NCBI GenBank assembly: GCA_041665385.1
Contig: JBAYIX010000002.1
Location: 50,932 to 114,931 of the forward strand
DNA from: Minisyncoccota bacterium
GTDB lineage: Bacteria; Patescibacteriota; Minisyncoccia; Phycocordibacterales; PALSA-1337
Length of the DNA: 64,000 nt
Reading direction: 5' to 3'
Part shown: positions 1-64,000 of the stretch, in pieces
How the letters are laid out: the number at the start of each line of letters is the position of its first letter
How positions within the stretch are numbered: the first letter of the stretch is position 1
The notes under the pieces: generated by a model
What the model saw: only the letters and a program-made list of their open reading frames with translations
The model's database searches: none
What the model was told of the DNA's origin: nothing
Position numbers and translations under genes: made by a program

Positions 1-656
1 TAAAAAAGGGTCATCATTATTATTACTGCACAAACGGCAAACAAAAGTGCGAGGAGCATAAAAGCTATATGCGCGAAAACTATCTCTATGAAAAAGTTTC
101 TGAATTATTTGATAGGTTAGACTTCACCAAACGCAAAATCAACCTTATGTATCGAGCAGCGAAGGAGATGGCGGAGAAAAATGATAACTACTCGGAAAAT
201 ATCTTAAATACGCTTAAAAGCCAATTAGGCACACTCAAAACAAAAGAAAATCGTTTACTAGATACTTTCCTCGCAGAACAGATTTCCAAGGATATATATG
301 ATGCCAAAGTCCTTGAAATACACAATGAGCGAGTTTCCCTTAACCAGAAGATACGGGAAACTGAAGCGAATGGTATGAAAGGAGTTTCTACTTTGGAACC
401 AGTGAAAGAGATCTTTTTACAAGGCAGTAGAGCCAAAAAAGAATTTCTCAAAGCAAATGATAGAAAGAAAAGAGAAATTATAGAAAATCTACTTTGGAAC
501 CTTTCATTCAGAGATAAAAATGTGGCCGAGATAAGGTTCAAAAGTACTTTTGAGATACTCGCAAAAACACCTAAAAATGCATCTATAAATACTTTGCTGC
601 GGGACTTGGATTCGAACCAAGATAACAAGCTTCAAAGGCTCGTGTCCTACCATTAG
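1..656 (+). CDS. Large serine recombinase, C-terminal fragment. The ORF is open to the window start; its last ~20 codons are antisense to tRNA-Gln.
   Basis: Frame upstream of the first Met reads YYCTNGKQKCEEHKSY, the zinc-ribbon/recombinase domain signature of large serine recombinases. Coiled-coil-like C-terminus. A+T-rich relative to neighbours. Confidence 0.55.
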   Translation, partial: KKGHHYYYCTNGKQKCEEHKSYMRENYLYEKVSELFDRLDFTKRKINLMYRAAKEMAEKNDNYSENILNTLKSQLGTLKTKENRLLDTFLAEQISKDIYDAKVLEIHNERVSLNQKIRETEANGMKGVSTLEPVKEIFLQGSRAKKEFLKANDRKKREIIENLLWNLSFRDKNVAEIRFKSTFEILAKTPKNASINTLLRDLDSNQDNKLQRLVSYH

Positions 657-667
657 ACGATCCCGCA
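597..667 (-). tRNA. tRNA-Gln (anticodon UUG)
   Basis: Minus-strand reading TGCGGGATCGTCTAATGGTAGGACACGAGCCTTTGAAGCTTGTTATCTTGGTTCGAATCCAAGTCCCGCAG folds as a cloverleaf. It has a U1:A72 pair, a G discriminator, the GTTCGAATC T-loop and anticodon loop CUUUGAA. CCA is not encoded. Confidence 0.85.
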
Positions 668-710
668 ATAATACTGTGATAAAGAACGGACCATTCATGA
701 TCCCGCAATA
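659..710. repeat. 12-bp direct repeat GATCCCGCAATA (659-670 and 699-710) duplicating the 5' end of tRNA-Gln
   Basis: Exact 12-mer repeated 40 bp apart. The first copy is part of the tRNA 5' acceptor/D region. Confidence 0.6.
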
Positions 711-744
711 TCTGTAAGTTACCAAAACAATCTACAACATTTTC

Positions 745-1764
745 CTAACTCTCACAAATACGCACTACCGCTATTTCTAGAGGCAGACTCTCTATCTTCG
801 CGCGCCCTGTAGCATCCGCGGCCTCTAGGAGCACCACGAGCATAGCCGGAGTCACGCGCTTCATCTCCCCCTCCTTTGCCACAAAATCCATATCATCGGG
901 AGACAACCTCTCGCCTACCGCGCGCTTGGACTGGGGGGAGTGCTGGAGAAGGAGTATGAACCTTACCTTCTCGAGTACCAGAGTCACAAAAGTAGACATA
1001 CTCACACCGGACTTCGTTCCTTGCCCTATACTATATAGTGCCCCATCTACATCCTTCCCCAAAAGTGCACTAACAAAGTCATTTACTAGACTCGCCTTGG
1101 GTGAGCCAGTTATAGCCTCCACATCTTCCCTATTTATCTTCTTTTTATTGGATGACCCTATCACTTTCTCGAGCATACCCAGAGCATCACGAAATGAGCC
1201 GTCACCAAGAAGCGCTATGAGGTCTGCCGCGCCCGGGTCTAGCTCATACTTCTCGCTCTTTGCTATGCTCTCTACCTGTTTCCTAACAATATCTCTCGAA
1301 GGCTTTCGGAAAGAGAAAGTCTGACATCTGGATATGATCGTATCTGGAACCTTATCGAGCTCCGTCGTAGCCAAAATAAATATTACATGTTGAGGAGGCT
1401 CTTCGAGGGTTTTGAGGAGAGCATTCCATGCATCCTTCGAGAGCATATGCACCTCATCTATTATGTAGACTTTATAAGGCGAGGAGAATGGCAAAACAGA
1501 GACATGCTCGCGCAAACTCCTTATATCATCTATACCTCGGTTCGATGCCGCATCTATCTCATAAATATCTTCATCCTTTGCTCCTACAGACTTTGCAAAT
1601 ATTCGGGCAAGAGTAGTCTTGCCTATTCCCCTACCTCCAGAAAAGAGATAGGCGTGGGCAATGCGCTTGTTCGCTATACTATCTTTGAGAGGGTCTACTA
1701 TATGCTCCTGCCCCACGACCTCGGACCATTTGGCTGGCCTATATGTGCGATACAAAACTGTCAT
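745..1764 (-). CDS. dnaX: DNA polymerase III subunit gamma/tau (short form)
   Basis: Walker A GGRGIGKTT, DEVHML Walker B/sensor motif and clamp-loader box motifs. 339 aa. Confidence 0.9.
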   Translation of the reverse strand: MTVLYRTYRPAKWSEVVGQEHIVDPLKDSIANKRIAHAYLFSGGRGIGKTTLARIFAKSVGAKDEDIYEIDAASNRGIDDIRSLREHVSVLPFSSPYKVYIIDEVHMLSKDAWNALLKTLEEPPQHVIFILATTELDKVPDTIISRCQTFSFRKPSRDIVRKQVESIAKSEKYELDPGAADLIALLGDGSFRDALGMLEKVIGSSNKKKINREDVEAITGSPKASLVNDFVSALLGKDVDGALYSIGQGTKSGVSMSTFVTLVLEKVRFILLLQHSPQSKRAVGERLSPDDMDFVAKEGEMKRVTPAMLVVLLEAADATGRAKIESLPLEIAVVRICES

Positions 1765-1798
1765 GATGGTTCATTCTAACACAAAAATTTATAGGAAA

Positions 1799-1832
1799 TA
1801 AAAAAAGGCCCAACATCTACAGGATGTGGGCC
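1799..1832 (-). terminator. Intrinsic terminator (minus strand) closing the small RNA upstream of dnaX
   Basis: GGCCCAACATC/GATGTGGGCC stem followed by a U7 run on the minus strand. Confidence 0.55.
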
Positions 1833-1990
1833 CCAAGGGATAACGCAAACCAAACCCTTTACTTTTCAGTGACTCCGGGGAAGAAGTCACTATGGTGCTT
1901 GAACGCAACGTGTAACCCACACACGTCTTCACTACCGGATAGCAGTATACCACATATCGATACAAATATGCAAATAAAAAAGCCCTCATC
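1833..1990 (-). ncRNA. Candidate small RNA (~130-150 nt) with its own promoter and terminator between dus and dnaX
   Basis: Minus strand carries TTGCAT-N18-TATACT at about 1960-1990. There is an internal hairpin AGTGACU..AGUCACU and the transcript ends at the 1799-1832 terminator. No ORF. The position upstream of dnaX recalls ffs synteny, but SRP motifs are not convincingly present. Confidence 0.3.
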
Positions 1991-2004
1991 ATCAGATGGG
2001 GGCT
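1975..2004 (-). terminator. Intrinsic terminator of the dus gene
   Basis: AGCCC..GGGCT hairpin followed by a U-run on the minus strand, about 50 nt after the dus stop. Confidence 0.5.
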
Positions 2005-2055
2005 TCAGACCGATTTCTCGGCCTATAGACCTGCTTTTGTTGTCCCTCTCCTACC

Positions 2056-3027
2056 TTATTTCGGAAAACTCTCTCCTATGATCCGCTTCACATCCCTTGA
2101 GTTCTTGGCCTCCATGAGCTTGACGCGCAACTCTTTTGCATTGTCCCAACCGGAAACATAGGCCTTGAAGTGTTTTTTCATAACGTCGAAGCTTTTCATA
2201 CCTTTGAATGTCTTTTCGAAAAGCTGGGCATGCTCTACCAAGATACTTACCCGCTCTTCCGGTGTCTTCTCTTTCGCCAAGTCGGCGAAAAACCAAGGCG
2301 TGCCGAATATTCCCCTGCCTATCATGATTCCGTCACAACCGTATTGTCTGCATTTTTCCCTGGCTTCAGCTAGGGTCTTCACATCGCCGTTGCCAATAAT
2401 GAGAGTGCCCGGAGATATCTCGTTCCGCAATTTCACAATTTCTGGCATGAGTTCCCAATGAGCCGCCACTTCTGACATCTCTTTCCTCGTGCGCAGATGC
2501 ACTGTGAGTGCAGGTAGACCTTGCATGAGGAGCGTACGTATCCAGTCCATGTCTACCTTGCTATACCCTAGCCTAGTCTTTACTGTGACAGGTATGCCCG
2601 GCGCACCCTCGCGAGCGGCCTTTATGACTTCGATGGCATTCTTGGGATTTCTTATCATCGCCGCGCCACCACCCTGCTTCTCTACCGACCGATCGGGACA
2701 GCCCATGTTTATATCCAATCCATCAAACTTGAGTTTGGCCACAAGCTCAGCCGCTTCCTTCATAGCCTTCGGGTGTCCGGAAAAAAGCTGAGCTACGATG
2801 GGGCGCTCTTTGGGTGAAAATTTCAGATCTATTATGAGCCTCTTCTTCCCGTCCGATACGAGACCGTCGGCGGAGACAAACTCGGTCCAAATGACATCCG
2901 GTTTGCCATACTTTGCGATAATCTTACGAAATACAGCATCGGTAACATTTGCCATAGGGGCGAGTACGAAAAATGGCTTGTTGAGATCTTTCCAGAAATT
3001 CTTGGTCTTTCGTGGTTTTATAGGCAT
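2056..3027 (-). CDS. dusB: tRNA-dihydrouridine synthase
   Basis: TIM-barrel Dus family motifs (LAPMANVTD, GxDINMGCP, FMN-binding region). Confidence 0.85.
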   Translation of the reverse strand: MPIKPRKTKNFWKDLNKPFFVLAPMANVTDAVFRKIIAKYGKPDVIWTEFVSADGLVSDGKKRLIIDLKFSPKERPIVAQLFSGHPKAMKEAAELVAKLKFDGLDINMGCPDRSVEKQGGGAAMIRNPKNAIEVIKAAREGAPGIPVTVKTRLGYSKVDMDWIRTLLMQGLPALTVHLRTRKEMSEVAAHWELMPEIVKLRNEISPGTLIIGNGDVKTLAEAREKCRQYGCDGIMIGRGIFGTPWFFADLAKEKTPEERVSILVEHAQLFEKTFKGMKSFDVMKKHFKAYVSGWDNAKELRVKLMEAKNSRDVKRIIGESFPK

Positions 3028-3079
3028 AAGTATTTAGTCTATGGGTTTTAAGCTTTCGCGCAAGTGTGAGCTGGTGTTA

Positions 3080-3244
3080 GTCCCGACTCACACACTCCCT
3101 TCCCTCGGCTGCGGATTCACTCGTCACATCTCGGCATTTCCACAAACTGTGCCCTGCAAGGATTCGGTCACAGTTTGGGAAATGCATCGAGATCTGACTT
3201 CGTGAAGAGTCCTCGCCTTCGGGAAGTGAGTGTGTGAGTCGGGA
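3080..3244. repeat. Compound long hairpin element G1 (~165 nt): near-perfect 25-bp outer inverted repeat GTCCCGACTCACACACTC..GAGTGTGTGAGTCGGGAC with nested inner hairpins
   Basis: Outer arms are at 3080-3104 and 3220-3244 with 1 mismatch. Inner hairpin GCATTTCCACAAACTGTG/CACAGTTTGGGAAATGC. Confidence 0.7.
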
Positions 3245-3392
3245 CCCCACCTTCTTCTTTTTGCGTCCCGAGGACTGTCTGAGAGAGTATAAATTTCTGG
3301 ACAAAATGGGAACCATTGCATGACCTCGTGACCATTTTGTCCTGAAATTTAACGAGCGAGTTCCGCAGGGACGCAAAAAGAAGAAGGTGGGG
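3245..3392. repeat. Compound long hairpin element G2 (~148 nt), in tandem with G1
   Basis: Perfect 25-bp inverted repeat CCCCACCTTCTTCTTTTTGCGTCCC (3245-3269) / GGGACGCAAAAAGAAGAAGGTGGGG (3368-3392). Inner hairpin GGACAAAATGG..CCATTTTGTCC. Confidence 0.7.
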
Positions 3393-3402
3393 TCCCGTAG
3401 CA

Positions 3403-4371
3403 CTACTTCACTCGCGATAAAAGCTTGACCACATCCGAATCCCTAGAATCACTTCCCAGTAGCACCACCGCATACATTTCCCTCTCCTCCCCAAAAGTAA
3501 ATATTGCCGCACTCGTGAGTTTTGCCTCCGGAATATAACCATTCTTGCCACCATAATAGTTCGACCAGTTCAGGAAGTGTGAAGGATTGACCCAGGTATG
3601 CGTACGCACAGTCTTTGTCTTCATATCTGTTATCTCCAATATTTCCGGATCATTCTTGCGTATCCAGTCCAGAATAATGGCGAGATCAGTCGCGGTCGAA
3701 CGATTGTCAGCGGAGAGACCAGACGGATCCCGAAAATATGTACGGTATGCACCTATCGTCTGAGCAAAATTATTCATGGCTTCTATGAAAGCCTTGCGGC
3801 CATAGTTGTGCGCAAAGGCTTCGGCGGCATCATTCGAGGAGACCATGAGGAGCGGGTAGAACATGTCTTTGGCCAGGAAAACCTCGCCTGCACGGAACTG
3901 GGCCGTATTGCCATAGGTATCGATGATGCTTTTAGAAAGGACGATGTGCTCATCGGGATCGATGAGCTTCCTCGCTACTATCGCAGTCACAAGCTTGGTC
4001 AAGGAAGCGACGGGCATGAGAGTGTCAGCATTGTTTGCGGCTATGACCTCGTCAGTGTCGAGGTTGCGGATGATATAGCCATTTGCAGTGATGTCATTTT
4101 CTAGAGACTGGGGGATATTGAGTGTGGCGGTATTTATGAGATCCTCTTCCTGACTCGCAGTATAGCGGATGAGACGACGGAAGCCCTCGAGACTGGTGCC
4201 TTCTATGGGCTGTTCGATGAGAGAAGCTATGGCATTTGCTGTCATATCGAGATCGATCCTAGAAATGACTGGCAATACATCATCATGAATCCAAACCAAA
4301 CCAAAATATATGCCAAAAAGGGCGATGATCATACCCAGGCCACCGTAAAGCACACTGAAAAATTGTCTCAT
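3403..4371 (-). CDS. D-alanyl-D-alanine carboxypeptidase (serine-type, PBP5/DacA family)
   Basis: N-terminal TM segment, SxxK (ASLTK) and SxN (SSND) motifs, class A/C low-MW PBP architecture. Confidence 0.75.
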   Translation of the reverse strand: MRQFFSVLYGGLGMIIALFGIYFGLVWIHDDVLPVISRIDLDMTANAIASLIEQPIEGTSLEGFRRLIRYTASQEEDLINTATLNIPQSLENDITANGYIIRNLDTDEVIAANNADTLMPVASLTKLVTAIVARKLIDPDEHIVLSKSIIDTYGNTAQFRAGEVFLAKDMFYPLLMVSSNDAAEAFAHNYGRKAFIEAMNNFAQTIGAYRTYFRDPSGLSADNRSTATDLAIILDWIRKNDPEILEITDMKTKTVRTHTWVNPSHFLNWSNYYGGKNGYIPEAKLTSAAIFTFGEEREMYAVVLLGSDSRDSDVVKLLSRVK

Positions 4372-4406
4372 CGTTACATATTATCACACGGCGGGAGACG
4401 CAATAG

Positions 4407-5360
4407 CTATTTTACCAGGCGATAAAAAACATTCGAGCCGAAACGAAGGTCGATCGTTTCAAAATTCAAATATTCATTTTTGGTACGAGCATCCGTGAGC
4501 ATGTGCGACCAGAAGGAAACGAAGTTGCTGATCTGGTTTTCGAAACCATTTACTTCATTGAAATAAACAACGATTGTTTCGACGGGTGTCGAAGTGCCTA
4601 CGACGGACTTGTCTTTGCCCGGATTTTCTATGAAGAGTTCGTATTCTCCCCCACCTTTCACGAGTATACCCAGTGGGTTCACACGAGAGAGACGCATAGA
4701 TTCATAAAATCCCTGCAGAGCTCGGAATGTACTCGAAGCAAATGCTTCCCTGCCGATGGCGTCGTTTTGCGGAGCGTCATTCTCTATGTCGAGGAGGTAG
4801 TAGCTGTTGTACATATTTACTGGAAAGACGCCAGCCTTCATATATATGACACCACTCGCATCGGTAAAAAAGCAGTTTTCCGATTGGCCGCCTGTTTCAG
4901 CATTTTCAGCAATACTGAAATTCGGCAATCCCGCACAGACCAGAGCAGCGGGAGACTTTTCGTGAACCTGTATGTCGAGACTGCCGAGACCGGACCGTCG
5001 TATGCTGAGTGATTCTATTCTAGGTGATGTCTCTTTTATAGCTTCGCTAATATCCGCCTTGGAAATAAGTAGAAAGTTCGACTTGGAAAACAGGCCGAGA
5101 TAGTCGCCCTCAAGTGCACGGAGAGCAGCCGCCTCGAGTGCAGGAAGAATGTCCGGGTCTGCGCCGGAAATACTGACATGCCCGATATTGACCCGATCGA
5201 GGTACGTAAAGCTGGAAATAGCATAGGTCCACGAACCAGCGGAAATGAGGACGAGAACTAAGGCAAAAAAGTTTCTCCGGCGTTTGTTTTCCGCAAACTT
5301 TGACGACTGACGCGCCAATGTTGTGATATGCACATTATGAACATCAAATCTTTTTTTCAT
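4407..5360 (-). CDS. ftsQ: FtsQ/DivIB-type cell division protein (POTRA domain)
   Basis: Basic N-terminus, one TM segment, then a POTRA-like region (IESLSIRRSGLGSLDIQVHEKSPAALV). Confidence 0.5.
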   Translation of the reverse strand: MKKRFDVHNVHITTLARQSSKFAENKRRRNFFALVLVLISAGSWTYAISSFTYLDRVNIGHVSISGADPDILPALEAAALRALEGDYLGLFSKSNFLLISKADISEAIKETSPRIESLSIRRSGLGSLDIQVHEKSPAALVCAGLPNFSIAENAETGGQSENCFFTDASGVIYMKAGVFPVNMYNSYYLLDIENDAPQNDAIGREAFASSTFRALQGFYESMRLSRVNPLGILVKGGGEYELFIENPGKDKSVVGTSTPVETIVVYFNEVNGFENQISNFVSFWSHMLTDARTKNEYLNFETIDLRFGSNVFYRLVK

Positions 5361-5385
5361 TCATATGCCGCACTGGCGGCAGGAT

Positions 5386-6648
5386 TTATTTTATAACATC
5401 CTTGCCCATGTACTTTGTGAGGACTTCGGGGATCTTGATACTGCCGTCGGGTTGCTGGAAATTTTCGATGAGAGAGACGAGGATACGAGGTGTAGGAATA
5501 GCTGTAGCGTTCAATGAATGAGCGTAGCGCATCACACCCTCGGCATCACGATAGCGGATATTGAGACGTCTGCATTGAAAATCATGGAAATACGATGCGG
5601 AACCGATCTCCCTGTATTTACCTTCCTTGGGAACCCAAAGTTCGATATCATACTTCTTTACTTGGCCGAGACCTAGGTCTGCGCCACAATTCACAACTGT
5701 GTGATACGGTATTCCGAGCGCTTCTATGAACTCTTCGGTATTCCTATTCACCTCCTCGTGATACTTTACGGACGCTTCGTGATTCGCTTCACAGAGTATC
5801 ACTTGCTCAAACTTATAAAATTCATTGACCCGTATGAGACCGTGAACGTCCTTACCATGGGCGCCCGCTTCCCTGCGAAAACACGGGGAAAATCCCAAAT
5901 ATTTCTTTGGAAGCTCGGCCGACGATAGAACTTCGTCACCATGAAGCCCCATTATGGGAACTTCGGCTGTACCTACTAGGTAATCTCCGTCTTGAGTTTT
6001 GTAAAGATCCTCTTCACCTTGAGGCAAGTAACCTGAGCCGTAGAGATTTATAGCCCGAACTATGACGGGAGGAATGATAGGCACAAAGCCTTTCTTTTGG
6101 AAGAATTCCAAGGCAAAATTCCAAATAGCAAAACACAGATTCACCGCATCACCGGTAAGAAAATATCCGCGAAAGCCATGGATCTTGGCTCCGCGCTCTA
6201 GATCGAGCATGCCGAGCTTGGTCATGATCTCGATATGGTTTTTGGGTTCAAATGGAAAACTGGTCTTTTCTCCCCAGACTTTGACTTCGAGATTGTCAGC
6301 ATCAGAATTACCATCAGGTACGGACATATCTGGAATATTTGGCACTGCGAGCATGAGAGCTTGCCACTCTTTCATTGTTCCCTTGAGTTCCTCCTCGTCT
6401 TTTTCCATTTCGCCCTTTACTATTTTCATTTCCCCTATGAGTTTTGTTCTTTCTTCTGGATCTTTTGCTCCACTGATCTTTTCGCTGGCTATGTTTTGTG
6501 CCGCGCGTTTCTTTTCCACAGCGAGCAAGAGTAATTTGCGCTTGTCATCTGATACTAGGAGCTGGTCTACGTCAAATTTTAGATGTTTTTTCTTTGCGGC
6601 TGACGCGATGAGATCCTTGTTTTCTCTGATGAATTTTATGTCTAACAT
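5386..6648 (-). CDS. serS: Seryl-tRNA synthetase
   Basis: N-terminal coiled coil and class II core motifs (FRRE, GLGQ..). Confidence 0.9.
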   Translation of the reverse strand: MLDIKFIRENKDLIASAAKKKHLKFDVDQLLVSDDKRKLLLLAVEKKRAAQNIASEKISGAKDPEERTKLIGEMKIVKGEMEKDEEELKGTMKEWQALMLAVPNIPDMSVPDGNSDADNLEVKVWGEKTSFPFEPKNHIEIMTKLGMLDLERGAKIHGFRGYFLTGDAVNLCFAIWNFALEFFQKKGFVPIIPPVIVRAINLYGSGYLPQGEEDLYKTQDGDYLVGTAEVPIMGLHGDEVLSSAELPKKYLGFSPCFRREAGAHGKDVHGLIRVNEFYKFEQVILCEANHEASVKYHEEVNRNTEEFIEALGIPYHTVVNCGADLGLGQVKKYDIELWVPKEGKYREIGSASYFHDFQCRRLNIRYRDAEGVMRYAHSLNATAIPTPRILVSLIENFQQPDGSIKIPEVLTKYMGKDVIK

Positions 6649-6702
6649 GTGGCTATTTTAGCACAATTATTTTGATTTGCATTACTATGGTAAAATTGTG
6701 AC

Positions 6703-6810
6703 CGTCCCGCCTGCATCCTGCCTTTTCGCAAGATTTGAAATAGTTGTGCAGGGTCCGAGTATTGTAAATACTTCACAAATCTTGCGAAAAGGCAGGATGC
6801 AGGCGGGACG
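6703..6810. repeat. Giant-hairpin element A: perfect 35-bp inverted repeat around a 38-nt conserved loop core
   Basis: Arms are 6703-6737 and 6776-6810, exact reverse complements. Loop AAATAGTTGTGCAGGGTCCGAGTATTGTAAATACTTCA is identical to the element B loop. Confidence 0.85.
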
Positions 6811-6816
6811 AATAAC

Positions 6817-7698
6817 ATGAAGTTAACAACAAAAAGAATATCCATAGAAGACTATCCGATATTGCTCAACGAAATATCGAGCCCTCCCCCACACATGGAC
6901 TTTGCTGGCAGATTTCCAGATAAAAAAGACAAATATCTCTGTGTAGTAGGATCTCGTCACAACAGCGTATACGGTGAAGATGTCACAAGGAAGCTAATAG
7001 CGGGCCTCAAAGGCTATCCCATAACTATAGTCTCTGGTCTTGCTGTCGGTATTGACTCCATCGCTCACGAGGCCGCTCTGGAGAATGGACTGAATACGAT
7101 ATGCTTTCCCGGGTCTGGTTTGTCTCTATCTGTACTCTACCCAGCTGTAAAGCGCGATCTAGCGCTCCGCATCGTGGAGAGTGGTGGCGCGTTGTACTCA
7201 CAGTTCGGCATGAACCAGCTCGGAGACAAATGGACATTTCCGAATAGGAACCGCACCATGGCCGGTGCATCTCATGCGACTCTCATCATCGAAGCGGCAG
7301 AGAAGTCCGGCAGTCTCATCACGACCAGTCATGCCCGAGAATTTGGCCGGGAAGTATTCGCCGTACCAGGATCCATCATATCCGACTTGTCTTATGGACC
7401 ACACAGTCTTATTCGTGACGGCGCGACACCTGTATATTCTGCTGAGGATATCTTGCAGGGATTGGGATTCCAGGTCATACGGACAGATGGAATGATTTCC
7501 GCCTTGCCAAATTATTCTGAGATGAAGCTGGAACCAGATCAGAGAACTATCATAGATCATCTTCGCATCGAGAAGCTTTCATCTACAGGACTTATAGACA
7601 AGACGGGCTTTACAGCGACAAAACTCAATCTGGTGATTTCTGAACTCGAGCTATTGGGATTGGTAAAGGATGCAAATGGAATATATAGACTAATGTAG
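6817..7698 (+). CDS. dprA: DNA-processing protein DprA (Smf)
   Basis: Rossmann-like DprA core (GIDSIAHEAAL, GSGLS, TxxxAxE) and a C-terminal winged helix. Confidence 0.85.
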   Translation: MKLTTKRISIEDYPILLNEISSPPPHMDFAGRFPDKKDKYLCVVGSRHNSVYGEDVTRKLIAGLKGYPITIVSGLAVGIDSIAHEAALENGLNTICFPGSGLSLSVLYPAVKRDLALRIVESGGALYSQFGMNQLGDKWTFPNRNRTMAGASHATLIIEAAEKSGSLITTSHAREFGREVFAVPGSIISDLSYGPHSLIRDGATPVYSAEDILQGLGFQVIRTDGMISALPNYSEMKLEPDQRTIIDHLRIEKLSSTGLIDKTGFTATKLNLVISELELLGLVKDANGIYRLM

Positions 7699-7817
7699 GT
7701 AAAAGCGGACATGCAATGTGCTCTTTTTGCATGATTTGAAATAGTTGTGCAGGGTCCGAGTATTGTAAATACTTCACAAATCATGCAAAAAGAGCACATT
7801 GCATGCCCGCTTTTACC
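7698..7817. repeat. Giant-hairpin element B: 41-bp inverted repeat (1 mismatch) around the same core as A. It fills the whole convergent intergenic gap.
   Basis: Arms are 7698-7738 and 7777-7817. The loop is 100% identical to A. The arms overlap the dprA stop (7696-7698) and the desulfurase stop (7813-7815). Confidence 0.85.
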
Positions 7818-9036
7818 GGATGCGTCCAAGTAATTCTTTTATTATTTTCAATGCTTTCATCACCTCCCTCTCAGTACTCCACCGCCCAAAAGAAAACCGC
7901 ACAGAATTTTTGCTGTTCGCACCGATGGTTTTGAGCACGTAGGATTCATCTTCGTCACGCAGACAGGAGCTCTTGGTAGAAGCCGCAATACCGTGTGCAT
8001 CTAATTCCATTACGAAGAATTCACTCTCTATGCCGGGAATGGAAACATTTAGGATGTGGGGGGACACCGCACCATCGAAATTTGTGTCACGCTCATCACC
8101 CTTGGCACGTTCCCCATTTACCTTTATGTCCTTATTTATCCGAAGTAATTCATTCATAAAAAGTTTCTTGAGCGAGATGAGCCGGACTGACTCTGCTTCG
8201 CGTGTCTGGCTCACGATATTCACAGCCTCGGCAAACCCCATCACGCCTGGAAGATTTTCTGTACCCGAACGCAAACCCTTTTCCTGGCCTCCGCCATACA
8301 TGACAGGAGAAATAGGCAATGAACGCTTCTTGTAAAGTGCACCTATTCCTCTCGGACCAAAGACCTTACTACTGTCGAGAGTGAGCATATCCACACCGAG
8401 TTTTTCTACATTCAAGTCCTGATAGAGTCCCTGCGCGGCATCGGTATGCAAGAGCGGATATTTCACATCCTGATAGGCGAAAGCCGAGGTTTCGGCGTAC
8501 TTTTCCCTAGCTTGGCGGACCATCTTCGCTATCTCACGTATGGGTTCGACAGTACCGATCTCATTGTTCACAGTCATGACAGAGATGAGTACAGTGTCGG
8601 GACGGATCTGTTTTTTGAGACTATCGAAATCGACTGCGCCATCGCTATTTACTCGGATCACCTCTACCCGAACACCCTTTTCGCTGAGGTGGTTCGCACA
8701 TTCGCGGACGGACGAATGTTCTATGGCACTTATGAGCACATGCATGGAGTCATATTCGAGACCAGTATTGCGCAAGCGTTCGATCGAGCCTAATAGCGCA
8801 AGATTGTTACTCTCGGTACCACCAGAAGTGAAAGTGATGTCATCTGGATGAGCATGGAGATATTCCGCAACTGTTTTTCGTGCTGTCACGAGAGCTTCCT
8901 TTGCTAGGACGCCTTCGCTATACCAGGAAGAAGGGTTGGCATACATAGGGTCGGAATACTGCTTCATGGTGCGGAGAACACCCTCATCTATGGGAGTGAG
9001 CGAGGCATAGTCGAGATAGATGCGCTTTTTGAACAT
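7813..9036 (-). CDS. Cysteine desulfurase (NifS/IscS class V aminotransferase)
   Basis: PLP-lysine region and SGGTESNN motif. Start placed at the internal Met MFKKRIYLDYASLTP (ATG at 9036) rather than the upstream extension to 9234. Confidence 0.8.
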   Translation of the reverse strand: MFKKRIYLDYASLTPIDEGVLRTMKQYSDPMYANPSSWYSEGVLAKEALVTARKTVAEYLHAHPDDITFTSGGTESNNLALLGSIERLRNTGLEYDSMHVLISAIEHSSVRECANHLSEKGVRVEVIRVNSDGAVDFDSLKKQIRPDTVLISVMTVNNEIGTVEPIREIAKMVRQAREKYAETSAFAYQDVKYPLLHTDAAQGLYQDLNVEKLGVDMLTLDSSKVFGPRGIGALYKKRSLPISPVMYGGGQEKGLRSGTENLPGVMGFAEAVNIVSQTREAESVRLISLKKLFMNELLRINKDIKVNGERAKGDERDTNFDGAVSPHILNVSIPGIESEFFVMELDAHGIAASTKSSCLRDEDESYVLKTIGANSKNSVRFSFGRWSTEREVMKALKIIKELLGRIR

Positions 9037-9090
9037 GACATGAGTGTACAATATTTTGCCTTTTCTGGTAAGACATACGATAATGGTGCA

Positions 9091-9555
9091 ATGCAAACAA
9101 TATTTCAAAACCCACTTTTGGTCGGCTTCATAGCGCTCTGTATCACAAACGTCATTTTTCTCGGCATCATCCTGTGGATGTATTTCAGACAACGCAAATT
9201 CCTGGTGGGTTTTGATTCCGAAAATGTCAGCCAATCTCTACAGTTCGTCTCTGCAAATCTGCGCGACATGGAAAAATTTCGCAAAGAGATGGAAACATAT
9301 CTTACCCAGGTAGAGCGCCGTCTCCGGAAGAGTGTGCAGTCAGTGAATACGGTCCGCTTCAACCCCTTCAAAGGCACGGGTGACGGTGGCAACCAGAGCT
9401 TTGCGACAGCGCTCCTGAACGAAGACGGAGATGGTGTGGTCATTTCCAGTCTGCACTCGCGCGACCATACGAGGGTATTTTCCAAGCCGGTAGTAGGCCG
9501 CGAGTCAGAGATCGAGCTTTCTGAAGAAGAGCGGGATGCGATAGCGATGAGGTAA
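9091..9555 (+). CDS. Hypothetical membrane protein (one N-terminal TM segment)
   Basis: ORF 9040-9555. The start was moved to an internal Met (MQTIFQNPLL..) because the upstream ATG abuts the divergent desulfurase start. Confidence 0.45.
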   Translation: MQTIFQNPLLVGFIALCITNVIFLGIILWMYFRQRKFLVGFDSENVSQSLQFVSANLRDMEKFRKEMETYLTQVERRLRKSVQSVNTVRFNPFKGTGDGGNQSFATALLNEDGDGVVISSLHSRDHTRVFSKPVVGRESEIELSEEERDAIAMR

Positions 9556-9646
9556 GGAATTTTTTTGAGTGCAAATTTAGTGTCAAAAATTAGTTTGACT
9601 AATTCTTTTTTTACCAGTATAAATTAAACAAACATAGTACGGCGGC

Positions 9647-12226
9647 ATGCGTGTGCATGTCGCTTTTGACAACGAAATAATAATAAGAGAAAGGCAAAGT
9701 GTGAAAAAATGTATATCTGCGGTGTTTGCTGTATTGATCATTACTAACTTCTGCAATGAGGTTAAAAGTGAGATCAGGTATATGGTTACCGATATAAGCG
9801 GAAAAGAAACGGATATCATAAGCAGAGCATTTGGTATCAATAATCGTGGTCAAATAGGTGTTGATGGTAGAGTATCTGGGAAAAGCGGACTATTTATCTA
9901 CACCGAAGGCAAATTCGATCAGGTTGGGCCAGAGACAAATGATATTACATCTGGCTATGCGATAAATGATCTGGGTCAGGTCGTCGGTCGATCATTTCGC
10001 AACGGCACGTTTGGCGGTTACCCATTCATTGACAGAGGCGATGAGCTGATTGACTTCAATGACGGTGATCAGAGTCGACAAGGTGCATTATTGAGTATAA
10101 ACAACTTGGGTGATGCAGTCGGAGTTATCGATATAGGAGATCATGCAGAGGGCTTTACCTATGTCGGCAAACAGATCGGCCTCATAGGCACATTCGAATC
10201 TTCGGGTACATCTTTGATAGCCATCAATGATCTAGGTCACATGGCCGGAAATCTGAATGTTCCTGACTGGTCATCGAGGGAAGCCTTCATCTATGCGGAT
10301 GGAAAAATGAAAAGACTCGGTACCTTGGGTGGAGAGTATAGTTATGCCGTCGCAATGAACAACAGGGACCAGGTCGCCGGTATGTCACTCTTAAAAGATG
10401 ACAACCTCGCGCATGTGTTCCTATATTCAGACGGAGTCATGAAAGATATAGGTTCAAATCCGGATTCATATTTGAGTGTGAGTGATCTGAATATTCACGG
10501 ACAAATAGTTGGCTTTGTGGCATACAGTATAAAAGATCCAAACCATCTCACCTATCATGCATATCTTTTCTCGGAAAAAGAAAATGCAGACCTGAACACA
10601 CTCATCGATCCGACATCCGGCTGGGAACTGCACCAGGCATATGGAAACAATGACTGGGGTCAGATAATCGGAACGGGTTTGTTCAAAGGAAAATCAAAAG
10701 TGTTCCTACTCACTCCCCTGGGCGGGACGCCGATACAGGCGATACAGAAACAACCGGAACGGCCGACATATGGAGACTATCCGGTCAAGGAGGAAGGAAA
10801 GGATAGTCTGGTGGTGGTGACACATGGGTGGATAAAATCAGATAGTGATCCTACCGCATCGACTAAATGGGTTGAGGTAATGACAAATCATATATCTGAA
10901 TATTTTGTCAATAATAATATAAATAATTGGCAATTGTGCGGATATAGGTGGATAAATTACGCTCACATACCTAATTATCAAGGTGGACCCGAGACTGCTA
11001 TACGAAACTCTAGACAAATTGGTCAGAGTCTTGGTCTCAAAATATATCAACAAAAATACTCCCGTGTTCACTTCATCAGTCACAGTGCCGGCGCTGGTCT
11101 TATTCAAGCGGCAACAGATGTAATAAAAAAACACAATCCCTCTGTGCAAATCCAAGAAACATTTCTGGATCCGTATGTCGGGGCAGATTTCTCCGGCACT
11201 TCGTGGTATGGGACAAATGCTAATTGGGCAGATAACTACTCAAGTAAGGATAAGGAAACTGGAAATCATTATTTATCTTTTACCTATAATATTCTTCTAA
11301 ATGCGTACAACGTCGATGTCACCAGACTCGATGTTGCAAACAGGGTAAATATGCCCTACTGGACTACTGGTAACGATCAACCGTGTTACGTTACAGAATC
11401 AACTCATGGTTGGCCCGTAGAATTCTACCAGAATACAATCATTGGAAATACAACCAAAGAATATGAGGGATTTGGGTTTCAGTTGAGTCAGGAAGCGACA
11501 GAATGGGATTCGGTCTCAACAAGGTTCAAGGTCGGAAACACTAGTCCCGGACACATTCTCGGACATGCAGACCCGAACAATTGTCGTTTCAAATATCCGG
11601 TGCCATATTATCCTTCGTTCATCATGGACTTCATCGGTAATCCTTCCATACAAAGCGATACAGGCACAATTGAGAAATACTTAAATGGTAGTTTTGTCTC
11701 AAAAAGCGGTTCGCCAGTATGGATTGTAACTTCCGGTGTATCTACAAATGTGATTAATACAGTTTCGTTCGATGCGACATTCGGAAGCTTGACCGGATCC
11801 GAAGGACTCCTGACTGTTTATTGGAAAAGCAATATAGTTGGGTCTATTGACCAACGATACGTTCAAGATGGATTCCAACACTATTCCTTCCAATTTCCGA
11901 AAAATATCAGTAATGAATCATACTCACTCGGGTTTCGCCTGGACCCGTTTACGAAAATTCAGTCGGTGGTAATAGTAACGAATGTTATCGTATCAGTAAG
12001 CGGTGTAAGTGAGCCATTCTTACTCAAGCCTACAGGCAACACAAGCGATTCATATAGTTTACAATTGATAGGCCAAAAAGGATTTGAGTATAGGATTCAA
12101 TCCTCCGATGATCTATTCGATTGGAAAACTATTGCAGTCATTGTTAATACAACGGGTTCGGTGCAATTTATTGACACCGATACCACAGGGTCATCTCGTC
12201 GGTTCTACCGAGCGATAGTACCGTAA
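9647..12226 (+). CDS. Large secreted protein with HAF-type extracellular repeats, an alpha/beta-hydrolase (lipase/esterase GxSxG) domain and a C-terminal beta-rich domain
   Basis: Signal/TM peptide. About 8 repeats of the INDLGQVVG type. FISHSAGAG serine-hydrolase motif. 859 aa. Confidence 0.7.
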   Translation: MRVHVAFDNEIIIRERQSVKKCISAVFAVLIITNFCNEVKSEIRYMVTDISGKETDIISRAFGINNRGQIGVDGRVSGKSGLFIYTEGKFDQVGPETNDITSGYAINDLGQVVGRSFRNGTFGGYPFIDRGDELIDFNDGDQSRQGALLSINNLGDAVGVIDIGDHAEGFTYVGKQIGLIGTFESSGTSLIAINDLGHMAGNLNVPDWSSREAFIYADGKMKRLGTLGGEYSYAVAMNNRDQVAGMSLLKDDNLAHVFLYSDGVMKDIGSNPDSYLSVSDLNIHGQIVGFVAYSIKDPNHLTYHAYLFSEKENADLNTLIDPTSGWELHQAYGNNDWGQIIGTGLFKGKSKVFLLTPLGGTPIQAIQKQPERPTYGDYPVKEEGKDSLVVVTHGWIKSDSDPTASTKWVEVMTNHISEYFVNNNINNWQLCGYRWINYAHIPNYQGGPETAIRNSRQIGQSLGLKIYQQKYSRVHFISHSAGAGLIQAATDVIKKHNPSVQIQETFLDPYVGADFSGTSWYGTNANWADNYSSKDKETGNHYLSFTYNILLNAYNVDVTRLDVANRVNMPYWTTGNDQPCYVTESTHGWPVEFYQNTIIGNTTKEYEGFGFQLSQEATEWDSVSTRFKVGNTSPGHILGHADPNNCRFKYPVPYYPSFIMDFIGNPSIQSDTGTIEKYLNGSFVSKSGSPVWIVTSGVSTNVINTVSFDATFGSLTGSEGLLTVYWKSNIVGSIDQRYVQDGFQHYSFQFPKNISNESYSLGFRLDPFTKIQSVVIVTNVIVSVSGVSEPFLLKPTGNTSDSYSLQLIGQKGFEYRIQSSDDLFDWKTIAVIVNTTGSVQFIDTDTTGSSRRFYRAIVP

Positions 12227-12246
12227 TAGTTCTTTGCAGATTCACA

Positions 12247-12273
12247 GGGCTCGCTTCGGCGGGCTCTTTTTTT
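12247..12273 (+). terminator. Intrinsic terminator of the large secreted protein gene
   Basis: GGGCTCGC-TTCG-GCGGGCTC (UUCG tetraloop) followed by T7. Confidence 0.6.
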
Positions 12274-12559
12274 ATATTCCATACAGAAAAATAATAAAAA
12301 AAGATGGGTATTGAAATATAAAAACTATTCCTCCCAATAGGATAACCAGATATCCAATTAATTGAGAATTATTTAATTTAATAATTCGAAATCCAAAAAA
12401 CATTCCCAATATAATCAAGATCAAACTTGATCCTATTATAAGAATATTGAACATGCCTGGTAGTGAAGATACAAAAAATAATAATGTGGAAAGCGCGTAG
12501 CAGGTCACGGATATAATAATGTTTGTATGTTTTTTCATGTTCATATAATTATACACCAC
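12272..12559 (-). CDS. Small 2-TM membrane protein, paralogue 1 of the tandem array
   Basis: 95 aa, two hydrophobic helices, MKKH.. start. Conserved promoter-like upstream TATAAT..ATGAAA. Confidence 0.55.
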   Translation of the reverse strand: MVYNYMNMKKHTNIIISVTCYALSTLLFFVSSLPGMFNILIIGSSLILIILGMFFGFRIIKLNNSQLIGYLVILLGGIVFIFQYPSFFIIFLYGI

Positions 12560-12796
12560 TTATGGATATACACACTACCTACCGAATGACTATCCTGTGA
12601 GTCACGAAGAGCGTTTGAGTGGATTCCTTTATATTGACGCCTGACCTACAGCATTAACAGATAGGACTAAAATAAGGAACAAGCAAATTATCCGAATAAA
12701 AAAACAGTGCAACTAGGATGATATAGGAGACAAATGATAGATGGACGTTTTTTAGGTTTTTTATATTTAAATTATACCTTTTTAATGAAATCTGAA

Positions 12797-13102
12797 TTAA
12801 TATCCCGCAAAACCAGACATGAGTAGAAGATATCCGACTATGACAACAATTCCCATAACAGTACAAAGATTGCCAGCCCAGGCTGATTCTTTGATTTTGT
12901 TGCTTTTGAAACCGAAAAATACACCGCTGAAGAGTAATATAAATAAACCGATTAAAACGATCGCATTCATTACAATTCCAATATTAGAAGGTATAGAAGT
13001 TGTGCGAGTGAAATCGTCACCAATATTTATCCAGGTAATAAACCAAATCATTGCTAGAATGTAGGAACCTATAGAATAGAAAATATTTTTATATTGTTTC
13101 AT
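12797..13102 (-). CDS. Small 2-TM membrane protein, paralogue 2
   Basis: Start at internal Met MKQYKNIF (ATG 13102). Same architecture and upstream motif as its neighbours. Confidence 0.55.
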   Translation of the reverse strand: MKQYKNIFYSIGSYILAMIWFITWINIGDDFTRTTSIPSNIGIVMNAIVLIGLFILLFSGVFFGFKSNKIKESAWAGNLCTVMGIVVIVGYLLLMSGFAGY

Positions 13103-13172
13103 GTTCAATATTATACACCATTTACGAAATCGCAGCCCTGTTAGGCATACACCTGCTACGGCAAGCTCTTTT

Positions 13173-13466
13173 TTATATAATTGAATCAATCATCATAAGA
13201 ATAGGTATTTCCAAGACCCATGTATAAAACAAACTCAATATACCCAAAATTAACAATATTTTTGCTAATCTTGAGGAATCACTAACCTTAGTTCCTTTGA
13301 AACTGATTATTATTCCAACTACTATTAATAAATAAAAGATGAAAAGATATCCGCTACCAACCAGATGAAATGTATATAGTAATATATATGCAAGTATATA
13401 AAGTGCCAAGGCCAATAGGGTGATCATATTCATTGATAAAGTTTTCATGTTGAAATAATTATACAC
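13173..13466 (-). CDS. Small 2-TM membrane protein, paralogue 3
   Basis: 97 aa, MKTLSMNM.., two TM helices. Confidence 0.55.
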   Translation of the reverse strand: MYNYFNMKTLSMNMITLLALALYILAYILLYTFHLVGSGYLFIFYLLIVVGIIISFKGTKVSDSSRLAKILLILGILSLFYTWVLEIPILMMIDSII

Positions 13467-13578
13467 TATTTATAAATATTTTTATACGCCGAAGAAATAA
13501 TCGAGTATCATTATTTTTTCTCATGTTTATGTAATTTAATATAATCTTCAATGTTAATTGTTCCCTCCCGGCATGAAC

Positions 13579-13815
13579 TTATTGATTTTGCGACAAAGAC
13601 ATAGCAAAAGAGAGTAATAGCAATATTATTATGCCACCTACACCAAGTATTGTAGCCATAACTGAAGAACCGTTTTTTCTATACTCCTTGAAAGCTAGGA
13701 AGATTCCAATTAGTAATAGTACTGCTGAAGTAAAATAAATAATATTATTTTGGATACCAGTATCTCTAATTGTCACAAAAGGAAATCCAAAATTGATAAG
13801 CAATAGTACTAACAA
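13579..13815 (-). CDS. Small 2-TM membrane protein, paralogue 4 (more divergent)
   Basis: 78 aa, two TM helices. Lacks the conserved ATGAAA start context. Confidence 0.4.
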   Translation of the reverse strand: MLVLLLINFGFPFVTIRDTGIQNNIIYFTSAVLLLIGIFLAFKEYRKNGSSVMATILGVGGIIILLLLSFAMSLSQNQ

Positions 13816-13890
13816 ATAGCATACGACGGAAATAATGAGGTTAATATTTTGAGTTACAGGTTTGAAATTAATAATGATATTATTTATTAT

Positions 13891-14184
13891 TTACTGGCAA
13901 TTATATGCAGGGGTACATACACTTTGTATATAAAAAAATCCAAATATTATCAATACACCGATCAACATGAGTAAGTTACTCGCTATATCCGATTCCTTAT
14001 TTTTGCTTGCTTTATATGCAAAAAATATACCAAAGGCTACCAGTAATAAGCTTACAATGATAAATACATATCCATATTTCAGTGAACCGTTTACTGATAC
14101 GAGAAGTGAGGGTAAAACATAAGTAACGACAAATCCTAGGACATAGAAACAAAGAGATAGTGTAACATTTTTATATTCTTTCAT
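13891..14184 (-). CDS. Small 2-TM membrane protein, paralogue 5
   Basis: 97 aa, MKEYKNVT.., two TM helices. Upstream TAATTATAC..CATGAAA motif shared with paralogues 1-3. Confidence 0.55.
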   Translation of the reverse strand: MKEYKNVTLSLCFYVLGFVVTYVLPSLLVSVNGSLKYGYVFIIVSLLLVAFGIFFAYKASKNKESDIASNLLMLIGVLIIFGFFYIQSVCTPAYNCQ

Positions 14185-14223
14185 GTTGACGTAATTATAC
14201 TACTTCCCTATTTCAAAACCATG

Positions 14224-14253
14224 TTGACAGAGTAAGGCCTACGGTGGTATAAT
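14224..14253 (+). promoter_or_regulatory. Near-consensus sigma70 promoter: TTGACA, 18 nt, extended -10 TGgTATAAT
   Basis: TTGACA at 14224-14229 and TATAAT at 14248-14253 with TG at -15/-14. The ATG at 14266 follows about 6 nt after the predicted TSS (leaderless-like). Confidence 0.6.
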
Positions 14254-14265
14254 GGTGACAGAAGC

Positions 14266-14526
14266 ATGAAAACAACACGAATGCTCAGTCCCGAGGAAGC
14301 GGAGCAATTCTTCGCCCAATTGCGGAGAGTAGTTGAAAATGCTCCGAAGTCAGAACCCCGAGCCCCGTTTAGCCTTCCATCCAGCCACTACACATTCCAT
14401 AGGGCCGAGAAGCCCGTGCGTAAGTCGGCTCGAGTGGATCGCTCAGATGGAGACCAGATCGGCTGGATGACCGAATGGGAGGAAAGAGAGGAACAAAGAA
14501 ACACCAGATTCAAATTCAAAATGTAG
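14266..14526 (+). CDS. Hypothetical small protein (86 aa) driven by the consensus promoter
   Basis: Only substantial ORF between the promoter and the bidirectional terminator at 14546-14576. No recognisable domain. G+C-normal, unlike the flanking A+T-rich array. Confidence 0.35.
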   Translation: MKTTRMLSPEEAEQFFAQLRRVVENAPKSEPRAPFSLPSSHYTFHRAEKPVRKSARVDRSDGDQIGWMTEWEEREEQRNTRFKFKM

Positions 14527-14545
14527 GAATACCATGCAGATCCGT

Positions 14546-14576
14546 AAAAAGCGCCGAACAACAATCGGCGCTTTAT
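14546..14576. terminator. Bidirectional intrinsic terminator between the small ORF and histidine kinase 1
   Basis: AAAAA-GCGCCGA-ACAACAA-TCGGCGC-TTTAT. Confidence 0.6.
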
Positions 14577-16202
14577 CTATGCTTTTTCGAATGGTTCCAT
14601 CTCAACTATGAATGTCGAGCCCTTGCCTTCTCCGCGCGACTCTGCACGGATAGTGCCATGATGAGCCTCTATCATCTCTTTTGCCACATACAGTCCGAGA
14701 CCGGTACCTTTTATATTCACCTTGTTCGCATTATTTGCCCGACTGAACTTCTGGAAAAGTCTGGGCAATATTTCCGGAGCGATGCCGATACCAGTGTCGC
14801 TGATCTTGAATATGAATTTGTGATTCTTGCTATCATAGGAAAGTTCGGCATCTACCCTGCCGCTCGGTGTGTATTTCATGGAGTTGTCTATGAGGTTTAC
14901 GATGACTTGCTTGAGCTTGTCTCGGTCTGCAGTGGTCCGATAGTCACTGTGAGATTCCGAAGCATGGAATGAAAATGCAAGTTTTGTTTTCTCGATATTG
15001 GGTTTGATTTCTCCTATAACATCCTCGATGAGCTGTTTCAGGTCGATGGTTTCGAAAGCATACTTCATGGTACCGAGCTCTATCCTGCTCACATTCAGAT
15101 AGTCATCGACGATACTGACCAGAGTCTTCGAGGATTCAAATATTCGGCTCACGCCAGTCTTGGCTTCTTCGGATATCGCACCCATGTCACCTTCGAGTAG
15201 GAGCGAGGCATAACCCTTCATGGCGGTGAGCGGTGCACGGAGCTGGTGGTTCGCAAAGGAGACGAATTCGGATTTCTGACGATCCAGGTCGGTGAGACGC
15301 GTGTTGGCTTTTTGGAGATCTGCTGCAAGTTTTTCAATGCGTTCGCGTTGATTCACTTCTTGATAAAGCATTTTAAGCAACAAAATAGTGAACCATACTG
15401 TAAAAGCAAGTAGCAGTGAATTAATAAATATATTATAAAAAGTTTGTGCTAAGAGTATATTTATCACAAATACAATATTTATCGCCCCGGCAAAAAGCTG
15501 AATTGCAACATTTTTAATATTAAATAGTTTGTAATGAAGAGCCGCGTAACTAAATATAAATGGACTAGCCATAAGCATAAACGTCCCTATCAAATCATAG
15601 GGTTGTGGAATTGAATATCCTAACATAAGAGGAAAATTTATTGATCCACCAATGAAACCTAATATTGATCCAATAAAAAGATAGCCCATTCTGTAACGGA
15701 TCTCTCCCCTTGAGTGAATAAGGCTTCTAAGTAAAAAAATTAAACCCGTAAGAATGAAACCTATGTAACCAATAATTATAAAGTATAAGTAGAGCGGACC
15801 AGCAATAGGCCAATACGGAAAGACCGATATACTTCTTACCCCCGAAACATAATAATCTGTAAAACTGAACGATGCAAAAAAGAACGTAATTAAGTAACAA
15901 ATTCTTATAAAATACTTAGCCTTGATTTCATAATCAATAGCGGTAAATACCCAGTGTAAAAATAGTACGGGTATAAATGTTGCCCCTAGATTTAATAGTC
16001 TGGCAAAAAATAATGCCGTCTCGGGATCCGAATTAGTTTTCAATAGACCGAACCATGAATAACTCCAGACAGCAAAAGCGAATGCTAAGAGAGCGAATCT
16101 ACGTGCTTGTACATTTTCTTGATTTTTCCAAATAGCAAAACATCCGAAACCAGTGAAAAAGAAAGCTGTTATTATTACTGATGATTGATAGATGTCAAGC
16201 AT
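14577..16202 (-). CDS. Sensor histidine kinase with N-terminal 7TM sensor domain (HisKA + HATPase_c)
   Basis: H-box HQLRAPLTAM, plus N, G1 and G2 boxes (DNSMKYT, DTGIGI, GTGLGL). The N-terminal half is polytopic and strongly A+T-rich. Confidence 0.85.
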   Translation of the reverse strand: MLDIYQSSVIITAFFFTGFGCFAIWKNQENVQARRFALLAFAFAVWSYSWFGLLKTNSDPETALFFARLLNLGATFIPVLFLHWVFTAIDYEIKAKYFIRICYLITFFFASFSFTDYYVSGVRSISVFPYWPIAGPLYLYFIIIGYIGFILTGLIFLLRSLIHSRGEIRYRMGYLFIGSILGFIGGSINFPLMLGYSIPQPYDLIGTFMLMASPFIFSYAALHYKLFNIKNVAIQLFAGAINIVFVINILLAQTFYNIFINSLLLAFTVWFTILLLKMLYQEVNQRERIEKLAADLQKANTRLTDLDRQKSEFVSFANHQLRAPLTAMKGYASLLLEGDMGAISEEAKTGVSRIFESSKTLVSIVDDYLNVSRIELGTMKYAFETIDLKQLIEDVIGEIKPNIEKTKLAFSFHASESHSDYRTTADRDKLKQVIVNLIDNSMKYTPSGRVDAELSYDSKNHKFIFKISDTGIGIAPEILPRLFQKFSRANNANKVNIKGTGLGLYVAKEMIEAHHGTIRAESRGEGKGSTFIVEMEPFEKA

Positions 16203-16204
16203 AA

Positions 16205-17014
16205 TTATTGTTTTGCCAATTTAGTTATAAAAATATTGCTACAAATTCTCCTTATTTGGGAATCAAACATAAAATATATTCTATAAAGAACAAATACCAG
16301 ACTATGTTTTTTAAGAAGCCAGAGACTGAACAAATTTTCAATATCGCAGATATTTAAAATATTTTTTCCTTCTTCTCGAAGAAATTGAATATATAAATTC
16401 CCAACATATACTGGTATTCTTCGTCTATGTTTCATCTTTTTTGAAATAATATGATCAATATTTGAAAATGGCCCTTCGTCTTTAATTATATGGTTTGGAT
16501 TTAGATTAAGCATTGCATCACTTAAGCCATTCCATTCTACAACTTTACTTTGAGGATTTAAATGAGCAGTATTAACTGAAAGTGGCTCATCGTCTGATGG
16601 ATCACATTTGATCCATTTATTATTTAGGTATACATTGCAATAGACATGTTTTGATTTACGAGATACATTCCGCGCAAGATGTGGTAACACAATAGGACCA
16701 AAATAATCTGGACCAACAACATCCATAACTCCATATCCTGCTGGAATATTTGCAGCACGTAAAAGTGCAATTAGTAAATTAGCATTATTAGTACACGTGC
16801 CCCCTTTTTCCTTTAATGTATCAGATGCTTTTTTCGTCCAATGTCCAACCTTATAGACTGTTGAATCTCTAACAAAATAAAACAATTTTTTAGCCAGCTC
16901 AGTACTATTAGAACTATTATCCATAAAATATTTTGCAATCTTTTGAATCTCATAATTCTCACAATCACAGTAATAAGTAGCTTTTAGAAATGATTTCAAA
17001 TTATGTTTTTTCAT
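16205..17014 (-). CDS. Transglutaminase-like cysteine protease superfamily protein
   Basis: GTCTNNANLLIALLRAANIPA core (Cys-His-Asp transglutaminase-like fold). A+T-rich. Confidence 0.55.
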   Translation of the reverse strand: MKKHNLKSFLKATYYCDCENYEIQKIAKYFMDNSSNSTELAKKLFYFVRDSTVYKVGHWTKKASDTLKEKGGTCTNNANLLIALLRAANIPAGYGVMDVVGPDYFGPIVLPHLARNVSRKSKHVYCNVYLNNKWIKCDPSDDEPLSVNTAHLNPQSKVVEWNGLSDAMLNLNPNHIIKDEGPFSNIDHIISKKMKHRRRIPVYVGNLYIQFLREEGKNILNICDIENLFSLWLLKKHSLVFVLYRIYFMFDSQIRRICSNIFITKLAKQ

Positions 17015-17669
17015 ATATATGTCTTAGAATTTTCTCGGCAATTTTCTTTTTTCCAGTAGCTTTTTCAATAATATTCTGCTTATCAATAATATACGCTTCA
17101 TGATCAGTAAATTTTGAATCATAAATATTCGCTACAATTAAATCTGCGTTAGATTTCTGTAAACTATTAAAAGCAATGCTAGTTAATTTTTCAACAGTGA
17201 CACCAACCTCAAGTTTAAACTTAATTAAAAAAACATTTGGAGCATACTTTTTTATATCATCAACAATTTTTTTTGTAGGTATAAGCCTAAGTATTAGATT
17301 ATTTGTATTAGATTTTATCTTCCCTATATGTACTTTTTTTAGCTTAAAATCGGATACGGCCGCAGAATGTACAACAGCATCAAATTTCTGTGAGATTAAA
17401 GCATTTTTCATTAATAAATCGAGTTCATCAAAATATTTAAATCTAATGACATTAATATTAACTGGTAATTTCAAAGAGGATACATCCATAGAAGGACCTA
17501 ATAATAACGTGACGTTTGCGCCATGTTGAGCAGCAGCTTCTGCAATCGTTAATCCAATTTTACCCTTAAAGATGTTTGTTATGACACGAACAGTGTCTAT
17601 GGAAACCCATGTTGAACCGGCACTTACCAAAATATTAAATCCCGTGAGCGATTTATTTTTTAAAATCAT
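17001..17669 (-). CDS. coaB: Phosphopantothenate--cysteine ligase (CoaB domain as a separate gene)
   Basis: DFP C-terminal domain family. Overlaps coaC by ATGA. Confidence 0.7.
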   Translation of the reverse strand: MILKNKSLTGFNILVSAGSTWVSIDTVRVITNIFKGKIGLTIAEAAAQHGANVTLLLGPSMDVSSLKLPVNINVIRFKYFDELDLLMKNALISQKFDAVVHSAAVSDFKLKKVHIGKIKSNTNNLILRLIPTKKIVDDIKKYAPNVFLIKFKLEVGVTVEKLTSIAFNSLQKSNADLIVANIYDSKFTDHEAYIIDKQNIIEKATGKKKIAEKILRHIYEKT

Positions 17670-18220
17670 AATAATATTTTCTCTATTTCTTTTATAATTT
17701 CATCATTATCGGCAATTTTTCCAATTCCATTATCTCGACAAGCTAACACTCCCGATCTTGGTTCAACAATTAAAAACTTTGTTGTGTCTTTTAATGTTTT
17801 TAAATTTTTTTGGAACATTGGATTATTCCACATGTTTGAATTCATTGCTGGGCAAAGAATTATTTTTATATCGGGTAATGACGCACTGATTATTGTTGTT
17901 AAAAGATTATCTGCTAGACCATTTGCAATCTTACCAATTGTATTTGCGGTAGCAGGAGCAATTACAATAATATCGGGCCAATGAGAAATTGAGATATGTT
18001 CAATAAAAAAAGGATCTAATGGATTCCAAAGATCATCATATACCGGCTGATTAGTTAACGATTGGAAAGTCAGAGGGGTAATAAATTTTTTTGCCGACTC
18101 AGTCATAACGACCCTAACCACCGTTTTTTTTGAAATTAGCATATTTACAAGAGAACAAACCTTGTAGGCTGCAATCCCACCAGTAATACCAACTAGAATT
18201 TTTTTGCCATCCATATGCAT
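17666..18220 (-). CDS. coaC: Phosphopantothenoylcysteine decarboxylase (flavoprotein, CoaC)
   Basis: Flavoprotein fold, GITGGIAAYK and PAMNxxM motifs. Confidence 0.75.
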   Translation of the reverse strand: MHMDGKKILVGITGGIAAYKVCSLVNMLISKKTVVRVVMTESAKKFITPLTFQSLTNQPVYDDLWNPLDPFFIEHISISHWPDIIVIAPATANTIGKIANGLADNLLTTIISASLPDIKIILCPAMNSNMWNNPMFQKNLKTLKDTTKFLIVEPRSGVLACRDNGIGKIADNDEIIKEIEKILL

Positions 18221-18252
18221 TAAAAAATTATACCATATTTACTGCTATAATA

Positions 18253-19926
18253 ATGACTATGGATATAAGCATTCCTACCATATTGATATGGATCACGGCA
18301 ATAATAATTATTAGTCTGGATTTGGTTATTGTAATAGGTAGCCGTAATTTATCATCGCGAGTTTTTGCTGCATTAAGTTTTACAACTGCAATTTGGGTAA
18401 TCTCATCAGGCTTTTTCATATCAACACTATCATCTAATGTTTCAAATATTTTAATCCGCTTTCAGTACGTGCTTGGAATATCAATAGCCTTAGGCTTTTA
18501 TTTATTTTCATTAATTTATCCTAATGACAAAAAGATAACTAAAAAACACATATATGTACCCATATTAATCATCATCATTTTTGCTTACTTATTTTTATTT
18601 TCAAATCACTTAATTATTTATACATTTTACATTGGAGGAATAAATAAGTGGGGATGGAATTTTGGGAATTTTCAGTGGCTATTTGAATTTGCTTTCTGTG
18701 GACTATGGACGTTTGCTCTTCTAAATCTTTATCGTACATACAAGAACTCCTCTGGACCACTACGCATAAATCTTAAAAATATGTTTTGGGCACTATTTTT
18801 AGGCATAATTCCGCCAACCATCGTAAATATTTTATTACCGGCAATTGGTTACTTTCGACTTAACTGGTTCGGTCCAGTAACAAGCGCAATCTGGATACTC
18901 ATCATTGCTTATTCGATTATTCGCTACCGCCAGATGAGCGTACGGATCGTAGTAACAGAGGCATTGGCTGTTGCTATGACGGCGATATTTTTCATAAACA
19001 TTTTCATTGATTTTGCACCGAACATTTACATTCGCATTGTAACCTTTACCGCTTTTATTATACTCGCATATTTCCTGATACGCGGTGCCCTCCTCGAATC
19101 CCGCCAAAAGGAACAACTCGCAGACTTGAATCAGAACCTAGAAGCAAAAGTTGCCGAGCAGACGGCGGAGATCCGTCGCGCGTATGAAGTGGAAAAGAAG
19201 GCTCGAGTCGATCTGGAAAAACTGAATGACAGCAAAAACCAGTTCATCATGATCACCCAGCATCATTTGCGGACGCCGGTGACGAGCATCAGCTGGCAAC
19301 TGGAGTCCATGATATCGGGCGAATACGGCACACTCTCACCGGAGCTCCACACCGCCGTTCTCGAGACCGAAGAATCCACCAAGCGTCTGACGCACATCAT
19401 CGATGATTTTCTAGACATAGCCGCGATGAAAGCTGGCAGCAATATTCTGAACTTTACCGAAAGGAGCCTCCTGTCCGCTATGCAAGAAGTACTGCACGAC
19501 CTCCGCACAGACATTGCGAGGAAGCACATAAGTGTCACCTATCCCGAAACAAATGATGACTGGCCGAAGCTCCATGTCGACTACGAGAAGATGCGCGACA
19601 TCCTCCTCATCGTCATCGAAAATGCCGTGCGCTACAACTATGAGGCTGGCAGTATCACGATCACGACTCGTACACATTCGCACAAGTTTGAAATCTTTAT
19701 AAAAAACACCGGCATAGGCATCACTCCCGAAGAATCGGAAAAGATAGGCTCGACCCTGTTCTACCGCGGAATGGAAGCCAGGAAACAAAATGCTATCGGC
19801 ATGGGAGTCGGTCTGTCTGTGAGCAAAGCCATCATTCGTGGACATCAAGGCAGTTTTGATATCGAGTCGAAAGGCCCGGGCATGGGTGCGACTGTGACCA
19901 TCACTCTACCACTAAAGCAAAACTAA
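18253..19926 (+). CDS. Sensor histidine kinase 2 with N-terminal 7TM sensor domain
   Basis: H-box HHLRTPVTSI and N, G1, G2 boxes. The N-terminal ~280 codons are A+T-rich and polytopic; the C-terminal kinase half is G+C-normal. Confidence 0.85.
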   Translation: MTMDISIPTILIWITAIIIISLDLVIVIGSRNLSSRVFAALSFTTAIWVISSGFFISTLSSNVSNILIRFQYVLGISIALGFYLFSLIYPNDKKITKKHIYVPILIIIIFAYLFLFSNHLIIYTFYIGGINKWGWNFGNFQWLFEFAFCGLWTFALLNLYRTYKNSSGPLRINLKNMFWALFLGIIPPTIVNILLPAIGYFRLNWFGPVTSAIWILIIAYSIIRYRQMSVRIVVTEALAVAMTAIFFINIFIDFAPNIYIRIVTFTAFIILAYFLIRGALLESRQKEQLADLNQNLEAKVAEQTAEIRRAYEVEKKARVDLEKLNDSKNQFIMITQHHLRTPVTSISWQLESMISGEYGTLSPELHTAVLETEESTKRLTHIIDDFLDIAAMKAGSNILNFTERSLLSAMQEVLHDLRTDIARKHISVTYPETNDDWPKLHVDYEKMRDILLIVIENAVRYNYEAGSITITTRTHSHKFEIFIKNTGIGITPEESEKIGSTLFYRGMEARKQNAIGMGVGLSVSKAIIRGHQGSFDIESKGPGMGATVTITLPLKQN

Positions 19927-20570
19927 ATTTGACAGAAAAGTTCCGATACTTTCTTTTTTAGTATTTCCGTCCCAGTTTTGTGCGAACAGCCCTTGGGCAA
20001 GGAAAAAGCCTTTCCTATCGATACTCCGACTTGCCTCCTCCACAAAGTATTTGGTTTCAACCGAAATGCCACCGGCAATACTCGTGCGCCAGTCTCGAGA
20101 GCGAGCACGGCGGCACCCTTTTTGAAATCTGCGAGAACGTCACTATCATTGATATGACCCTCCGGATATATGACTACTACCCCTCCGGAACTAATGATCT
20201 CCTTTGGTTTTTTGAGATTCACCTCGATACCTTTGCCCGGAAAAACGACGAAAACACCAAAAAGAGAGTAAACAAATTTTACAAAACCGATGCGACCGAG
20301 AAATATGAGAAATGGCCATTGGAAAGCATCTACAGCCATGAAGCGGAGCGGCAAGTGAGAATATGACGACACCAAACGGAAAAGAAAGCTGTCGTAAAAA
20401 GAAATATGGTTGGAAACAATTATGAGCGGCTTACCAGACTCATTCATGTTTTCCGCACCCACTATATGCAGGCGGAAAAATAGATGGAAAAAAGGCATTA
20501 CCAGAATGCCTGACAAGTATTGATTTATGCGCGAAAACCTTTCCGTATAAAGAACCGCGTCGCTGGCCAT
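19923..20570 (-). CDS. plsC: 1-acyl-sn-glycerol-3-phosphate acyltransferase
   Basis: NHISFYD (HxxxxD) and IYPEG motifs. Confidence 0.8.
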   Translation of the reverse strand: MASDAVLYTERFSRINQYLSGILVMPFFHLFFRLHIVGAENMNESGKPLIIVSNHISFYDSFLFRLVSSYSHLPLRFMAVDAFQWPFLIFLGRIGFVKFVYSLFGVFVVFPGKGIEVNLKKPKEIISSGGVVVIYPEGHINDSDVLADFKKGAAVLALETGARVLPVAFRLKPNTLWRRQVGVSIGKAFSLPKGCSHKTGTEILKKKVSELFCQI

Positions 20571-20707
20571 TTATTGCTTTTACAAAATAGACTTATTCTG
20601 TTTCGACTACAGATGGCGCTAGTATATCATGAGCATGTCTACCTTGACAATCGAGCACACTTGTGCCAGTATTCGTAACAAATGACGTTCTTTCCAAACC
20701 ATGACTC

Positions 20708-21136
20708 GTGCCAGTTATGCAAACACCAAATATACTCGATGTGTACGTAGACGGCGAAACCAAAATCCTAAAGGAGATTGTGATCAGCCTCATCAGAGAA
20801 GATCCGACTCAGATATGGATCTGCAATATCCTGTCTGAGGCGGATGTGGTACTGATACATCTGGACCGGAGAGACTACCAAACACTGTCATGGGAACAGT
20901 GGTTCCAATATGCAGAAATATGCGCTCCCCAAGCTCTCATCCTCGTGCTTAGTGATGAAATGCCCCGTGCAGTCGATCTTTGCGGAGGACGTGTCTGCTG
21001 GAACAGACCGGACACCTTCCAGGTCGCAAGCATTCTGGATGAATTCCGAAATACATACATGGGCACACTGCGTTTCGCATCGGAACTACAGAGACGATGC
21101 AAACAGAATGGTGTGATGATAGCAGTACCCCACTAA
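20708..21136 (+). CDS. Hypothetical protein, possibly a degenerate receiver-like (CheY-fold) domain
   Basis: DVVLIHLD / ALILVLSDE / AVDLCGG pattern resembles a receiver domain lacking canonical acidic residues. Adjacent to HK2. Confidence 0.3.
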   Translation: MPVMQTPNILDVYVDGETKILKEIVISLIREDPTQIWICNILSEADVVLIHLDRRDYQTLSWEQWFQYAEICAPQALILVLSDEMPRAVDLCGGRVCWNRPDTFQVASILDEFRNTYMGTLRFASELQRRCKQNGVMIAVPH

Positions 21137-21157
21137 AGGAAATGAAAACAAATGAGA

Positions 21158-21177
21158 GCGCATTGGAAACAATGCGC
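21158..21177 (+). terminator. Intrinsic terminator (GAAA tetraloop) after the 20708-21136 gene
   Basis: GCGCATTG-GAAA-CAATGCGC followed by TTTT. Confidence 0.55.
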
Positions 21178-21293
21178 TTTTCTCTCGGGCACACAACTTT
21201 CTTTTTGTCGGATTTGAGAAGTTGTGCAAAGTCCGGGTAATCATAATAGCTCGCAAATCTGACAAAAAGAAAGTTGTGTGCCCGAGAGAAAAG
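21177..21293. repeat. Giant-hairpin element C: 40-bp inverted repeat (1 G.T wobble) around a 37-nt core related to A/B/E
   Basis: Arms are 21177-21216 and 21254-21293. Loop AGAAGTTGTGCAAAGTCCGGGTAATCATAATAGCTCG. Confidence 0.85.
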
Positions 21294-21302
21294 CTGTAGT
21301 GC

Positions 21303-21989
21303 CTAATCTTGACCCGGACGCTTGATAACTAGCTCAGTCACAGGCTCAGAAGAGGCGAGATTTGCGATGATCTTTTCTGCCGTTTCATCGGGATCGAGGA
21401 AGAGATCGTACTCCGGCGGTCTTTCTTCATTGAACAGGTCTGTTTTCATACCCCCAGGATATACACCTATAACAGTAATACCGAAATCTTTTACCTCTTC
21501 TCGGAGCGAGTCGGTAAAGCCTCGAGCGGCATACTTGCTCGAAGCATACACAGCAGAGTTTGGCCGGCCGGCTAGAGCGGCGGTGGAAATAATATTCACG
21601 ATCGTTCCCTTCCCCGCCTTTTTCATATATAGCAAGACGGCTCGTGCACCGTACATAGTGCCAAAGAGATTGACCTCCATGAGCTGATGCGCCCGCACCA
21701 TGTCCGCCTTTTCTATAGGCATGCGGGGGTGCCAGACGCCGGCATTGTTGATCCAGATATCTATGCCACCTGTCAGACTAGCCGCCTCTCGTGCCAGATT
21801 TATGAGATCTTGCTCTTTGGTAACATCTGCGACTATTGCGGTCGCGCCGATCTCGAGCGCGGTCTTTTCGAGCTCTGCTTTGTCGCGCGATGATACAACC
21901 ACTCTGGCTCCTTGTTCCGCAACAAGCCTCGCCATCGATCTTCCCAACCCCCGGCTAGAGCCGGTAATAACTACCACTTTATTTTTCAT
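21303..21989 (-). CDS. Short-chain dehydrogenase/reductase (SDR) family oxidoreductase
   Basis: TGSSRGLG cofactor motif, NNAG, and the YxxxK catalytic pair. Confidence 0.85.
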   Translation of the reverse strand: MKNKVVVITGSSRGLGRSMARLVAEQGARVVVSSRDKAELEKTALEIGATAIVADVTKEQDLINLAREAASLTGGIDIWINNAGVWHPRMPIEKADMVRAHQLMEVNLFGTMYGARAVLLYMKKAGKGTIVNIISTAALAGRPNSAVYASSKYAARGFTDSLREEVKDFGITVIGVYPGGMKTDLFNEERPPEYDLFLDPDETAEKIIANLASSEPVTELVIKRPGQD

Positions 21990-22013
21990 GAGGGAATTTT
22001 AGCACAAAAAACA

Positions 22014-23315
22014 CTACAAAGTTATTTTTGGCAGGTCTACTTCCTTTATATTGCCGGCAACAGTCATGTACCAGGCATCATCCTTGAAATACTTGTTTGC
22101 AACACGGATGATGTCTTCGTTGGTGACCTCGGAATGACTTCTTACGCGATCAACGACTGTCTTTCCCTTTTGAGACAATATTCTTTCCTGATAGAAGTGT
22201 CCATCTACCCAGCTTTCTGCTGTTTCATACATGACTCGAAGTCGCTTTGTTGCAGTCTCCTTCTTTGCTTTTATTAACTCTTCGGGTATGCCGTCACGTT
22301 TGACGTCCTTCAATATGGAACAAAGAGTAAGAAGTGTTTCGGATAGATTTGCGAGCGAAGTCGATGCGTGTATCATGAAATGTCCTGAATCATTTGACGG
22401 AGAGCTAGCTGCATCGACACTATATATCAGTCCTTTTTCATATCGAAGCTTTTTGTGCAATAGACCGGCACGCCCACCACCTAGTGTATCAGCCAACATT
22501 CTTAATACGGTCGAATCTTTATCTGATATTATTGTTGTTCGAAAACCCATCCAAAAATTAACATGCTTTACATTTTCGTCGTAGAAGATCTGAAGAGGCC
22601 TTGTCCGAATAATTGGCGCCAGAACTTCTGTGAGTTCATGTGCGATACCTAGTGCCACAAAATGTATATTTTTTTCGATGGAAGCGGCCATATTTTCTAT
22701 TGATATACCTCCAGCGGAAACCATACTGCACCTATTCGATACGACATACTTGTTATAGAAATCGAGGGTATCCTGACGCGTGATAGACATCAGAGATTCC
22801 TTTGTACCTAATGTATCCAGCTCATAAGCGGTGCCTTGATACATCAGACAATAGAATCCGCGATTTGCTTTTTTTTCGGCCGTAGAGAGCCTATCCCCCA
22901 TTTCCTGCAATATAGATCCTCGTTCGGATTCTATTATAGAGTCAGTGAACAAAGACTCGGTCAAGAGCTCACCGAGAAATGATGTCAAAACATCAATATC
23001 CGCAGGCTCAGATATTTCAGAGTTCACGCACAATACCTCGTCATTTGTACTTGCCGACACCAGGCCTCCCTTGCTCTCTATATACATTGCAAGCTTGTCC
23101 TTCTGTGGAAACTTCTTTGTCCCTGCAAATATGAGGTGTTCAACAAAGTGTGCTATTCCCTCCTTGCCTGGCGGGTCGAAACGACTGCCAGAATCGAAAA
23201 CTAGTTTCAAAGTAACCGGAGCATTTGGCTTCTCGAAATGTACTAGACGGACTCCATTTGATAGCACTTTTTCCTTTCGTACAACACCGAGCTCCGCAAG
23301 AGTGGGTATTTGCAT
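22014..23315 (-). CDS. M16-family zinc peptidase (insulinase/pitrilysin-like)
   Basis: HFVEHLIF inverted zincin HxxEH motif. 433 aa with both M16 halves. Confidence 0.8.
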   Translation of the reverse strand: MQIPTLAELGVVRKEKVLSNGVRLVHFEKPNAPVTLKLVFDSGSRFDPPGKEGIAHFVEHLIFAGTKKFPQKDKLAMYIESKGGLVSASTNDEVLCVNSEISEPADIDVLTSFLGELLTESLFTDSIIESERGSILQEMGDRLSTAEKKANRGFYCLMYQGTAYELDTLGTKESLMSITRQDTLDFYNKYVVSNRCSMVSAGGISIENMAASIEKNIHFVALGIAHELTEVLAPIIRTRPLQIFYDENVKHVNFWMGFRTTIISDKDSTVLRMLADTLGGGRAGLLHKKLRYEKGLIYSVDAASSPSNDSGHFMIHASTSLANLSETLLTLCSILKDVKRDGIPEELIKAKKETATKRLRVMYETAESWVDGHFYQERILSQKGKTVVDRVRSHSEVTNEDIIRVANKYFKDDAWYMTVAGNIKEVDLPKITL

Positions 23316-23359
23316 TTTATTATATGTAAAATGAATAATTTATACGATCATATCACACA

Positions 23360-23397
23360 AAAGTGAATAAAATGGAGCTGGCATTACTACCAGCTCC
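23360..23397 (-). terminator. Intrinsic terminator immediately after small peptide gene P1
   Basis: GGAGCTGG..CCAGCTCC stem followed by a U-rich run on the minus strand. Confidence 0.5.
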
Positions 23398-23408
23398 ATA
23401 ACGGTCAT

Positions 23409-23501
23409 TCAGTACTTCTCGCAAGAGCCACCCGTGTGAGGGCAGGTCTCTTCGGTTTCCTCTTCGCAAAAGAGGACTTGGATGGATTTGGTATTCTTCA
23501 T
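23409..23501 (-). CDS. Small acidic Cys/Thr/Glu-rich peptide P1 (30 aa: MKNTKSIQVLFCEEETEETCPHTGGSCEKY). Possible longer form from ATG 23546.
   Basis: Not in the supplied ORF track. N-terminus is paralogous to P2/P3 (M-[KN]-x-[ST]-K..). A terminator follows directly. Confidence 0.4.
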   Translation of the reverse strand: MKNTKSIQVLFCEEETEETCPHTGGSCEKY

Positions 23502-23591
23502 AGTAAATAGAATGAAGATTGACTTTTTGATGAACCACACATACATGTGTCGGCTCTCCCGCATAAGAGCGGTCACCTGCTCGCATGAAGA

Positions 23592-23696
23592 TCAGGGACT
23601 ACTATCGTGCCCGTAATCATCATGGTCCGGACCATCATCATCGGCCTGGAACAAGATATGTTTTTGCATAGGAATGAACTTTTGCAGTTTGGACAT
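23592..23696 (-). CDS. Small acidic peptide P2 (34 aa: MSKLQKFIPMQKHILFQADDDGPDHDDYGHDSSP)
   Basis: Not in the ORF track. SD-like GAGGGGG sits 5-6 nt before the ATG. Preceded by a start-stop mini-ORF (AGGAAACC-ATG-TAG at 23730-23735). Confidence 0.45.
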   Translation of the reverse strand: MSKLQKFIPMQKHILFQADDDGPDHDDYGHDSSP

Positions 23697-23754
23697 AGCG
23701 ACCCCCTCATACATGAAGCGGATCTCCCACTACATGGTTTCCTAAAGATGGATG

Positions 23755-23847
23755 TCAGTCACCGTCAGTAGGCTCGTCTGTCGGAATATCAGGAGTACAG
23801 TTGCCGTCATCCTGCTCAATAACAGACATCAGTTTGGACTTGTTCAT
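23755..23847 (-). CDS. Small acidic peptide P3 (30 aa: MNKSKLMSVIEQDDGNCTPDIPTDEPTDGD)
   Basis: Internal Met of the track ORF 23755-23946. Thr/Asp/Glu-rich C-terminus resembling graspetide core peptides. Confidence 0.4.
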   Translation of the reverse strand: MNKSKLMSVIEQDDGNCTPDIPTDEPTDGD

Positions 23848-24037
23848 ACTTTTCGTAGTGTTTGTAATGTTCATGACCGGAATAAGTCCGGCCTCCATCA
23901 CGCTGGTCCGGCGGTATGCACGGTCCAGTGTCGTCGCTAGGTCCACAAGCGCTCGTTCCCGAAAAGGTTTTGCGAATACCTTTTCTTATGAGCATATCAT
24001 CGTCTTGTCCGTCCCCATCACAGGAACCTTCTGGCAT
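23816..24037 (-). CDS. Hypothetical 73-aa acidic Cys-containing protein (alternative frame overlapping P3)
   Basis: AAAGGAA SD before the ATG. MPEGSCDGDGQDDD.. The frame choice versus P3 is unresolved. Confidence 0.25.
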   Translation of the reverse strand: MPEGSCDGDGQDDDMLIRKGIRKTFSGTSACGPSDDTGPCIPPDQRDGGRTYSGHEHYKHYEKYEQVQTDVCY

Positions 24038-24171
24038 ATTTTCCTTTCTCTACCTATTTTGTTTGCCTACTATAGGTAGTGCTATCTATGGGTATCTTAT
24101 CAGAGGGGGTTTTATTGTCAAGCATAGATGATTCAGTTGTGGATAACTGGCAATTGTGAGATTCTAGTGAT

Positions 24172-24687
24172 ATGGAGAAGTCTTATAATACTATTCGCGA
24201 ACTATTGCGAACCGATCAAGAAGATATTTGTCTGTTCAAGGCTGGCAAAATCTCTGCTGATGAACACACGGATCGAAATCTATTCACTTCAAATAGCTTT
24301 ATGGACCAGATGCGAAAAGACGGATTTTGCTACAAGAATTCAGCTTCACAGGATATCTACAAAGCTTTTGTTACCCTATCGTTGCATGTCAGCCTTAGTA
24401 ATATGAAATGGATATTTGACACGTATATTGAGAAAACCACACCCTATGAGGTTGCTCCTGAAGACAAGGCGTTATTTATTGATAAAATTCTGATACTTTC
24501 AGGAAAACCTCAAATATACGGTACACAATATAAAATTGATTCGAACAAAAAGATATCATTTCTTCCTATTGAGGATGAAGTCAATCTAGATAAGAGAAGA
24601 AGTGAAGCTGGTCTTAATCATATAGAGACGTACATGAAAATAATTGGGGATCATGAGTCACTAGCTTCGAAGCACTTTATACTATAA
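24172..24687 (+). CDS. Hypothetical protein, family A (A1). Paralogue of 41109-41621.
   Basis: Shared blocks DQEDICLFKAGKISADE / GTQYKIDSNKKISFLPIEDEVNLDKRRSEAGL with A2. A+T-rich. Confidence 0.6.
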   Translation: MEKSYNTIRELLRTDQEDICLFKAGKISADEHTDRNLFTSNSFMDQMRKDGFCYKNSASQDIYKAFVTLSLHVSLSNMKWIFDTYIEKTTPYEVAPEDKALFIDKILILSGKPQIYGTQYKIDSNKKISFLPIEDEVNLDKRRSEAGLNHIETYMKIIGDHESLASKHFIL

Positions 24688-24697
24688 TAAAAAAGTA

Positions 24698-25546
24698 TTA
24701 ATGAAGCAGAATCGGTTCCCTAAACTCCTTTAGAAGCGCCGGATCTTTCATGATTTGGATTCCATGATTATTATCAAATTGTCGCTTTTTTATTATATCT
24801 GATTCAATTTCTTTACATACATGTATCATTTGTCCTACAAAAAGTCTAAAGTCATTTCCCTCAGCTCTATTTTTCTCGAATAACTTTAGAAAATAATCGA
24901 AAGCGGTGATTGTTTTATCATCCATTTTGAAATATATCTCCAGAACATTATAATTGCCCACTATTTCCTTTTTAAAGATGTCGCAAAAATCGTCCTGATA
25001 GACAATTATCGGCGCGATGAGTTCTTTTATGAAATATAGTAACTCATGACTCAGTTCTTCATTTATATCTTTTAAAATATCATAGAGCATTATGTGAGAT
25101 ATCTCATGGATAGACACGGCTAAAACTCGTGGAAATGCGGTTACTCCTTTTAGACATTTATATATGGAAAAATAAAAGATATTATCCTTGAATGGAGATA
25201 GAGGAAATATTGTGGGTACTAAAATATAACCTTGATTTTCAGATTGCCATTCATAATTCATTAGACCTGCCAATATATCCAGTGCCTTCTCACCCTTAGC
25301 TTCAACTTCGTGTTTAACAAAGTTTACTGCGGTATCGATATTCTCCTTGTTTCCTTTTCTCAAGTCCTCAATAAACTTTTTGACCACATCACTTTCACTT
25401 TTAGGCTCTACATCGATAACTGTTTTTAGTTCTGGTAAAAAGGAAAAGATAATATTTCTATGCTGGGGATATTCTTTGTTATTCAGAAAGTTCAAAAATA
25501 TATTAATCTCCGATTTTTCATTGATATCTAAAAGTATTTTATGCAT
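24698..25546 (-). CDS. Hypothetical protein with HExxH motif (putative zinc metallopeptidase)
   Basis: VSIHEISHIML. A+T-rich. No further family assignment is possible. Confidence 0.4.
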   Translation of the reverse strand: MHKILLDINEKSEINIFLNFLNNKEYPQHRNIIFSFLPELKTVIDVEPKSESDVVKKFIEDLRKGNKENIDTAVNFVKHEVEAKGEKALDILAGLMNYEWQSENQGYILVPTIFPLSPFKDNIFYFSIYKCLKGVTAFPRVLAVSIHEISHIMLYDILKDINEELSHELLYFIKELIAPIIVYQDDFCDIFKKEIVGNYNVLEIYFKMDDKTITAFDYFLKLFEKNRAEGNDFRLFVGQMIHVCKEIESDIIKKRQFDNNHGIQIMKDPALLKEFREPILLH

Positions 25547-25626
25547 TTGGATAATATATCATATTTAACACGTTAAAAAACAGCTAGGACTTTCATCCCA
25601 GCTGTGTGTAAATAACCTTGGAACAA

Positions 25627-26931
25627 TTACGGCGTCAGGCGATTAGGCCCGCGATAGAGGTAGGTCACTTCCCGGACATTTTTTCGGTCTAGGAGAACCA
25701 TGAGAAGCCTCGTAAGTCCCACACCGAATCCTCCGTGCGACGGACAACCGTAGCGAAAGAAGTTGATGTAGTGCGCGAGAGGAGCAAGAGCCAATCCCTT
25801 TTCTCGCGCCTGCTGTTCAAGCGTTTCGACACGATGTTCACGCTGTGCACCAGTCGTCACTTCAAGCCCCTTCCATAAAAGGTCGAAGCTCTTGGTGATG
25901 CTGGGATTGCCGTCATGACGCATGTGGTAGAACGGTCGCACATCGATCGGGTAGTCGATCACAAAAACAAACTCGTGACCAAATTCCTTCTTGATGTATT
26001 CCGCCAAACCCCTTTCGCCGGGCGGATCAAGGTCAGTGATTTGCTCCATGGTATGGCCCTGCTTTGCGAGAATCTCTCGCGCATTTGCCAAGGTAACCCT
26101 TGGAAATGGGAGTTGAGGAATCACTACGTCAACTCCGAAAACGTCCTTGATAGCCTTACCGTATTTCTCTGACACTCGTTTGACCACGTGATGCAACCAA
26201 GTCTCCTCGATATGCATCAGATCTTCATGGGAATCAACCCACGATATCTCCATGTCAACCGAGGTAATCTCGGTGTCATGTCGTGATGTGAACGATGGAT
26301 TGGCACGGAATACAGGCGCAATCTCAAAGATCCGATCAAACCCTGCCGCCATCGCCATTTGCTTGTAGAACTGAGGCGATTGGGCCAGAGTCGCTTTTTG
26401 CCCGAAGTACTCAAGCTGAAACAGTTCTGCACCGGATTCGCTCGCCGTTGCCATAAGCTTCGGCGAATGGACCTCGATGAAGCCGTTGTCAGCCCAGAAC
26501 TCCCTCATCGCCTGCTCCACGGTCGTTTGGACCTGGAATATCAGGAGATTTTCGGGTTGCCTCAAGCTAAGCATCCGCCAGTCCATCTGCAGATCGAGCG
26601 ATGACTCCGGCGTAATCGGTAATGGCGCAATGGCGATGCTTGAAACATCAACCGACTCCGCCACAATCTCAACTCCACCAAGCTTCACGCCCTTGTTTTC
26701 GACCACGCGGCCTACAACAGTGACTGCTGATTCAGCAGTAAGCGAAGATATGGTCTTTTTCAACCCATCCTCGTCACCACCTTTTTCATGACAAATCTGA
26801 ACCTGTCCCGTCTGATCCCTGAGGATCACGAACTGCATTTTCTTTTGGTCGCGAATGACTTGTGAAAAGCCCGCAACTTTTACTCGTTGGCCGATTAAAG
26901 TCGGTATGTATTGAGTCAATGTGCGATTCAT
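25627..26931 (-). CDS. aspS: Aspartyl-tRNA synthetase, archaeal/eukaryal-type class IIb
   Basis: N-terminal OB fold and class II motifs (FRANPS.., QSPQFYKQ, GGFGVGLTRL). The Asp versus Asn assignment is tentative. Confidence 0.7.
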   Translation of the reverse strand: MNRTLTQYIPTLIGQRVKVAGFSQVIRDQKKMQFVILRDQTGQVQICHEKGGDEDGLKKTISSLTAESAVTVVGRVVENKGVKLGGVEIVAESVDVSSIAIAPLPITPESSLDLQMDWRMLSLRQPENLLIFQVQTTVEQAMREFWADNGFIEVHSPKLMATASESGAELFQLEYFGQKATLAQSPQFYKQMAMAAGFDRIFEIAPVFRANPSFTSRHDTEITSVDMEISWVDSHEDLMHIEETWLHHVVKRVSEKYGKAIKDVFGVDVVIPQLPFPRVTLANAREILAKQGHTMEQITDLDPPGERGLAEYIKKEFGHEFVFVIDYPIDVRPFYHMRHDGNPSITKSFDLLWKGLEVTTGAQREHRVETLEQQAREKGLALAPLAHYINFFRYGCPSHGGFGVGLTRLLMVLLDRKNVREVTYLYRGPNRLTP

Positions 26932-27105
26932 TTGCCACCTCCTTTCAATTGGTTGTGGTCATTTTGTTCATAATAACTACTATAAACAGATCAACTCCAT
27001 TTATAGTTCTTGCTACAGAGTAAGAAACAATATTAATATTGTCAAGGCTTTTTTGAAAATCTACATTTGAATTATGCAATCCAAATGAAAAGAACTTAAC
27101 ATAAT

Positions 27106-27684
27106 TTATCGATAGTATTTTGACCTATTTACAACTAAACTACCGTTTACGATCTCAACATCAAAAAAAGAGAATAATTTATCATTTATCTGATCGATAA
27201 ATTCCGTATTAGAATAATTGAGTTTGTTTGCCACGACATAGATTCCCACAACTTCCACTCCCAATTTTCTAAACAGATTTTCCGCAGCTCTTAATGTTCC
27301 TCCAGTTGATAAAATACAGTCTACAATGACTATCCTCTTTATTTTTGTTAGATCAAATGAAAAAAATAGCTCTCTTTTCTGATATCCTGTCTCTTGAGTG
27401 AACTGAAATAAATCAGTCATCTTGTAATTAAATGTCCTAGCTGCAACAATAGGCTTTCCTGATAATAATGCTAATGGTAAAGCCGTAAATATTCCGTCAG
27501 TCTCAACAGTAAATATCAAATCAATATCCTTAGGCATCTTAGAATACATGGCCTCAGCTAGATATCTCACTTCCTCAATATCAATTGGAATTATACCTTT
27601 ATATGGATAGACGAAATAATCATAACCATTTTCGGTCTTATATACTGGTGTTTTTTCAAATTTTCTCTTGATTGCTTCAAACAT
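27106..27684 (-). CDS. Type I phosphoribosyltransferase (PRTase)
   Basis: PRPP-binding motif VIVDCILSTGGTL. A+T-rich island gene. Confidence 0.65.
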   Translation of the reverse strand: MFEAIKRKFEKTPVYKTENGYDYFVYPYKGIIPIDIEEVRYLAEAMYSKMPKDIDLIFTVETDGIFTALPLALLSGKPIVAARTFNYKMTDLFQFTQETGYQKRELFFSFDLTKIKRIVIVDCILSTGGTLRAAENLFRKLGVEVVGIYVVANKLNYSNTEFIDQINDKLFSFFDVEIVNGSLVVNRSKYYR

Positions 27685-27691
27685 ATTGGTG

Positions 27692-29770
27692 CTAACTCAG
27701 GTAAAATTTATATATGTCTTTTGGTAAAGACACATGCTTTTCACAATAACCCAAAACCTCCCTAGCCAATATTACAAGAAGTGCTAATCGTTTTCCAAAA
27801 CTTTTATCATCCCGAGGTATTTGTAATATGGTTTTAATCTGATGATCAAATCCGTCAGGTTGCTTAGGTAAACCGGAAAAGAACTTAGTATAATAATTTT
27901 TTTCCTCAGGATAGTTAATTTTGTTGAGATCGAAAATCATATTTTTTATATATCTTACTGCTCTATCAATTTCTAAATTTGCCACCAAAACTTCTTTTCT
28001 TGAATATTGTTTATAAATTTCTGAAAACATTTTAAAACCGTGATACTCGTTATAAACCATGCAAATTTCTCCTAACTCAATAATATTCTCAACTAATCTT
28101 CTTTTTTGCTCTGAAATCGAAATCTTCGTTTTCTTTTTTATTATGTGACTAATTGTTTCAGTACATTGTATCAACTTCACATATGAATAAGCGTGTTTCA
28201 TTTTAGGTGACCATAAGCTGTCTCTAAACGAATTCAGAGACATATATCGACCCGAAAACATAACTCCATTATATTTATACATGCCGGTTTTAAGCCCATA
28301 TTGTTTTTTTATTTTCTCAATATCATCACAATCAAATACACAAGTGAAATCAATATCTGACAGGTCATCAGCTGTACCCCTACCAACACCACCTCGAATA
28401 ATCAGTCCCTGAAAACCTGGGATTATACTGAAAAAGTCTTCAACATATTTGTTTACAATATCCTCATATTCCACAACTGTCATATTATCTAATACATCAT
28501 GTGTTTCAAATTTTTGGTCTAAAATGACTTCGTTTTCATTTTTCATAAGAGGAAGATCAACATTGCTAATATAATTGTCTAGAGTGAAAAGTATTTTTTG
28601 ATATTTACTACTGAACCTGATCACATCTTCCTTTATAAGGCTCTTCTCTTTATAACCAATCAATACTTCCGAAATATATTTCGCTATTTGTTTCATTTCA
28701 TCTTCTTTCATGCCCAGTCTCGTCACTTCCGCAGTTCCCAATCTTAGTCCAACTTTTTGTATCGCAGGTATCCGAATAGGGTTTGTATTGATATTACATT
28801 CAGCAAGCATTTCAAACGCTCTCTGTGGATCAAGCGCGCCCGTGTCTATCCAAACCTGGTGCGTTTCCGTAACACCTTTATCGAGCGTGGGAATTGCAAC
28901 CCCATTCATAGCTAAGCTATTCCCCAATTCCTTAGCGTTTTTTACAACCTGCATAGCATATTCATTCCCAAATTCTTCCATTTCTAATACACTCATATAC
29001 AAAGCCAAAAGACTTCCTGTGTGAAGGCTAGATATGTAATCATTTGATATAGAATCAATTTTATTTATCAGATCTTGGTTATTAGTCAAGATAATTCCTT
29101 TTTGGGAACCAAAGAATGTCTTATGGGTACTGCCGCTTAAAATATCCGCTCCGTTTTCTATTGGATTCGGAAACGACTTACCGGCGATTAAACCCAAGAC
29201 ATGCGAACCATCATATACGATCGGAGCATGATATTTTTCCGCAAGTTTTTTTAATCCATCAAGAGGAGAATAAAAACTAATGATTGTATTATCCAAATAT
29301 ATTAATCGCGGTTTTCTAATCTCGAACGTTTTCTCTATTTCTTCCAAATCGAATCGATAATTTATATTACTAAATGGTAAATAGTTAATATTCAGATGAT
29401 ACATACGACATATTTTTTCGGTCGACGCATGGCCTCCATCAAGTGGTTTCAGAGTGTAAATGTTATCATTTTTATCTGTTAGACTGCTGATAATCAAACT
29501 CATACAACTCATCCCTGAAAGCGGTGATATGTTGACATATTTTACGTTAAACATTTTGCAAAGATGTTGCTTCAGTTTTTCTTTAATTTCAAAAAGTTCT
29601 TTATTGTTTGGAAAATCATTGAGAATATACCTATTGGAAAGCAACGATGCCTGCAATTGGCTAACCTTATCGCTAATTATGTTTTCTGAGGCAATAAGGT
29701 TTATACATCTGCTTTTCCGTTCCTCCTGTATTGCAACAGTTCTAATTAGATTATCTAAATCGGATTCCAT
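27692..29770 (-). CDS. Fusion protein: N-terminal serine hydroxymethyltransferase-like PLP enzyme plus C-terminal Pol-beta-superfamily nucleotidyltransferase
   Basis: SHMT blocks LIASENI, GGH, DGSHVLGLIAG, STHKTFFGSQKG (PLP-Lys) and IRLGTAEVTRLGM. The NTase motif GGVGRGTADDLSDIDF lies at about aa 460-480. 692 aa. Confidence 0.65.
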   Translation of the reverse strand: MESDLDNLIRTVAIQEERKSRCINLIASENIISDKVSQLQASLLSNRYILNDFPNNKELFEIKEKLKQHLCKMFNVKYVNISPLSGMSCMSLIISSLTDKNDNIYTLKPLDGGHASTEKICRMYHLNINYLPFSNINYRFDLEEIEKTFEIRKPRLIYLDNTIISFYSPLDGLKKLAEKYHAPIVYDGSHVLGLIAGKSFPNPIENGADILSGSTHKTFFGSQKGIILTNNQDLINKIDSISNDYISSLHTGSLLALYMSVLEMEEFGNEYAMQVVKNAKELGNSLAMNGVAIPTLDKGVTETHQVWIDTGALDPQRAFEMLAECNINTNPIRIPAIQKVGLRLGTAEVTRLGMKEDEMKQIAKYISEVLIGYKEKSLIKEDVIRFSSKYQKILFTLDNYISNVDLPLMKNENEVILDQKFETHDVLDNMTVVEYEDIVNKYVEDFFSIIPGFQGLIIRGGVGRGTADDLSDIDFTCVFDCDDIEKIKKQYGLKTGMYKYNGVMFSGRYMSLNSFRDSLWSPKMKHAYSYVKLIQCTETISHIIKKKTKISISEQKRRLVENIIELGEICMVYNEYHGFKMFSEIYKQYSRKEVLVANLEIDRAVRYIKNMIFDLNKINYPEEKNYYTKFFSGLPKQPDGFDHQIKTILQIPRDDKSFGKRLALLVILAREVLGYCEKHVSLPKDIYKFYLS

Positions 29771-29774
29771 GTAA

Positions 29775-30401
29775 TTATTTTTTCCTTAAATTAAAATTAT
29801 GCCCACGGCAATAATTCTTGGTCCATGTTACATAACATTTCCCTGCCTCTGATTCAATAATAAAGTATTTTTGTAATATCATCCTTAAATTATTTATCGA
29901 CTGATGGTGACACTCGAAACCTTTACTGTTTTTAAACCGTCCAAAATGCAGTGTTTTTATAAATCCAAAAATATATTGTTTCCAATTTTGTTTGAAATCG
30001 ATAATAAAGGTTTCCAGTAAAACAGATCCGTTGATTGAGAGACTTCTAGAAATCTTCCTAAAAAAAGCGTCCTGATCATTATCAGTGAGGATATATTCAA
30101 TAACCCCCATCAGTAGGATTAGATCGTATTTCTTATTCAGATTTAAACTTTTGAAATCAGAAACAAAGAGATTTGCATCTTGGCAATTTTTCTTGGCCTC
30201 TAATACATAACTTGGGGACATATCGAAACCTGTTAAATTTGTGAAACCTAAACTCTGTAAATAACTCAAAACTCTTCCATACCCACAACCAACATCAAGA
30301 ATCCTTATGTCTTTTGGAAAGGATGCTAGAAAACTTTTATCTGGCAAAGGTGTGGTAAATTTAACATCCTCACCATAGATCATGTCTGCCCAGATTGTCA
30401 T
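29775..30401 (-). CDS. Class I SAM-dependent methyltransferase
   Basis: Motif I ILDVGCGYGRV, post-I acidic residue and motif II region. Confidence 0.7.
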   Translation of the reverse strand: MTIWADMIYGEDVKFTTPLPDKSFLASFPKDIRILDVGCGYGRVLSYLQSLGFTNLTGFDMSPSYVLEAKKNCQDANLFVSDFKSLNLNKKYDLILLMGVIEYILTDNDQDAFFRKISRSLSINGSVLLETFIIDFKQNWKQYIFGFIKTLHFGRFKNSKGFECHHQSINNLRMILQKYFIIESEAGKCYVTWTKNYCRGHNFNLRKK

Positions 30402-30410
30402 TTGTTTGAT

Positions 30411-31148
30411 TCATTTATGATATAAATCTTTTAATGTCCCCACCGCAAAAGGAATGATCCTCATTAAACAGTTTCGTAAATCTGACTCGTAGGTTTCTCG
30501 ATTTGGGATGCCTTTAAAATCTTCTTTACTCTCCTCATCTGCTGGTAAATCAGTTGGAATATTTATTGCAGCTGCGGGTAATTTTCTGAACTGGCAAACT
30601 GATAAAATTGCCGCCGTTTCCATTTCAATAGAAATAACCCCCAACTGACATAATTGCTTAAGTAATACTGGATCTTCTCGCCATCTACCATCTGTTGTTA
30701 CTGTGATACCTTGCTGGTAATCAACACCTCCTTCAGTTAATCTTTTTATGAGGAGGGTATTCAGATTAGAGTCAGATACAATAGGATAGCCACATGGTAA
30801 GTAATGCTTCGAGGTACCTTCGCTACTAAAGCATGCTGTCGTAATAATTGGGCACCATAATTTTATTTCTTTCGATAATGCTCCACATGTCCCGATTCTA
30901 ATTATTGCCTTTGATCCATACACCCTTAATCTCTCAGTCATGCACGCGACCATACTTGAACCTTGGCCAGAAATAAAAGCGATGTCGATATCATCCACAA
31001 TTATATGTAACACATCATCCTGGTCATTTGGATAATAGATTCGTTCACTTTTAGGGAAAAGTGATTCAACGATTGAATACCATGAGGACTTCTCAAGAAT
31101 AATTCCAAAATTTGTTTCTCTTTTTACCTCTATTCCTTGTTTATACAT
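30411..31148 (-). CDS. PNP/UDP-phosphorylase family-1 nucleoside phosphorylase or nucleosidase
   Basis: SGQGSSMVACMTERL, IIRIGTCGAL and SIEMETAAIL blocks characteristic of the PNP_UDP_1 family. Confidence 0.65.
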   Translation of the reverse strand: MYKQGIEVKRETNFGIILEKSSWYSIVESLFPKSERIYYPNDQDDVLHIIVDDIDIAFISGQGSSMVACMTERLRVYGSKAIIRIGTCGALSKEIKLWCPIITTACFSSEGTSKHYLPCGYPIVSDSNLNTLLIKRLTEGGVDYQQGITVTTDGRWREDPVLLKQLCQLGVISIEMETAAILSVCQFRKLPAAAINIPTDLPADEESKEDFKGIPNRETYESDLRNCLMRIIPFAVGTLKDLYHK

Positions 31149-31184
31149 GATATTTTATGATGCGCTTATCTTAATGGGTAATCT

Positions 31185-32528
31185 CTATTCTGACAATAGG
31201 TTATCGATCCTATTAATATCCCTCGGGAAAAGAGTGGCTTCCTTGATATTTTCTAGACCAAGAAGCTTTGCCGTAATGCGCTCCAACCCGAGTCCCAGAC
31301 CTCCGTGTGGAGGCATGCCATATTTGAAAGCTTGAAGATAATATTTGAACTTTTCAGGATCAAGCTTCTTTTCCTTCATGGAACTAACAAGGTCATCGTA
31401 GTTATGGATGCGTTGCGCGCCAGTAGTGATTTCTACTCCACGGAAGAGCAAGTCAAAACCTTTAGTATATGTTGGATCTTTTTCATCTCTATAAGTGTAG
31501 AATGGGCGCTTGGCTGTCGGAAAATTAGTTACGAAAATAAAGTCGGAATTAAAATTCTTCTCGGCATATTTACAGAGCCATCTTTCATGTTCAGGTTCAA
31601 GATCCGGCTCATTTGTGCAATCTTTACAGGTATCTTTTGTAATAAGTTCCTGAGCTTCGCGTAACGTCAATTTTGGAATTTCTTTCGGAACAGCTGGTAT
31701 AGTGGCACCGAGCAAGGCAAAATCGTCAACACAGGAAACACGAAGAACATTTTCAAGATATTGCAAAAATTGATTTTCGGCATACATGACATCATGATGG
31801 TCTTTAATATAACCCATTTCCATATCTAAACTGGTATATTCATTGAGGTGACGCGTTGTACTATGTTTCTCCGCACGATATACATTACCAACAGAAAAAA
31901 CACGTTCAAATACGCCGACCATAATCTGTTTATATAATTGGGGACTTTGAGCCAGATGTGCGACATGTTTGAAATATGTAACATCAAAAGAGTTCGCCCC
32001 GCCCTCGGCATCATCACCAATTAATTTCGGCGCTTGAAATTCTGTAAAACCCTCTTTTGTAAAGAAGTCTCTGAAAGCTTTGGCAATAGCTGCTTGAACC
32101 TTGAAAACAGCCGCATGTTTTTGACTTCGAAGAGTGAGCGGGAGGTAATCGAGATATGTATCGATATTAATTTCAGAATCTTTTTCAAACGGAAGTTCCT
32201 TGGCTATTCCAATAACCTTGATACGTTTAATCTCAAGTTCGATATCCCCGTTCATTTTTCCGACTTGAATGTTCTTTTGGGGACGTTTGTTTACGATGCC
32301 AATAATGTCTACGACCCATTCAGAACGTATTTCCTTCGAAGCCTCAAGGGCTTCTGAATTATTAGGAAGTACCACCCCTTGTATATTGCCTGTCCGATCT
32401 CGAAACTCGAAAAATACCATTTTACCCTGATCACGACGTACATCAACATATCCTGAAATGCTGATTTCTTTACCGACAAATCCTTTTACATCTTTTATGT
32501 ATGTTCTTTGCATTGTACTTGCGACCAA
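31185..32528 (-). CDS. asnS: Asparaginyl-tRNA synthetase (class IIb), paralogue of the upstream AspRS-like gene
   Basis: RAEKHSTTRHLNEYTSLDMEM resembles the AsnRS motif 2 region. QSPQLYKQ and GGLGLGLERI class II motifs. Confidence 0.6.
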   Translation of the reverse strand: MVASTMQRTYIKDVKGFVGKEISISGYVDVRRDQGKMVFFEFRDRTGNIQGVVLPNNSEALEASKEIRSEWVVDIIGIVNKRPQKNIQVGKMNGDIELEIKRIKVIGIAKELPFEKDSEINIDTYLDYLPLTLRSQKHAAVFKVQAAIAKAFRDFFTKEGFTEFQAPKLIGDDAEGGANSFDVTYFKHVAHLAQSPQLYKQIMVGVFERVFSVGNVYRAEKHSTTRHLNEYTSLDMEMGYIKDHHDVMYAENQFLQYLENVLRVSCVDDFALLGATIPAVPKEIPKLTLREAQELITKDTCKDCTNEPDLEPEHERWLCKYAEKNFNSDFIFVTNFPTAKRPFYTYRDEKDPTYTKGFDLLFRGVEITTGAQRIHNYDDLVSSMKEKKLDPEKFKYYLQAFKYGMPPHGGLGLGLERITAKLLGLENIKEATLFPRDINRIDNLLSE

Positions 32529-32867
32529 AGAAATGTCCTACTTAATCGTTATAAATGAAAACACTTTTTTGGTCAGAATAAATTAATTTCTAATAAATCC
32601 GTAGGGGTGATTTCGCCGCGGTTCTACCCTTTTTATTCATTTCGACATATCGGAGCAGAACCGGAAGATTATACTCACCAACTAAATACCGGCCTTCATT
32701 CTTCACCTCACCTGTTTCAACTGGATCGAAGATACTCAAAGAATGTAACATACTTTGATAATAATACACGAAATACCAATAATTTAGAAACGGATAACCT
32801 AGATTTACTCGAGAGAAGTCCGCAAACTATTTTATTGTCTGGTTTTTAAATCATTTACTCTTATAAT

Positions 32868-33362
32868 TTATATCTGCATTACTCGAACCAAATCACACGC
32901 CCTACTCATTATTCTGTCACCTACTTCACCCCAATCGAAGTATTTTTTGTAATCAGAGGCATCGATCAATTTTATTTCCGTAATATCACCGTCCGGGTCC
33001 TTTATAAAAGGTCCGTACGGCTCAACAATACAAACCGAGCGTGTTTGTCTGAATATGCGGTCAGATTCATATATGTCCTGATATCCTATAAATTTCTGAT
33101 TCAGAACCTTCATATTTGTTTCTTCCCTTACTTCACGGACTACAGCCTGCTCATAACTTTCCCCGAGTTCGATACCGCCACCTGGTGGAGCCCAGTAGCC
33201 TTTGTCATGAGCGTATACTATAACGAGCTTACCGCGACAAAAGCAGATTGCGTGAACGGTTAGAAGAATTTTACCCTTAACATCTCTTAATGGATCATCT
33301 TCACGATAATTAAGGTCGAGTTTTTGACCGGAACGATTGGTATAAGAAGATTTTATTTCCAC
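32868..33362 (-). CDS. NUDIX hydrolase
   Basis: Nudix box GGGIELGESYEQAVVREVREETN. Confidence 0.8.
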   Translation of the reverse strand: MEIKSSYTNRSGQKLDLNYREDDPLRDVKGKILLTVHAICFCRGKLVIVYAHDKGYWAPPGGGIELGESYEQAVVREVREETNMKVLNQKFIGYQDIYESDRIFRQTRSVCIVEPYGPFIKDPDGDITEIKLIDASDYKKYFDWGEVGDRIMSRACDLVRVMQI

Positions 33363-33583
33363 ATTGGTAATTATATCCGATTTGGACTACCTGTGCATAA
33401 CCTGTGTATAACTTCCCTCTTTACAAAACCAATGGAATATGCTATACCTAGGCTAGATTTGAAGTGATCGCTCGTTGAAAACACGAGACAGAGCTTCGGA
33501 TAAACAATTTGTTTAACCTGTTTTGTGCATTGGTCACTTGGCGGTGATCTTCTTGCCCAAAACGCAACTGAAAGGGTTGTGAA

Positions 33584-34531
33584 ATGAAAACGACTCGTAG
33601 TTTGTTTGCGACCATTCTGGTCGCGCTCACTGCCCTTGTTACGCAAGGGCAAGAATTGGTCGATGGGTTACCCGCGTGGTTACCTATCGGAAGTGATGAG
33701 ATTCTCATCAATTGGGCTGTCACCAACAGTCCCTCTTGGGTCGGTGCAGGTATCACCTATACCAACACGGCCGGTGAACCCGTTAAGTTCATACCTTATA
33801 TGGTTCCACTCAAAACAGAATCGCTAGATGATTTTCGAGAGTGGGCTTCCTACGCAGGAAACTCCATCATCGATGGTCTACGTGGAGCGACAGGTAGAAG
33901 TCAGATCTCGACCAATTCTACCATTCGCTTCTATGCCAGCCTTGCACATCGGCTGATCGATGGAACTCCAGGTGGAACTCCTTACGAGTTCATCTCTATT
34001 TATACTAACATCGGAAAGATAAAGGACATAACTCCTGACACTTTCCGTAACATGCCACTCAACAACAGGTATGCGAGAATTTACATCCCCGGTCTAAACG
34101 AGATCGAGATCGATGTGAAGGATAAGCACCATATGTTGTGGAAGAACGGTGTCGAAACATACACCTATAACGGCCTAGCCAACCAGGCAGACGGTTTCAT
34201 ACCTCCCAAGGAGATGATCATCACAAACGTGCTGACGCTCCGAACATGGTACTCCCATTACCCTGTCGTACGTATAACTCTCGGCACAACCAATGGCGTG
34301 AGGAGGACATACACGGGGTTTGGCGACCCACTCGATATCAAGATGGAGTACACCAAGTCCGAGATCATCTTGCATACGGCTCGCGGCTCGTACACTGAAA
34401 TAGAATGGTCCGAAGATCTGGTAAACTGGAACCCATACGCGGAGTTTCAGTCGACCGACACGGACTACACGTTCAGAGTACCAGTCGATCCATATCTGTC
34501 TCGTAGATTCATTCGAGGAAAGTCGCATTAG
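33584..34531 (+). CDS. Secreted hypothetical protein
   Basis: Signal peptide MKTTRSLFATILVALTALVTQG. No recognisable domain. Confidence 0.6.
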   Translation: MKTTRSLFATILVALTALVTQGQELVDGLPAWLPIGSDEILINWAVTNSPSWVGAGITYTNTAGEPVKFIPYMVPLKTESLDDFREWASYAGNSIIDGLRGATGRSQISTNSTIRFYASLAHRLIDGTPGGTPYEFISIYTNIGKIKDITPDTFRNMPLNNRYARIYIPGLNEIEIDVKDKHHMLWKNGVETYTYNGLANQADGFIPPKEMIITNVLTLRTWYSHYPVVRITLGTTNGVRRTYTGFGDPLDIKMEYTKSEIILHTARGSYTEIEWSEDLVNWNPYAEFQSTDTDYTFRVPVDPYLSRRFIRGKSH

Positions 34532-34604
34532 TGACTCTCCTTAGCAAAATTCCCCTATACGCAAGTGTAGGGGAACTTTTTTGCTTTAGAAATCACTCTA
34601 ATCT

Positions 34605-36536
34605 CTAAATTTCTATAACTGATGATGATGTAAGCTTGAGAGTTACAAATCCAGATATTGGAGCACGCGGATCTATATTTGTATTATCCTCACAGGACAC
34701 ATCGAATCGATAATCTCCATTTTCTACACCGACAGTGTCAAGTCCGTCAACCGTTTGGTCAGACTTCAATTTATTATCATCCCAATACGGCTTCGATGGG
34801 TCAGAAGGATCCAGTTTCCAGTGAGCATAAGCTGATCCATTTGATACTCTTGTCACACTTGTTTGACATTCATATCCCGTAACTTCCTCAGGTATCTGCC
34901 ACCACAGACCGAATGTTCCACCTTTCTTCGCACTATGGATCCTACCTGATTTCGTCAATGCCTCTGTAGATGTCTTACCGATAAATATCTTCAGATCACT
35001 CGATGGCACAGCTCCACCTTCCTGATGCACAGTTCCGCAAACGTCCGGTGCAGAAGGCGAGGTTCCATCGGCATTGGTTGCCACCACATACACATTGTAA
35101 TTTTGAGCGACAGGGTTCGAGTTGTTACTCGGGAAGCCGCTAACAGTAATGCTCGGTGGCACAGTAGACAGTGTCGAATAGGTTATACCATTTATGCTCC
35201 ACTGATACTTATATCCTGTACCAGCACCGCCTGTTGCAGTGATTTTTGCTGCGGGGATTGTGAGAGAACCTTGTATCACCGAACCATCGGAATTGAGAGT
35301 TGCCATGGTATATCCAGGAGCATAAGGTGCCGAACACGATACTACCGGCGGGGGCGTTCCCTGCACGCAACCAGGGCAGTTCACCGGAGGAGCTGCGTAA
35401 AATCTCGTCGCAGGGTCATCAATAGCATATCCATTTCTACCAGGGGTATTTGCATTGAAGTTCACCCAGCCCACGACATCACCAGCCCAAGCAAAACCTC
35501 GGAAGACGCCGGTTTTCGGATTCATAGTCACACCACCATTGTCAGTTGTGAGGTCAGGAGACGTATGGTTGCTACCAGAGAGCCGCATACAGCCGTCCCA
35601 GCCACCTGCGACTGCGGGGTTGGCCTTGGGAGTTAGGAATCGTGCCCAGCCCGTGACTTCTCCAGTTTTGAAATCGAGTTGAGCCTTGGTGGCAGAAGGA
35701 CAATCGGAAATATCTGCCTCGTTGAAACTGAGCCAACCAATACTATTTGACCATGCATAACCTGTGATATCGGCGACATCACCGGTCGTATTTGCAACAA
35801 TGACTTTGTAGTTGGAACGACTGCAACCAGTACTCGAAGGTGTCGGCGTAGGAGATGCTCCTGGGGCAACTTGACTACAATTGAGGTTGATATAACCGGT
35901 ATTGGATGACCATGCCCAACCATAGACATTGCCACCGCGACTGACGCCAACAGTGACATTCGTGGTTTCTGTTGTTACTTGGGATGCAAAATTCTCCACG
36001 CGCACAGTGATTATATGGGGGCCGTTCAGTCCGGAACCTATCCTCCAAACAACCGATCTCGATGGGTCTGTCCAGGCAGACGCGGCCATAGAAACAGCAT
36101 CATCTAGGAGTACGGTAGAATCCACAGAGATAATTATCCTTCGGATAAATAGTCCGGTTATATTTACATTGATATCCACATCCTGAGCAGTATTGAACAC
36201 TGCACCTTCTGTTGGAGAAGTCATGGTCACTACCGGCGCTATAGCACCTCGAAACGGGTCAAATCCGCTACTAGGTGTGGGTGTAGCAGAACTAGATGAC
36301 GTCGGTCTCGGTAAGCCTATAGAAGTCGGGCTTGCAGAAGGCGATGCAGTAGACGTAGGCGACGCCGAGGCACTAGCAGAAGGAGGAGTAGCAGATGCGC
36401 TAGCAGTAGAAGTCGGTGAAGCTGGGGGCGGAATGATTATCGGCCTAGGCGAACTCGTCTGTGCCGACACAACCTGGAAAAGGAAGCTGAAGCAACCGAC
36501 CGCAAGAACGCTAAATATTATGAAATTTTTTCTCAT
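34605..36536 (-). CDS. Large secreted/surface protein with a Pro/Ser/Thr/Ala-rich linker and repeated GYAWS.N.GW..FN motifs
   Basis: Signal peptide, low-complexity PTSTASAS linker, and at least 4 repeats of the GW-containing motif. Confidence 0.65.
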   Translation of the reverse strand: MRKNFIIFSVLAVGCFSFLFQVVSAQTSSPRPIIIPPPASPTSTASASATPPSASASASPTSTASPSASPTSIGLPRPTSSSSATPTPSSGFDPFRGAIAPVVTMTSPTEGAVFNTAQDVDINVNITGLFIRRIIISVDSTVLLDDAVSMAASAWTDPSRSVVWRIGSGLNGPHIITVRVENFASQVTTETTNVTVGVSRGGNVYGWAWSSNTGYINLNCSQVAPGASPTPTPSSTGCSRSNYKVIVANTTGDVADITGYAWSNSIGWLSFNEADISDCPSATKAQLDFKTGEVTGWARFLTPKANPAVAGGWDGCMRLSGSNHTSPDLTTDNGGVTMNPKTGVFRGFAWAGDVVGWVNFNANTPGRNGYAIDDPATRFYAAPPVNCPGCVQGTPPPVVSCSAPYAPGYTMATLNSDGSVIQGSLTIPAAKITATGGAGTGYKYQWSINGITYSTLSTVPPSITVSGFPSNNSNPVAQNYNVYVVATNADGTSPSAPDVCGTVHQEGGAVPSSDLKIFIGKTSTEALTKSGRIHSAKKGGTFGLWWQIPEEVTGYECQTSVTRVSNGSAYAHWKLDPSDPSKPYWDDNKLKSDQTVDGLDTVGVENGDYRFDVSCEDNTNIDPRAPISGFVTLKLTSSSVIEI

Positions 36537-36622
36537 TTTTTCTTTTGTTTATGATAAAAGCCATTACAACTGGTGTAATGATATCACATGCCATAAATGC
36601 GGCCTGTGGATAGTGGGAATAG

Positions 36623-36735
36623 GCAAGTAAAAGAGATGGCCTGCACTTTCAGGCAAATAGCAGAGCTACCTCGAAAACAGCCGACCACAATATTCTTCTA
36701 TTTGCCTGAAAGTGCAGGCCATCTCTTTTACTTGC
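36623..36735. repeat. Giant-hairpin element D: perfect 38-bp inverted repeat with the core in opposite orientation. The right arm overlaps the valS stop codon.
   Basis: Arms are 36623-36660 and 36698-36735. The loop reverse complement shares TTCGAGGTAGCTC and TTGTG blocks with element E. Confidence 0.8.
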
Positions 36736-38881
36736 CCGGCCACTTTTCCACAATGAGTAGTCTTTTGCCTGGAATAAGCATACATGACCATATCTCTTCC
36801 GTCACAAAAGGAATAAATGGGTGCAAAGCTTTCAAAAGTTTAGCTAAAATAAGCAATAAGAGTTGTTTCTTGGAATTTTTCTCATCTTCAGTACCCTCTT
36901 TCAGAGTTTTCTTGCTCTCTTCTAGGATCACATCGGCAAATCGGTGCCAGGCATAATGATACAGTTTCTCTCCTGCCATATAAAAGCGAAAATTTTCCAT
37001 ATCCGTAGTCACATCGGTAAGGAGACGGCTCAATTCTTCTTCGAGCTTGCGGTCATCTGCTGTCCAGCTGTCGAAATCCTCCACAAAAGCCGTATTTTCT
37101 GTTTCGGTAAAGACAAATCGGGAAATATTCCATAGCTTGTTCACAAACTTTTTATAAGCGGTAATCTTGTCTTCGGAAAGAGCGAGTGATGTGCCCGGAG
37201 TATTGCCGACCACGAGACCCATGCGGAAAGCGTCGGTTCCGAACTTGGCGGTGAGATCCAGAGGATTGATGACATTACCCTTACTCTTGCTCATCTTTTG
37301 CCCCTTGCCATCGAGGACGAGTCCGTGGAGGTAAACAGTCGCAAATGGCACCTCGCCTGTGACATACAAACCGAGCATTATCATACGTGACACCCAGAAA
37401 AAGATGATCTCGCCCGCCGTTTCCATGACATCAGTGGAATAATAATTCTTGAAATCTGGACTATCCGGAAAACCAAGTGAAGCAAAAGGCCATTGAGACG
37501 AAGAAAACCAGGTATCGAATGTATCGTTATCTTTCCTGACTTCCCCGCCGCACTTTGCACATTTTGTGATCTTGTTGTCCAGATCTACGTAACCTTCGCC
37601 GCATTTTTCGCAGATCTTGGCGGGAATGGGTATGCCCCACACGATCTGACGAGAAATATTCCAGTCCATAATGTTTCCCAACCAATGTTCAGTGATCTTC
37701 TCATAATGTTCGGGTATGTATACAACCTCCTTATTTTTTATTTTCTCCAATGCCTTCTCAGCCAAAGGTTTCATCTTTACGAACCACTGACTCTTCACCT
37801 GCGGTTCTATGGTCGTACCACATTTGTAGCAAGTACGGACCACATGTTTGTAGTTTTCATCTATTTTTTCTACGAGTCCCTTTACTCGAAGTTTCTCGAC
37901 TATGAGCGCTCGGACCTTACTGATATGCTGGCCTGCGAACTCTCCGGCAATGGGCAGGAGCTTTCCTTTTTCATCTATTATTTGTTCCTTGTCCAAACCA
38001 TGTCTCTCGGCAATGTCAAAGTCCACCGGATCGTGCCAAGGTGTGATAGTCATGACACCAGTGCCAAACTCCATATCTATGGCCTCATCTTTGATAACGG
38101 TTGCAGTTATGGGGCCATTGATCCATTCCAGGTCTATCTTTTGGCCGTCTTTGTACTGTGCATATCTCTTATCGGCAGGATGCATGACAACGTATTTGTC
38201 ACCGAACTTTGTTTCGGGACGAGAAGTACCAATGGTGAAAGGGCCGTACTTGAGATAGTAGAATTTTTCAGTGCGTTCCTCGTCCTTTATTTCCAGATCA
38301 GAAAATGAAGTCTGATGCTTGGGGCACCAGCTGACTATACGCTTTCCCCTGTATAGGAGACCGTCGGCGGAGAGTTTTGCAAATGTATTGTAAACAGTCC
38401 GCACAATAGCGGGATCGAGAGTGAACTTTTCCCGGGACCAATCACAGGAAGCACCCATCTTCCTCACTTGAGACTTGATATTTGCAGAATTTGTAAGAGT
38501 AAAGTCCAGAATTTCCTTGTAAAGGTCAGCAGGCGGTATTTCGAAACGTGTGCGACCTTCTTTTTCCAGTTTCTTTTCGTATACGACTTGTGTTTCAAAG
38601 CCAGCGTGGTCGAGACCGGGTAACCAGAGTGTCCTCTTGCCACGCATACGCTGGTAGCGGGTGATGATATCTTCGATAGTCATGACGAGACCGTGGCCGG
38701 CATGGAGAGAGCCGTTGGCATTGGTGGGAGGCATGAGCATACAAAATGTCTCTGCATCGGGAGCAGTGACGCCCACCTTCACACACTGGTCCGGGTCAAA
38801 AAAACCACTCTTTTCCCAGAGCGAGTAGATCTTGTCCTCGGTAGACGCGGGATCGTAGGGTTTCAGGAATTTTCCATCCAT
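36728..38881 (-). CDS. valS: Valyl-tRNA synthetase (short form)
   Basis: HAGH (HIGH) and KMSKS motifs, a ValRS-like editing domain and a zinc-knuckle CxxC pair. 717 aa. Confidence 0.8.
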   Translation of the reverse strand: MDGKFLKPYDPASTEDKIYSLWEKSGFFDPDQCVKVGVTAPDAETFCMLMPPTNANGSLHAGHGLVMTIEDIITRYQRMRGKRTLWLPGLDHAGFETQVVYEKKLEKEGRTRFEIPPADLYKEILDFTLTNSANIKSQVRKMGASCDWSREKFTLDPAIVRTVYNTFAKLSADGLLYRGKRIVSWCPKHQTSFSDLEIKDEERTEKFYYLKYGPFTIGTSRPETKFGDKYVVMHPADKRYAQYKDGQKIDLEWINGPITATVIKDEAIDMEFGTGVMTITPWHDPVDFDIAERHGLDKEQIIDEKGKLLPIAGEFAGQHISKVRALIVEKLRVKGLVEKIDENYKHVVRTCYKCGTTIEPQVKSQWFVKMKPLAEKALEKIKNKEVVYIPEHYEKITEHWLGNIMDWNISRQIVWGIPIPAKICEKCGEGYVDLDNKITKCAKCGGEVRKDNDTFDTWFSSSQWPFASLGFPDSPDFKNYYSTDVMETAGEIIFFWVSRMIMLGLYVTGEVPFATVYLHGLVLDGKGQKMSKSKGNVINPLDLTAKFGTDAFRMGLVVGNTPGTSLALSEDKITAYKKFVNKLWNISRFVFTETENTAFVEDFDSWTADDRKLEEELSRLLTDVTTDMENFRFYMAGEKLYHYAWHRFADVILEESKKTLKEGTEDEKNSKKQLLLLILAKLLKALHPFIPFVTEEIWSCMLIPGKRLLIVEKWPGK

Positions 38882-38908
38882 GATTTGTTATATTAACAAA
38901 AAAGAGAC

Positions 38909-39022
38909 AAAGAGCCCAGCACACAATCATAATTTTCATAAAAGTGTAAGAAGTTGTGCAGGGTCAACGTTCGAGGTAGCTCTACACTTTTATGAAAATT
39001 ATGATTGTGTGCTGGGCTCTTT
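38909..39022. repeat. Giant-hairpin element E: perfect 40-bp inverted repeat around a 34-nt core AGAAGTTGTGCAGGGTCAACGTTCGAGGTAGCTC
   Basis: Arms are 38909-38948 and 38983-39022, exact reverse complements. The loop shares AGTTGTGCAGGGTC with A/B. Confidence 0.85.
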
Positions 39023-39036
39023 CAATCAAATTTTGC

Positions 39037-39375
39037 TTACCAATAGTAATTGTATGAGTACGAATATGCGGGATATACCGGATAATAAGAGTAAACAGGG
39101 TATGAGTAGACTATAGGAGCACTGTAATAGTAAGTAGGATAGACGGGCTGATAGCTGTACGCACAGCAAGGATTGTAATAATTATCGTTGTGATGATTGT
39201 ATCCACCATAATTCCCTCCCCCATGTCCCCAACCATAATTGTTTTGATAGTTGTTCTGATTGTGATTGTAGTTGCTGTACTGGGCATTTGTAGTAACGGG
39301 CATAGCAAACAACATGAAAATACCGAAGATTGCTGGAATCATAAACCCTGCAAGTTTTTTGTGATTTTTTGTCAT
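39037..39375 (-). CDS. Secreted Tyr/Asn/Gly-rich low-complexity protein
   Basis: Signal peptide, then YSYPVYSYYPVYPAYSYSYNYYW-type composition. Confidence 0.5.
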   Translation of the reverse strand: MTKNHKKLAGFMIPAIFGIFMLFAMPVTTNAQYSNYNHNQNNYQNNYGWGHGGGNYGGYNHHNDNYYNPCCAYSYQPVYPTYYYSAPIVYSYPVYSYYPVYPAYSYSYNYYW

Positions 39376-39540
39376 GATTATGATGTATTGGCTGATAACG
39401 AATGAGCTCCTGACTTATTACTTATCATACACTTTATGACGGCAGGGGCAAGGATTTATGACGTCATAAATAAATCACAATAAAAAGCCGCTCTGCATAA
39501 CACAGAACGGCATAAACCTTCCTCAACCCACACAACAGTG

Positions 39541-39843
39541 TCACATCCAAGCATGATACGGAATGGCGCATTCTGTGCCCCGTCTGGCTCGGCGCAATTC
39601 CATAGCTCTCCCGCAACCGTCGATCTTTCGACGCAGAAGGTCCGGGTGGGCGTTATAGAACTCGATATTCCTCTGCTTCCTTTCGGCGCAAGCGGAGCGA
39701 TAATCTCTCACTCTCATCCACTCCTCACCTGTAAAGATGAGTTCCTCTGCGACGCCTGACTCTGACTTTCTCCACCCCGCAATGCCTTTCTTTGGGACGG
39801 TGATTTGTCGAGTCATTTCTTTGTTCGCGAATATGGTCTCCAT
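39541..39843 (-). CDS. Hypothetical protein (100 aa)
   Basis: ORF followed by a hairpin plus U-run (39490-39516). Confidence 0.4.
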   Translation of the reverse strand: METIFANKEMTRQITVPKKGIAGWRKSESGVAEELIFTGEEWMRVRDYRSACAERKQRNIEFYNAHPDLLRRKIDGCGRAMELRRARRGTECAIPYHAWM

Positions 39844-40145
39844 ATGAGCTCCGTGTAGTGGTTTGTGTTGTATTTAGTTGTCAACGAACTAAAAACGAGC
39901 CTTGTTTTTCCAAGACTCGCTTTTGTTATGTATCTTATTTATTCGCTATATCGTAGAGATTACATCACAAAAGTCAGCCTTGGAATGGGTCTTTCGGACC
40001 CACAGCTTTGCAATAAAGACTGAATAATGTGTCGTAAAATTCATGCGAGAATTGTAACACAGGCAAAATGCAAAGAAAACCCCGAGAAAAAACTCGGGGT
40101 CTGTAACTATCTACATATCCAAGCGGTCTGCCCGCATTGGCTGTA

Positions 40146-40823
40146 TCACTTTTTCACAAGTACTGTCCGGAGTTTGGAACTTCCGACATATCTTTCGAGT
40201 TCGTTATGGTACACGACACCAAACACCGTAGCGGCATCCCACGTTTTGGTGAAATCATATTCCGTCGTTCGCAATATCCCCGCCTGGTCTCCAGCCGCCA
40301 AACTCTCATCTGAATGCAGAGCATGTGTAACGCGAAGAGAGCCTCTCTTGTCAGCTATCTCTGTCGCCAAGCGAACGAGGTTTTGTTTCACCCAGACAGC
40401 CGTGATCTGTTCTGGTATTTCGGCACGATTTGGACACACCGCCCAAACAGCATTTTTGAATTCCTGCAGGAGTGCACCATTCCTCAGAACCAATTCTCTG
40501 GCGGTAGTGCAGCGCTTGGATAAGCCGACTACGAATGTCCAGTCCAAGAGAACAGAAATGACAAGTACCAGAATTGCCAAGAGAAGATCGCTGTACCGGG
40601 CTACACCACAAGTGACAACGACTTCGATCACGATCACCCAAATAAAGATGAAGAAGTGGTTCCCACTGAGTAGGTGTTCCGCTTCCTTGTATTCTTCGTT
40701 GAGGTCGTGGAGACCGCGCAGCTTCGGCAGTCTATTTTTCTCGTATGCCGCGATGAGCTCAGGTGAAAGCATAGCGAGCTCGGTATCTATGTTGCAGATT
40801 CCCTGACTTGTGTCCGCATTCAT
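40146..40823 (-). CDS. Hypothetical membrane protein (2 central TM segments)
   Basis: ORF with a terminator (40078-40104) just downstream. Confidence 0.5.
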   Translation of the reverse strand: MNADTSQGICNIDTELAMLSPELIAAYEKNRLPKLRGLHDLNEEYKEAEHLLSGNHFFIFIWVIVIEVVVTCGVARYSDLLLAILVLVISVLLDWTFVVGLSKRCTTARELVLRNGALLQEFKNAVWAVCPNRAEIPEQITAVWVKQNLVRLATEIADKRGSLRVTHALHSDESLAAGDQAGILRTTEYDFTKTWDAATVFGVVYHNELERYVGSSKLRTVLVKK

Positions 40824-40928
40824 TTATTCCTTTCTCCTTTGCCAATAAGGTCGGGTTGTTGGTTTATGGTTTTTTCAAAGCCTTACTAATATAATCATTA
40901 TCTGAGGAGGGAGTCAAATATGCCTAAC

Positions 40929-41080
40929 GGAGCTTGATGAATTGTTTTTATAGCGTGTTCGCAAAATCGCCCACTCCAAATTACTGCCGTATTTGCTTCC
41001 AAGGATTCAGCAAATACGGGCAATTTGTCGGGACTCGAATCACATTGCGAACACGCTATAAAAACAATTCACCAAGCTCC
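40929..41080. repeat. Giant-hairpin element F: 36-bp inverted repeat (1 mismatch) around an 80-nt structured core that differs from A-E
   Basis: Arms are 40929-40964 and 41045-41080. The core has its own hairpin CCGTATTTGC..GCAAATACGG. Confidence 0.75.
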
Positions 41081-41108
41081 TAACGATGATATTGTCAACA
41101 TTATGTAA

Positions 41109-41621
41109 TTATTTCTTACCCAAACTCTGCTCCACGATTTTCTTATATTCCTCAAAACTTTCCATGTCAAATTCCGCACGCCTTTTTTCTAATTCCTCTG
41201 GTTTCTCAATATCAATAAATTTTAGAACACCGTCTTTATCAATATTGTATTGCGTTCCAAACAGTTGAGGTAACCTTTGAATTATTCTCGATTTATCAAT
41301 CATATAAGCAATGTCTCTTTTTTGTATTGAAACAATATCAGCATCTTGAAGATATTTTATCGATTGATTTAAAAATTCAATATCTCCAGAATGTAACACC
41401 ACTAGCACGGCGGCTTTGTATGCCTTTTGTGAAGTTAAACTGATTGTTGGAAATCCAATTTCATTAATGATCTCATTTACAGTTTTAACATTCATCTTAT
41501 TTATTTCAGCAAGATCAGATGTGGCTATTTTCCCCACCTTAAAATCTTTTATTGCTTGTTGATCAGCTTCCAAAATTGCTTCCAGAATAAGAGTATATTT
41601 CTTAATTAAAAATGTATTCAT
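41109..41621 (-). CDS. Hypothetical protein, family A (A2). Paralogue of 24172-24687.
   Basis: Shares DQQAIKDFKVGKIATSD and GTQYNIDKDGVLKFIDIEKPEELEKRRAEF blocks with A1. A+T-rich. Confidence 0.6.
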   Translation of the reverse strand: MNTFLIKKYTLILEAILEADQQAIKDFKVGKIATSDLAEINKMNVKTVNEIINEIGFPTISLTSQKAYKAAVLVVLHSGDIEFLNQSIKYLQDADIVSIQKRDIAYMIDKSRIIQRLPQLFGTQYNIDKDGVLKFIDIEKPEELEKRRAEFDMESFEEYKKIVEQSLGKK

Positions 41622-41700
41622 AGCAATACTATACTATATACTATATCGAAAAGAAAAAAGGCACTCTTCGAAAAGGGTGCCCTGGTGCCGTGCCCGATGT

Positions 41701-41853
41701 TCAGTTGGTATCGCTGTCGCCGGAGCCCTGGATAAACGTGTCGTTTTCGCAAGCGCATCCCTGCTGAGGCGGATCCATGACTCTGACCGGGCAAGGCTCG
41801 GCGTTGAGAAACGTGATTGGCGTTTCATCTCGCCGCTGAGTTTTTGTGTTCAT
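41701..41853 (-). CDS. Candidate graspetide (ATP-grasp-modified RiPP) precursor peptide, 50 aa
   Basis: Not in the ORF track (a different frame from track ORF 41634-41828). MNTKTQRRDETPITFLNAEPCPVRVMDPPQQGCACENDTFIQGSGDSDTN lies 60 nt downstream of the ATP-grasp gene on the same strand, with a Thr/Ser + Asp/Glu-rich C-terminus. Confidence 0.45.
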   Translation of the reverse strand: MNTKTQRRDETPITFLNAEPCPVRVMDPPQQGCACENDTFIQGSGDSDTN

Positions 41854-41913
41854 AATTTGTCCATATTCTGGCTAGAACCCTAGCCTTTTGTTCAATCGCA
41901 TCCTACTACACTT

Positions 41914-42906
41914 TTAGCAAGAAAGCAAATTCGCGAGAGTCAATGATATTGGATGGCCAACCAGTTGTTCCGACGGCATCCACTGTCCTTGCGGGTTAAT
42001 CTCAAAAAACAAATAGCCGTCTTTCCTTGAAAAACCCATATCGATGCAACCGAACTTAAGTTTGAGAGAACTGACCAATTGGACACACTTACTCTCAAGA
42101 TCTTTCGGTAGATTATGCATAACGTATTTCCTTTTCGCATCATGATGTCTCCAGTCAAGGTTCGCTCCTTCTAAGTTATTCTCGATGATAATTTCAGAAG
42201 CAAACACCTTATCGCCGATAACGGTGATTCGGATATCCGAATCCTTGATTACCGCCTCTTGCAGGATAAATGGGCAGTTGGATACCTGCCCGATATGCTC
42301 CAACAGAAGCGGGATATCAACAATTTTCGTGTAGATCGCCTTGTTCTTCCGTGATTTATCATCAGGATCATTCGTCAATCGGACATAACTACTGCCGACC
42401 GCTTTCATAATGAGTGGAGCACCGGAATGCTTAACTACAAAGGCTTTAACCTTTTCAGGATCATTACTGATGCAGGTTTCCGGCACTTTGAATCCGATTT
42501 GCTTCGCCAGGGCAAGTTGAAGTGGCTTACGATTAGCGATCCTCGTCGCTTCAGGTTCTGAGACCCACAACACGTCCTTGAGAAATGCGAGTAAACAGCT
42601 AAGGGCTATCTCACTCTCATTTTGAATGTATTTCTGGAGCAATGTCTTCCTAGTGTTTTTCACTGGACCTTGCGGCCGTCTCCACCAAATACTCTTTATG
42701 GAATCCTCATCAAGCCGAAAGCCGTCTGACAAGGCCAATGAGGCACTGACTATTTTTTCAAATAGTATAGTGCCCGACATCGTCGTTGGAAATTCACCAA
42801 AGTTGATTAGGTGAGCCGTTTGTCCGATTTCCGCAAGCCTTTTCATCAAAAAAAGCGCGGACTGGTCTTTTTCATGTGAGGCAATGATTACAGTTTTTGT
42901 TTTCAT
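41914..42906 (-). CDS. ATP-grasp ribosomal peptide maturase (MvdD/MdnC-like graspetide ligase)
   Basis: 330 aa. N-terminal pre-ATP-grasp domain (KTVIIASHEKD..), WWRRPQ, RITVIGDKVFA, DWRHHD and FFEINPQGQW blocks typical of microviridin-type ATP-grasp ligases. Confidence 0.65.
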   Translation of the reverse strand: MKTKTVIIASHEKDQSALFLMKRLAEIGQTAHLINFGEFPTTMSGTILFEKIVSASLALSDGFRLDEDSIKSIWWRRPQGPVKNTRKTLLQKYIQNESEIALSCLLAFLKDVLWVSEPEATRIANRKPLQLALAKQIGFKVPETCISNDPEKVKAFVVKHSGAPLIMKAVGSSYVRLTNDPDDKSRKNKAIYTKIVDIPLLLEHIGQVSNCPFILQEAVIKDSDIRITVIGDKVFASEIIIENNLEGANLDWRHHDAKRKYVMHNLPKDLESKCVQLVSSLKLKFGCIDMGFSRKDGYLFFEINPQGQWMPSEQLVGHPISLTLANLLSC

Positions 42907-43150
42907 AGTTCATCTGTTTTAGACAATACGATATATTAGGACTTTTGTAAATAGTAGTCGTATAGGTTCAACGGCTTCGCACCACTCTGGTGAAGTATTA
43001 TCAAAGTCATGCAATACACATCAAACAAACACATGCCAAGAATTAGAAGGAACGTAGCTCGTCTGTACTTCATAGAATGGAATGCATGAATGGTTGGTCG
43101 GCACTTCGGATTTCATCACACTTCTGTAATGAAATGAATGACAGAAGCAA

Positions 43151-43178
43151 GAAAAATGCCCCACATGGAGATGTGGGG
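43151..43178 (-). terminator. Intrinsic terminator after the 43212-43604 gene
   Basis: CCCCACAT..ATGTGGGG stem with a U5 run on the minus strand. Confidence 0.55.
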
Positions 43179-43211
43179 TCATTGTATGTTTCCAAGGAAC
43201 CTTTTGCATTC

Positions 43212-43604
43212 TTACACATCGTGCAAGAGCCAGTCAGGCATCCCTTTGATAACCTTTTTACTCAGGGCATTTCCGTTTTTGGGAAAAAGCACGATAAGTA
43301 TGTTTCGGATCCGACACCGCAAAGTGAGGCGGTCGTCCCCACCATCAGAACTGGGACCGATATTGTTGGCCGTGTAGGTCGAGCCGTCTACAAAGAATTG
43401 GTCTAGATCGACCCACTTCCATCCAGTAGGTTTGGACGGATACCCTTCCCCTATAGCGCACCAAGAGAAAACAAAAAGGAGACCTTCCGGATTGCGTTCT
43501 ATTCTTTCGACTTCCGCTTTGTAAATGACGTTTTCTGCAGGCATCTGTATCTCCAGTTGCCCGCCGATGAATGACATGATCGTCTCGACAGTGATGCTAT
43601 GCAT
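43212..43604 (-). CDS. Hypothetical protein (130 aa)
   Basis: ORF with a downstream terminator. Confidence 0.45.
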   Translation of the reverse strand: MHSITVETIMSFIGGQLEIQMPAENVIYKAEVERIERNPEGLLFVFSWCAIGEGYPSKPTGWKWVDLDQFFVDGSTYTANNIGPSSDGGDDRLTLRCRIRNILIVLFPKNGNALSKKVIKGMPDWLLHDV

Positions 43605-43715
43605 AGGTAACTTTTGAGGTTCAGGTTCTTGAATATTATAACGTGTTTTGATATTTCTGTCAATTTGTTCACATCATGCTTCAGAGTTTTAAAATTTACC
43701 GAACAAGGAATAAAA

Positions 43716-44017
43716 AACCGACCAAAGCACTTGCCTGGTCGGGTGAATACGAGAAGTTACATCTACCTTGCAAACTCCCGGGGGAGTTGTTTGAGCCGAT
43801 TCACGTGTTATCGGAGTTAGCATTGGTCACCATGTTCAAAACATGACTCCCAATGATGCAACACAAGCTTCGGTCAGACTACCTTTAGTCAGTTTTGGAA
43901 ACTCTTCCACCTTAGCTGTATGTCTGGGCTAGACTCATTGCCGAGCAATGGGTTGACCACTTGGCTGTGCTTCACTTGGCTTCCCTCTAATCGCTGTCAG
44001 GCGATATTCAATGAACA
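43716..44017 (-). ncRNA. Candidate non-coding RNA (~300 nt) with promoter and intrinsic terminator. No ORF longer than 12 codons.
   Basis: Minus-strand TTGCAA-N17-TATTCT at about 44020-44050. Terminator CCGACCAGGCAAGTGCTTTGGTCGG plus U6 at 43716-43745. Internal hairpin CAAACTCCCGGGGGAGTTTG. Confidence 0.3.
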
Positions 44018-44121
44018 AACTCGCATTCGTAACTAGAATATAAAATTTTTAAATAAATTGCAAGGAATTGACAGCGCGACCAATAATCCGTACCATTATT
44101 TCAGACAAACCTCAAAATACC

Positions 44122-44882
44122 ATATGAAAAAGGATACTAGCCGGGATATCAATTTGCAGTTATATTTTTCGGAACAGCGCAGTCTCGAGATCAATATCGA
44201 GCAAGTATCGGCAAACCTCAAGAAAGCAATCGATGAGCTTGCAAGTCTAAAACACACAAGGGCCGAGGAAGTTCGCGGTCTGCTCAAAGCCGGCAGAACC
44301 ACCAGCGACGCTCTCTCGGATGAAGCTGTCCAAAGATACGGTATCGATAGACAAGTCATCGAATCCATCAGGCACTTCAATTCCAAACTCATGACAAACA
44401 AGGACCAAAAGCTCCTTGTCGTGGTGGAGTATCAGTACTGCTGGAAACATGTTATGTTCTCCAGGGAAAATGACGATAACCAATATCGAACAGCACGCGG
44501 TTATGTGTGCGGCATCCTCACCGGCGAGCGACTGGAACTACCACCTGACGGTTCAGTTATCTTACCCTTCTCGCGTCATGTTATCAGAGGACTTCCGGAA
44601 AATGAAAACAGAGATGTAAGTCTAGGCAGGCTAACTGTGACCAACTTCTTCTCGAACAAATTTAACCCGGACACGATCCTTTCAGGAATAATCCAAAGTG
44701 TTGATCACATACCCTCCCTTCTCAATTCTCCTCACTCCGAACGTCAAACAACAATACTCATTGGGGAAGAGATAACGGACGAGTCGATTTATCAAACAGG
44801 TCTCTTGGCACACGTCAAAAACCTAGACAAGATTCTCTCAACCCCTACGCCAGAAGAAAAGATTGCTGGCGAAAGTATCTGA
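44122..44882 (+). CDS. Hypothetical protein
   Basis: Track ORF 44058-44882. The start was moved to MKKDTSRD (44122) because a TTGACA-N17-TACCAT promoter lies at 44069-44097, inside the longer ORF. Confidence 0.45.
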
Positions 44883-44995
44883 GAAAGATTTTGAGATACT
44901 CTTGCGCGAGCCGCCTATGATAAGGCGGCTTTTTTGAAAACAAATTTATGATTATTTACAGACATAAAATCAAATGCTAGTCTTGGGTCAGATTT

Positions 44996-45511
44996 ATGAA
45001 CACTAACATATTGCACTTTCCCGTGGCTTCCGCAGATCCATTAATCGAGCGAGTGATCTTCTATAAACTTGAGAAAATGGGAATCGATCGTATTCCAGAA
45101 TTTCTCTCAACATGGTGTCGCTTCATCTGCGTAAGACCATTATTTTTCCAGGGATGTCTCACAACCCTATCGGAACTTGACCTATTTCACCCTACCGGAG
45201 TTTTTGGTATATATGTTTGGGACGGTCTTGATGATCCCGTCGAAAGACAGATCCATGAGACAGCTAATACTCTTTACCATGAACTGATCCATATAATGTT
45301 AATGGTCATTGGATATCCGGTCCACAATGAAGATAAGATCAGCAAGTGTGCAGAATCACTTGCCACAAGACAACCTCAGATACTTGAGATAGCGGAAAAT
45401 CTGTACCCAGGGTTTTTGGCTCCATACCGGAAGTTCGGACGTTTCTATCATCGGGATTTGGCACCTCAATTTATCAATAAAGTGCCATATAATTACATTC
45501 CGACAAACTGA
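44996..45511 (+). CDS. Hypothetical protein with HExxH motif (putative zincin-like)
   Basis: YHELIHIML. A terminator follows at 45523-45546. Confidence 0.4.
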   Translation: MNTNILHFPVASADPLIERVIFYKLEKMGIDRIPEFLSTWCRFICVRPLFFQGCLTTLSELDLFHPTGVFGIYVWDGLDDPVERQIHETANTLYHELIHIMLMVIGYPVHNEDKISKCAESLATRQPQILEIAENLYPGFLAPYRKFGRFYHRDLAPQFINKVPYNYIPTN

Positions 45512-45597
45512 TAATTTCACGGGGCTGGTCCATCCAGCCTTTTTTGATACACAAAATCATTTTAAAAAAGAAACAATCGATATCAATAAAATTATGG

Positions 45598-45616
45598 TGA
45601 CCATACGGGGAGTCGG
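45598..45616. repeat. Partial duplicate (17/19 nt) of the 3' end of tRNA-Glu. Possible att-type scar.
   Basis: TGACCATACGGGGAGTCGG here versus TGACCCTACGGGGAGTCGA at 45753-45771. Confidence 0.5.
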
Positions 45617-45715
45617 TCACGCGTCCTCGCCTACTGGCTCGGCGCTCGACCCCGCCTCGCTCGCCTTCGCTCGCTCCGGCTTTCGACTCTCTCCCCCGGA
45701 GATCACACACGACAC

Positions 45716-45745
45716 AAAAAGTCCCAGGATAACCTGGGACTTTTT
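45716..45745. terminator. Bidirectional intrinsic terminator next to the tRNA-Glu 3' end
   Basis: AAAAA-GTCCCAGG-ATAA-CCTGGGAC-TTTTT. Confidence 0.65.
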
Positions 45746-45752
45746 GGTCGTG

Positions 45753-45824
45753 TGACCCTACGGGGAGTCGAACCCCGATTCCAGCCTTGAGAAGGCCGTG
45801 TCCTAACCATTAGACGATAGGGCC
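45753..45824 (-). tRNA. tRNA-Glu (anticodon CUC)
   Basis: GGCCCTATCGTCTAATGGTTAGGACACGGCCTTCTCAAGGCTGGAATCGGGGTTCGACTCCCCGTAGGGTCA folds as a cloverleaf with 7-bp acceptor, 4-bp D, 5-bp anticodon and 5-bp T stems. Anticodon loop UUCUCAA. Confidence 0.8.
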
Positions 45825-45843
45825 ATAAACACTTAATTTTATT

Positions 45844-47160
45844 CTACTCTTTCTTCAACCACTCCTCTTCCTGACGTACCAACAATGTACTAGCTTCCGA
45901 AGCATCTTTCAAGAGCTCCTTGACCACCCTCTCCATACGCATAGACTGCGAACCCTTCACAAGGATGATATCTCCAGTACGAATATCTCGATAGATAAAG
46001 TCTGCAGCATCGTGTGCAGAATCAAAAGATTTCATATTTTCTGGAGACATGCCGAGAGAGACAGCTTCCTCCGCTATCCCGCGAGAACGTTGTCCCACTG
46101 TATACAAAATATTTGCCACACCTGCGACTTCCCTACCCACTTTCCTATGTTCCTCGGCAGAATATTTTCCCAGCTCCAACATGTCTCCCAGAACTGCGAT
46201 CTTCCTCCCCGAACAGGTGAGTTCTCGCAATGTAAAAAGCGCGGCATGCACAGCGTCAGGTGAGGAATTGTACGTATCATCTATAACTATCGAGCCATTG
46301 ATACCAGGTAAAGCATTGAGTCTACCCTTGGGCGCATCGTACTGTCCCAAGCCGGAGATAATATCACCAAAAGAAACACCGCAAGCTCGACCGACTGCCG
46401 CAGCGGCGAGCAGAGGATACATACCCGTCCTACCCAGAGGATTCTTGTATGTGACCGTATTTTGATCAGTTCCCATATTCAGCTTGAATCGACAGACAAG
46501 TGTCTTTTTCAGGTATTCCGTGTATTCAAAAGAAAATTCCGATCCGCGGACCTCTGCAATGTCATCTGTACCATATGTGACAACGGCAATCTTTTTATTT
46601 GTGAGCTCGTCCCGCATAGCTATGAGCCTACTGTCTTCTGAGAGCAATACTGCGGTGCCGCCCTTCCGTACTGCGCGTATGAGAGATACTTTCTCCTCGA
46701 ATACTTCCTCTGGCGATTTGAAGAACTCCACATGCACCGGCGTGCGGCTGACCTGAGTGATGACAGCGACATGCGGATGGAGCCACTTTGCCACCTTCTT
46801 TATATCACCAGGATGATCTGCACCGATTTCCAAAATGAGCGTATCCGGATATTCTGTCTTGCGGAATATGAGTCGCAAGCCCTGAACAATATTGCGCAAC
46901 CACTCACGTGGATTATGCCACGCGTTTGGCACTCCTATGACCGTGAGTGGCAAACCTAGCTCGCTATTCATACTCTTCTCACTCTTCCTCACATATTTAG
47001 AGTGGTTCTTGAGTACAGCATAGATAGCATCTTTTGCGGAAGTCTTGCCAACACTTCCGGTAATAGCGACGATGAAAGGTCGGTATTTGAAAAGTATCAC
47101 CCGGGATTCGAGTGTTAATATTGCTACAATTATTTTTTTTATGATTTGCATAGTTATCAC
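45844..47160 (-). CDS. murF: UDP-N-acetylmuramoyl-tripeptide--D-alanyl-D-alanine ligase
   Basis: Mur ligase ATP-binding GSVGKTS motif and Mur ligase middle and C-terminal domains. Confidence 0.85.
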   Translation of the reverse strand: MITMQIIKKIIVAILTLESRVILFKYRPFIVAITGSVGKTSAKDAIYAVLKNHSKYVRKSEKSMNSELGLPLTVIGVPNAWHNPREWLRNIVQGLRLIFRKTEYPDTLILEIGADHPGDIKKVAKWLHPHVAVITQVSRTPVHVEFFKSPEEVFEEKVSLIRAVRKGGTAVLLSEDSRLIAMRDELTNKKIAVVTYGTDDIAEVRGSEFSFEYTEYLKKTLVCRFKLNMGTDQNTVTYKNPLGRTGMYPLLAAAAVGRACGVSFGDIISGLGQYDAPKGRLNALPGINGSIVIDDTYNSSPDAVHAALFTLRELTCSGRKIAVLGDMLELGKYSAEEHRKVGREVAGVANILYTVGQRSRGIAEEAVSLGMSPENMKSFDSAHDAADFIYRDIRTGDIILVKGSQSMRMERVVKELLKDASEASTLLVRQEEEWLKKE

Positions 47161-48878
47161 CTATCTGGCGGCACATCATAGTAATTTATCAGAAACTTGG
47201 CCAAGTTATCAAATGGGTCCGTCAATGTCTCGGAAGCATACTGCGCACCCTTGGGATGTATCTGATATAAGAAAACCAAGAACTTCGGGTCATAAGCCGG
47301 GAAATAACCGAAGAATGAGTGCAGATACCGGTCAGTATAGTATCCCCCATTCACATGGTCAGGTATCTGCGCTGTACCAGTCTTTGCCGCTACAGTATAT
47401 CTCGGATTCTTTATCTTGCCTTCTTTGAGCGCCTTGTCAACAACATTGACAAGGAGACTTGTAACCTCGTTCACCGTTTCTGGGCGGAGAACCTGCTCGC
47501 TCTTGGCAGCCAACTCTTGACTCAAGTTCCTCTTTGTCCCATCCAGATATATGATCTCTCGGACCAAGTGCGGTATCACGATCTTGCCGCCGTTTGCGAG
47601 GACAGCTAGGGAGCGGGCCATGGCCACAGGAGAGATCGCTATGCCTTGGCCATAGGAAGCAGTAGCTATGTCTATATCCTGTCCGGCCTTGAGATTTTTC
47701 ACGAGACCGGTAGCTTCGTTTGGCATATCTATACCTGTCTTCTCACCCAGACCCAAGCTGTCAAAATATTTCGACATATTTTCTTTGCCAGTCTTAAGAC
47801 CGACTGTTGCAGCTCCCATATTCAAGGACTGACTCAAAAGATCTTGGAGACCTGTCCGACCGCGAGCCTTCCTGTCCCAGTTACCTATCGTCTTACTGTT
47901 CAGAATCATGGTACCAGTATCTTCGTATGTCCATGAAGGCGATATGGCCACAGAGTCTAGACCGACCGCGACTGTGAGCGGCTTTACGATGGACCCCATC
48001 TCATAGACATGCTCCACCAACGGGTTCGAAAAGAGTCCAGTATCGCTCACCCCGGAAGTATCATTGCCATTGAATGTCGGCAGTGAAGACATCGCTATGA
48101 TCTCACCTGTCTTGGGGTCGAGAATGATGCCACCTATCTCGTCCGGGTGCCAGGTCGTACTGGTATCGCTCAAGATTTTTTCCAAATAACTAGCAACCGT
48201 AGGTTCGATCGTGGTGACTATATCACCTTCACCTTTTTCACCAGAAAAAATATCTTCGACACCGGCGAAGAGCTCGGCAAAGACGCTGACATTGGAACCA
48301 CTGCCAGAACGACCGAGTACTTCTTCGTAAGATCGCTCGAGCCCGTACTTGCCACGGATCGTAGACGTGCTCGAATCCTCGCCGATGATGCCCAAAGTTT
48401 GCGAGGCGAGTACGCCACCCGGATACGATCTCCAGGACTCTTTTGCTTTGCGTATGCCACCAAGCTTGAGAGAGACGATCGACTGCGCTTCCGTGTCTGA
48501 GATGCGGTGAGCGAGCTCTATGTAACCTGCATCAGCATTTGCCATGACCCGTGAACGGATCTTTTCATCTATTGTAATAAACTCGGACAGTGCCGCAAGT
48601 GCCTGATCCGGTTCCTCTACCTGTTTGCCATTCATGTATATGAGATTACCCTGTTCGATAGTGGCACCAGCTATGGAAGTACCGTCCTTCAATGAAAAAT
48701 ATATGGTACCTCGATCAAAAAAAGTGGCGGCGGGCTTTGTATACTGCACCTCCGCGCGGTCTGCATACTTTTTGCCTGCTACCACCTGTGTCGAGTAGAG
48801 AGTGGCTGTGAGCACGAGTGCAGAGACTATCATCCCGAGAAAGATGACCCTGGTTCGAATACGTTCTTTGGCTGTCAT
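47157..48878 (-). CDS. ftsI: Penicillin-binding protein transpeptidase (FtsI/PBP3-like)
   Basis: N-terminal TM segment and dimerisation domain. SxxK (SIVKP), SxN and KTGTA motifs. Position in the dcw cluster. Confidence 0.8.
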   Translation of the reverse strand: MTAKERIRTRVIFLGMIVSALVLTATLYSTQVVAGKKYADRAEVQYTKPAATFFDRGTIYFSLKDGTSIAGATIEQGNLIYMNGKQVEEPDQALAALSEFITIDEKIRSRVMANADAGYIELAHRISDTEAQSIVSLKLGGIRKAKESWRSYPGGVLASQTLGIIGEDSSTSTIRGKYGLERSYEEVLGRSGSGSNVSVFAELFAGVEDIFSGEKGEGDIVTTIEPTVASYLEKILSDTSTTWHPDEIGGIILDPKTGEIIAMSSLPTFNGNDTSGVSDTGLFSNPLVEHVYEMGSIVKPLTVAVGLDSVAISPSWTYEDTGTMILNSKTIGNWDRKARGRTGLQDLLSQSLNMGAATVGLKTGKENMSKYFDSLGLGEKTGIDMPNEATGLVKNLKAGQDIDIATASYGQGIAISPVAMARSLAVLANGGKIVIPHLVREIIYLDGTKRNLSQELAAKSEQVLRPETVNEVTSLLVNVVDKALKEGKIKNPRYTVAAKTGTAQIPDHVNGGYYTDRYLHSFFGYFPAYDPKFLVFLYQIHPKGAQYASETLTDPFDNLAKFLINYYDVPPDR

Positions 48879-48893
48879 TATGCCACTATTATA

Positions 48894-49265
48894 TTACAAT
48901 TTTGTGACTGTTGCGCCGACGGAACCGACAGACTTTGTCCTAGAGATGTAGGCAGAAACTTGTCCCTGCATGAGGCCATAGTCAGATGCCATTTCCGGTG
49001 TGATCTTGTTCGAAAGAGTGATGTAGTGCGCATCGAGCTTCTGGACCGAGCTTGCCAATGTCACCATCTGCTTTTCGATGACCTGGGCAGCCACTGTCTT
49101 TGTAATAACACTGTACATGTTGAAAGCGTAAAGAAATGCCATGACCAGACAACCCGCCAAAAGTGTTTTTGTTATCATTGCGCGATTGTCATCGGCGAGA
49201 GAATATGTTTTTGCTATTATTTTCGTCATTTTATTGTTTTTTTTGGAGTATTCGTAATTTTGCAC
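48894..49265 (-). CDS. ftsL: Cell division protein FtsL-like (small bitopic)
   Basis: Single TM segment plus coiled-coil. Position between rsmH and ftsI. Confidence 0.5.
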   Translation of the reverse strand: MQNYEYSKKNNKMTKIIAKTYSLADDNRAMITKTLLAGCLVMAFLYAFNMYSVITKTVAAQVIEKQMVTLASSVQKLDAHYITLSNKITPEMASDYGLMQGQVSAYISRTKSVGSVGATVTKL

Positions 49266-50142
49266 TGCGAGATCTCGGATTTTCCGCTACTTCCTGTGCC
49301 CCGGCGCGGATGGGTTTCTTTGTGATTTTTGCACCATCTTCACTTTCCTTGCTTCTAAAAAATTCTTTCACTATCCGATCTTCCAAGCTATGAAAAGAAA
49401 TCACTGCTATTTTGCCTTCCTTTCCCAGTCTGGAATACCCTTTTGCCAAGCCTTCACGGAGAGCGTTCAGTTCATCGTTCACTGCTATTCGCAAAGCCTG
49501 AAATGTCTTTGTCGCCGGATGGATCTTCGGCTTACGAAACATTCTCGGCATCGAACCCTTCACTATTTCCGCCAATTCCATGGAAGTCTCTATCGGCTTC
49601 TTGGTGCGGTACTCTACTATCCTTCTTGCGACCCTTCTCGCGTATCGCTCTTCACCGTAACCAAAGATGACATTTGCTATATCTTCCTCTTTCCAACCGT
49701 TCACTATATCGAGAGCGGTGAAAGGTTGTTTATCCGGATTCCCATATGTCATGTGGAGCGGCTCATCTTTCTGGAATGTGAATCCTCTACCACTATTCTC
49801 GAGTTCGTCTGACGAAAGCCCGAGGTCGAGGAGGATCATGTCCGCCGTCTCTATGCCACTCTGGCTCATGACTTTGTCTAGGTTCCGGAAATTCTCATTT
49901 ACCAATACCAGACGATCGCATTTGCCAGTGAGGAGCTCTTTCGCTCTCTCTATGGCTGTCTCATCTTGGTCGAGTCCGAGAATATTTACCTTGCTATCAA
50001 ACGCTTCCGCAATCGCCAGAGCATGTCCGGCTCCGCCGAGCGTACCATCTATGTACCAGAGGTTTTCTCCTTCTCTCATACGAGCCTCCTTGAAATCTTT
50101 CACTATCTCATGTAAAAGTACGGATTTGTGTATGCTATGCAT
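49231..50142 (-). CDS. rsmH: 16S rRNA (cytosine1402-N4)-methyltransferase
   Basis: MraW family: GGAGHA SAM-binding motif and conserved DLGxSS. Confidence 0.9.
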   Translation of the reverse strand: MHSIHKSVLLHEIVKDFKEARMREGENLWYIDGTLGGAGHALAIAEAFDSKVNILGLDQDETAIERAKELLTGKCDRLVLVNENFRNLDKVMSQSGIETADMILLDLGLSSDELENSGRGFTFQKDEPLHMTYGNPDKQPFTALDIVNGWKEEDIANVIFGYGEERYARRVARRIVEYRTKKPIETSMELAEIVKGSMPRMFRKPKIHPATKTFQALRIAVNDELNALREGLAKGYSRLGKEGKIAVISFHSLEDRIVKEFFRSKESEDGAKITKKPIRAGAQEVAENPRSRSAKLRILQKKQ

Positions 50143-50148
50143 GAGGAG

Positions 50149-50619
50149 TTATATGATACCGACGGATGCGAGGCGTTCCGCCATGACATCTGTCTTCTTG
50201 CCAAACTCGGTCCGATACGAGAGCCAAGTTTCGCTATTCCATATCTCCACCCTGTTCATGACACCGATGATCGTCGCCTTTGCCGCTGATGTGGCCTCGG
50301 AAGACCGAGGACTCAAGTTCGCGTACTCGAGCAAATGATCCGGTATGAGCATACGTCCAGTACCATCAACCTCCACCTCAACCGCTCGGCCAATTACCAA
50401 ACGGTTGAAGTTTCGATTGTCCGCCTGCAACACCGAGGAACTATCCGGACGAGACAAGCGCTCCGCAAAATCCTTCCATCCCTTCATAGTGAAAACAAAT
50501 AAACAGTTATCAATACCCGGAGCTATGACTACGCTCTGCCCCATTTCCTTGCGAAATTTGGCAGGAAGGGATATCCGACTCTTGTCATCGAACGTATGTT
50601 GATATTCTCCGATGAGCAT
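50149..50619 (-). CDS. mraZ: Transcriptional regulator MraZ
   Basis: Duplicated MraZ domain with DxxxR motifs. Confidence 0.85.
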   Translation of the reverse strand: MLIGEYQHTFDDKSRISLPAKFRKEMGQSVVIAPGIDNCLFVFTMKGWKDFAERLSRPDSSSVLQADNRNFNRLVIGRAVEVEVDGTGRMLIPDHLLEYANLSPRSSEATSAAKATIIGVMNRVEIWNSETWLSYRTEFGKKTDVMAERLASVGII

Positions 50620-50900
50620 ATGTTTGCGGGTTTGAAGTATTAGAGAAATTTAGGTGCTGTGGCACGAAAGTTTGTATAACACTTCTTCCCACTTAGATAC
50701 CATTCTACACCACTTCATGCTATCCACACCACACATAGGCCTGTGGATAACTCCTTTGAGCTTGGTAAATCAGCCCTTTGCCACTTGACAAAGCACTCCA
50801 GATCTGCTAGTGTGCGTATAGATTTGCTGCTTTGGCAATCACATAAACAGTAACAACAGCCTGCAAAAACGCAGAGAAACAACACAGAAGGAGTCCTTGT

Positions 50901-52679
50901 ATGAATAACAGTCCTCTACCTCTACCAGAAGTCGAGTTCGATGCGAAACAAACAGCGCTCATGTGCAAGCTCGAACCTGAAACCGACCAGTGTCGGTTGG
51001 AGATCAAGAACGAATTAGATGAGGTCATCTGGGAAAATCAGGGCGTTTCGGTACAAGTTCCGAAATGCATGTTGGTTCCAGTCAGACTTTCGGGTCTGAG
51101 CATCAACCCGAATCTTCGTGAGAAGATCCGACCCGGCACAACGTTCGTGGCCACAGTCAGGGCAACTATTAAGTTTCGACCCCAAGTCGACAGCGCGCCG
51201 GCGATCACAAAATTCCAGCTAACGCGGGAACAAGCGATCGCCCTCGGCGGACCTGACGTGCCTGAAGAGAAGCCTACACAACCCGAGGAGAAGCCGACAG
51301 ATAAACTGGAGACCCTCCAGCAAGTTATCGACCTCGCTTTCCTGCAGACCGCGGAACTCAACAAAAGTCTATCGATGGTCGTCGAAAGAGCGGAAAAGAA
51401 AGAAGCCGACCAACACACACTCGATCAGACCGTGAGTGGACTGTCCACGACAGTAGCGGGATTTGGTGACAAGCTAACGGGTTTTGAAAAAGCCCTCGGC
51501 GAGACCACGAGTTCCGTGACAGCGTTGACAGGTTCCTTCGACACACTGAACCAGAACACTACTGCGAAGCTCGACGCGGGTCAAAAGACCGTTGAAGAGT
51601 TTCTCAGCAAGCGTTCTGCCGCTGATCTGGAAATCCTCAAAAAAGTTGAGGAACAGAACGCGCGATTCGGACAACTCGAAGCCGTCGATACGGCACTGGC
51701 AAATCGAATGGACACTCTGGAGGGTGAATGGAAGAAACTCAACAGTGAAGTTGAGAGCAGGATCGCCGCTCTGAACAAGAACGCCGCAACCATCCCACCA
51801 GAAGTACTGGCAGATACGGAGAAGAGGCTCGCCGACATCATGTCAAAGAAAGTCGAAGCGATGGAAAAATCGCTCCGGGGCGACTTCGTCCCTCAACAGC
51901 TGTACATCCAGACATTGAAGAATGACATGGAGAAGTTTGAAGCTCTCCGCGTCGCTCTCGCAAGGTTGCAGACTGCGCCTCCTCCGGCACCCACAAAGGC
52001 GGAAGAGACTCCAGACGACAAAAAGGACGGAGGGAAAGGGTCTGACAAAAATGAGACTCCGCCTCCGGCCCCCACGAAATCTGGTCCGGACAAAGCTCTC
52101 GAAGCTGTCAAAAACAATGCGGCTCCGATCATCGCCATCCTTCTCATCGCCTTACTTGCTCTCCTGGCCTTCAACAGCTTTGGGAACAAGAAAATGGCCG
52201 CCGACAACCAACCTCAACCTCCTTCACAGGAGGCGAAGGTAGGAACACCGGCGATTCCGGTACCACAAGCTCCGACACCCGCTCCAGAAATGAAGCAAGT
52301 GAACGACGGCCCTTCGAGTGAGACGTTGAAAGCGATGCTCGCCGGGCAAATGGATCGAGCGAACACCATTCAGTTGAATCTGGAGGGTGTCACGAACGAC
52401 AAAAATGTTTTGCGGGATGCTGTCATCCACATCGCAAAACAGCCTCGGTCCAAGATCGACATCAGAGGCGGTGTCGGCGCAGGTAGCGTAGTTGCTATCA
52501 GTGAGTCGGGCTCAAGGCAGGATCTCAGATCCTCTCCGCCAGTCGGTCCCATGATCCAGGAAGTCAGTTTCGATGACGACCGCCGTACGCAGTACGTGCG
52601 GAACGAGCGATCCGCCCACAACATGCAAAACGCTCAAAACGCTGAAGTGGCTTCAATCGTTTACGGCCCGAGCTACTAA
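50901..52679 (+). CDS. Hypothetical coiled-coil protein with a single TM segment near residue 420 and a Pro-rich linker
   Basis: Long coiled-coil region, PPPAPTK repeats and a TM segment APIIAILLIALLALLAF. A strong terminator follows at 52714-52745. Confidence 0.55.
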   Translation: MNNSPLPLPEVEFDAKQTALMCKLEPETDQCRLEIKNELDEVIWENQGVSVQVPKCMLVPVRLSGLSINPNLREKIRPGTTFVATVRATIKFRPQVDSAPAITKFQLTREQAIALGGPDVPEEKPTQPEEKPTDKLETLQQVIDLAFLQTAELNKSLSMVVERAEKKEADQHTLDQTVSGLSTTVAGFGDKLTGFEKALGETTSSVTALTGSFDTLNQNTTAKLDAGQKTVEEFLSKRSAADLEILKKVEEQNARFGQLEAVDTALANRMDTLEGEWKKLNSEVESRIAALNKNAATIPPEVLADTEKRLADIMSKKVEAMEKSLRGDFVPQQLYIQTLKNDMEKFEALRVALARLQTAPPPAPTKAEETPDDKKDGGKGSDKNETPPPAPTKSGPDKALEAVKNNAAPIIAILLIALLALLAFNSFGNKKMAADNQPQPPSQEAKVGTPAIPVPQAPTPAPEMKQVNDGPSSETLKAMLAGQMDRANTIQLNLEGVTNDKNVLRDAVIHIAKQPRSKIDIRGGVGAGSVVAISESGSRQDLRSSPPVGPMIQEVSFDDDRRTQYVRNERSAHNMQNAQNAEVASIVYGPSY

Positions 52680-52713
52680 AGTTGTTTGAACTGAACATGT
52701 GTGAACCAATCAC

Positions 52714-52745
52714 GGGCACCGAAGATCTTCTTCGGTGCCTTTTTC
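52714..52745 (+). terminator. Intrinsic terminator after the coiled-coil protein gene
   Basis: GGCACCGAAGA-TC-TTCTTCGGTGCC followed by T5. Confidence 0.65.
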
Positions 52746-52984
52746 ATATGCAGATACGTTTCCCCCACCCAGCACAGGAAGAAGAATCCGAGGGACGTTT
52801 CGGAGGCCGGTTCGCCTCCGTAGCTTTAGCGAAGGAGGGCGAGGCGGCCGAGAACCAGCCGCTCTGCCAGCAGGCAGAGACGGCGTGTCCCGAGGAACTT
52901 CTTCGTGTGCTGGGTGGGGGGCAGTGGCTATTGAACTTATATACCCCCATAGACAAAAAGGTGGCTATGTTATACTATATTTAC

Positions 52985-53488
52985 ATGAACAAAACACCTT
53001 ATATCGCTTACGCCCTCGCGGGCATACTCGCTGTCGGTGGCGCAATAGCGCTCACTGCAGTACTTAACAGCCCTGATACTAGCCCGGTCGAAGGCGAAAT
53101 AGCCACTTCCAGACAAGGAATGACAAATGCCGCCCTTGCTATCCAGAGCATAGACCTCGGAATTCCACAGAATATCCGCTGGAGCGTATCCGACTTCCCT
53201 TCAGAGTTTGTAAAGATTTCCATTATACGCAAAACGGCTTCAAACCCCGACACATACGAACTCGTCCGTACAGTATCTGACAAAACTCCCAATGACGGCG
53301 TGGCAACCTGGGTACCGACCGAAGGAGATGTCGGCACAGACATGCTCGCCGAAGTGGGATGCACAGAGTCTACCGAAGCCTGCAGTCCTTCCGTATCACG
53401 ATCCAAGATCGCTGTGAATTACTCACGAGACAACCTCAATACCGCTGCCCTCTACCAAGCAATAGAGCAAAAAAATAACAACAAATAA
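52985..53488 (+). CDS. Hypothetical membrane-anchored protein
   Basis: Track ORF 52682-53488. The start was moved to the internal Met (MNKTPYIAYALAGILAVGG..) because the upstream part spans the terminator and a G+C-rich inverted repeat. Confidence 0.45.
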   Translation: MNKTPYIAYALAGILAVGGAIALTAVLNSPDTSPVEGEIATSRQGMTNAALAIQSIDLGIPQNIRWSVSDFPSEFVKISIIRKTASNPDTYELVRTVSDKTPNDGVATWVPTEGDVGTDMLAEVGCTESTEACSPSVSRSKIAVNYSRDNLNTAALYQAIEQKNNNK

Positions 53489-54804
53489 CCCAAGAATGGC
53501 AGACCTAGACGTTTCCTAGCTGTCTCACCTTTTAACAAATGATTCCTGCGTTCCGAATTATCGGCGCGGGAATTTTTGTGTGCGGGTTCATGGATGGCTC
53601 TCGCAGAAGAAGCCAGGAAAATAGTATGCTTGCCGTAGCGACGGTCTATCTTGTCCATTGCTTCCAGGACCTTGTGCGTACTACCTATCTTGTCCGCATT
53701 GCCAAAGAGGTCTATAGTCTCGGCATTCTCATGATCCAGATCCATAAGCACGATGCCAGTAGCACGATATGGTACTTGCAATTTGTAGACCAGGTGCAGT
53801 TTCTCAAGGATGAGAGAGATGATGGCCTGTGGAGCAGATACAGACTGAGGGAGTTTTATTTCCAAACCATGGTAATAGAAATCCTGCGTCTTCAGAAAAA
53901 AAGCTATGCGCCGAGTAAAGAGACTATGCCTACGGAGCTTGATGCAGGCATTCTCGATATTTTTGGACAGCTGAGAAAAGACAAATTCTCGGTTGGTAGA
54001 AGGTGGGGTAAAAGTCCTAGTCTTACTTATCGATGCATAGTCGTGCTTTTGACCCAAGGTGAGCGGATATACGAACTCTCCATTGAGCTCGCGATGTATT
54101 TCTTGAAATGGTTTGCTCAAGTGTCCACTCACCCATTCCGGACTCTGTATGGCAAAGTCGAGAGCACTTACAAAACTTTCGGATGAAGAGGGTTTGATTA
54201 TTTTTTGAAGATAAGCAGAAGTGTTGGGACCAATACCCCAGATCTTACCTACAGGTAACTTCGCTAAGTAGAGGTGCATATTCTTCCCCGGAATGATGGT
54301 GAGCCCATCAGGTTTGCGCCATTTCGAACCTACCTTTGCCATGACTTTATTTAGTGAAAGTCCGACAGAAAATGTCATACCGAGCTCGGTACATAGTTCG
54401 TGCTGTATCTTTATGGCCATATCCTCGTATGACAAATGATTTGCCCGTCTCATACCTGTCAGATCGGCGAAACATTCATCTATGCTGTATTCTTCGACGG
54501 CTTCGGTGTAGCGACGAACTATTTTGTACATTCTTTCGGAGTAGAGACTATAGGTCTCATAGTCAGAAGGTAATATTATGACGTCAGGGCAGATCTTCCG
54601 TATTTCTGAAAGTTTCATCGCCCGTCGCACGCCTCGAGCGCGTGCCTCATAACTCATGGAAGATGCTATGCCACGTTCTTTACCTGTGACTACTGGTTTT
54701 CCTTTCAAAGCAGGATTCTTGGCGACCTCGCAGGATGCAAAAAATGAATCCCCATCAATATGAAGTATCGCGCGCGGAAAGGAGTGGTGAGTGAGTATTG
54801 GCAT
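53452..54804 (-). CDS. dinB: Y-family DNA polymerase (DinB/Pol IV-like)
   Basis: ILHIDGDSFFASCE catalytic motif, SIDECFAD, and the little-finger domain. It lies downstream of lexA. Confidence 0.8.
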   Translation of the reverse strand: MPILTHHSFPRAILHIDGDSFFASCEVAKNPALKGKPVVTGKERGIASSMSYEARARGVRRAMKLSEIRKICPDVIILPSDYETYSLYSERMYKIVRRYTEAVEEYSIDECFADLTGMRRANHLSYEDMAIKIQHELCTELGMTFSVGLSLNKVMAKVGSKWRKPDGLTIIPGKNMHLYLAKLPVGKIWGIGPNTSAYLQKIIKPSSSESFVSALDFAIQSPEWVSGHLSKPFQEIHRELNGEFVYPLTLGQKHDYASISKTRTFTPPSTNREFVFSQLSKNIENACIKLRRHSLFTRRIAFFLKTQDFYYHGLEIKLPQSVSAPQAIISLILEKLHLVYKLQVPYRATGIVLMDLDHENAETIDLFGNADKIGSTHKVLEAMDKIDRRYGKHTIFLASSARAIHEPAHKNSRADNSERRNHLLKGETARKRLGLPFLGYLLLFFCSIAW

Positions 54805-54824
54805 AATTTTATTATAGTAACTAA

Positions 54825-54997
54825 GCGTTCAGGTCCTACGTGCGGTGGAGGGACATTTGGAGTCCGAGCCGGATACAGCGTATCTGCATTATCATTACAA
54901 GGCTCGGACGAAACTAGCTCAAAATCCGCAACAGGCGTTCTATGAGCAGTTGCGGATTTTGAGCGTGTCCCGGAATCCGCACGTAGGACCTGAACGC
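54825..54997. repeat. Compound long hairpin between lexA and dinB: perfect 21-bp outer inverted repeat with nested 13-bp and 9-bp hairpins
   Basis: GCGTTCAGGTCCTACGTGCGG at 54825-54845 and its exact reverse complement at 54977-54997. Inner hairpins CAAAATCCGCAAC..GTTGCGGATTTTG and GTCCGAGCC..GGCTCGGAC. Confidence 0.7.
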
Positions 54998-55013
54998 GCT
55001 AGATATATAGTAA

Positions 55014-55583
55014 CTAATATTTCCTAACCACCCCCTTCACCACTGCGGCAACCTTCATATCATTCTCCGGATAGATAAGATCATACTTGGGATTTGCAGG
55101 CTCCAAATACACCTGACTGCCGCGTCGACGAAAATACTTCATGGTCCAGCCTCCATCTACTTCTGCTATGACTATTTCCCCGATCTTGGGTTCGCGCGCG
55201 ATACGCTCTGCTATGACGAGATCGCCTTCTTGGATGCCGGCATCTATCATGGAGTCACCTTTTACTTCTAGTAGGTATGTCGCTTCTTTGTTCTCTATGA
55301 GGTATTCATCGAGACTCATGGTATCTACCAGTTCTTCTTCTGCCGCAGTAGGAAAACCTGCTTCTACCAGACCGAGGAGACGAGTCTCACCAAAGAGTTT
55401 GTTCGGTATGAGCTTGCCTTGAGAATCCTTACTCACAAAACCACCTTCGACGAGCTTGTTCACGAGTTTGTATACAGAGTTCTTGGACTTGAAACCGAGG
55501 AGCTTCATGATCTCGGCATAGCCGGGCATACGCTTGTGATCGCGGTAGAAGTTTAGGATTTTGTTTTTATAAGAATCGAACAT
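55014..55583 (-). CDS. lexA: LexA repressor (S24 peptidase)
   Basis: N-terminal winged HTH and C-terminal S24 domain with the Ser (GDSM) and Lys (MKY) catalytic dyad. Confidence 0.85.
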   Translation of the reverse strand: MFDSYKNKILNFYRDHKRMPGYAEIMKLLGFKSKNSVYKLVNKLVEGGFVSKDSQGKLIPNKLFGETRLLGLVEAGFPTAAEEELVDTMSLDEYLIENKEATYLLEVKGDSMIDAGIQEGDLVIAERIAREPKIGEIVIAEVDGGWTMKYFRRRGSQVYLEPANPKYDLIYPENDMKVAAVVKGVVRKY

Positions 55584-55591
55584 GGGGGAAA

Positions 55592-55623
55592 AATTATGAA
55601 TTATGAATTATGAATTATGAATT
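55592..55623. repeat. Heptamer tandem repeat (AATTATG)x4.5, 9 nt upstream of the lexA start codon
   Basis: Perfect heptad repeats, readable directly in the sequence. Confidence 0.8.
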
Positions 55624-55632
55624 TTTGAAAGT

Positions 55633-55839
55633 CTAGAAAAGGAACATAGAAGCGAAACTGAGAGAGCGAGATAACCAGGCCAAGGTGCTCGGGCGCAGAC
55701 GGCGGAGCTGTGACATGAGGAACTTGTGCCGGCGGGCTTCCTTGGCATAAGATATACCGCGAATGATCCGGAGGTCGATCTCCTGATTTAGGCGGTCTAT
55801 CTCCTGGCGTATTTCTTTTATTGTCTGGTATCTGCTCAT
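55633..55839 (-). CDS. Small SOS-box-preceded ORF (68 aa) upstream of, and co-directional with, lexA
   Basis: A LexA (Cheo-type) box overlaps its promoter. The N-terminus is helical and charged; the C-terminal tail is hydrophobic. Confidence 0.35.
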   Translation of the reverse strand: MSRYQTIKEIRQEIDRLNQEIDLRIIRGISYAKEARRHKFLMSQLRRLRPSTLAWLSRSLSFASMFLF

Positions 55840-55851
55840 GGATACAGTATA

Positions 55852-55869
55852 GGTGAACGAGTGTTCACC
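55852..55869 (-). promoter_or_regulatory. Candidate LexA operator (Gram-positive-type SOS box GAAC-N4-GTTC) overlapping a TATACT -10 element
   Basis: GGTGAACGAGTGTTCACC perfect palindrome; its reverse complement is followed by TATACT, then 7 nt to the ATG at 55839. Confidence 0.5.
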
Positions 55870-55899
55870 GTCAAGAAAAACTGTGGATAACTAGCAGTA

Positions 55900-57585
55900 T
55901 TATTGAAAATATTCTGGCGTATTCGCATCCATCCAATCTAGTTGCTGGCGCATAGCCGCGGCGGCACCGATGAGGTTGTGTACAGAACCGCTCTCCATAA
56001 TTACCACAAATGCATACTTGGGTTTTTCATAGGGCCAAAAGCCAGTGATCCAGGAGTTTACTTTATTCTTACTCACGCCGAGCTCGGCGGTACCGGACTT
56101 GCCGGCAATGTTTGCAAATGGCACATTCAATGCCTTGCTCGTACCCTCGGTAACACTGAGACGCATGCCTTCTTGCACAATGCGAAAATTCTTTTCGGCA
56201 ACATTGAGTATATGGTCAACAGGCAAGACTTCCCCTTTGCGTATGGATGGCGTGAGAAGCACCCCGTTGTTGGCGATAGCGGCGACAGCTCGGACTATCT
56301 GCACAGGTGTCACCTGGAAACCGTACTGACCGATAGCGGTATGATAAGTGTCGCCAATGTACCAATCTTCATCAAAAGTTTTTTTCTTCCATTCAGGCGT
56401 AGGGATGGTGCCCGCCTTGCCATGGACGAAGGAAGGAAGAGTGGATGATCCAAAACTAAATATGCGCAAGTATTTGTCTATATTGAGTATGCCTAGACCT
56501 TTTTGACCCTTGTATCCCCCGCCCACCTGGTAAAAGTACACATCAGAAGATTGCGCTATGGCATGGCGCATATCTATGGGGCCATGATTTTTCCAGTCAC
56601 GAAATAAAGTGGACTTTGTATCATCGTATGGATTTGGGATCGATATGGAACCGTTCGTAACTATGATAGTGGACGGGTCGATGATTTTTTCTTCGAGAAC
56701 GCCTATAGCAACATACGGCTTCACGATGGAACCGGGTGTATACAAGCCATCTACCGCCCGATCCAGGAATGGCAAGGTGCTGTCATTGAGAAGAGCTCTG
56801 ACCTTGGCTGTGTCGGTACGATCCGACATGACTTGTGGACTATATTCCGGGTAGCTAGTGAGAGCAATAATCTCACCATTGGTCACATCCATGATAACCC
56901 CCGCCCCACCTGTAAAGCCCACCCTCTCGGCAATATCCTTTATGTTTGCATAAAGTGCGGACTGTACCCTGCTGTCTATGGAAAGTGTGATATTGCCACC
57001 CTGATCAGGCGGACGGATAGTATTTTCGGATATTATCTTGCCTTGTGCATCCACCTCGACCAAACGCGAGCCATTCGATCCTTGGAGGTCTTGGTTGTAA
57101 TACTTCTCTACACCGTCTATACCTTGAAAATCCTCCTGGTAATAAAAGCCATTAGAATCCTTTGACGGATACTGAACATAGCCGATCACATGAGCGAGAC
57201 CGGTAGTCGTGGCATATTCGCGTACAGAGATGGAATAACGAGCGTCGGCACTAGTCGTAGCGATAGTCGCCTTCGGAGAATTCCAGACCAATAACTTACC
57301 ATTCCTGTCATAGATGACACCTCGACCGGCAAACAATGGCACAGGCCGGAGAATATTCTTTTCACTACGCAGACGGTAGCTCTGGCCGTTTGCGACCTGA
57401 AGTTTCCAGGCCTGTGCGACAAATACTGCCATAATAATAAAAAATATGCCGATCAGGGAGTAGAGCGAAACCTTCGATATGGGCTTTTCTAGACGCCCCT
57501 CGAGCTGGGTGGTATCGTAATCCGGCAAATTACTCGAATCGAGCAGTATCTCTTCGGGATTGATTTCTATGTATTTCTTATTCAC
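55900..57585 (-). CDS. mrdA: Penicillin-binding protein 2 (elongasome transpeptidase)
   Basis: SxxK (GSIVKP), SSD and KSGTAE motifs. Downstream of mreBCD. Confidence 0.8.
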   Translation of the reverse strand: MNKKYIEINPEEILLDSSNLPDYDTTQLEGRLEKPISKVSLYSLIGIFFIIMAVFVAQAWKLQVANGQSYRLRSEKNILRPVPLFAGRGVIYDRNGKLLVWNSPKATIATTSADARYSISVREYATTTGLAHVIGYVQYPSKDSNGFYYQEDFQGIDGVEKYYNQDLQGSNGSRLVEVDAQGKIISENTIRPPDQGGNITLSIDSRVQSALYANIKDIAERVGFTGGAGVIMDVTNGEIIALTSYPEYSPQVMSDRTDTAKVRALLNDSTLPFLDRAVDGLYTPGSIVKPYVAIGVLEEKIIDPSTIIVTNGSISIPNPYDDTKSTLFRDWKNHGPIDMRHAIAQSSDVYFYQVGGGYKGQKGLGILNIDKYLRIFSFGSSTLPSFVHGKAGTIPTPEWKKKTFDEDWYIGDTYHTAIGQYGFQVTPVQIVRAVAAIANNGVLLTPSIRKGEVLPVDHILNVAEKNFRIVQEGMRLSVTEGTSKALNVPFANIAGKSGTAELGVSKNKVNSWITGFWPYEKPKYAFVVIMESGSVHNLIGAAAAMRQQLDWMDANTPEYFQ

Positions 57586-57606
57586 AGAAAAATTGTATCA
57601 CACGGT

Positions 57607-57891
57607 TCACCTGCGAACTATCCTTTTTGCAAAAAATATAACAATGAAAAAGACTGATGTGACAATAGTACCAACATATCCATATATACCTTGAGCTCCG
57701 GCCATACCAAAAAGACTGTCATAAAAAATACCGGCGAGGATAAGCTCGAAATAAAATGGAAAACTCCAAGCTCCAATAAGGAGGACAGGTAAGGCAACAA
57801 ACCACCAACCTTGAATAAGGAAAATTACAACCAAGATATCGGCGAATATCCTATAATAAAAACTTTTTTTCATTTTGATATTAGCACCCAC
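57607..57891 (-). CDS. mreD: Rod shape-determining protein MreD-like (small polytopic membrane protein)
   Basis: 94 aa, at least 3 TM helices. Operon position after mreC. Confidence 0.45.
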   Translation of the reverse strand: MGANIKMKKSFYYRIFADILVVIFLIQGWWFVALPVLLIGAWSFPFYFELILAGIFYDSLFGMAGAQGIYGYVGTIVTSVFFIVIFFAKRIVRR

Positions 57892-58751
57892 CTAGACTGG
57901 AATATATTTACCGGCGGAGAAAAGAGTACAGTCACAAAAGGTTGCGCTGGGTCGCTAATAACAGCATTTACTATGCCAAAGGGCTTGTCCCAAAGCGAAG
58001 GCACGATGACGCTATCACCCTCCTTCACCTGAGCCGACCTAGGCAGCTCTGCAGAATACTGACCTCCGCCTCGACCGACGGCAGTGGCGAGAATATTCCC
58101 TGAGCCAACCAGAACCTGATGTGTCTGCTTTGGCGAGGAATACAACAGCACCTTCGATGTGCGTGACAAAACTTCACTAATGGTGCCTATGAGCACTTGT
58201 TCCGAAGCATAGACGCGGTCCCCAGGAGCAAAACCCATATCCTCACCACCACTCACAACAAACTCATCGTAAGGTGCAAATGGTGGGCGGACCAAAACAG
58301 GTGCAAGTATCTTGCCGGAGGCACGCCTCTCCTCGCTATTGGTTCCGGTCAGACTCGGAGTCGAGGTAGAACTGGAGCTATTTACAAAGATTTGCCTTTC
58401 AGATATGACGCCGATAATATTCGGAGTAGTTTTCGTAATACCAAACAGTGCCTTCAGCTCCTCATTTTCTTTCTCCACCGAAAGAATACTGCCCATCCTC
58501 ATCTCCATATCAGAAAGTCGACGCCTGAGATCTTCATTCTCGGCCACGAGAGAACCCGGCGAACGGAGCGACCCACTCCCTATAGCAAACTCTGCTTGCC
58601 AAAAAGGCGTAGCGATGCTGGAAAATATTCCCGACAGCAGATGTGGCACAAAAAATTGCAGTCCTACGAAAAGAATAAGAAAGAAAATGACAAAAAAAGC
58701 CGCGATCTTTTGACCCATTCTCCTGGGATTTTGAGTTCTATTGATGTACAT
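57870..58751 (-). CDS. mreC: Rod shape-determining protein MreC
   Basis: N-terminal TM segment, coiled-coil, and a beta-rich C-terminal domain. Operon position after mreB. Confidence 0.65.
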   Translation of the reverse strand: MYINRTQNPRRMGQKIAAFFVIFFLILFVGLQFFVPHLLSGIFSSIATPFWQAEFAIGSGSLRSPGSLVAENEDLRRRLSDMEMRMGSILSVEKENEELKALFGITKTTPNIIGVISERQIFVNSSSSTSTPSLTGTNSEERRASGKILAPVLVRPPFAPYDEFVVSGGEDMGFAPGDRVYASEQVLIGTISEVLSRTSKVLLYSSPKQTHQVLVGSGNILATAVGRGGGQYSAELPRSAQVKEGDSVIVPSLWDKPFGIVNAVISDPAQPFVTVLFSPPVNIFQSRWVLISK

Positions 58752-59793
58752 CGTCAGATTCGAGGAGGACGCTCCTGTATTTTTCTAAGTCCTCGAGAAT
58801 GATACCTGCCCCTCGAGCTATGGCCGTGAGAGGATCGTCGGCAACGGTTACAGGGATCTTGAGAGTAGCCATGAGGAGAGAGTCCAGACCCTTTATGAGT
58901 GCTCCGCCACCGACCATATATATGCCACGTTTCATGATGTCGGCCAATATTTCCGGCGGAGTGGTCTCTAGCACCTGACGCGTCGCATCGACTATGACTT
59001 CTACAGACTGGGCCATAGCTTCGCGAATATCCGAGTCGGTGATGACTACTTCGCGAGGCAAACCAGTGATGAGATCTCGACCGCGAATAGTCGTCTCCAC
59101 AGGATCACCGGGTAGGACCACACCCACACTGATCTTGACTTGTTCTGCGGTAGCTTCACCGATGAGAATTTTGAATTCGTTACGAATATAGGAAATGATA
59201 TCATTGTTAAATTTGTCGCCAGCTATTTTCAGATTTGCAGAACGGACTATACCACCGAGAGAGATCACGGCTATGTCGGTCGTACCGCCACCAATATCGA
59301 TAACCATACTGCCAACCGGCTCATGAATGGGTAGACGAATACCTATAGCTCCGGCCATGGGCTGTTCTACGACATATACTTCGCGTGCGCCTGCATTCTT
59401 TGTGGCATCGCGGACAGCGCGAACTTCTACATTTGTAACGCCGGAAGGTACACCCACGACTACACGCGGACCCATAAGTTTCTTGGGTAGATATTCCCCA
59501 GCACGCTTCATGAGGTACGAGAGCATCTCTTCTGTAACCTCGAAGTCAGAGATAACACCATCTACGAGAGGTCTCACCGCTACGATATGGGTCGGAGTGC
59601 GACCGAGCATTTCCTTGGCTGTCGTGCCTATGGCGACTACCTGGCCGGTCTTTTGGTTCACAGCCACAACGGAGGGTTCATTCACAACTATGCCTTTGCC
59701 GCGTACATAGACGAGAGTATTGGCCGTGCCAAGGTCAATGCCAATGTCATTGGATAGTCGGGAAAACAACTTATCTTTTCTTTCCTTGAACAT
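58738..59793 (-). CDS. mreB: Rod shape-determining actin homologue MreB
   Basis: Actin-fold phosphate-1/-2 and adenosine motifs (DLGTANT, DIGGGTTD). Confidence 0.9.
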   Translation of the reverse strand: MFKERKDKLFSRLSNDIGIDLGTANTLVYVRGKGIVVNEPSVVAVNQKTGQVVAIGTTAKEMLGRTPTHIVAVRPLVDGVISDFEVTEEMLSYLMKRAGEYLPKKLMGPRVVVGVPSGVTNVEVRAVRDATKNAGAREVYVVEQPMAGAIGIRLPIHEPVGSMVIDIGGGTTDIAVISLGGIVRSANLKIAGDKFNNDIISYIRNEFKILIGEATAEQVKISVGVVLPGDPVETTIRGRDLITGLPREVVITDSDIREAMAQSVEVIVDATRQVLETTPPEILADIMKRGIYMVGGGALIKGLDSLLMATLKIPVTVADDPLTAIARGAGIILEDLEKYRSVLLESDDVHQ

Positions 59794-59858
59794 AGCTCAT
59801 ACATTAACACAAAGATAATGTTGGGGTAATTGACAAAGAGAAAATATAATTACCAAGC

Positions 59859-61649
59859 TTACACAATATCCTTGAGCTTATCCTTGTACTTCACATACAT
59901 GAACGAAGCCGCGAGAGCAATGATACCAAAGACGATGAACGATACGATGCGATACAACTGTCCCAAATTCCAGACATCTATGACCACCTTGCAGGCAGTG
60001 AGGATAAAGAGAAAGAGTCCCATGCGGCGCACGGCGGCATAGTTCCTGGCAAAACCGATGATAGTGAGGAGAGCCGCATATAGAGCCCAGACTATAGAAA
60101 CGGCAGTGTTCGAAGTATTCTTTATCGCACTATATGCCGCATCGCCATAACCATGCCCGCGAAGCTCTATACCATAATACGCGGTGACCTGTGTGGTGAG
60201 AGCATAGACTGTGAGGATATTTGCAATAATAACAAAAGCCGATATTCCCTTCTTTTGTATATCAGGAGTTATACTGCCGTAGCGATAGTAGACGAAAGCA
60301 TTTGCATAAGCGACCAATATCGATACAGCGAGGAGAACAAAAGGAGCATTGAATATGACTACAAAGTCCGCCGGCATGCCGAAGGTAAAGATATAGTAGA
60401 ACATGCGTATAAGGGCGAGGACATAGACTGTAGCTCCCATGACTTGGAATCCCCTACTCGAAGACTTCGATGCAACGATATACAGGATCACAGACTCGAT
60501 GAACCACCACAGCGCTATCCAAGGACCTGAGAAATGTACTGCTACAGCCGCAGTGAGAAAGGCTACAGACAAGCCAGGAAGGAAAATGTTTATCGTGCGA
60601 TCCGCAGGATTTTCTTTGAAAGCAACGAGAGCAATAACTCCATAAAATATTGCTACCAGGACTGCGCCAATAGCGACGAAGTCCTCATATTTTGGCGTGA
60701 GTAGGAGATATGTGACAATAGCGAACGATAGCGCGGTAACAGAGAGGATAGCAAAGTCAGATTCCTTGGCATTCCTCTTTTCGATGATTATGCGGACCAG
60801 AGAGGAAGCATTGAAGATGAGGAACTGCAAGAGGATGAAGAATAATGTAGGTACCAGAAGGTCTTCTTGATAAGAAGTCGCTAGCCACGAACCGAAGTGT
60901 ATCCATGTACCAGCGAGACCGATGACTGCGAGCACGTCCCATTTCTTGTATACGAGTATGCCTAGCATACCACCGTTCAGGATAGTGAGGTATGTAAAGG
61001 TGACCGTAGGACCGAGCAGACTCACACCTATGACCATAGGGGCGAAGTAGCCACCGATAAGGGCGATGACCGAGAGGGACTGTGTAGCATTTGCAAGACT
61101 AATGAGTACACCCACTACCGTGATGACGATGAGGCCGAGGAATGCTGTCATAGGATCTACTAGATGGTATAGCGAAAATGCAGAATAGACCGAGAGGTAC
61201 AATACTGCCAAGCCACCACCCATGAGTAGGTCAGAGTAGCCGAGATATTTCTTCCGGAGCCATTGACCGAGAGCGAGGAGGATCATACCCGCTAGGATAC
61301 CTATCATGACCCTACCTGCAGGGCCGACCCAGTTATTATCAAATGCATACTTTAGGAAAAATCCAATACCTATCACAAGTGCACCTATACCTATCCTGCC
61401 CAAAATTCTTCCGGACATTTCTTCTCCAGAGACTGCGGAGGATTGTGGTGTAGGAGCTACAGGCAAGATGGAACCAAGAGGTGTGGGTGGCGTGTGGGGC
61501 ATATTCGCAACAGGCATCGATGGCAATACTTCCGGTGATACAGGCTTCTGTGCAGGAGCACTACCCTGTATAAGTCTTTCCAACCTGCTTATCCTACTAC
61601 CCTGATAAAGGAACAAAACCACAACCACTACGAGTATTATGAACGTCAT
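59859..61649 (-). CDS. Polytopic membrane protein (about 14 TM helices), DUF2339-like
   Basis: N-terminal cytoplasmic Pro-rich segment followed by many TM helices. No catalytic motif recognised. Confidence 0.4.
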   Translation of the reverse strand: MTFIILVVVVVLFLYQGSRISRLERLIQGSAPAQKPVSPEVLPSMPVANMPHTPPTPLGSILPVAPTPQSSAVSGEEMSGRILGRIGIGALVIGIGFFLKYAFDNNWVGPAGRVMIGILAGMILLALGQWLRKKYLGYSDLLMGGGLAVLYLSVYSAFSLYHLVDPMTAFLGLIVITVVGVLISLANATQSLSVIALIGGYFAPMVIGVSLLGPTVTFTYLTILNGGMLGILVYKKWDVLAVIGLAGTWIHFGSWLATSYQEDLLVPTLFFILLQFLIFNASSLVRIIIEKRNAKESDFAILSVTALSFAIVTYLLLTPKYEDFVAIGAVLVAIFYGVIALVAFKENPADRTINIFLPGLSVAFLTAAVAVHFSGPWIALWWFIESVILYIVASKSSSRGFQVMGATVYVLALIRMFYYIFTFGMPADFVVIFNAPFVLLAVSILVAYANAFVYYRYGSITPDIQKKGISAFVIIANILTVYALTTQVTAYYGIELRGHGYGDAAYSAIKNTSNTAVSIVWALYAALLTIIGFARNYAAVRRMGLFLFILTACKVVIDVWNLGQLYRIVSFIVFGIIALAASFMYVKYKDKLKDIV

Positions 61650-61689
61650 AAAATTGGGTTATATATTATGACGCAATTATAGCGCTAAC

Positions 61690-62943
61690 TCAGAGATCTT
61701 TCATCCCCACCATATCCACTTTGCCTGTGGCGCGATCCTTGGTCTCTACACTATCCTTTGCAAGAGTTTTTTCACTTACTATTATGCGCTTGGGTATGCC
61801 TATGAGGTCGGAGTCGGAAAACTTCTCGCCAGCACCACAGTCGCGGTCGTCGTATAGGACTTCGGTTCCCTGCTTGGTCATTTTCTCATAAAGTTCGTCT
61901 GCCACCTTCTTTACCGTTCCACTTTCATTCATGAGGGCGATGAGGTGCACAGCGAAAGGCGCCACAGACTCGGGCCAGATGATGCCCTTGTCGTCACTGT
62001 GTATCTCCACTATCGTACCCATAGCGCGACCAGGACCTATGCCATAGCTTCCCATGACTACCGGTAGTGTCTTCCCCTCTTCATCCTTGTATGTGAGACC
62101 GAGCGGCTCGGAAAAGCGCGTACCCAAGGTAAAGATATTGCCTACTTCTATGGCTTTCTTCTCTACGAGGTCGGACCTCGCTATACCGAGCTCCGTGAGC
62201 ACTTCGTCTGTGAGTACTTCTTTGTTCACTGCTATCTTCTTTGCTTCGTGGACATATACTATATCTTCGCCGGCTTCACAGACAGTCTGAAATTCATGAG
62301 AATACTTGGAAAAAGATCCGCCACTTGCAAAAGTTACGTAAGTTTCCGAACCTATTCCTAGTCGGTCGAATATGCGTATATAAGCCTGCTTTGCACGTTC
62401 ATAAAATGTCGCCTGTTCCTCTGCAGAGCGTGAAAAAGAATACAAGTCCTTCATGAGGAATTCCCTGCCACGGAGTATGCCGGACTTAGCACGCTGTTCG
62501 TTGCGGAACTTTGTCTGGAACTGGTACACAGCTGTTGGAAGATCGCGGAAAGACCGTATGTGGTCCTTCATGAGCATAGTGAGTGCCTCTTCATGGGTAA
62601 ATGCCAGGCCGAGCTCGGCACCATTTTTGAGAGTAGTCTTGAACCAGTTGTCGACTACAGCATCGCTCCAGCGGTCGGTCTTCTCCCAAGTCTCCTTGTT
62701 CTGGAGAGCGGTGAGATGGAGTTCCTGACCACCTAGGGAATTCATCTCTTCTCGGATGATGCCTACGATCTTGTTTAGCACGCGGAGACCCAGAGGTAGG
62801 TAGGAGTAAGCTCCGGCCATCTCTTTGTGGATAAAACCAGCACGGATGAGGAGCTGTGCATTCTTTGCTACCTCATCCTTCGGTGCCTCACGACGCGTCT
62901 TGGTAAAAAGTTGGGATTGTTTCATTGCACAATGATACAACAA
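61690..62943 (-). CDS. proS: Prolyl-tRNA synthetase (short form lacking an editing insertion)
   Basis: Class IIa motifs 1-3 (FRNEQRAKSGILRGREF, GSYGIG) and a C-terminal anticodon-binding domain. 417 aa. Confidence 0.8.
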   Translation of the reverse strand: MLYHCAMKQSQLFTKTRREAPKDEVAKNAQLLIRAGFIHKEMAGAYSYLPLGLRVLNKIVGIIREEMNSLGGQELHLTALQNKETWEKTDRWSDAVVDNWFKTTLKNGAELGLAFTHEEALTMLMKDHIRSFRDLPTAVYQFQTKFRNEQRAKSGILRGREFLMKDLYSFSRSAEEQATFYERAKQAYIRIFDRLGIGSETYVTFASGGSFSKYSHEFQTVCEAGEDIVYVHEAKKIAVNKEVLTDEVLTELGIARSDLVEKKAIEVGNIFTLGTRFSEPLGLTYKDEEGKTLPVVMGSYGIGPGRAMGTIVEIHSDDKGIIWPESVAPFAVHLIALMNESGTVKKVADELYEKMTKQGTEVLYDDRDCGAGEKFSDSDLIGIPKRIIVSEKTLAKDSVETKDRATGKVDMVGMKDL

Positions 62944-63053
62944 AGTAGGAATCTTGCCTATTTGACTAATGAGTGCAGAATGTATCTGAGGTTAGTCATT
63001 TGACGTTGTGGCACATAAAGTAACCTGGACTCGAATAACCTCAAAAACTTTCC

Positions 63054-64000
63054 TTACATGATAAACTCCTCAAAAGAATCCTTGTTTATAACCGTCACAT
63101 CCGCTGTATAAGTATCCACAAAAGATTTTGGGATTCTAAATGTCGAGTCCGACCATTTGAATTCATAGCCATGAATTTTGTCTTCGGATTCTTCAACATA
63201 GTCAACCTCCGCACCGCCAAGGCTCCTCCAGAAATAATAATTGGCGTAACGAAGAGAATAATGCATCTTTTTTCTACGCTCAATGATACAGAAGTTTTCC
63301 CACAAAGCCCCCACATCATCACGGATCGTAAGTGGTGTTAGGCGCTGGATAAGACTATTTCTGATACCGAGATCATAAAAATATATCTTTTGTTTTTTTC
63401 CTATTTCATTTCTTGGATTGCGCGACAATGCGGTCAACCTGAAAATAACAAAGGCTTTTTCCAATAAGTCGATGTATCTCGTAACGATTTTTGTTGACAC
63501 CTCGAGTTTGGTAGCTATCTCATTTATCGACACCTCGCGTCCCACCTGAAAAGCCAACAGCTGAAGAAGCTTTAGTAGTAGATCGGGCTTGCGGATATCT
63601 TCAAAATCAAAAAGGTCTTTGTATAGATATTGATTTGAAATAGTCTGAAGAAGTGTTGTCACTTCACTGTCCGATTTTCCAATCAAAGCCGGGTAGGCTC
63701 CATAGCGAAGCAGATGAGGTAGTGACGCTTTTGCTTCCCTGTTTCCTATAGTCAAATACAGTTCCTGATACGAGATGGGATACAATATAAATTCTATAGC
63801 TCTTCCTGTAAGAGGCTCATTGATTTTATTGGACAGATCGAAACTGGACGAGCCGGTGGCAATGATCTGTATATCGGGATATGTGTCAATGAGTAACTTC
63901 AACGTTGTGCCGATATCCTTCACTTTCTGAGCTTCGTCTAAGATAAAGAACTTGCCTTCACCAAGAAATTTTTTTAATCTCTCGGGATTTTGGTCTTCAA
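63054..64000 (-). CDS. AAA+ ATPase of the DUF4143 type, 5'-partial. The ORF stays open to the window end.
   Basis: The upstream continuation of the frame reads GEGKFFILDEAQK (Walker B). C-terminal DUF4143-like region. Confidence 0.5.
   Translation of the reverse strand, partial: EDQNPERLKKFLGEGKFFILDEAQKVKDIGTTLKLLIDTYPDIQIIATGSSSFDLSNKINEPLTGRAIEFILYPISYQELYLTIGNREAKASLPHLLRYGAYPALIGKSDSEVTTLLQTISNQYLYKDLFDFEDIRKPDLLLKLLQLLAFQVGREVSINEIATKLEVSTKIVTRYIDLLEKAFVIFRLTALSRNPRNEIGKKQKIYFYDLGIRNSLIQRLTPLTIRDDVGALWENFCIIERRKKMHYSLRYANYYFWRSLGGAEVDYVEESEDKIHGYEFKWSDSTFRIPKSFVDTYTADVTVINKDSFEEFIM

Follow-up and report, generated by a model that had tools for sequence, protein, structure and literature searches.

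What do four tightly spaced genes lying between two aminoacyl-tRNA synthetase genes of a Minisyncoccota bacterium make or modify, and do the synthetases belong with them? The genes encode a phosphoribosyltransferase (PRTase), a fusion of an SHMT-like PLP domain to a nucleotidyltransferase, a methyltransferase and a PNP-family protein; we refer to them as the cassette, and to the whole 64,000-nucleotide stretch analysed here as the window. The original prediction saw in them the synthesis or processing of a modified nucleoside or nucleotide.

Layout and limits of the locus

All four genes are on the minus strand, with the PRTase gene at 27106-27684, the 692-residue fusion at 27692-29770 in one continuous open reading frame, a class I methyltransferase at 29775-30401 and the PNP-family gene at 30411-31148. 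Each is an open reading frame and the intergenic gaps are 7, 4 and 9 bp, in agreement with the predicted packing and shared direction. The GC content of the cassette genes is 32-37% and their GC3 27-31%, against a GC3 of 47-57% for most genes of the window. An A+T-rich island had been proposed and the low values hold for the four genes, but its limits were drawn too narrowly. The A+T-rich block is wider because the upstream AspRS gene (B-type, 31185..32528, minus strand; GC3 34%) and a NUDIX gene (GC3 36%) share the island composition. The unit begins with the B-type AspRS gene, which lies upstream of the PNP-like gene at a distance of 36 bp. The downstream AspRS gene (A-type, 25627..26931, minus strand) has a GC content of 51% and a GC3 of 57.5%, within the native range.

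A six-gene block bounded by the two AspRS genes (window 25575-32766) recurs at 92% identity on other contigs, where the flanks are unrelated. This block is common to L006, L013 and L014 and ends at 25575, with the A-type AspRS as its last gene. Just after that gene lies a terminator-like hairpin (25580..25605, minus strand); between 25400 and 33600 the minus strand has no other site of this kind. The hairpin marks the end of both the transcription unit and the conserved block. That the cassette was inserted between the synthetases is not borne out for the window.

The fusion protein and its partner enzymes

Full-length homologues of the fusion form about 27 protein clusters of 44-93% identity from independent assemblies, and residues in both halves are invariant among them. 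The fusion is a genuine gene and not an assembly or frame artefact, and it is a previously undescribed combination of two enzymes.

The SHMT-like PLP domain comprises residues 1-392 (28595..29770, minus strand; PF00464, 130 bits). It carries the STHKT motif, with the codon of the PLP lysine, Lys217, at 29120-29122, and it keeps the carboxylate-binding Arg343, which is invariant among homologues. Its best solved relative is M. jannaschii SHMT (4bhd, 206 bits); against bacterial SHMTs it scores about 110 bits and against the transaldolase ObiH 113 bits. It falls below the NCBIfam cut-offs for both SHMT (240 vs 335) and fluorothreonine transaldolase (233 vs 650). In a comparison with 89 archaeal-type SHMTs, every fusion had Phe53 where 96% of those enzymes have Tyr; a Gly conserved in 100% was Asn55, an Arg conserved in 94% was deleted, and the loop was shorter. 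This confirms the degenerate folate/Gly loop of the original prediction.

The second half (residues ~432-692; 27695..28477, minus strand) consists of a Pol-beta-type nucleotidyltransferase and a HEPN-like helical domain. The predicted active-site motif, GGVGRGTADDLSDIDF, is present like STHKT, as residues 460-475 (28346-28393), and Pfam returns a weak NTP_transf_2 match. The closest folds are those of the antibiotic O-nucleotidyltransferases ANT(4') and LinB; the fold is ANT-like and not CD-NTase-like. Distant relatives of the domain occur as fusions with GNAT, methyltransferase, PPDK-like or HAD domains, which are typical small-molecule modifiers. In one of these, P0446, the nucleotidyltransferase is 27% identical to that of the fusion and the attached methyltransferase is 29% identical to that of the cassette.

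The predicted domains of the other cassette proteins were also recovered. The PNP-family protein matches PF01048 (PNP_UDP_1) at 94 bits; its top NCBIfam model is AMP nucleosidase (72 bits), and it meets no NCBIfam equivalog cut-off. Among PDB structures DeoD PNP, AMP nucleosidase and uridine phosphorylase are about equally distant. Relative to the E. coli reference sequence, it retains equivalents of DeoD R87, M180/E181 and D204, while R24 and R43 are missing. These features point to an N-ribosyl hydrolase or phosphorylase of the PNP/UDP_1 superfamily, which is probably purine-specific. The methyltransferase matches Methyltransf_23/25/11 at 55-59 bits, and most of its weak relatives in the PDB are small-molecule and amine N-methyltransferases; it is a class I SAM-dependent enzyme, presumably with a small-molecule substrate. 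The PRTase matches PF00156 (Pribosyltran) at 38 bits and scores about 95 bits against APRT and archaeal HPT models, under their cut-offs. We assign it to the type I purine phosphoribosyltransferases (APRT/HGPRT-like), and its best solved relative (7f06, adenine phosphopsicosyltransferase) is a nucleoside-antibiotic enzyme.

Distribution of the cassette and its linkage to AspRS genes

We found the PNP-like gene in every lineage examined, and the PNP-methyltransferase-fusion neighbours in 13 of 13 divergent fusion lineages. These three genes are the conserved core. An artefactual fusion or unconserved neighbours had been named as grounds for rejecting the prediction; this objection fails because the core is conserved in all 13 lineages, which supports a conserved module acting on a nucleoside or nucleotide and centred on the fusion. 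The PRTase gene is present in L003, L006, L007, L017 and L019, a pseudogene remnant in L005 (a 92% relative) and absent from L001, L002, L009, L011 and L015. It is the sole optional member of the cassette.

The cassette occurs at 4 loci among 185,579 species-representative genomes and at 7 in JGI metagenomes. At the Bacteroidales locus L011, clustering at 90% identity places the flanking genes in clusters of about 900 members and the AspRS in one of 26, and the GC3 of the island is 29-41% vs 60-65% in the flanks. The cassette of gut Bacteroidales, together with its archaeal-type AspRS, is a strain-variable accessory island. In L007 the four genes occupy a slot between native aspS and scpA; L020 and L021 have either nothing or an unrelated ORF in this slot, and the cassette is absent from the close relatives L020-L022. 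Recombinase genes lie near the cassette in L001 and L024, and restriction-modification genes adjoin it in L003. The PNP and fusion genes carry frameshifts in L015 and L016. Rare, richer in A+T than its hosts and variable between strains, the cassette is a horizontally moving accessory gene set.

The flanks had been described as aspS and asnS, but both synthetases pass NCBIfam NF003483, the aspartate--tRNA(Asn) ligase equivalog (cut-off 353; B-type 509 bits, A-type 470 bits), and both fail the AsnRS models. The best solved relative of the B-type is 1n9w, the non-discriminating AspRS2 of T. thermophilus (374 bits), and it is an archaeal-type, Thermus AspRS2-like aspartate--tRNA(Asn) ligase. The A-type has T. 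kodakarensis AspRS (3nel, 345 bits) as its best solved relative and homologues with the same motif variants in more than 100 clusters across Patescibacteria (61-78% identity); it is their ordinary housekeeping AspRS. The B-type showed no unusual substitutions relative to 117 ordinary Paceibacterota homologues, and neither AspRS looks like a specialised resistant variant.

Nor are the synthetase genes mere flanks, as they had been taken to be. An AspRS gene lies at most one gene from the core in 10 of the 13 lineages, the available DNA of L002, L009 and L026 containing none. By a rough estimate, chance would place one beside a random cassette in about 1% of cases per independent arrangement. 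The linked AspRS are of three types (B-type, A-type and bacterial-type) and lie upstream, downstream or on the opposite strand. The window lineage, L001 and L024 have two copies; an AspRS-PNP gene pair with a gap of 10-36 bp recurs in L007, L011, L015, L024 and L025, and the A-type also adjoins the cassette in L003 and L024. Part of this linkage could be inherited hitch-hiking, because the AspRS of L007 is a native housekeeping gene in its usual context. The AspRS genes are nevertheless the most consistent partners of the cassette and the strongest clue to its role.

Other genes accompany the core more sporadically. A RimL/RimJ-type GNAT follows the fusion in L015 and also occurs in L023; in L011 and L025 the fusion is followed by an ATP-grasp ligase, and L026 has a nucleobase deaminase ahead of the core. 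The AspRS of L011 is also present in L023, where it is accompanied by an AMN-like PNP, a second AspRS and three radical SAM enzymes, including MoaA/viperin-like and B12-radical SAM proteins. Both L023 and L026 have Tpt1/KptA RNA 2'-phosphotransferase genes close to the cassette. The NUDIX gene, previously counted with the set, adjoins the cassette in no other locus and is outside the system. A LipK/AbmH-type route is not supported, the cassette having no oxidase able to make a nucleoside 5'-aldehyde.

A proposed pathway and its alternatives

Our preferred reading, a tentative one whose chemistry comes from distant homology, is that the cassette may encode a compact route to an aspartate-linked purine nucleoside or nucleotide antimetabolite that mimics an aminoacyl-adenylate (aspartyl-adenylate), with the AspRS copies supplying activated aspartate, protecting the producer, or both. 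The PNP/AMP-nucleosidase-like enzyme would release a purine base, and the APRT-like PRTase, where present, would rejoin it to a phosphosugar. The SHMT-like domain, which has lost SHMT-conserved residues but retains the PLP- and carboxylate-binding ones, would act as a folate-independent aldolase or transaldolase yielding a beta-hydroxy-alpha-amino acid. The ANT(4')/LinB-like domain would then move NMP from NTP onto a hydroxyl of this product, and the resulting amino-acid nucleotide, linked by a phosphodiester, would be an analogue of an aminoacyl-adenylate that resists hydrolysis. The methyltransferase would tailor the product, and the linked AspRS copies would supply Asp-AMP or Asp-tRNA, shield the producer's translation, or both.

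Known pathways offer precedents. In albomycin biosynthesis AbmH is a PLP transaldolase, AbmI an N-methyltransferase and AbmF an aaRS-like protein, and the SerRS AbmK both supplies seryl-adenylate and gives immunity (PMC9032320). In the ascamycin cluster the extra canonical AlaRS AcmD, accompanied by the AlaRS-like AcmF, supplies Ala-tRNA and self-resistance (PMC12945691). AbmK and AcmD thus have the dual role proposed for the AspRS copies. The PNP NucPNP is paired with the APRT NucV for nucleocidin (PMC8694150), and the nucleocidin and ascamycin clusters have the same PNP and APRT pair as the cassette. Against an antimetabolite pathway stand the lack of any exporter or transporter conserved with the core, the missing oxidase, the ordinary look of the A-type and B-type AspRS, the native AspRS of L007, the three lineages with no AspRS and the decay seen in L005, L015 and L016.

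Several of these points would fit a cassette that resists or detoxifies an AspRS-directed aminoacyl-nucleotide antibiotic (microcin C-like) from other organisms, a role we consider unlikely. A spare AspRS would restore translation, and the ANT-like nucleotidyltransferase, methyltransferase, nucleosidase and, at some loci, RimL-like acetyltransferase would inactivate the drug. The C-terminal domain is closest in fold to classical resistance enzymes, the GNATs of L015 and L023 belong to the enzyme type (MccE, RimL) by which processed microcin C is detoxified, the cassette has no exporter, and ordinary AspRS copies are more in keeping with target dosage than with a specialised role in biosynthesis. 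However, a PLP aldolase-type domain, a phosphoribosyltransferase and ATP-grasp ligases are bond-forming types that resistance islands do not need, the three radical SAM enzymes of L023 also speak against it, and conservation of the fusion across its whole identity range suggests two coupled steps on one substrate. Lower in probability is a process on tRNA(Asp) or tRNA(Asn), in which the cassette modifies the tRNA, or transforms its attached amino acid, and AspRS provides the charged tRNA. The linked AspRS retain the anticodon-binding OB domain, Tpt1/KptA genes lie near two cassettes and an exporter would be unnecessary. The fusion joins a fold-type I PLP enzyme to a Pol-beta nucleotidyltransferase; the PLP enzymes SelA, SepSecS and SepCysS transform other amino acids on tRNA, and the Pol-beta superfamily also includes CCA-adding enzymes. 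Yet the invariant R343, which binds a free alpha-carboxylate in SHMTs, argues for a free and not an esterified amino acid, the nucleotidyltransferase resembles small-molecule ANT enzymes and not CCA-adding enzymes, the PNP-like enzyme, PRTase and deaminase act on free bases or nucleosides, and neither a tRNA gene nor a tRNA-guanine transglycosylase accompanies the cassette.

We give a slightly smaller chance to ordinary primary metabolism, with the fusion as the organism's SHMT beside purine-salvage genes (PNP, APRT) and the aspS adjacency as inherited gene order of no functional meaning. Patescibacteria rely on the salvage of nucleosides, each of the two AspRS types is a housekeeping gene widespread in the group, the L007 cassette sits behind native aspS, and the SHMT domain retains its PLP-binding and substrate-carboxylate residues. 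Such a role is at odds with the rarity of the cassette, its absence from close relatives, its strain-variable state in Bacteroidales, its foreign composition, the lost SHMT-invariant Tyr and Arg, the decay of the PRTase and, in one lineage, of the PNP and fusion genes, and the three types and differing arrangements of linked AspRS. The least probable reading, and a very improbable one, is the anti-phage or signalling module also raised originally, in which the nucleotidyltransferase would produce a signal or, once infection begins, the PNP-like enzyme would use up ATP as the PNP-domain ATP nucleosidase effectors of certain defence systems do. The PNP_UDP_1 superfamily does include ATP-cleaving defence effectors, the regions are variable, with restriction-modification or recombinase genes nearby, and the window has its NUDIX gene. 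But PADLOC models match neither the fusion nor the PNP-like protein, the remaining hits being generic; the searched viral contigs hold no relatives, a sensor or effector gene is missing, the nucleotidyltransferase lacks a CD-NTase-like fold, the NUDIX gene does not accompany the cassette at other loci, and the AspRS linkage is left unexplained. For the antimetabolite pathway that we prefer, this linkage suggests a nucleoside-type compound aimed at AspRS, an essential enzyme.

The gene unit in the window

The original prediction described four tightly packed genes, and we found all four open reading frames at the coordinates it had assigned, all on the minus strand: a PRTase (27106-27684), a 692-aa SHMT-like::nucleotidyltransferase fusion (27692-29770), a methyltransferase (29775-30401) and a PNP-family protein (30411-31148), with intergenic gaps of 7, 4 and 9 bp. 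The domain calls for these proteins were upheld by Pfam and NCBIfam. Both motifs pointed out in the fusion were found, GSTHKTF, which holds Lys217, and GGVGRGTADDLSDIDF at residues 460-475. The A+T-richness of the cassette was also borne out, with a GC content of 32-37% and a GC3 of 27-31% as compared to a GC3 of 47-57% in most window genes.

The bordering genes had been taken for aspS and asnS, which proved to be wrong, as both synthetases pass the aspartate--tRNA(Asn) ligase model and fail the AsnRS models. The A-type AspRS (25627-26931, minus strand) scores 469.7 bits and the B-type AspRS (31185-32528, minus strand) 509.4 bits against NF003483 (cut-off 353). Each has a PF00152 catalytic core and a PF01336 OB anticodon-binding domain, and the AsnRS models score under their cut-offs. 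The two are paralogues with 35% identity. The A-type AspRS resembles archaeal discriminating AspRS (3nel, 345 bits) and has a GC3 of 57.5%, within the native range. The B-type AspRS resembles Thermus AspRS2 (1n9w, 374 bits) and its GC3 of 34% matches the composition of the island.

Neither window AspRS looks specialised by its sequence. The A-type enzyme was considered as a divergent resistant copy, and this was rejected because identical motif-2 and motif-3 changes occur throughout the housekeeping AspRS of Patescibacteria. In these enzymes FRAE is replaced by FRAN, RHLxE by RHDTE, GLER by GLTR and FPRD by YRGP, and the motif-2 Glu is lost. These positions are normally near-invariant in class II synthetases and are replaced from Paceibacterota to Peribacteria and Andersenbacteria, as seen in the window gene at 25627-26931 and in the homologous proteins P0175, P0187, P0199 and P0228. 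The B-type AspRS is a common Paceibacterota housekeeping gene, usually found in the context dnaJ-trpS-aspS-scpA-scpB without the cassette or an A-type neighbour. Compared to 117 homologues the window copy has conservative changes only. Given this conserved context and the lack of unusual substitutions, the B-type AspRS was rejected as an island-specific clade.

A NUDIX hydrolase gene had also been suggested as a member of the set, and no counterpart of it lies beside the cassette in any other locus examined. It is one of three further A+T-rich genes (24172-25546 and 32868-33362) that border the six-gene block formed by the B-type AspRS, the four cassette genes and the A-type AspRS (25575-32766). 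The other two encode a DUF6624 protein and a 282-aa ORF without a family match. All three share a low GC content with the cassette and were rejected as members because they are absent from all other loci. The sole terminator-like hairpin on the minus strand in the region of the six-gene block lies just past the A-type AspRS, at the block boundary. Rfam searches at gathering and permissive thresholds gave no T-box, SAM, PRPP or purine riboswitch, and no other match, in or near the unit. In the 174-bp spacer (26932-27105) that precedes the A-type AspRS gene, a TTGACA hexamer and the inverted repeat ACTATAAA...TTTATAGT stand ahead of a strong GGAGGTG ribosome-binding site. This spacer is conserved in the related locus L005 and has no Rfam match.

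Elsewhere in the window a block at 16205-18220 is still more A+T-rich (GC3 18-23%) and carries the gene for a transglutaminase-like protein together with CoaB (DFP) and CoaC (flavoprotein) as split genes. It lies between genes for paralogous 7TM-HisKA histidine kinases (14577-16202 and 18253-19926), and copies of this kinase family also border the cassette block in locus L006. The 64-kb window holds five aminoacyl-tRNA synthetase genes, which is above expectation for about 50-60 genes. Besides the two AspRS these are a SerRS (5386-6648), a class I Ile/Leu/Val/Met-type enzyme (36728-38881) and a class IIa enzyme (61690-62943).

The fusion protein and its partner enzymes

A search of 5.8 billion proteins returned about 27 full-length clusters of fusion homologues with 44-93% identity. 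Both halves hold invariant residues and there is no stop codon at the junction. These full-length clusters with a continuous junction refute the possibility that the fusion is an artefact of two separate genes. Neither family libraries nor literature searches gave a description of the fusion or of a cassette of this kind linked to AspRS, and the SHMT-like::ANT-like fusion family appears to be undescribed.

The SHMT-like half scores 130.5 bits against PF00464 (cut-off 27). It falls below the NCBIfam cut-offs for SHMT (NF000586, 240 bits vs 335) and for fluorothreonine transaldolase (TIGR04506, 233.5 bits vs 650). Its closest solved relative is the SHMT of M. jannaschii (PDB 4bhd, 206 bits); scores are about 110 bits against bacterial SHMTs and 113 bits against the transaldolase ObiH (7k34). 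The half resembles archaeal-type SHMTs in its fold and probable PLP chemistry, and the SENxxS, GGH and D-x-S-H motifs, T-H-K with Lys217, and Arg343 are all kept. The PLP lysine, Lys217 of GSTHKTF, is invariant in 25 of 25 fusion sequences, and the PLP-contacting Asp and His are retained, as is Arg343, the substrate-carboxylate binder in SHMTs. Relative to archaeal-type SHMTs such as 4bhd the fusion has two shorter loops and about 300 additional C-terminal residues. We compared the loops of the 25 fusions with 89 archaeal-type SHMTs. A Tyr present in 96% of the SHMTs is Phe53 in all 25 fusions, a Gly present in 100% is Asn55 in every fusion, and an Arg present in 94% is deleted throughout. By sequence comparison the SHMT-like domain derives from archaeal-type SHMTs, not from the known transaldolase clade (LipK, AbmH, ObiH), though its activity may be similar to theirs. 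We infer that this half works without folate, as an aldolase or transaldolase whose substrate is a free amino acid.

The C-terminal half has the motif of Pol-beta nucleotidyltransferases (G-G/S ... D-x-D), after which comes a helical domain resembling HEPN. It scores 17.2 bits against Pfam NTP_transf_2 (cut-off 21), and in a profile search of the PDB it matched ANT(4')-IIb with E = 0.0097 over the motif region only. Identity to the ANT(4') kanamycin and Lnu/LinB lincosamide nucleotidyltransferases is only 11-16%. Unlike ANT(4') and LinB the domain is part of a fusion with a PLP enzyme and falls into a very small separate family, for which a search of 1.84 billion representative proteins by profile gave only 122 relatives. 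Most stand alone at about 260 aa, and some carry an additional GNAT, class I methyltransferase, PPDK-like or HAD domain. Together these look to be an uncharacterised, modular family of nucleotidyltransferases for small molecules. Examples of the partner domains are PPDK_N with a PEP-utilizer domain in the homologue P0441 (942 aa), GNAT in P0444 (438 aa), a class I methyltransferase in P0446 (463 aa) and a HAD-like phosphatase in P0457 (413 aa). In P0446 the nucleotidyltransferase part is 27% identical to that of the fusion and the methyltransferase part is 29% identical to the cassette methyltransferase. This architecture hints, independently of the cassette, that the two activities cooperate.

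The PNP-like protein scores 94.4 bits against PF01048 (cut-off 25.1) and reaches no named equivalog; the nearest, AMP nucleosidase, gives 72 bits where 264 would be required, with other models lower. Its sequence places it in the nucleoside phosphorylase-I superfamily (PNP, UDP, AMN, MTAN). The IEMETAA and T-D motifs align with what we take to be M180/E181 and D204 of DeoD, the ribose-binding Met-Glu and the catalytic Asp. Unlike DeoD-type enzymes, the window protein is without two of the three phosphate-binding arginines, presumably the equivalents of R24 and R43, while that of R87 is kept. The PRTase scores 38 bits against PF00156 (cut-off 26), 96.6 bits against the APRT subfamily model (cut-off 146) and 94.8 bits against archaeal HPT (cut-off 200), and its best PDB match is 7f06, an adenine phosphopsicosyltransferase. 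This gene is optional, as it is present in five lineages, missing from many and reduced to a pseudogene remnant (10904-11257) in the 92% relative L005.

Linkage to AspRS genes and spread of the cassette

We surveyed the neighbourhoods of 13 fusion lineages, with L numbers denoting loci from other genomes and metagenomes. Conservation of the fusion with its neighbours was confirmed, since the genes for the PNP-like protein, the methyltransferase and the fusion (the core) occur together in all 13 lineages except for the rearranged L024, which has no adjacent methyltransferase of the cassette type. Of the 13 lineages, 10 have an AspRS gene no further than one gene away from the core. With A and B for the two types of AspRS in the window, the order B-PNP-MT-FUS-(PRT)-A is found in the window, L005, L006, L013 and L014, B-PNP-MT-FUS-PRT in L007, and PNP-MT-FUS-PRT-A in L003 and L004. 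In L024 the order is FUS-414aa-B-PNP-A with A on the opposite strand, and in L001 it is B'...PNP-MT-FUS-B'' with B' on the opposite strand. The arrangement B'-PNP-MT-FUS is followed by GNAT in L015 and L016 and by ATP-grasp in L011, L012 and L025, while in L017 and L019 FUS-PRT is followed by a bacterial-type AspRS. The cassette-linked AspRS are of three types. Their genes lie either upstream or downstream or are encoded on the opposite strand, and two copies are present at the locus in three lineages, those of the window, L001 and L024. By our own estimate, which assumes random placement in a genome of about 800 genes, such adjacency would arise by chance about 1% of the time per independent event.

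No AspRS was found near the core in the available DNA of L002, L009 and L026, all members of the most divergent fusion clade (44-47% identity). Their core neighbours differ. L002 (3956-6552 and 13255-14757) has genes for radical SAM maturases accompanied by ORFs of 38-43 aa, as well as an octopine/opine-dehydrogenase-like gene and one for a metallophosphatase; L009 has an ADP-ribosylglycohydrolase and L026 has Tpt1. The different neighbours hint that the three-gene core has another use or partner set in this clade.

Several loci carry accessory genes. A RimL/RimJ-like GNAT directly follows the fusion in L015, an ATP-grasp ligase does so in L011 and L025, and a nucleobase deaminase precedes the core in L026. 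Genes of these kinds would be expected in the surroundings of an amino-acid-nucleotide conjugate. By following the L011 AspRS we also reached L023 (5349-18743 of ENA ERZ28653838 scaffold_10, probably Bacteroidales), which is without the fusion. Its order is AspRS, a MoaA/viperin-like radical SAM protein, an AMP-nucleosidase-like PNP, a 183-aa protein, a B12-radical SAM protein, a bacterial-type AspRS, a RimJ/L-like GNAT and Tpt1. The PNP is 31% identical to the window PNP-like protein, and the second, bacterial-type AspRS has its motif-2 Arg changed to Cys (FCDED). The region upstream encodes a SPASM radical SAM maturase and has small Cys-rich ORFs.

The six-gene block at 25575-32766 has 92% DNA identity to L006, L013 and L014, with unrelated flanks. 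A composite transposon was rejected because the flanking repeats in L006 are paralogous 7TM histidine-kinase genes and not insertion sequences. Serine recombinase or transposase genes lie near the cassette in L001 and L024. Between aspS(B) and scpA, in the conserved dnaJ-trpS-aspS-scpAB region of Paceibacterota, lies a slot whose content varies. Nothing occupies it in L020, L021 has an unrelated 174-aa ORF there, and in L007 (4253-13019) it is filled by the four cassette genes and a 121-aa ORF. The trpS, aspS(B) and scpA genes of L007 are orthologous to those of the cassette-less L021, with 58, 72 and 60% identity, and the two loci allow a clear comparison of the insertion site. The simplest account has the cassette originating or becoming established behind the B-type aspS native to a Paceibacterota lineage, and later moving together with that aspS into genomes with another AspRS.

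In Bacteroidales the archaeal-type AspRS of L011 is an accessory gene. In 90% clusters the flanking dipeptidase and phosphofructokinase have about 900 members and the cassette AspRS has 26; the island has a GC3 of 29-41% and its flanks 60-65%. The fusion family is rare, with four loci among GTDB species representatives and seven in JGI metagenomes, and viral contigs that were searched held no cassette relatives. Signs of decay are also present. In L015 the PNP-like gene is frameshifted, and the fusion genes of L015 and L016 alike carry a frameshift in the SHMT domain (decay region 4810-5537 and 6190-8275 in L015).

A predicted AspRS-centred pathway and its alternatives

Beside the observed gene content, folds, conservation and linkage, we infer a series of enzyme steps that may form an AspRS-centred pathway, a tentative reading to which we give somewhat less than an even chance. 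The purine and phosphoribosyl scaffold would be handled by the PNP/AMN-like enzyme together with, where present, the APRT-like PRTase, in the manner of NucPNP and NucV of nucleocidin biosynthesis, and the SHMT-like domain would make a beta-hydroxy-alpha-amino acid. The fused ANT-like domain would nucleotidylate a hydroxyl to give a stable phosphodiester analogue of an aminoacyl-adenylate, and the methyltransferase would tailor the product. The AspRS copies could have a donor role, a protective role, or both. This explanation is weakened because no exporter or aldehyde-forming enzyme is encoded, the AspRS sequences are ordinary and the product is only hypothetical. The AspRS linkage may partly come from hitch-hiking.

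Clusters for nucleoside inhibitors of aminoacyl-tRNA synthetases, of the albomycin, ascamycin and agrocin 84 type, carry a copy of the target synthetase, and those for albomycin and ascamycin are direct precedents for the proposed pathway. We file the cassette as predicted to work like these clusters while differing from them in its enzymes, including the fusion, in its synthetase and in its hosts. A linked and probably additional synthetase is found here as well, with AspRS adjacent in 10 of the 13 lineages and two copies in three. In none of the loci examined is the core accompanied by a conserved gene for a transporter, an NRPS or a precursor peptide.

The albomycin warhead SB-217452 is encoded by the abm cluster of Streptomyces, which includes the PLP-dependent SHMT-like transaldolase AbmH, the N-methyltransferase AbmI, the SerRS copy AbmK, which serves as seryl-adenylate donor and in immunity, and AbmF, a second aaRS-like enzyme (PMC9032320). 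Similarly, the window unit brings together an SHMT-like domain, a methyltransferase and two AspRS genes. However the synthetase is AspRS and not SerRS, the window has no siderophore/NRPS part and no radical SAM thiosugar enzymes, and the SHMT-like domain comes from archaeal-type SHMTs and is joined to an ANT-like nucleotidyltransferase. The cassette is found in Patescibacteria and Bacteroidales, whereas albomycin is found in actinomycetes. Since the core has neither an oxidase nor a dioxygenase as a conserved neighbour, a LipK/AbmH-type route through a nucleoside 5'-aldehyde was considered but not adopted.

In nucleocidin biosynthesis a dedicated PNP (NucPNP) and an APRT-like enzyme (NucV) supply and re-attach adenine (PMC8694150). 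Ascamycin employs AcmD, an extra canonical-looking AlaRS for Ala-tRNA supply and self-resistance, and the AlaRS-like AcmF (PMC12945691). Unlike these systems, the window is without sulfamate, halogenation or fluorination genes, and the PRTase is dispensable.

Immunity to microcin C is provided by a RimL/MccE-type acetyltransferase. The cassette shares with microcin C an AspRS focus, a SAM-based tailoring enzyme and, in L015 and L023, a GNAT similar to RimL/MccE. In contrast to microcin C, it has no MccA precursor peptide and no ThiF/MccB adenylyltransferase; no ThiF-like domain was found in any cassette ORF and no conserved small ORF within the unit. The proposed nucleotide attachment also differs, as a Pol-beta-type transferase would act on a hydroxyl whereas microcin C uses a succinimide intermediate. 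Microcin C, a peptidyl-nucleotide antibiotic, targets AspRS, which is inhibited by a stable aspartyl-adenylate mimic (PMC9239234).

Taken to its full extent, the AspRS-centred reading would make these loci undescribed antimetabolite cassettes shared horizontally by candidate-phyla-radiation bacteria and gut Bacteroidales. Here a PLP aldolase joined to a nucleotidyltransferase of antibiotic type would build a phosphodiester-linked hydroxy-amino-acid nucleotide that mimics aspartyl-adenylate and resists hydrolysis, by a route of its own that is not related to the pathways for microcin C, albomycin and ascamycin. The B-type AspRS would travel along as supplier of activated aspartate, as product-insensitive enzyme, or as both. 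We consider this extended form rather unlikely.

The ANT-like fold and the GNATs would suit a resistance cassette against AspRS-directed antibiotics, a reading with which the bond-forming enzymes do not fit and which we judge unlikely. The linkage to AspRS and the absence of an exporter could also be explained if the genes served a process linked to tRNA(Asp/Asn). Such a role is improbable, as a site for a free carboxylate and enzymes acting on free bases do not fit it.

Plain housekeeping metabolism is more improbable still, being contradicted by the rarity of the family, its accessory status, the foreign composition and the lost SHMT residues. Least probable is anti-phage defence, for which there is no positive support and no relative on viral contigs. 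The suggestion of an anti-phage or signalling module in the original prediction was not sustained by PADLOC-DB v2, which gave no matches for the fusion or the PNP-like protein. In the same database the PRTase scored 18 bits against ShosT, with the match confined to the PRPP motif, and those of the methyltransferase were generic.

If the AspRS-centred reading is true, the cassette would provide a new biosynthetic route to an aminoacyl-tRNA-synthetase inhibitor from organisms nearly blank for natural products, namely ultra-small episymbiotic Patescibacteria and Bacteroidales of the human and animal gut. It would also represent a new enzyme logic, in which a PLP aldolase is channelled into an ANT-type nucleotidyltransferase, and a new scaffold for AspRS-directed antibiotics. 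Linkage to a target synthetase could then be used for mining uncultured lineages. Whatever the product, the apparently undescribed fusion family and its tight linkage to three AspRS types form a testable puzzle that stands alone. For Patescibacteria, if the reading is true, the cassette could be a chemical weapon or a control device directed against hosts or competitors.

Follow-up and report, generated by a model that had tools for sequence, protein, structure and literature searches.

The stop codon of valS lies inside one arm of a very large hairpin, and the same bases reappear inverted at the far end of the other arm. How did the end of a gene come to be written into both arms? The question was posed for a window of 64,000 nucleotides from a Minisyncoccota bacterium (contig JBAYIX010000002.1), the window being the whole stretch of DNA that was analysed. 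An initial annotation had offered two answers, that the arm was made by copying the gene end in inverted orientation or that the element supplied the genes with new 3′ ends, and had taken either to mean something other than simple insertion. The features at the valS end are as follows.

36622 to 36664: arm of element D distal to valS; bases 36622-36630 (GGCAAGTAA) mirror the valS end
36665 to 36693, minus strand: loop of element D, 29 nt, minus strand reading ATATTGTGGTCGGCTGTTTTCGAGGTAGC, subtype as in the loop of element E
36694 to 36736: arm of element D proximal to valS, including the TAA of valS (36728-36730) and the two codons before it (36731-36736)
36728 to 38881, minus strand: valS, 717 aa, with the conserved C-terminus ...VEKWP, then GK and the stop
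36604 to 36613, minus strand: conserved box CTATCCACAG, the downstream edge of the D insertion, 0-12 nt past the valS stop in relatives
34605 to 36536, minus strand: next gene, 643 aa, Big_7-like, syntenic in relatives, with a conserved upstream region between D and its ATG

An inverted-repeat search gave D two arms of 43 nt, paired at 42/43 positions (98%, one mismatch), around the 29-nt loop, and the computed RNA fold is -81 kcal/mol (z = -12.8). The ORF at 36728..38881 is valS (NCBIfam valS E=4e-233; Pfam tRNA-synt_1 and Anticodon_1), and its product is the NCBI MAG protein MFA6459020.1, whose best homologues are all from Candidatus Paceibacterota / Patescibacteria. On the plus strand the gene end reads TTA at 36728-36730 (stop TAA), CTT at 36731-36733 (Lys AAG) and GCC at 36734-36736 (Gly GGC). 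The outermost 9 bp in the right arm are the valS bases GGC AAG TAA (36736-36728), and GGCAAGTAA opens the left arm. The overlap and its inverted copy were therefore correctly described, except that 9 bp are involved and not 8. Nine extra paired bases would be expected by chance at a rate of about 4^-9. The mirrored TAA in the left arm also closes a spurious plus-strand ORF of 145 aa (36193-36630), antisense to the 643-aa gene.

ValRS proteins in this clade end near position 700 when aligned to the bacterial models of 860 positions, and the usual C-terminal part is absent. We considered whether D had truncated valS and rejected this, because ValRS of 710-760 aa, ending ...VEKWP plus none to a few variable residues, is the norm for the clade.

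D belongs to a lineage-specific family of intergenic palindromes, repeats of about 110-120 bp, in the genome of a Candidatus Paceibacterota MAG. The window holds five hairpins of this family (family 1), A to E, of 108-120 bp; the other four are listed here.

6703 to 6810, plus strand: element A, 35-bp arms, 100% paired, 38-nt loop, between the starts of serS and dprA
7698 to 7817, plus strand: element B, arms 7698-7738 and 7777-7817 (41 bp), loop identical to that of A
21176 to 21294, plus strand: element C, 44-bp arms, 31-nt loop of subtype 2, between convergent genes, overlapping neither stop
38909 to 39022, plus strand: element E, 40-bp arms, 100% paired, 34-nt loop, upstream of valS

The loop motif AGTTGTGCAGGGTC is present in A, B and E and has two changes in C; the loop of D has diverged and lies in the opposite orientation. 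Read from the outside to the loop, an arm consists of a variable 8-21 nt, GCAC, a T-run, 4-6 nt, and GATTTG or an A-rich segment. Conservation falls away from the loop. A and B agree at 38/38 loop positions, and outward along the arm in 10-column bins at 9/10, 8/10, 5/10 and 2/10; loop plus inner 20 columns match at 55/58 against 7/22 in the outer arm (Fisher p = 1.5e-8). Five further pairs of copies show the same loop-to-outer drop (Fisher p < 0.02). The closest paralogue of D is E, and here the similarity spans the whole arms out to AAAGAG, where the arms of E start without GGCAAGT; about 35 bp of arm thus travels with the element.

While the sequences of the arms differ from copy to copy, the pairing within each copy is nearly perfect. 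Across 13 hairpins the arms are 95-100% paired and 486/510 arm positions are Watson-Crick. Since just 10/24 of the mismatches are of the transition type (G.T/A.C), the symmetry is a property of the DNA and not one tuned to RNA wobble; there is no signal of tolerated wobble pairs.

Scanning metagenomes for the loop motif returned 59 stretches, of which one contig was genuine, JGI contig Ga0172379_10000958; it carries all three of the further copies found, and its common sequence with the window is limited to element cores of 58-76 nt at about 90% identity. The same scan of 185,579 species genomes (one per GTDB species) gave seven matches, all chance or coding, and that of viral contigs a single chance match. 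Rfam, at gathering and E-value thresholds, recovered two tRNAs and no family match, with generic miRNA-precursor hairpin models below threshold. The arms, considered as guides or spacers, had no match elsewhere in the window or in the compared loci. A promoter in the loop was also considered and dropped, as the -35/-10 matches were weak and missing from some subtypes. The arm of E proximal to valS (38998-39025) carries TTGAAA-16-CATAAT, the best sigma-70-like match of the region (10/12), facing valS.

Metagenome assemblies can make palindromic joins, and hairpins of this kind might be fold-back chimeras introduced by the assembler. We consider this extremely improbable. The hairpins are internal to contigs, their flanks are unique and syntenic, they are present in the NCBI, ENA and JGI records, and their loops form a sequence family. 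A Logan assembly of another sample (L002), made independently and with a different assembler, shows 100% identity across 2232 nt and breaks off 30 nt inside the arms of E and D, which is the behaviour of a k=31 assembler on meeting a true inverted repeat. The hairpins are real in independent assemblies.

The history of the valS site can be read from relatives. The hairpin after valS is absent in L003, L004 and L007 (ValS 81-82% identical) and in L084 (77%), all of which keep the order small ORF, valS, large Big_7-like gene, and none of the four has an inverted repeat around the valS stop. Their genes run TGGCC(N), 0-2 codons and their own stop, followed by CTATCCACAG within 0-12 nt. In the window the stop and CTATCCACAG are 123 nt apart, 106 of them element D. 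With four relatives lacking the hairpin, and 0-12 nt set against 123 nt, the comparison shows D to be an insertion in the window lineage, unless it was lost four times. In the collections searched no ValS relative exceeded 82% identity, and 90% protein clusters gave only fragments from the same genome. Apart from the mirrored bases, some 100 nt of D are an ordinary insertion of a member of the repeat family, absent in four relatives and homologous to E and its relatives, so that "not simple insertion" overstated the case.

Insertion leaves the nine outer base pairs to be explained, and one explanation is that D brought its own ends, GTAAAAG including the TAA, and replaced the tail and stop of valS. 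The ValS tails of the three closest relatives are A, none and E, not GK, and these genes have TGA or TAG stops of their own. The residues after EKWP are highly variable among ValS homologues, so a new tail should be tolerable, and GTAAAAG is found at the stop in both B and D. Replacement requires, however, that the old tail and stop were deleted, and there is no remnant of them between the element and TATTCCCA. The paralogue E lacks GGCAAGT, and L084, which has no hairpin, ends its valS in CCG GGT AAA TAG, giving WPGK and a stop, the same residues as in the window. GK-like tails are rare (2-3/115 ValS homologues) and the L084 match could be coincidence; it is suggestive of a GK end that is older than D.

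The two genes that flank element B provide a further comparison.

6817 to 7698, plus strand: dprA, stop TAG (7696-7698) at the ancestral position
7813 to 9036, minus strand: cysteine desulfurase, 407 aa in the public annotation, ending CGG TAA inside the B arm

Element B (DNA fold -47.6 kcal/mol, z = -13.3) occupies the entire spacer between these convergent genes. Its arms had been said to begin at the dprA TAG and to include the desulfurase TAA. The second part holds, the right arm containing the desulfurase stop (TTA at 7813-7815) and 2 nt of the last codon. The first holds for one base: G7698, the first base of the arm, is the third base of the TAG, and the arm touches the stop by that 1 nt only. 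The dprA stop falls at the same codon in the window and in the sister genomes L078, L080 and L081, where the proteins end ...YRLM, ...YKIA, ...YRLV and ...YCLA, respectively. L078, with a hairpin that stops 19 nt short of the desulfurase gene, has the same CGG TAA at the end of that gene. These comparisons support ancestral ends for both dprA and the desulfurase gene.

Taken together, the comparisons speak against the genes having gained new ends from the element, and a tail and stop supplied by it seem improbable to us at valS as well. Of the two original proposals, an inverted copy of the gene end in the far arm is the better, although it applies to the outermost 5-9 bp and not to the other 100 nt or so of D.

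The spacers on either side of dprA were compared in the same sister genomes, L078 (GCA_964555555.1, the same genome as L003), L080 and L081, whose DprA is 58-61% identical to that of the window. Giant hairpins are present in both the serS/dprA and the dprA/desulfurase spacers of L078 and L080. The L081 contig begins inside dprA, so one spacer was examined there, and the dprA/desulfurase spacer also has a hairpin. These hairpins have arms of 29-45 bp, up to 100% paired, and loops of 34-62 nt, and their sequences are unlike those in the window. Within a genome, though, they resemble one another: both L078 hairpins share the loop motif GAGAAGCAGTGG...ACACGG, and both L080 hairpins share ATAAT..GTGGTAG..GTGGTGGT.CG in opposite orientations. 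L083 (DprA 53% identical) has no hairpins at these sites. L085 has no more than a plain 19-bp palindrome at the serS/dprA site and a member of a different, nested-palindrome family at the dprA/desulfurase site. L085 also carries a palindrome with 42-bp arms, 93% paired, at 4674-4800, inside the desulfurase ORF (about aa 180-222), where its protein has some 31 extra residues compared with that of L078. This is an intragenic, in-frame-like insertion of a sister-family palindrome, like those of the Rickettsia palindromic elements (RPE).

The elements can insert, D and E having been gained in the window lineage and one L085 palindrome lying within a gene. The intergenic sites, for their part, are repeatedly or persistently occupied, with occupants that turn over or homogenise within genomes.

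Upstream of dprA, a promoter-like box, TTTGCAT..TGGTAAAAT, ends 6 nt before the start of element A. With this conserved box just upstream, the hairpin in the serS/dprA spacer is probably, as predicted from its position, the 5′ leader of dprA. A box of the form TTTGCAT..TG(G)TAAAAT, in the style of an extended -10, is found in four genomes (window 6676-6696; L078 4324-4347; L080 4883-4901; L085 2940-2958).

A second explanation for the outer arm of D is that the element or its conserved core was inserted at the apex of an existing 6-bp inverted repeat, GGCAAG-TAA-CTTGCC. The outer pairs would then be old site sequence and no duplication mechanism would be needed. The outward loss of identity between copies (A versus B, p = 1.5e-8) speaks for this, and L085 has a plain 19-bp palindrome where the window, L078 and L080 have long-loop hairpins. 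At the dprA/desulfurase site the outer arms begin with an A-tract and then GCG in the window, L078 and L081 alike. The far arm and flank of D, CTTGCCTAT, resembles the L004 spacer CTGGCGTAT at 7/9 positions, so the far side could be ancestral too. Against these points, the four hairpin-less relatives have no inverted repeat at the valS stop, D and E are alike along the whole arms to AAAGAG with about 35 bp moving with the element, and the window shows no enzyme that targets insertion to an apex. We regard a pre-existing repeat as unlikely, though it is the strongest of the rival readings.

The explanation that we tentatively favour, while giving it slightly less than an even chance, is that the mirror copy at D was made after insertion, when fold-back template switching extended the palindrome. 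A family member with arms from about AAAGAG, like E, would have inserted between the valS stop and the conserved stretch ahead of the following gene. The 3′ end of a nascent strand would then pair with the first arm, copy the adjoining flank and return to its template. If the fold-back followed synthesis of the second arm, the inverted first flank would be appended at the other boundary and the copied gene left intact. Extension at D would take insertions only, the element plus TTACTTGCC, whereas copying in the opposite direction, or an end supplied by the element, would require loss of the old tail and stop. The same fold-back process could keep the arms of one copy identical while the arms of different copies diverge. 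We infer both the mechanism and its direction at D from patterns in the sequence.

Three papers (PMC7202029, PMC8794818, PMC8604942) describe quasipalindrome template switching as a process that perfects imperfect inverted repeats, creates and maintains stems, and inverts spacers, and two of them (PMC8604942, PMC8794818) report loop inversion by template switching between inverted repeats. Loops are found in opposite orientations in paralogous hairpins, D versus E and L080 4906-4997 versus 5890-6005, which is what inversion of a spacer between perfect arms should produce. L078 and strain L079 carry one and the same hairpin in separate assemblies, apart from a single SNP, fresh in L079, that lies in one arm and is unmirrored in the other. 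A possible independent extension is seen in L078. There the left arm has as its first bases the TAAAAT of the TGGTAAAAT box, which is outside hairpin A in the window, and the inverse of this box segment stands directly before the conserved AATAAC-ATG. We take this case as no more than suggestive, given an AT-rich region and weak further homology (a 6-mer plus a weak 5/6 match).

Several observations count against extension. The tails of the closest relatives (A, none, E), the rarity of GK and the 7/9 likeness to the L004 spacer all do so, as does the fact that template switching alone leaves the conservation of the loop between copies unexplained. In a further reading, the loop and inner stem (about 60-75 nt) would themselves be the conserved unit, a new kind of mobile or converting DNA that is copied into the apex of existing hairpins, with fold-back synthesis extending the stem over neighbouring genes. 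Such loop homing would involve no terminal repeats, target duplication or nearby transposase and, if true, would cover the loop-to-base gradient of identity, the presence at orthologous sites of loops that are specific to each genome, and the engulfed stops. There is little probability, in our judgement, that it is the correct account.

Fold-back extension treats the stems as products of DNA synthesis. They could instead be maintained by compensatory selection on a functional RNA, an outsized bidirectional terminator or a stabiliser of mRNA 3′ ends, with the TAA overlap merely an A-tract of a terminator abutting a stop in a compact genome. B, C, D and E are at gene 3′ ends, the stem base in B, D and E is AAAAG..GC-rich...CTTTT, and an ordinary terminator of the same style is found at 45715-45746. 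There is a terminator-like mini-hairpin followed by a T-run inside the D arm, and 4-5 genomes have hairpins at the same intergenic sites. A terminator or 3′-stabiliser role is therefore plausible. As the reason for the pairing, however, it is very doubtful. G.U-compatible mismatches are not in excess, stems of 35-45 bp with loops of 29-38 nt are far from the geometry of intrinsic terminators, and no Rfam family scored above threshold. The orientation of the loop is unrelated to transcription (D sense, E antisense), A lies in a 5′ leader or divergent promoter region, and the sister-family palindrome of L085 is within a coding region. From these last three observations we infer that the family is primarily palindromic DNA of a selfish or neutral kind, which persists at places where the harm is small.

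The window has a second family of larger, nested palindromes (150-190 nt), with members at 3080-3245, 3225-3412, 40929-41080, 52762-52920 and 54825-54997, and in relatives at L080 1382-1553 and L085 3886-4044, the latter at the dprA/desulfurase site. Their centres share GAGGACTGT.TGAG ... inner hairpin AAATTTC.GGACAAAA ... ACGAG..TTCCGCA, and the arms often start (C)GTCCCG. For the copy that separates the Dus gene from the Peptidase_S11 gene, L080 has an orthologue by position. The Peptidase_S11 stop lies in an arm of the 3225-3412 palindrome and was dropped as evidence on gene ends, the stop being ancestral (VK and a stop in four genomes) and the outer pairing weak. A glycosyltransferase C-terminus inside an element arm in L056 was likewise uninformative, with homologues no more than 49% identical and tails too variable. 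The palindrome at 54825-54997 lies between genes for a Y-family polymerase (IMS/IMS_C) and an S24 LexA/UmuD-like peptidase (53452-55583), and the ENA assembly of the same genome stops at about 55045.

Elsewhere, the window genes are housekeeping genes, with no transposase. Outside the window, to its left and adjoining the tRNA at window 597-667, is an apparent integrated island (L075 11109-21020), free of family-1 hairpins, that encodes a serine recombinase, a replication protein of the Rep_ORF2-G2P type and a type I restriction-modification system. Two paralogous genes for class II (Asp/Asn/Lys-type) tRNA synthetases, 25627-26931 and 31185-32528, are 4 kb apart. Between them is an ORF of 692 aa (27692-29770), its first 366 residues SHMT, in a stretch with a GC content of 0.33.

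A search of the literature found no palindromic repeat family described in CPR/Patescibacteria, whose genomes are small and tightly packed. In practical terms, hairpins of this kind break short-k assemblies and create false mirrored ORF ends such as that of 36193..36630. The family is also suited to asking how far hairpins can spread into gene ends and promoters harmlessly.

Among the closest known systems are the REP and REPIN sequences, the extragenic palindromes associated with RAYT (PMC3116915, PMC3733652), which are likewise multicopy intergenic palindromes in lineage-specific families; they fold into long hairpins of some 100 nt and are located for the most part behind genes and in the spacers of convergent pairs. 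In a REPIN, however, the arms with their GTAG/CGTC tags are conserved and the spacer varies (PMC3116915, PMC3733652), whereas in this family it is the loop and inner stem that are conserved, with outer arms that vary. The unpaired GTAG/CGTC tag of a REP has no counterpart; A begins CGTC, but the tetranucleotide is paired. No transposase, integrase or reverse transcriptase was found among the window ORFs, nor any RAYT (Y1 HUH transposase), for which some 50 ORFs gave no Pfam match. MITEs would have direct target-site duplications, and there are none at the flanks of A-E, those of D being inverted. They would also have conserved terminal inverted repeats, whereas the AAAGAG..GCAC end is confined to D, E and the A hairpin of L078, with A, B and C different. 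A conserved core with variable termini is thus the reverse of the REPIN and MITE pattern.

Integron attC sites have R and L core sites, extrahelical bases and an integrase; our hairpins have no bulges in the arms and no integrase in the window, and they are flanked by syntenic housekeeping genes. Bidirectional intrinsic terminators placed over stops are similar at the base of B, D and E, with an A-tract holding the TAA, a GC-rich stem and a T-tract. They differ in having stems of 5-15 bp, loops of 3-8 nt and a U-tract, where these elements have stems of 35-45 bp and loops of 29-38 nt with conserved sequence; B, D and E have their T-run within the stem, A and C have none, and copy A is in a promoter or leader region.

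The Rickettsia palindromic elements reportedly described by Ogata et al. in 2000 are said to be repeats of 100-150 bp in a small genome, tolerated beside and inside genes. Palindromes of 108-120 bp between genes, together with the intragenic palindrome at L085 4674-4800, fit that description. The likeness is one of description. RPE copies are alike along their whole length, while the stems here are near-perfect and copy-specific.

These stems look like the products of quasipalindrome template switching, with perfect arms, differences mirrored in both arms, flipped loops (D/E; A/B of L080) and arms that extend into adjacent functional sequence, although that is a mutational process and not a family of elements, and here it is read from sequence patterns. 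Near-perfect stems of 35-45 bp have been kept over long divergence and recur at the same intergenic sites in sister genomes. With this persistence and recurrence, and with the reversed pattern of conservation, the family is a natural system in which to study the building and upkeep of long hairpins by template switching. The family is an unusual variant of the REP-, RPE- and MITE-like palindromic repeats, and not a new way of making gene ends.

Follow-up and report, generated by a model that had tools for sequence, protein, structure and literature searches.

A 1.85-kb stretch of the minus strand (41100-42958), lying within the 64-kb length of DNA analyzed here (the window), very probably constitutes a compact graspetide biosynthetic cassette, its chemistry being read from homology. 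In this member of the Paceibacterota the cassette consists of three genes, which encode an ATP-grasp ligase, a precursor peptide of 50 aa and a protein of the DUF6624 family. Along the direction of transcription the order is ligase, precursor, hairpin terminator and DUF6624. Ligase, precursor and DUF6624 are kept together across related loci while every other neighbor varies, and DNA similarity to these loci is limited to 41100-42958. The first-pass annotation regarded graspetides as scarcely described in CPR-like genomes; such systems have already been catalogued computationally (PMC8939145; group 42 of PMC13097080), and the locus is a new member of the graspetide cassettes catalogued in candidate phyla. 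Patescibacteria have tiny genomes with few recognizable secondary-metabolite genes. A module that is strictly conserved, and apparently exchanged, in such tiny genomes therefore probably matters to the episymbiotic way of life of these bacteria. Candidate-phylum graspetides are known from computation alone, and few test cases for them could be smaller than this cassette.

The first gene (41914..42906, minus strand) encodes a 330-aa protein whose HMM, PDB and Foldseek matches support its assignment as a graspetide-type ATP-grasp ligase (macrocyclase). It joins an MvdD-like pre-ATP-grasp domain, the leader-binding part, to an ATP-grasp catalytic domain; the former is matched by Pfam PF21068 at 33.0 bits, above the gathering score of 27. 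An MvdD/MdnC-like enzyme had been proposed at the outset, and the RiPP maturase models do rank best, rather than those of RimK or glutathione synthetase. The E-values are 1.7e-58 for TIGR04187, 1.8e-46 for MvdD and 7.5e-44 for MvdC, as against 5e-12 for RimK and 0.009-0.14 for glutathione synthetase, a lead of RiPP maturase HMMs over RimK that exceeds 45 orders of magnitude. The six PDB sequence matches are exclusively CdnC, MdnC, MdnB, AMdnB, PruB and PsnB. In a Foldseek search with the AlphaFold2 model of the ligase (pLDDT 83.9), ranks 1-32 are all occupied by graspetide macrocyclases, led by MdnC (E 6e-29, TM 0.80), and RimK, LysX and ArgX appear from rank 33 on, at about 1e-15. Residues W74-W75-R76-R77-P78, K127, K168, Q216-E217 and R226 are invariant in the family alignment, as are D251-W252-R253, D289 and E302-x-N304; these we take to be the canonical nucleotide-, Mg- and substrate-binding blocks of ATP-grasp enzymes. 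The curated NCBIfam cut-off is not reached for any of the named maturase families. The top-scoring family, TIGR04187 (the GRASP_SAV_5884 subfamily), gives 198.2 bits, below its cut-off of 350, and TIGR04184 and TIGR04185 give 158.8 bits (cut-off 475) and 150.1 bits (cut-off 425); the substrate logic of the enzyme is therefore extrapolated.

The same protein carries the JGI label "glutathione synthase/RimK-type ligase-like ATP-grasp enzyme", the Pfam RimK model scores marginally above the MvdD domain, and the small ORF beside it is missing from public annotation. Taken together, these points could suggest a RimK- or glutathione synthetase-like enzyme with a non-RiPP role, the small ORF being either fortuitous or the gene of an unrelated conserved micro-protein. 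This reading is very unlikely, since its enzymatic half is contradicted by both the HMM and the structural ranking of the ligase, and a chance ORF is contradicted by the strict adjacency of the two genes, the conserved Thr/Ser and Asp/Glu residues of the core and a codon-position pattern specific to one frame. The assignment as a graspetide ligase with a linked precursor is therefore retained.

The precursor gene (41701..41853, minus strand) comprises 50 codons and a stop and is recognized by its conserved adjacency, selection and motifs; its translation is MNTKTQRRDETPITFLNAEPCPVRVMDPPQQGCACENDTFIQGSGDSDTN. The two ORFs stand as first described, both on the minus strand and both beginning with ATG, with a spacer of exactly 60 nt (41854-41913) between the 330-aa and the 50-aa reading frames, and the C-terminal string quoted earlier for the smaller one is correct. 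The view that the small gene is unannotated also gains support, as its exact 50-aa sequence is missing from approximately 15 billion predicted proteins and the NCBI accessions of the two genes flanking it are consecutive (MFA6459025.1 and MFA6459024.1). NCBIfam models give no match to the peptide. Standard gene callers miss the precursor in most records, a lesson for annotation. The small ORF nevertheless recurs beside the ligase gene in about 20 Patescibacteria genomes, and wherever a patescibacterial locus is sequenced far enough, it lies immediately 3′ of the ATP-grasp gene. Scanning the window and 24 loci in all six frames with a regular expression gave a single precursor in each and no further copies.

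Substitutions show that the small ORF is under purifying selection, in its own frame only. Among ten close loci, variable sites at codon positions 1, 2 and 3 number 18, 15 and 44, and pN/pS is 0.19 for the whole ORF and 0.075 for its core; both alternative frames bear ORFs as well, and their ratios of the same type exceed 1.5. In divergent loci the nucleotide sequence of the precursor is unrecognizable while its peptide motifs and reading frame persist.

Downstream of the precursor, an intrinsic-terminator-like hairpin (41649..41683, minus strand) is indicated by direct folding and by conservation across loci. It is positioned between the stop codon of the precursor and the start codon of DUF6624, and it has 10 paired positions and a UUCG loop followed by UUUUUUCUUUU. 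Every related locus has a GC-rich hairpin with a U-run at this position. It is the structure and not the sequence that is conserved, because divergent loci carry unrelated hairpin sequences there. A consensus terminator scan makes no call at this hairpin owing to an internal mismatch, whereas direct folding shows it. The z-score of the whole 66-nt segment is not significant (-1.06), and the argument for a terminator therefore rests on conservation across loci. Such a terminator would probably set a high ratio of precursor to DUF6624 transcript. The conserved hairpin 3′ of the 153-nt segment, and the fact that the segment has no clear ribosome-binding site, might also suit a conserved non-coding regulatory RNA or leader, for instance an attenuator of DUF6624, in place of a translated peptide. 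That alternative is hardly credible, however, as most substitutions fall at third codon positions (18/15/44; pN/pS 0.19), peptide motifs and frame outlast the nucleotide sequence at large divergence, and Rfam finds nothing in the segment. A translated precursor peptide remains the preferred reading.

What defines a graspetide precursor is found here: a linked short ORF, a leader, and a core with Thr/Ser donors and Asp/Glu acceptors. The predicted leader recognition motif, P12-I-T-F-L16 (41806..41820, minus strand), is conserved in all family members, in which it takes the form P-[ILVF]-[TM]-[FLMYV]-[LQI]. The published graspetide leader signature is Phhx(1,2)h (PMC8939145), to which PITFL is only an approximate fit, since one of the "hydrophobic" positions holds Thr. 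PITFL can be likened to the leaders PLTFEFGE and PLMFLFGE of CPR clusters 2658 and 1029, and the cluster 2658 leader (PLTFEF) also has Thr at that position (PMC8939145). The predicted core, E36-N-D-T-F-I-Q-G-S-G-D-S-D-T-N50 (41704..41748, minus strand), is delimited by conservation in 23 precursors and follows the fixed C-terminal pattern E-x-D-T-x4-[S/T]-x-D-x-D-T-x-stop. E36, D38, T39, D48 and T49 are invariant (23/23), position 44 is Ser or Thr in all 23, and all but one of the 23 have D46. The spacing is likewise fixed, with exactly one residue after T49, and the 15-residue core of this family is unusually sharply delimited. In it, T39, S44 and T49 are candidate hydroxyl donors, and E36, D38, D46 and D48 are candidate carboxyl acceptors. 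Three distant family members have Lys after T39, and linkage chemistry may therefore differ within the family.

By homology with MdnC, CdnC and PsnB, the MvdD-like N-terminal domain of the ligase would bind the PITFL motif of the precursor leader, after which the enzyme, using ATP, would convert core carboxylates (E36, D38, D46 and D48) into acyl phosphates. Capture of these by the hydroxyls of T39, S44 and T49 would yield omega-ester (lactone) macrocycles, each ring lowering the mass by 18 Da from the computed monoisotopic 5526.46 Da of the unmodified precursor. The core contains no Lys, and lactams are therefore not expected in this precursor; three conserved donors make up to three rings likely. 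A working guess at the topology, built on conservation and analogy, pairs T39 with D46 and S44 with D48; for T49, the partner may be E36 or D38. In microviridins the lactones join Thr4 to Asp10 and Ser9 to Glu12, and the guessed T39-D46 and S44-D48 rings would mirror these two. Protease inhibition is the commonest known graspetide activity.

The third gene (41109..41621, minus strand) encodes a 170-aa DUF6624 protein (PF20329; Pfam E 1.2e-15) without a signal peptide. The locus had at first been described as an enzyme and a peptide only, a picture that needs correcting: the DUF6624 gene is directly downstream, and it accompanies the precursor in 18 related loci (19 with the window), the remaining neighbors all being different. 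Its AlphaFold2 model is mostly helical (pLDDT 94.6). A Foldseek search of this model against the PDB found nothing at E ≤ 0.001, and the best match, 2i6h, is itself without known function. Alignment of 40 diverse members shows D20, H77, D109, Q119 and R148 to be invariant. The family is large (7143 clusters), and secretion, or fusion to a TPR or NUDIX domain, is seen in many of its members. Domain fusions are uninformative as a clue to function, comprising TPR, NUDIX and tandem copies only, and the one paper found to name DUF6624 does so only as a co-occurring protein of unknown function. The cassette also provides a clean system in which to find out what DUF6624, with its more than 7000 sequence clusters, does; the family is found with several graspetide groups.

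DUF6624 is functionally coupled to the cassette and could be a tailoring enzyme, a hydrolase that removes the leader or a partner of the ligase. The last of these has a precedent in rosaritide (MirA, MirB and MirC), in which the synthetase can depend for its stability and activity on a non-ligase protein that strictly co-occurs with it (PMC13097080). This precedent offers one candidate role for DUF6624; MirC, however, is a SurA/PpiC-like chaperone-domain protein unrelated to DUF6624, from a system of the Actinomycetota. A broader reading, which is tentative and in its entirety rather doubtful, makes DUF6624 a new-fold enzyme that performs an obligatory step on candidate-phyla graspetides, either leader removal or further modification of the ester-linked core. 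Leader removal is suggested because no protease or exporter is present. The 1.85-kb module would then be self-contained, would spread horizontally among Patescibacteria in variable islands beside tRNA-Glu, and its peptide would be used in dealings with host cells.

The strictness with which DUF6624 is kept, equal to that of the ligase and seen in all three gene orders, also lends itself to another explanation. The precursor may be a genuine substrate that does not receive simple lactones, either because DUF6624 is the key catalyst or obligate partner for a different or further modification or because the ligase joins core carboxylates to a group outside the hydroxyls of the precursor, for example an amine or a second peptide. 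The five invariant polar residues (D, H, D, Q and R) suggest an active or binding site, and the protein is without a solved structural relative, both of which would agree with such a role. This explanation is nonetheless improbable: all characterized enzymes of the ligase fold make intramolecular side-chain esters or amides, the conserved donor/acceptor pattern of the core agrees with that chemistry, and DUF6624 is not dedicated to graspetides because its family is very broad, with many secreted or TPR/NUDIX-fused members. Ester macrocycles made by the ligase remain the favored product.

Among known systems, microviridins (graspetide group 1; MdnA, MdnB, MdnC, MdnD and MdnE) are defined by a core of TxKxPSDx(E/D)(E/D), a PFFARFL leader, a GNAT acetyltransferase and an ABC transporter. 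The present locus differs in each respect, with the core ENDTFIQGSGDSDTN, which lacks Lys, the leader PITFL and neither GNAT nor ABC transporter. Microviridin systems also employ two ligases (MdnB/MvdC and MdnC/MvdD), whereas here there is one, which falls below the equivalog cut-offs, and no second ATP-grasp gene was found in the 64-kb window. Likenesses include the fold and domain layout of the ligase (TM 0.80 to MdnC, at 25-26% identity), a leader motif of Pro followed by hydrophobic residues, and a core in which Thr is followed five residues on by Ser and then by two acids.

Cassettes of the present kind are already known in candidate phyla, from computation alone, and the ligase is only about 36% identical to the representative of each set compared here. 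The same three parts also occur in other gene orders, in the group-42 representative and in a locus carrying a cluster-1029 precursor. Group 42 of Carter, Ramesh, Mitchell et al. (2026) comprises 22 clusters, 81.8% of which contain DUF6624 (PMC13097080). The comparison was made with one representative, from Candidatus Komeilibacteria. It resembles the present cassette in its candidate-phyla origin and in consisting of a synthetase, a short precursor and DUF6624 with no other conserved partner. The two cores align, sharing E-x2-T, D-x-D and a penultimate Thr, but D38 is not conserved in group 42, where PLILD takes the place of PITFL in the leader. The gene order is precursor, ligase and DUF6624 in group 42 and ligase, precursor and DUF6624 here. 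The alignment of the two ligases covers 206 C-terminal residues, at 36% identity and 119 bits, and the Komeilibacteria enzyme (309 aa), unlike the present one, gives no match to the MvdD N-terminal domain model. Between the two DUF6624 proteins identity is 26%. By our own calculation, the EFI-type alignment score against this representative is about 31, as against the 70 that defines the group, and gives no direct link to that member.

Another relevant set is Branch 1 of Makarova et al. (2022), CPR graspetide loci with a ubiquitous unknown "cluster 23" protein (PMC8939145). It was represented in the comparison by one locus of the Parcubacteria group, the one carrying the cluster-1029 precursor. 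Its 330-aa ligase is collinear over the full length with the present one at 36% identity, and the 171 bits between them exceed the score of any solved graspetide ligase (≤106 bits), making it the closest described relative among those tested. This locus has a DUF6624 neighbor, as here, which makes DUF6624 the probable identity of the "cluster 23" protein, in the cluster-1029 locus at any rate. The gene order there is precursor, DUF6624 and ligase. Its leader reads P-L-M-F-L-F-G-E, compared with P-I-T-F-L-N-A-E in the present precursor, and both cores end in D-T-x. The core signature of Branch 1 is TxxxTx(6-10)Dx(1-4)D, with exceptions within the branch noted by the authors (PMC8939145); the present core, T39-x4-S44-x-D46-x-D48-T49, departs from this signature. 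The searched part of the precursor supplement to PMC8939145 contains neither PITFL nor matching GDSDT precursors.

The surroundings of the cassette comprise tRNA synthetases, NUDIX, MurF, a PBP, MraW and orphan ORFs. No exporter or protease genes were found near the cassette, and within about 10 kb there is no peptidase, GNAT or ABC transporter. The absence of the latter two, reported in the first-pass annotation, is thus real; its description as atypical holds for microviridins only, as several graspetide groups consist of the synthetase and precursor alone or of both with a DUF (PMC13097080). No recognizable Shine-Dalgarno sequence precedes the small ORF or either of the two larger genes, and no matching direct repeats, a sign of mobile elements, bracket 41100-42958. 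Just 5′ of the ligase start codon lies a candidate sigma-70-like promoter, TTTACA-17-TATTGT (42923..42951, minus strand), with 9 of 12 consensus positions matched, which is weak taken alone. This stretch falls within the conserved block, because DNA similarity reaches approximately 42954-42958. At the opposite, downstream edge, the cassette is adjoined by an unrelated long inverted repeat.

The ligase of the cassette is encoded on the minus strand by a 330-aa ORF (41914..42906), 60 nt from the 50-aa ORF of the precursor gene (41701..41853, minus strand), an arrangement that the first-pass annotation had described and that the ORF listing reproduces. The protein is 100% identical to NCBI entry MFA6459025.1, which comes from a metagenome-assembled genome of Candidatus Paceibacterota. 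Among NCBIfam models, RiPP maturases ranked top (TIGR04187, 1.7e-58; MvdD, 1.8e-46; MvdC, 7.5e-44; grasp-with-spasm, 1.6e-22), followed at lower scores by RimK (5e-12), LysX (3e-10) and glutathione synthetase (0.009-0.14); every score stayed below the curated cut-off. Pfam assigns two domains: an MvdD pre-ATP-grasp domain, which passes its gathering score, and a RimK-type ATP-grasp domain. Solved structures related in sequence are limited to CdnC, MdnC, MdnB, AMdnB, PruB (9bou) and PsnB. The AlphaFold2 model (pLDDT 83.9) matches MdnC with an E of 6e-29 and a TM of 0.80 in Foldseek, where ranks 1-32 are graspetide macrocyclases without exception and ArgX, RimK and LysX appear from rank 33 at ~1e-15. 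The proposed graspetide-type ATP-grasp ligase is thus borne out by both HMM and structural rankings; the outcome said to speak against it, a best HMM match to RimK or glutathione synthetase, was not found, since RiPP maturases outrank both. WWRRP, K168, QE216-217, R226, DWR251-253, D289 and E302-x-N304 are invariant in a 21-member ligase alignment, and we take these blocks to be the canonical nucleotide-, magnesium- and substrate-binding sites.

The precursor had been called unannotated, which holds for the source records because its exact 50-aa sequence has no copy among ~15 billion proteins and the NCBI record runs from MFA6459025.1 directly to MFA6459024.1. Two further ORFs overlap the gene on the same strand in other frames, which fits the earlier remark that the gene track shows a different frame. 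When one genome per GTDB species was scanned, 24 loci emerged, 21 of them in Patescibacteria; wherever a patescibacterial locus extends beyond the ligase gene, a single small ORF immediately follows that gene. Twenty-three precursors share a leader motif, P-[ILVF]-[TM]-[FLMYV]-[LQI], and a fixed-length C-terminal core, E-x-D-T-x4-[S/T]-x-D-x-D-T-x-stop, in which E36, D38, T39, D48 and T49 are present in 23/23, D46 in 22/23, and position 44 is Ser or Thr in 23/23. Ten close loci show 18/15/44 variable sites at codon positions 1/2/3, and pN/pS is 0.19 for the whole gene (leader 0.24, core 0.075), as against 2.6 and 1.5 in the segment's two other frames. In more divergent loci the precursor DNA cannot be aligned and the peptide motifs are still kept. 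A chance ORF was rejected because pN/pS is low in the coding frame only and the motifs outlast DNA similarity; this persistence, with an Rfam search of the segment that gave no match, likewise led us to reject an RNA element. Judging from sequence conservation, the small ORF is a translated gene.

Related loci resemble the window at DNA level over 41100-42958 alone (71-83% identity, with sharp edges), which defines the unit as a three-gene cassette of 1.85 kb. Clustering of neighboring ORFs found a ~170-aa gene directly after the precursor in 18 loci, all other neighbors differing; in the window this is the DUF6624 gene (41109..41621, minus strand; protein ~170 aa; Pfam E 1.2e-15). RNA folding places a hairpin followed by UUUUUUCUUUU at 41649-41683, between the stop codon of the precursor and the start codon of DUF6624. 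A GC-rich hairpin and U-run occupy the same site in all related loci, and since they are kept where the hairpin sequence is unrelated, as in divergent loci, this predicted terminator or attenuator is a conserved design element of the cassette. The first-pass reading of a graspetide-type locus with ligase and precursor was correct at its core, as HMM, structure and conservation attest, but it overlooked the DUF6624 gene and the terminator and so was incomplete. The G+C of the DUF6624 gene is 0.31-0.33, versus 0.42-0.50 in the ligase gene and surroundings. TATAGT-like -10 boxes stand in a run just after the terminator and directly before the DUF6624 start codon, and because of this position the gene may be transcribed from a promoter of its own, with a very short leader. 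In one Paceibacterota locus (L013, 3730-4900), the ligase frame is broken into ORFs of 180 and 142 aa, the precursor and hairpin are intact and no DUF6624 gene follows the precursor; this copy may be decaying, or may reflect an assembly error.

By homology, the PITFL leader would be bound by the N-terminal domain of the ligase, and its catalytic domain would phosphorylate core carboxylates, with lactones formed at T39, S44 and T49; at most three dehydrations, and no lactam, would be expected in the window member. The Thr-x4-Ser spacing of its core, with two acids after it, resembles the arrangement behind microviridin's two lactones. From this parallel we infer a possible topology of rings T39-D46 and S44-D48, in which T49, the invariant penultimate Thr, might be linked back to E36 or D38. 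A microviridin system proper was rejected: the cassette has a single ligase, its core lacks Lys, neither a GNAT nor an ABC transporter accompanies it, and scores fall far below equivalog cut-offs. Three distant members (L013, L015 and L020) have a T-K-x-P-x-S-D core, nearer the microviridin T-x-K-x-P-S-D, and a Lys-derived lactam may form in part of the family.

DUF6624 could serve as a tailoring enzyme, leader hydrolase or ligase partner. Its AlphaFold2 model is confident (pLDDT 94.6) and predominantly helical, and includes a small beta element. D20, H77, D109, Q119 and R148 are invariant in 40 diverse members, where Q21, A105 and Y121-G-T-Q124 are nearly so, and the invariant residues look like a candidate active or binding site. 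The family, with 7143 clusters at 50% identity (E <= 0.001), is far broader than graspetide clusters. Some members are fused to TPR or NUDIX domains and many are tandem two- or three-domain proteins; neither feature gave a clue to function. Of the best 147 representatives, about 14% have a signal-like N-terminus; patescibacterial members have no signal peptide.

Graspetides had been thought scarcely described in candidate-phyla genomes, and the finding is less unusual than claimed because computational catalogues exist. Two CPR branches of graspetide ligases, with a leader signature Phhx(1,2)h and a "cluster 23" protein of no assigned function, have been described (Makarova 2022, PMC8939145). 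The locus with the cluster-1029 precursor of that study has the order precursor, DUF6624 (Pfam 2.7e-21), 330-aa ligase; identity to the window is 36% for the ligase (full length, 171 bits) and 31% for DUF6624. The searchable text of the supplement contains no match to the window precursor motif. DUF6624 is also frequent in graspetide groups 18, 20, 23 and 42, the last of which is made up of 22 clusters with synthetase and DUF6624 only, many of them from candidate phyla (Carter 2026, PMC13097080). In the group-42 representative the precursor comes first, then a 309-aa ligase and then DUF6624; identity to the window is 36% for the ligase, across just 206 residues (119 bits), and 26% for DUF6624, and the core aligns with the window core at E-x2-T, D-x-D and the penultimate Thr. 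Given these DUF6624-linked loci, the window cassette belongs to an already recognized kind of candidate-phyla graspetide cassette, known from computational catalogues and experimentally untouched. Within that kind its sequence relationships indicate a distinct family with a third gene order.

Around the cassette lies a variable island made up of orphan ORFs, flanked by ValRS and other housekeeping genes on one side and on the other by a mraW-PBP-murF cluster ending in tRNA-Glu(CTC) (45752-45824, just downstream of murF). Orphan ORFs of 130, 274 and 171 aa, none with an above-threshold Pfam match, fill the ~2.8 kb between cassette and tRNA (42958-45751), whereas in the related locus L008 the cassette begins ~220 nt past the tRNA-Glu homologue. 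The 130-aa ORF has a promoter at 43663-43635 (12/12 consensus match) and a terminator at 43178-43159. A 19-nt copy (95%) of the tRNA-Glu 3' end, 155 nt from the tRNA (45597-45615), looks like an integration-site remnant; in L004, L008 and L011, too, the cassette has a tRNA-Glu homologue nearby. Elsewhere in the window, a 112-aa ORF (39037-39375, minus strand) without a Pfam match has a signal-like hydrophobic N-terminus, the remainder being extremely rich in Tyr, Asn and Gly. Seven long near-perfect inverted repeats (3225-3412, 6703-6810, 7698-7817, 21176-21294, 36622-36736, 38909-39022 and 40929-41080), with arms of 35-45 nt set 29-98 nt apart, are far longer than ordinary terminators. Several arms are closed on the loop side by GATTTG / CAAATC, and of the three repeats positioned relative to genes, two stand on either side of ValRS and the third adjoins the cassette at its downstream edge.
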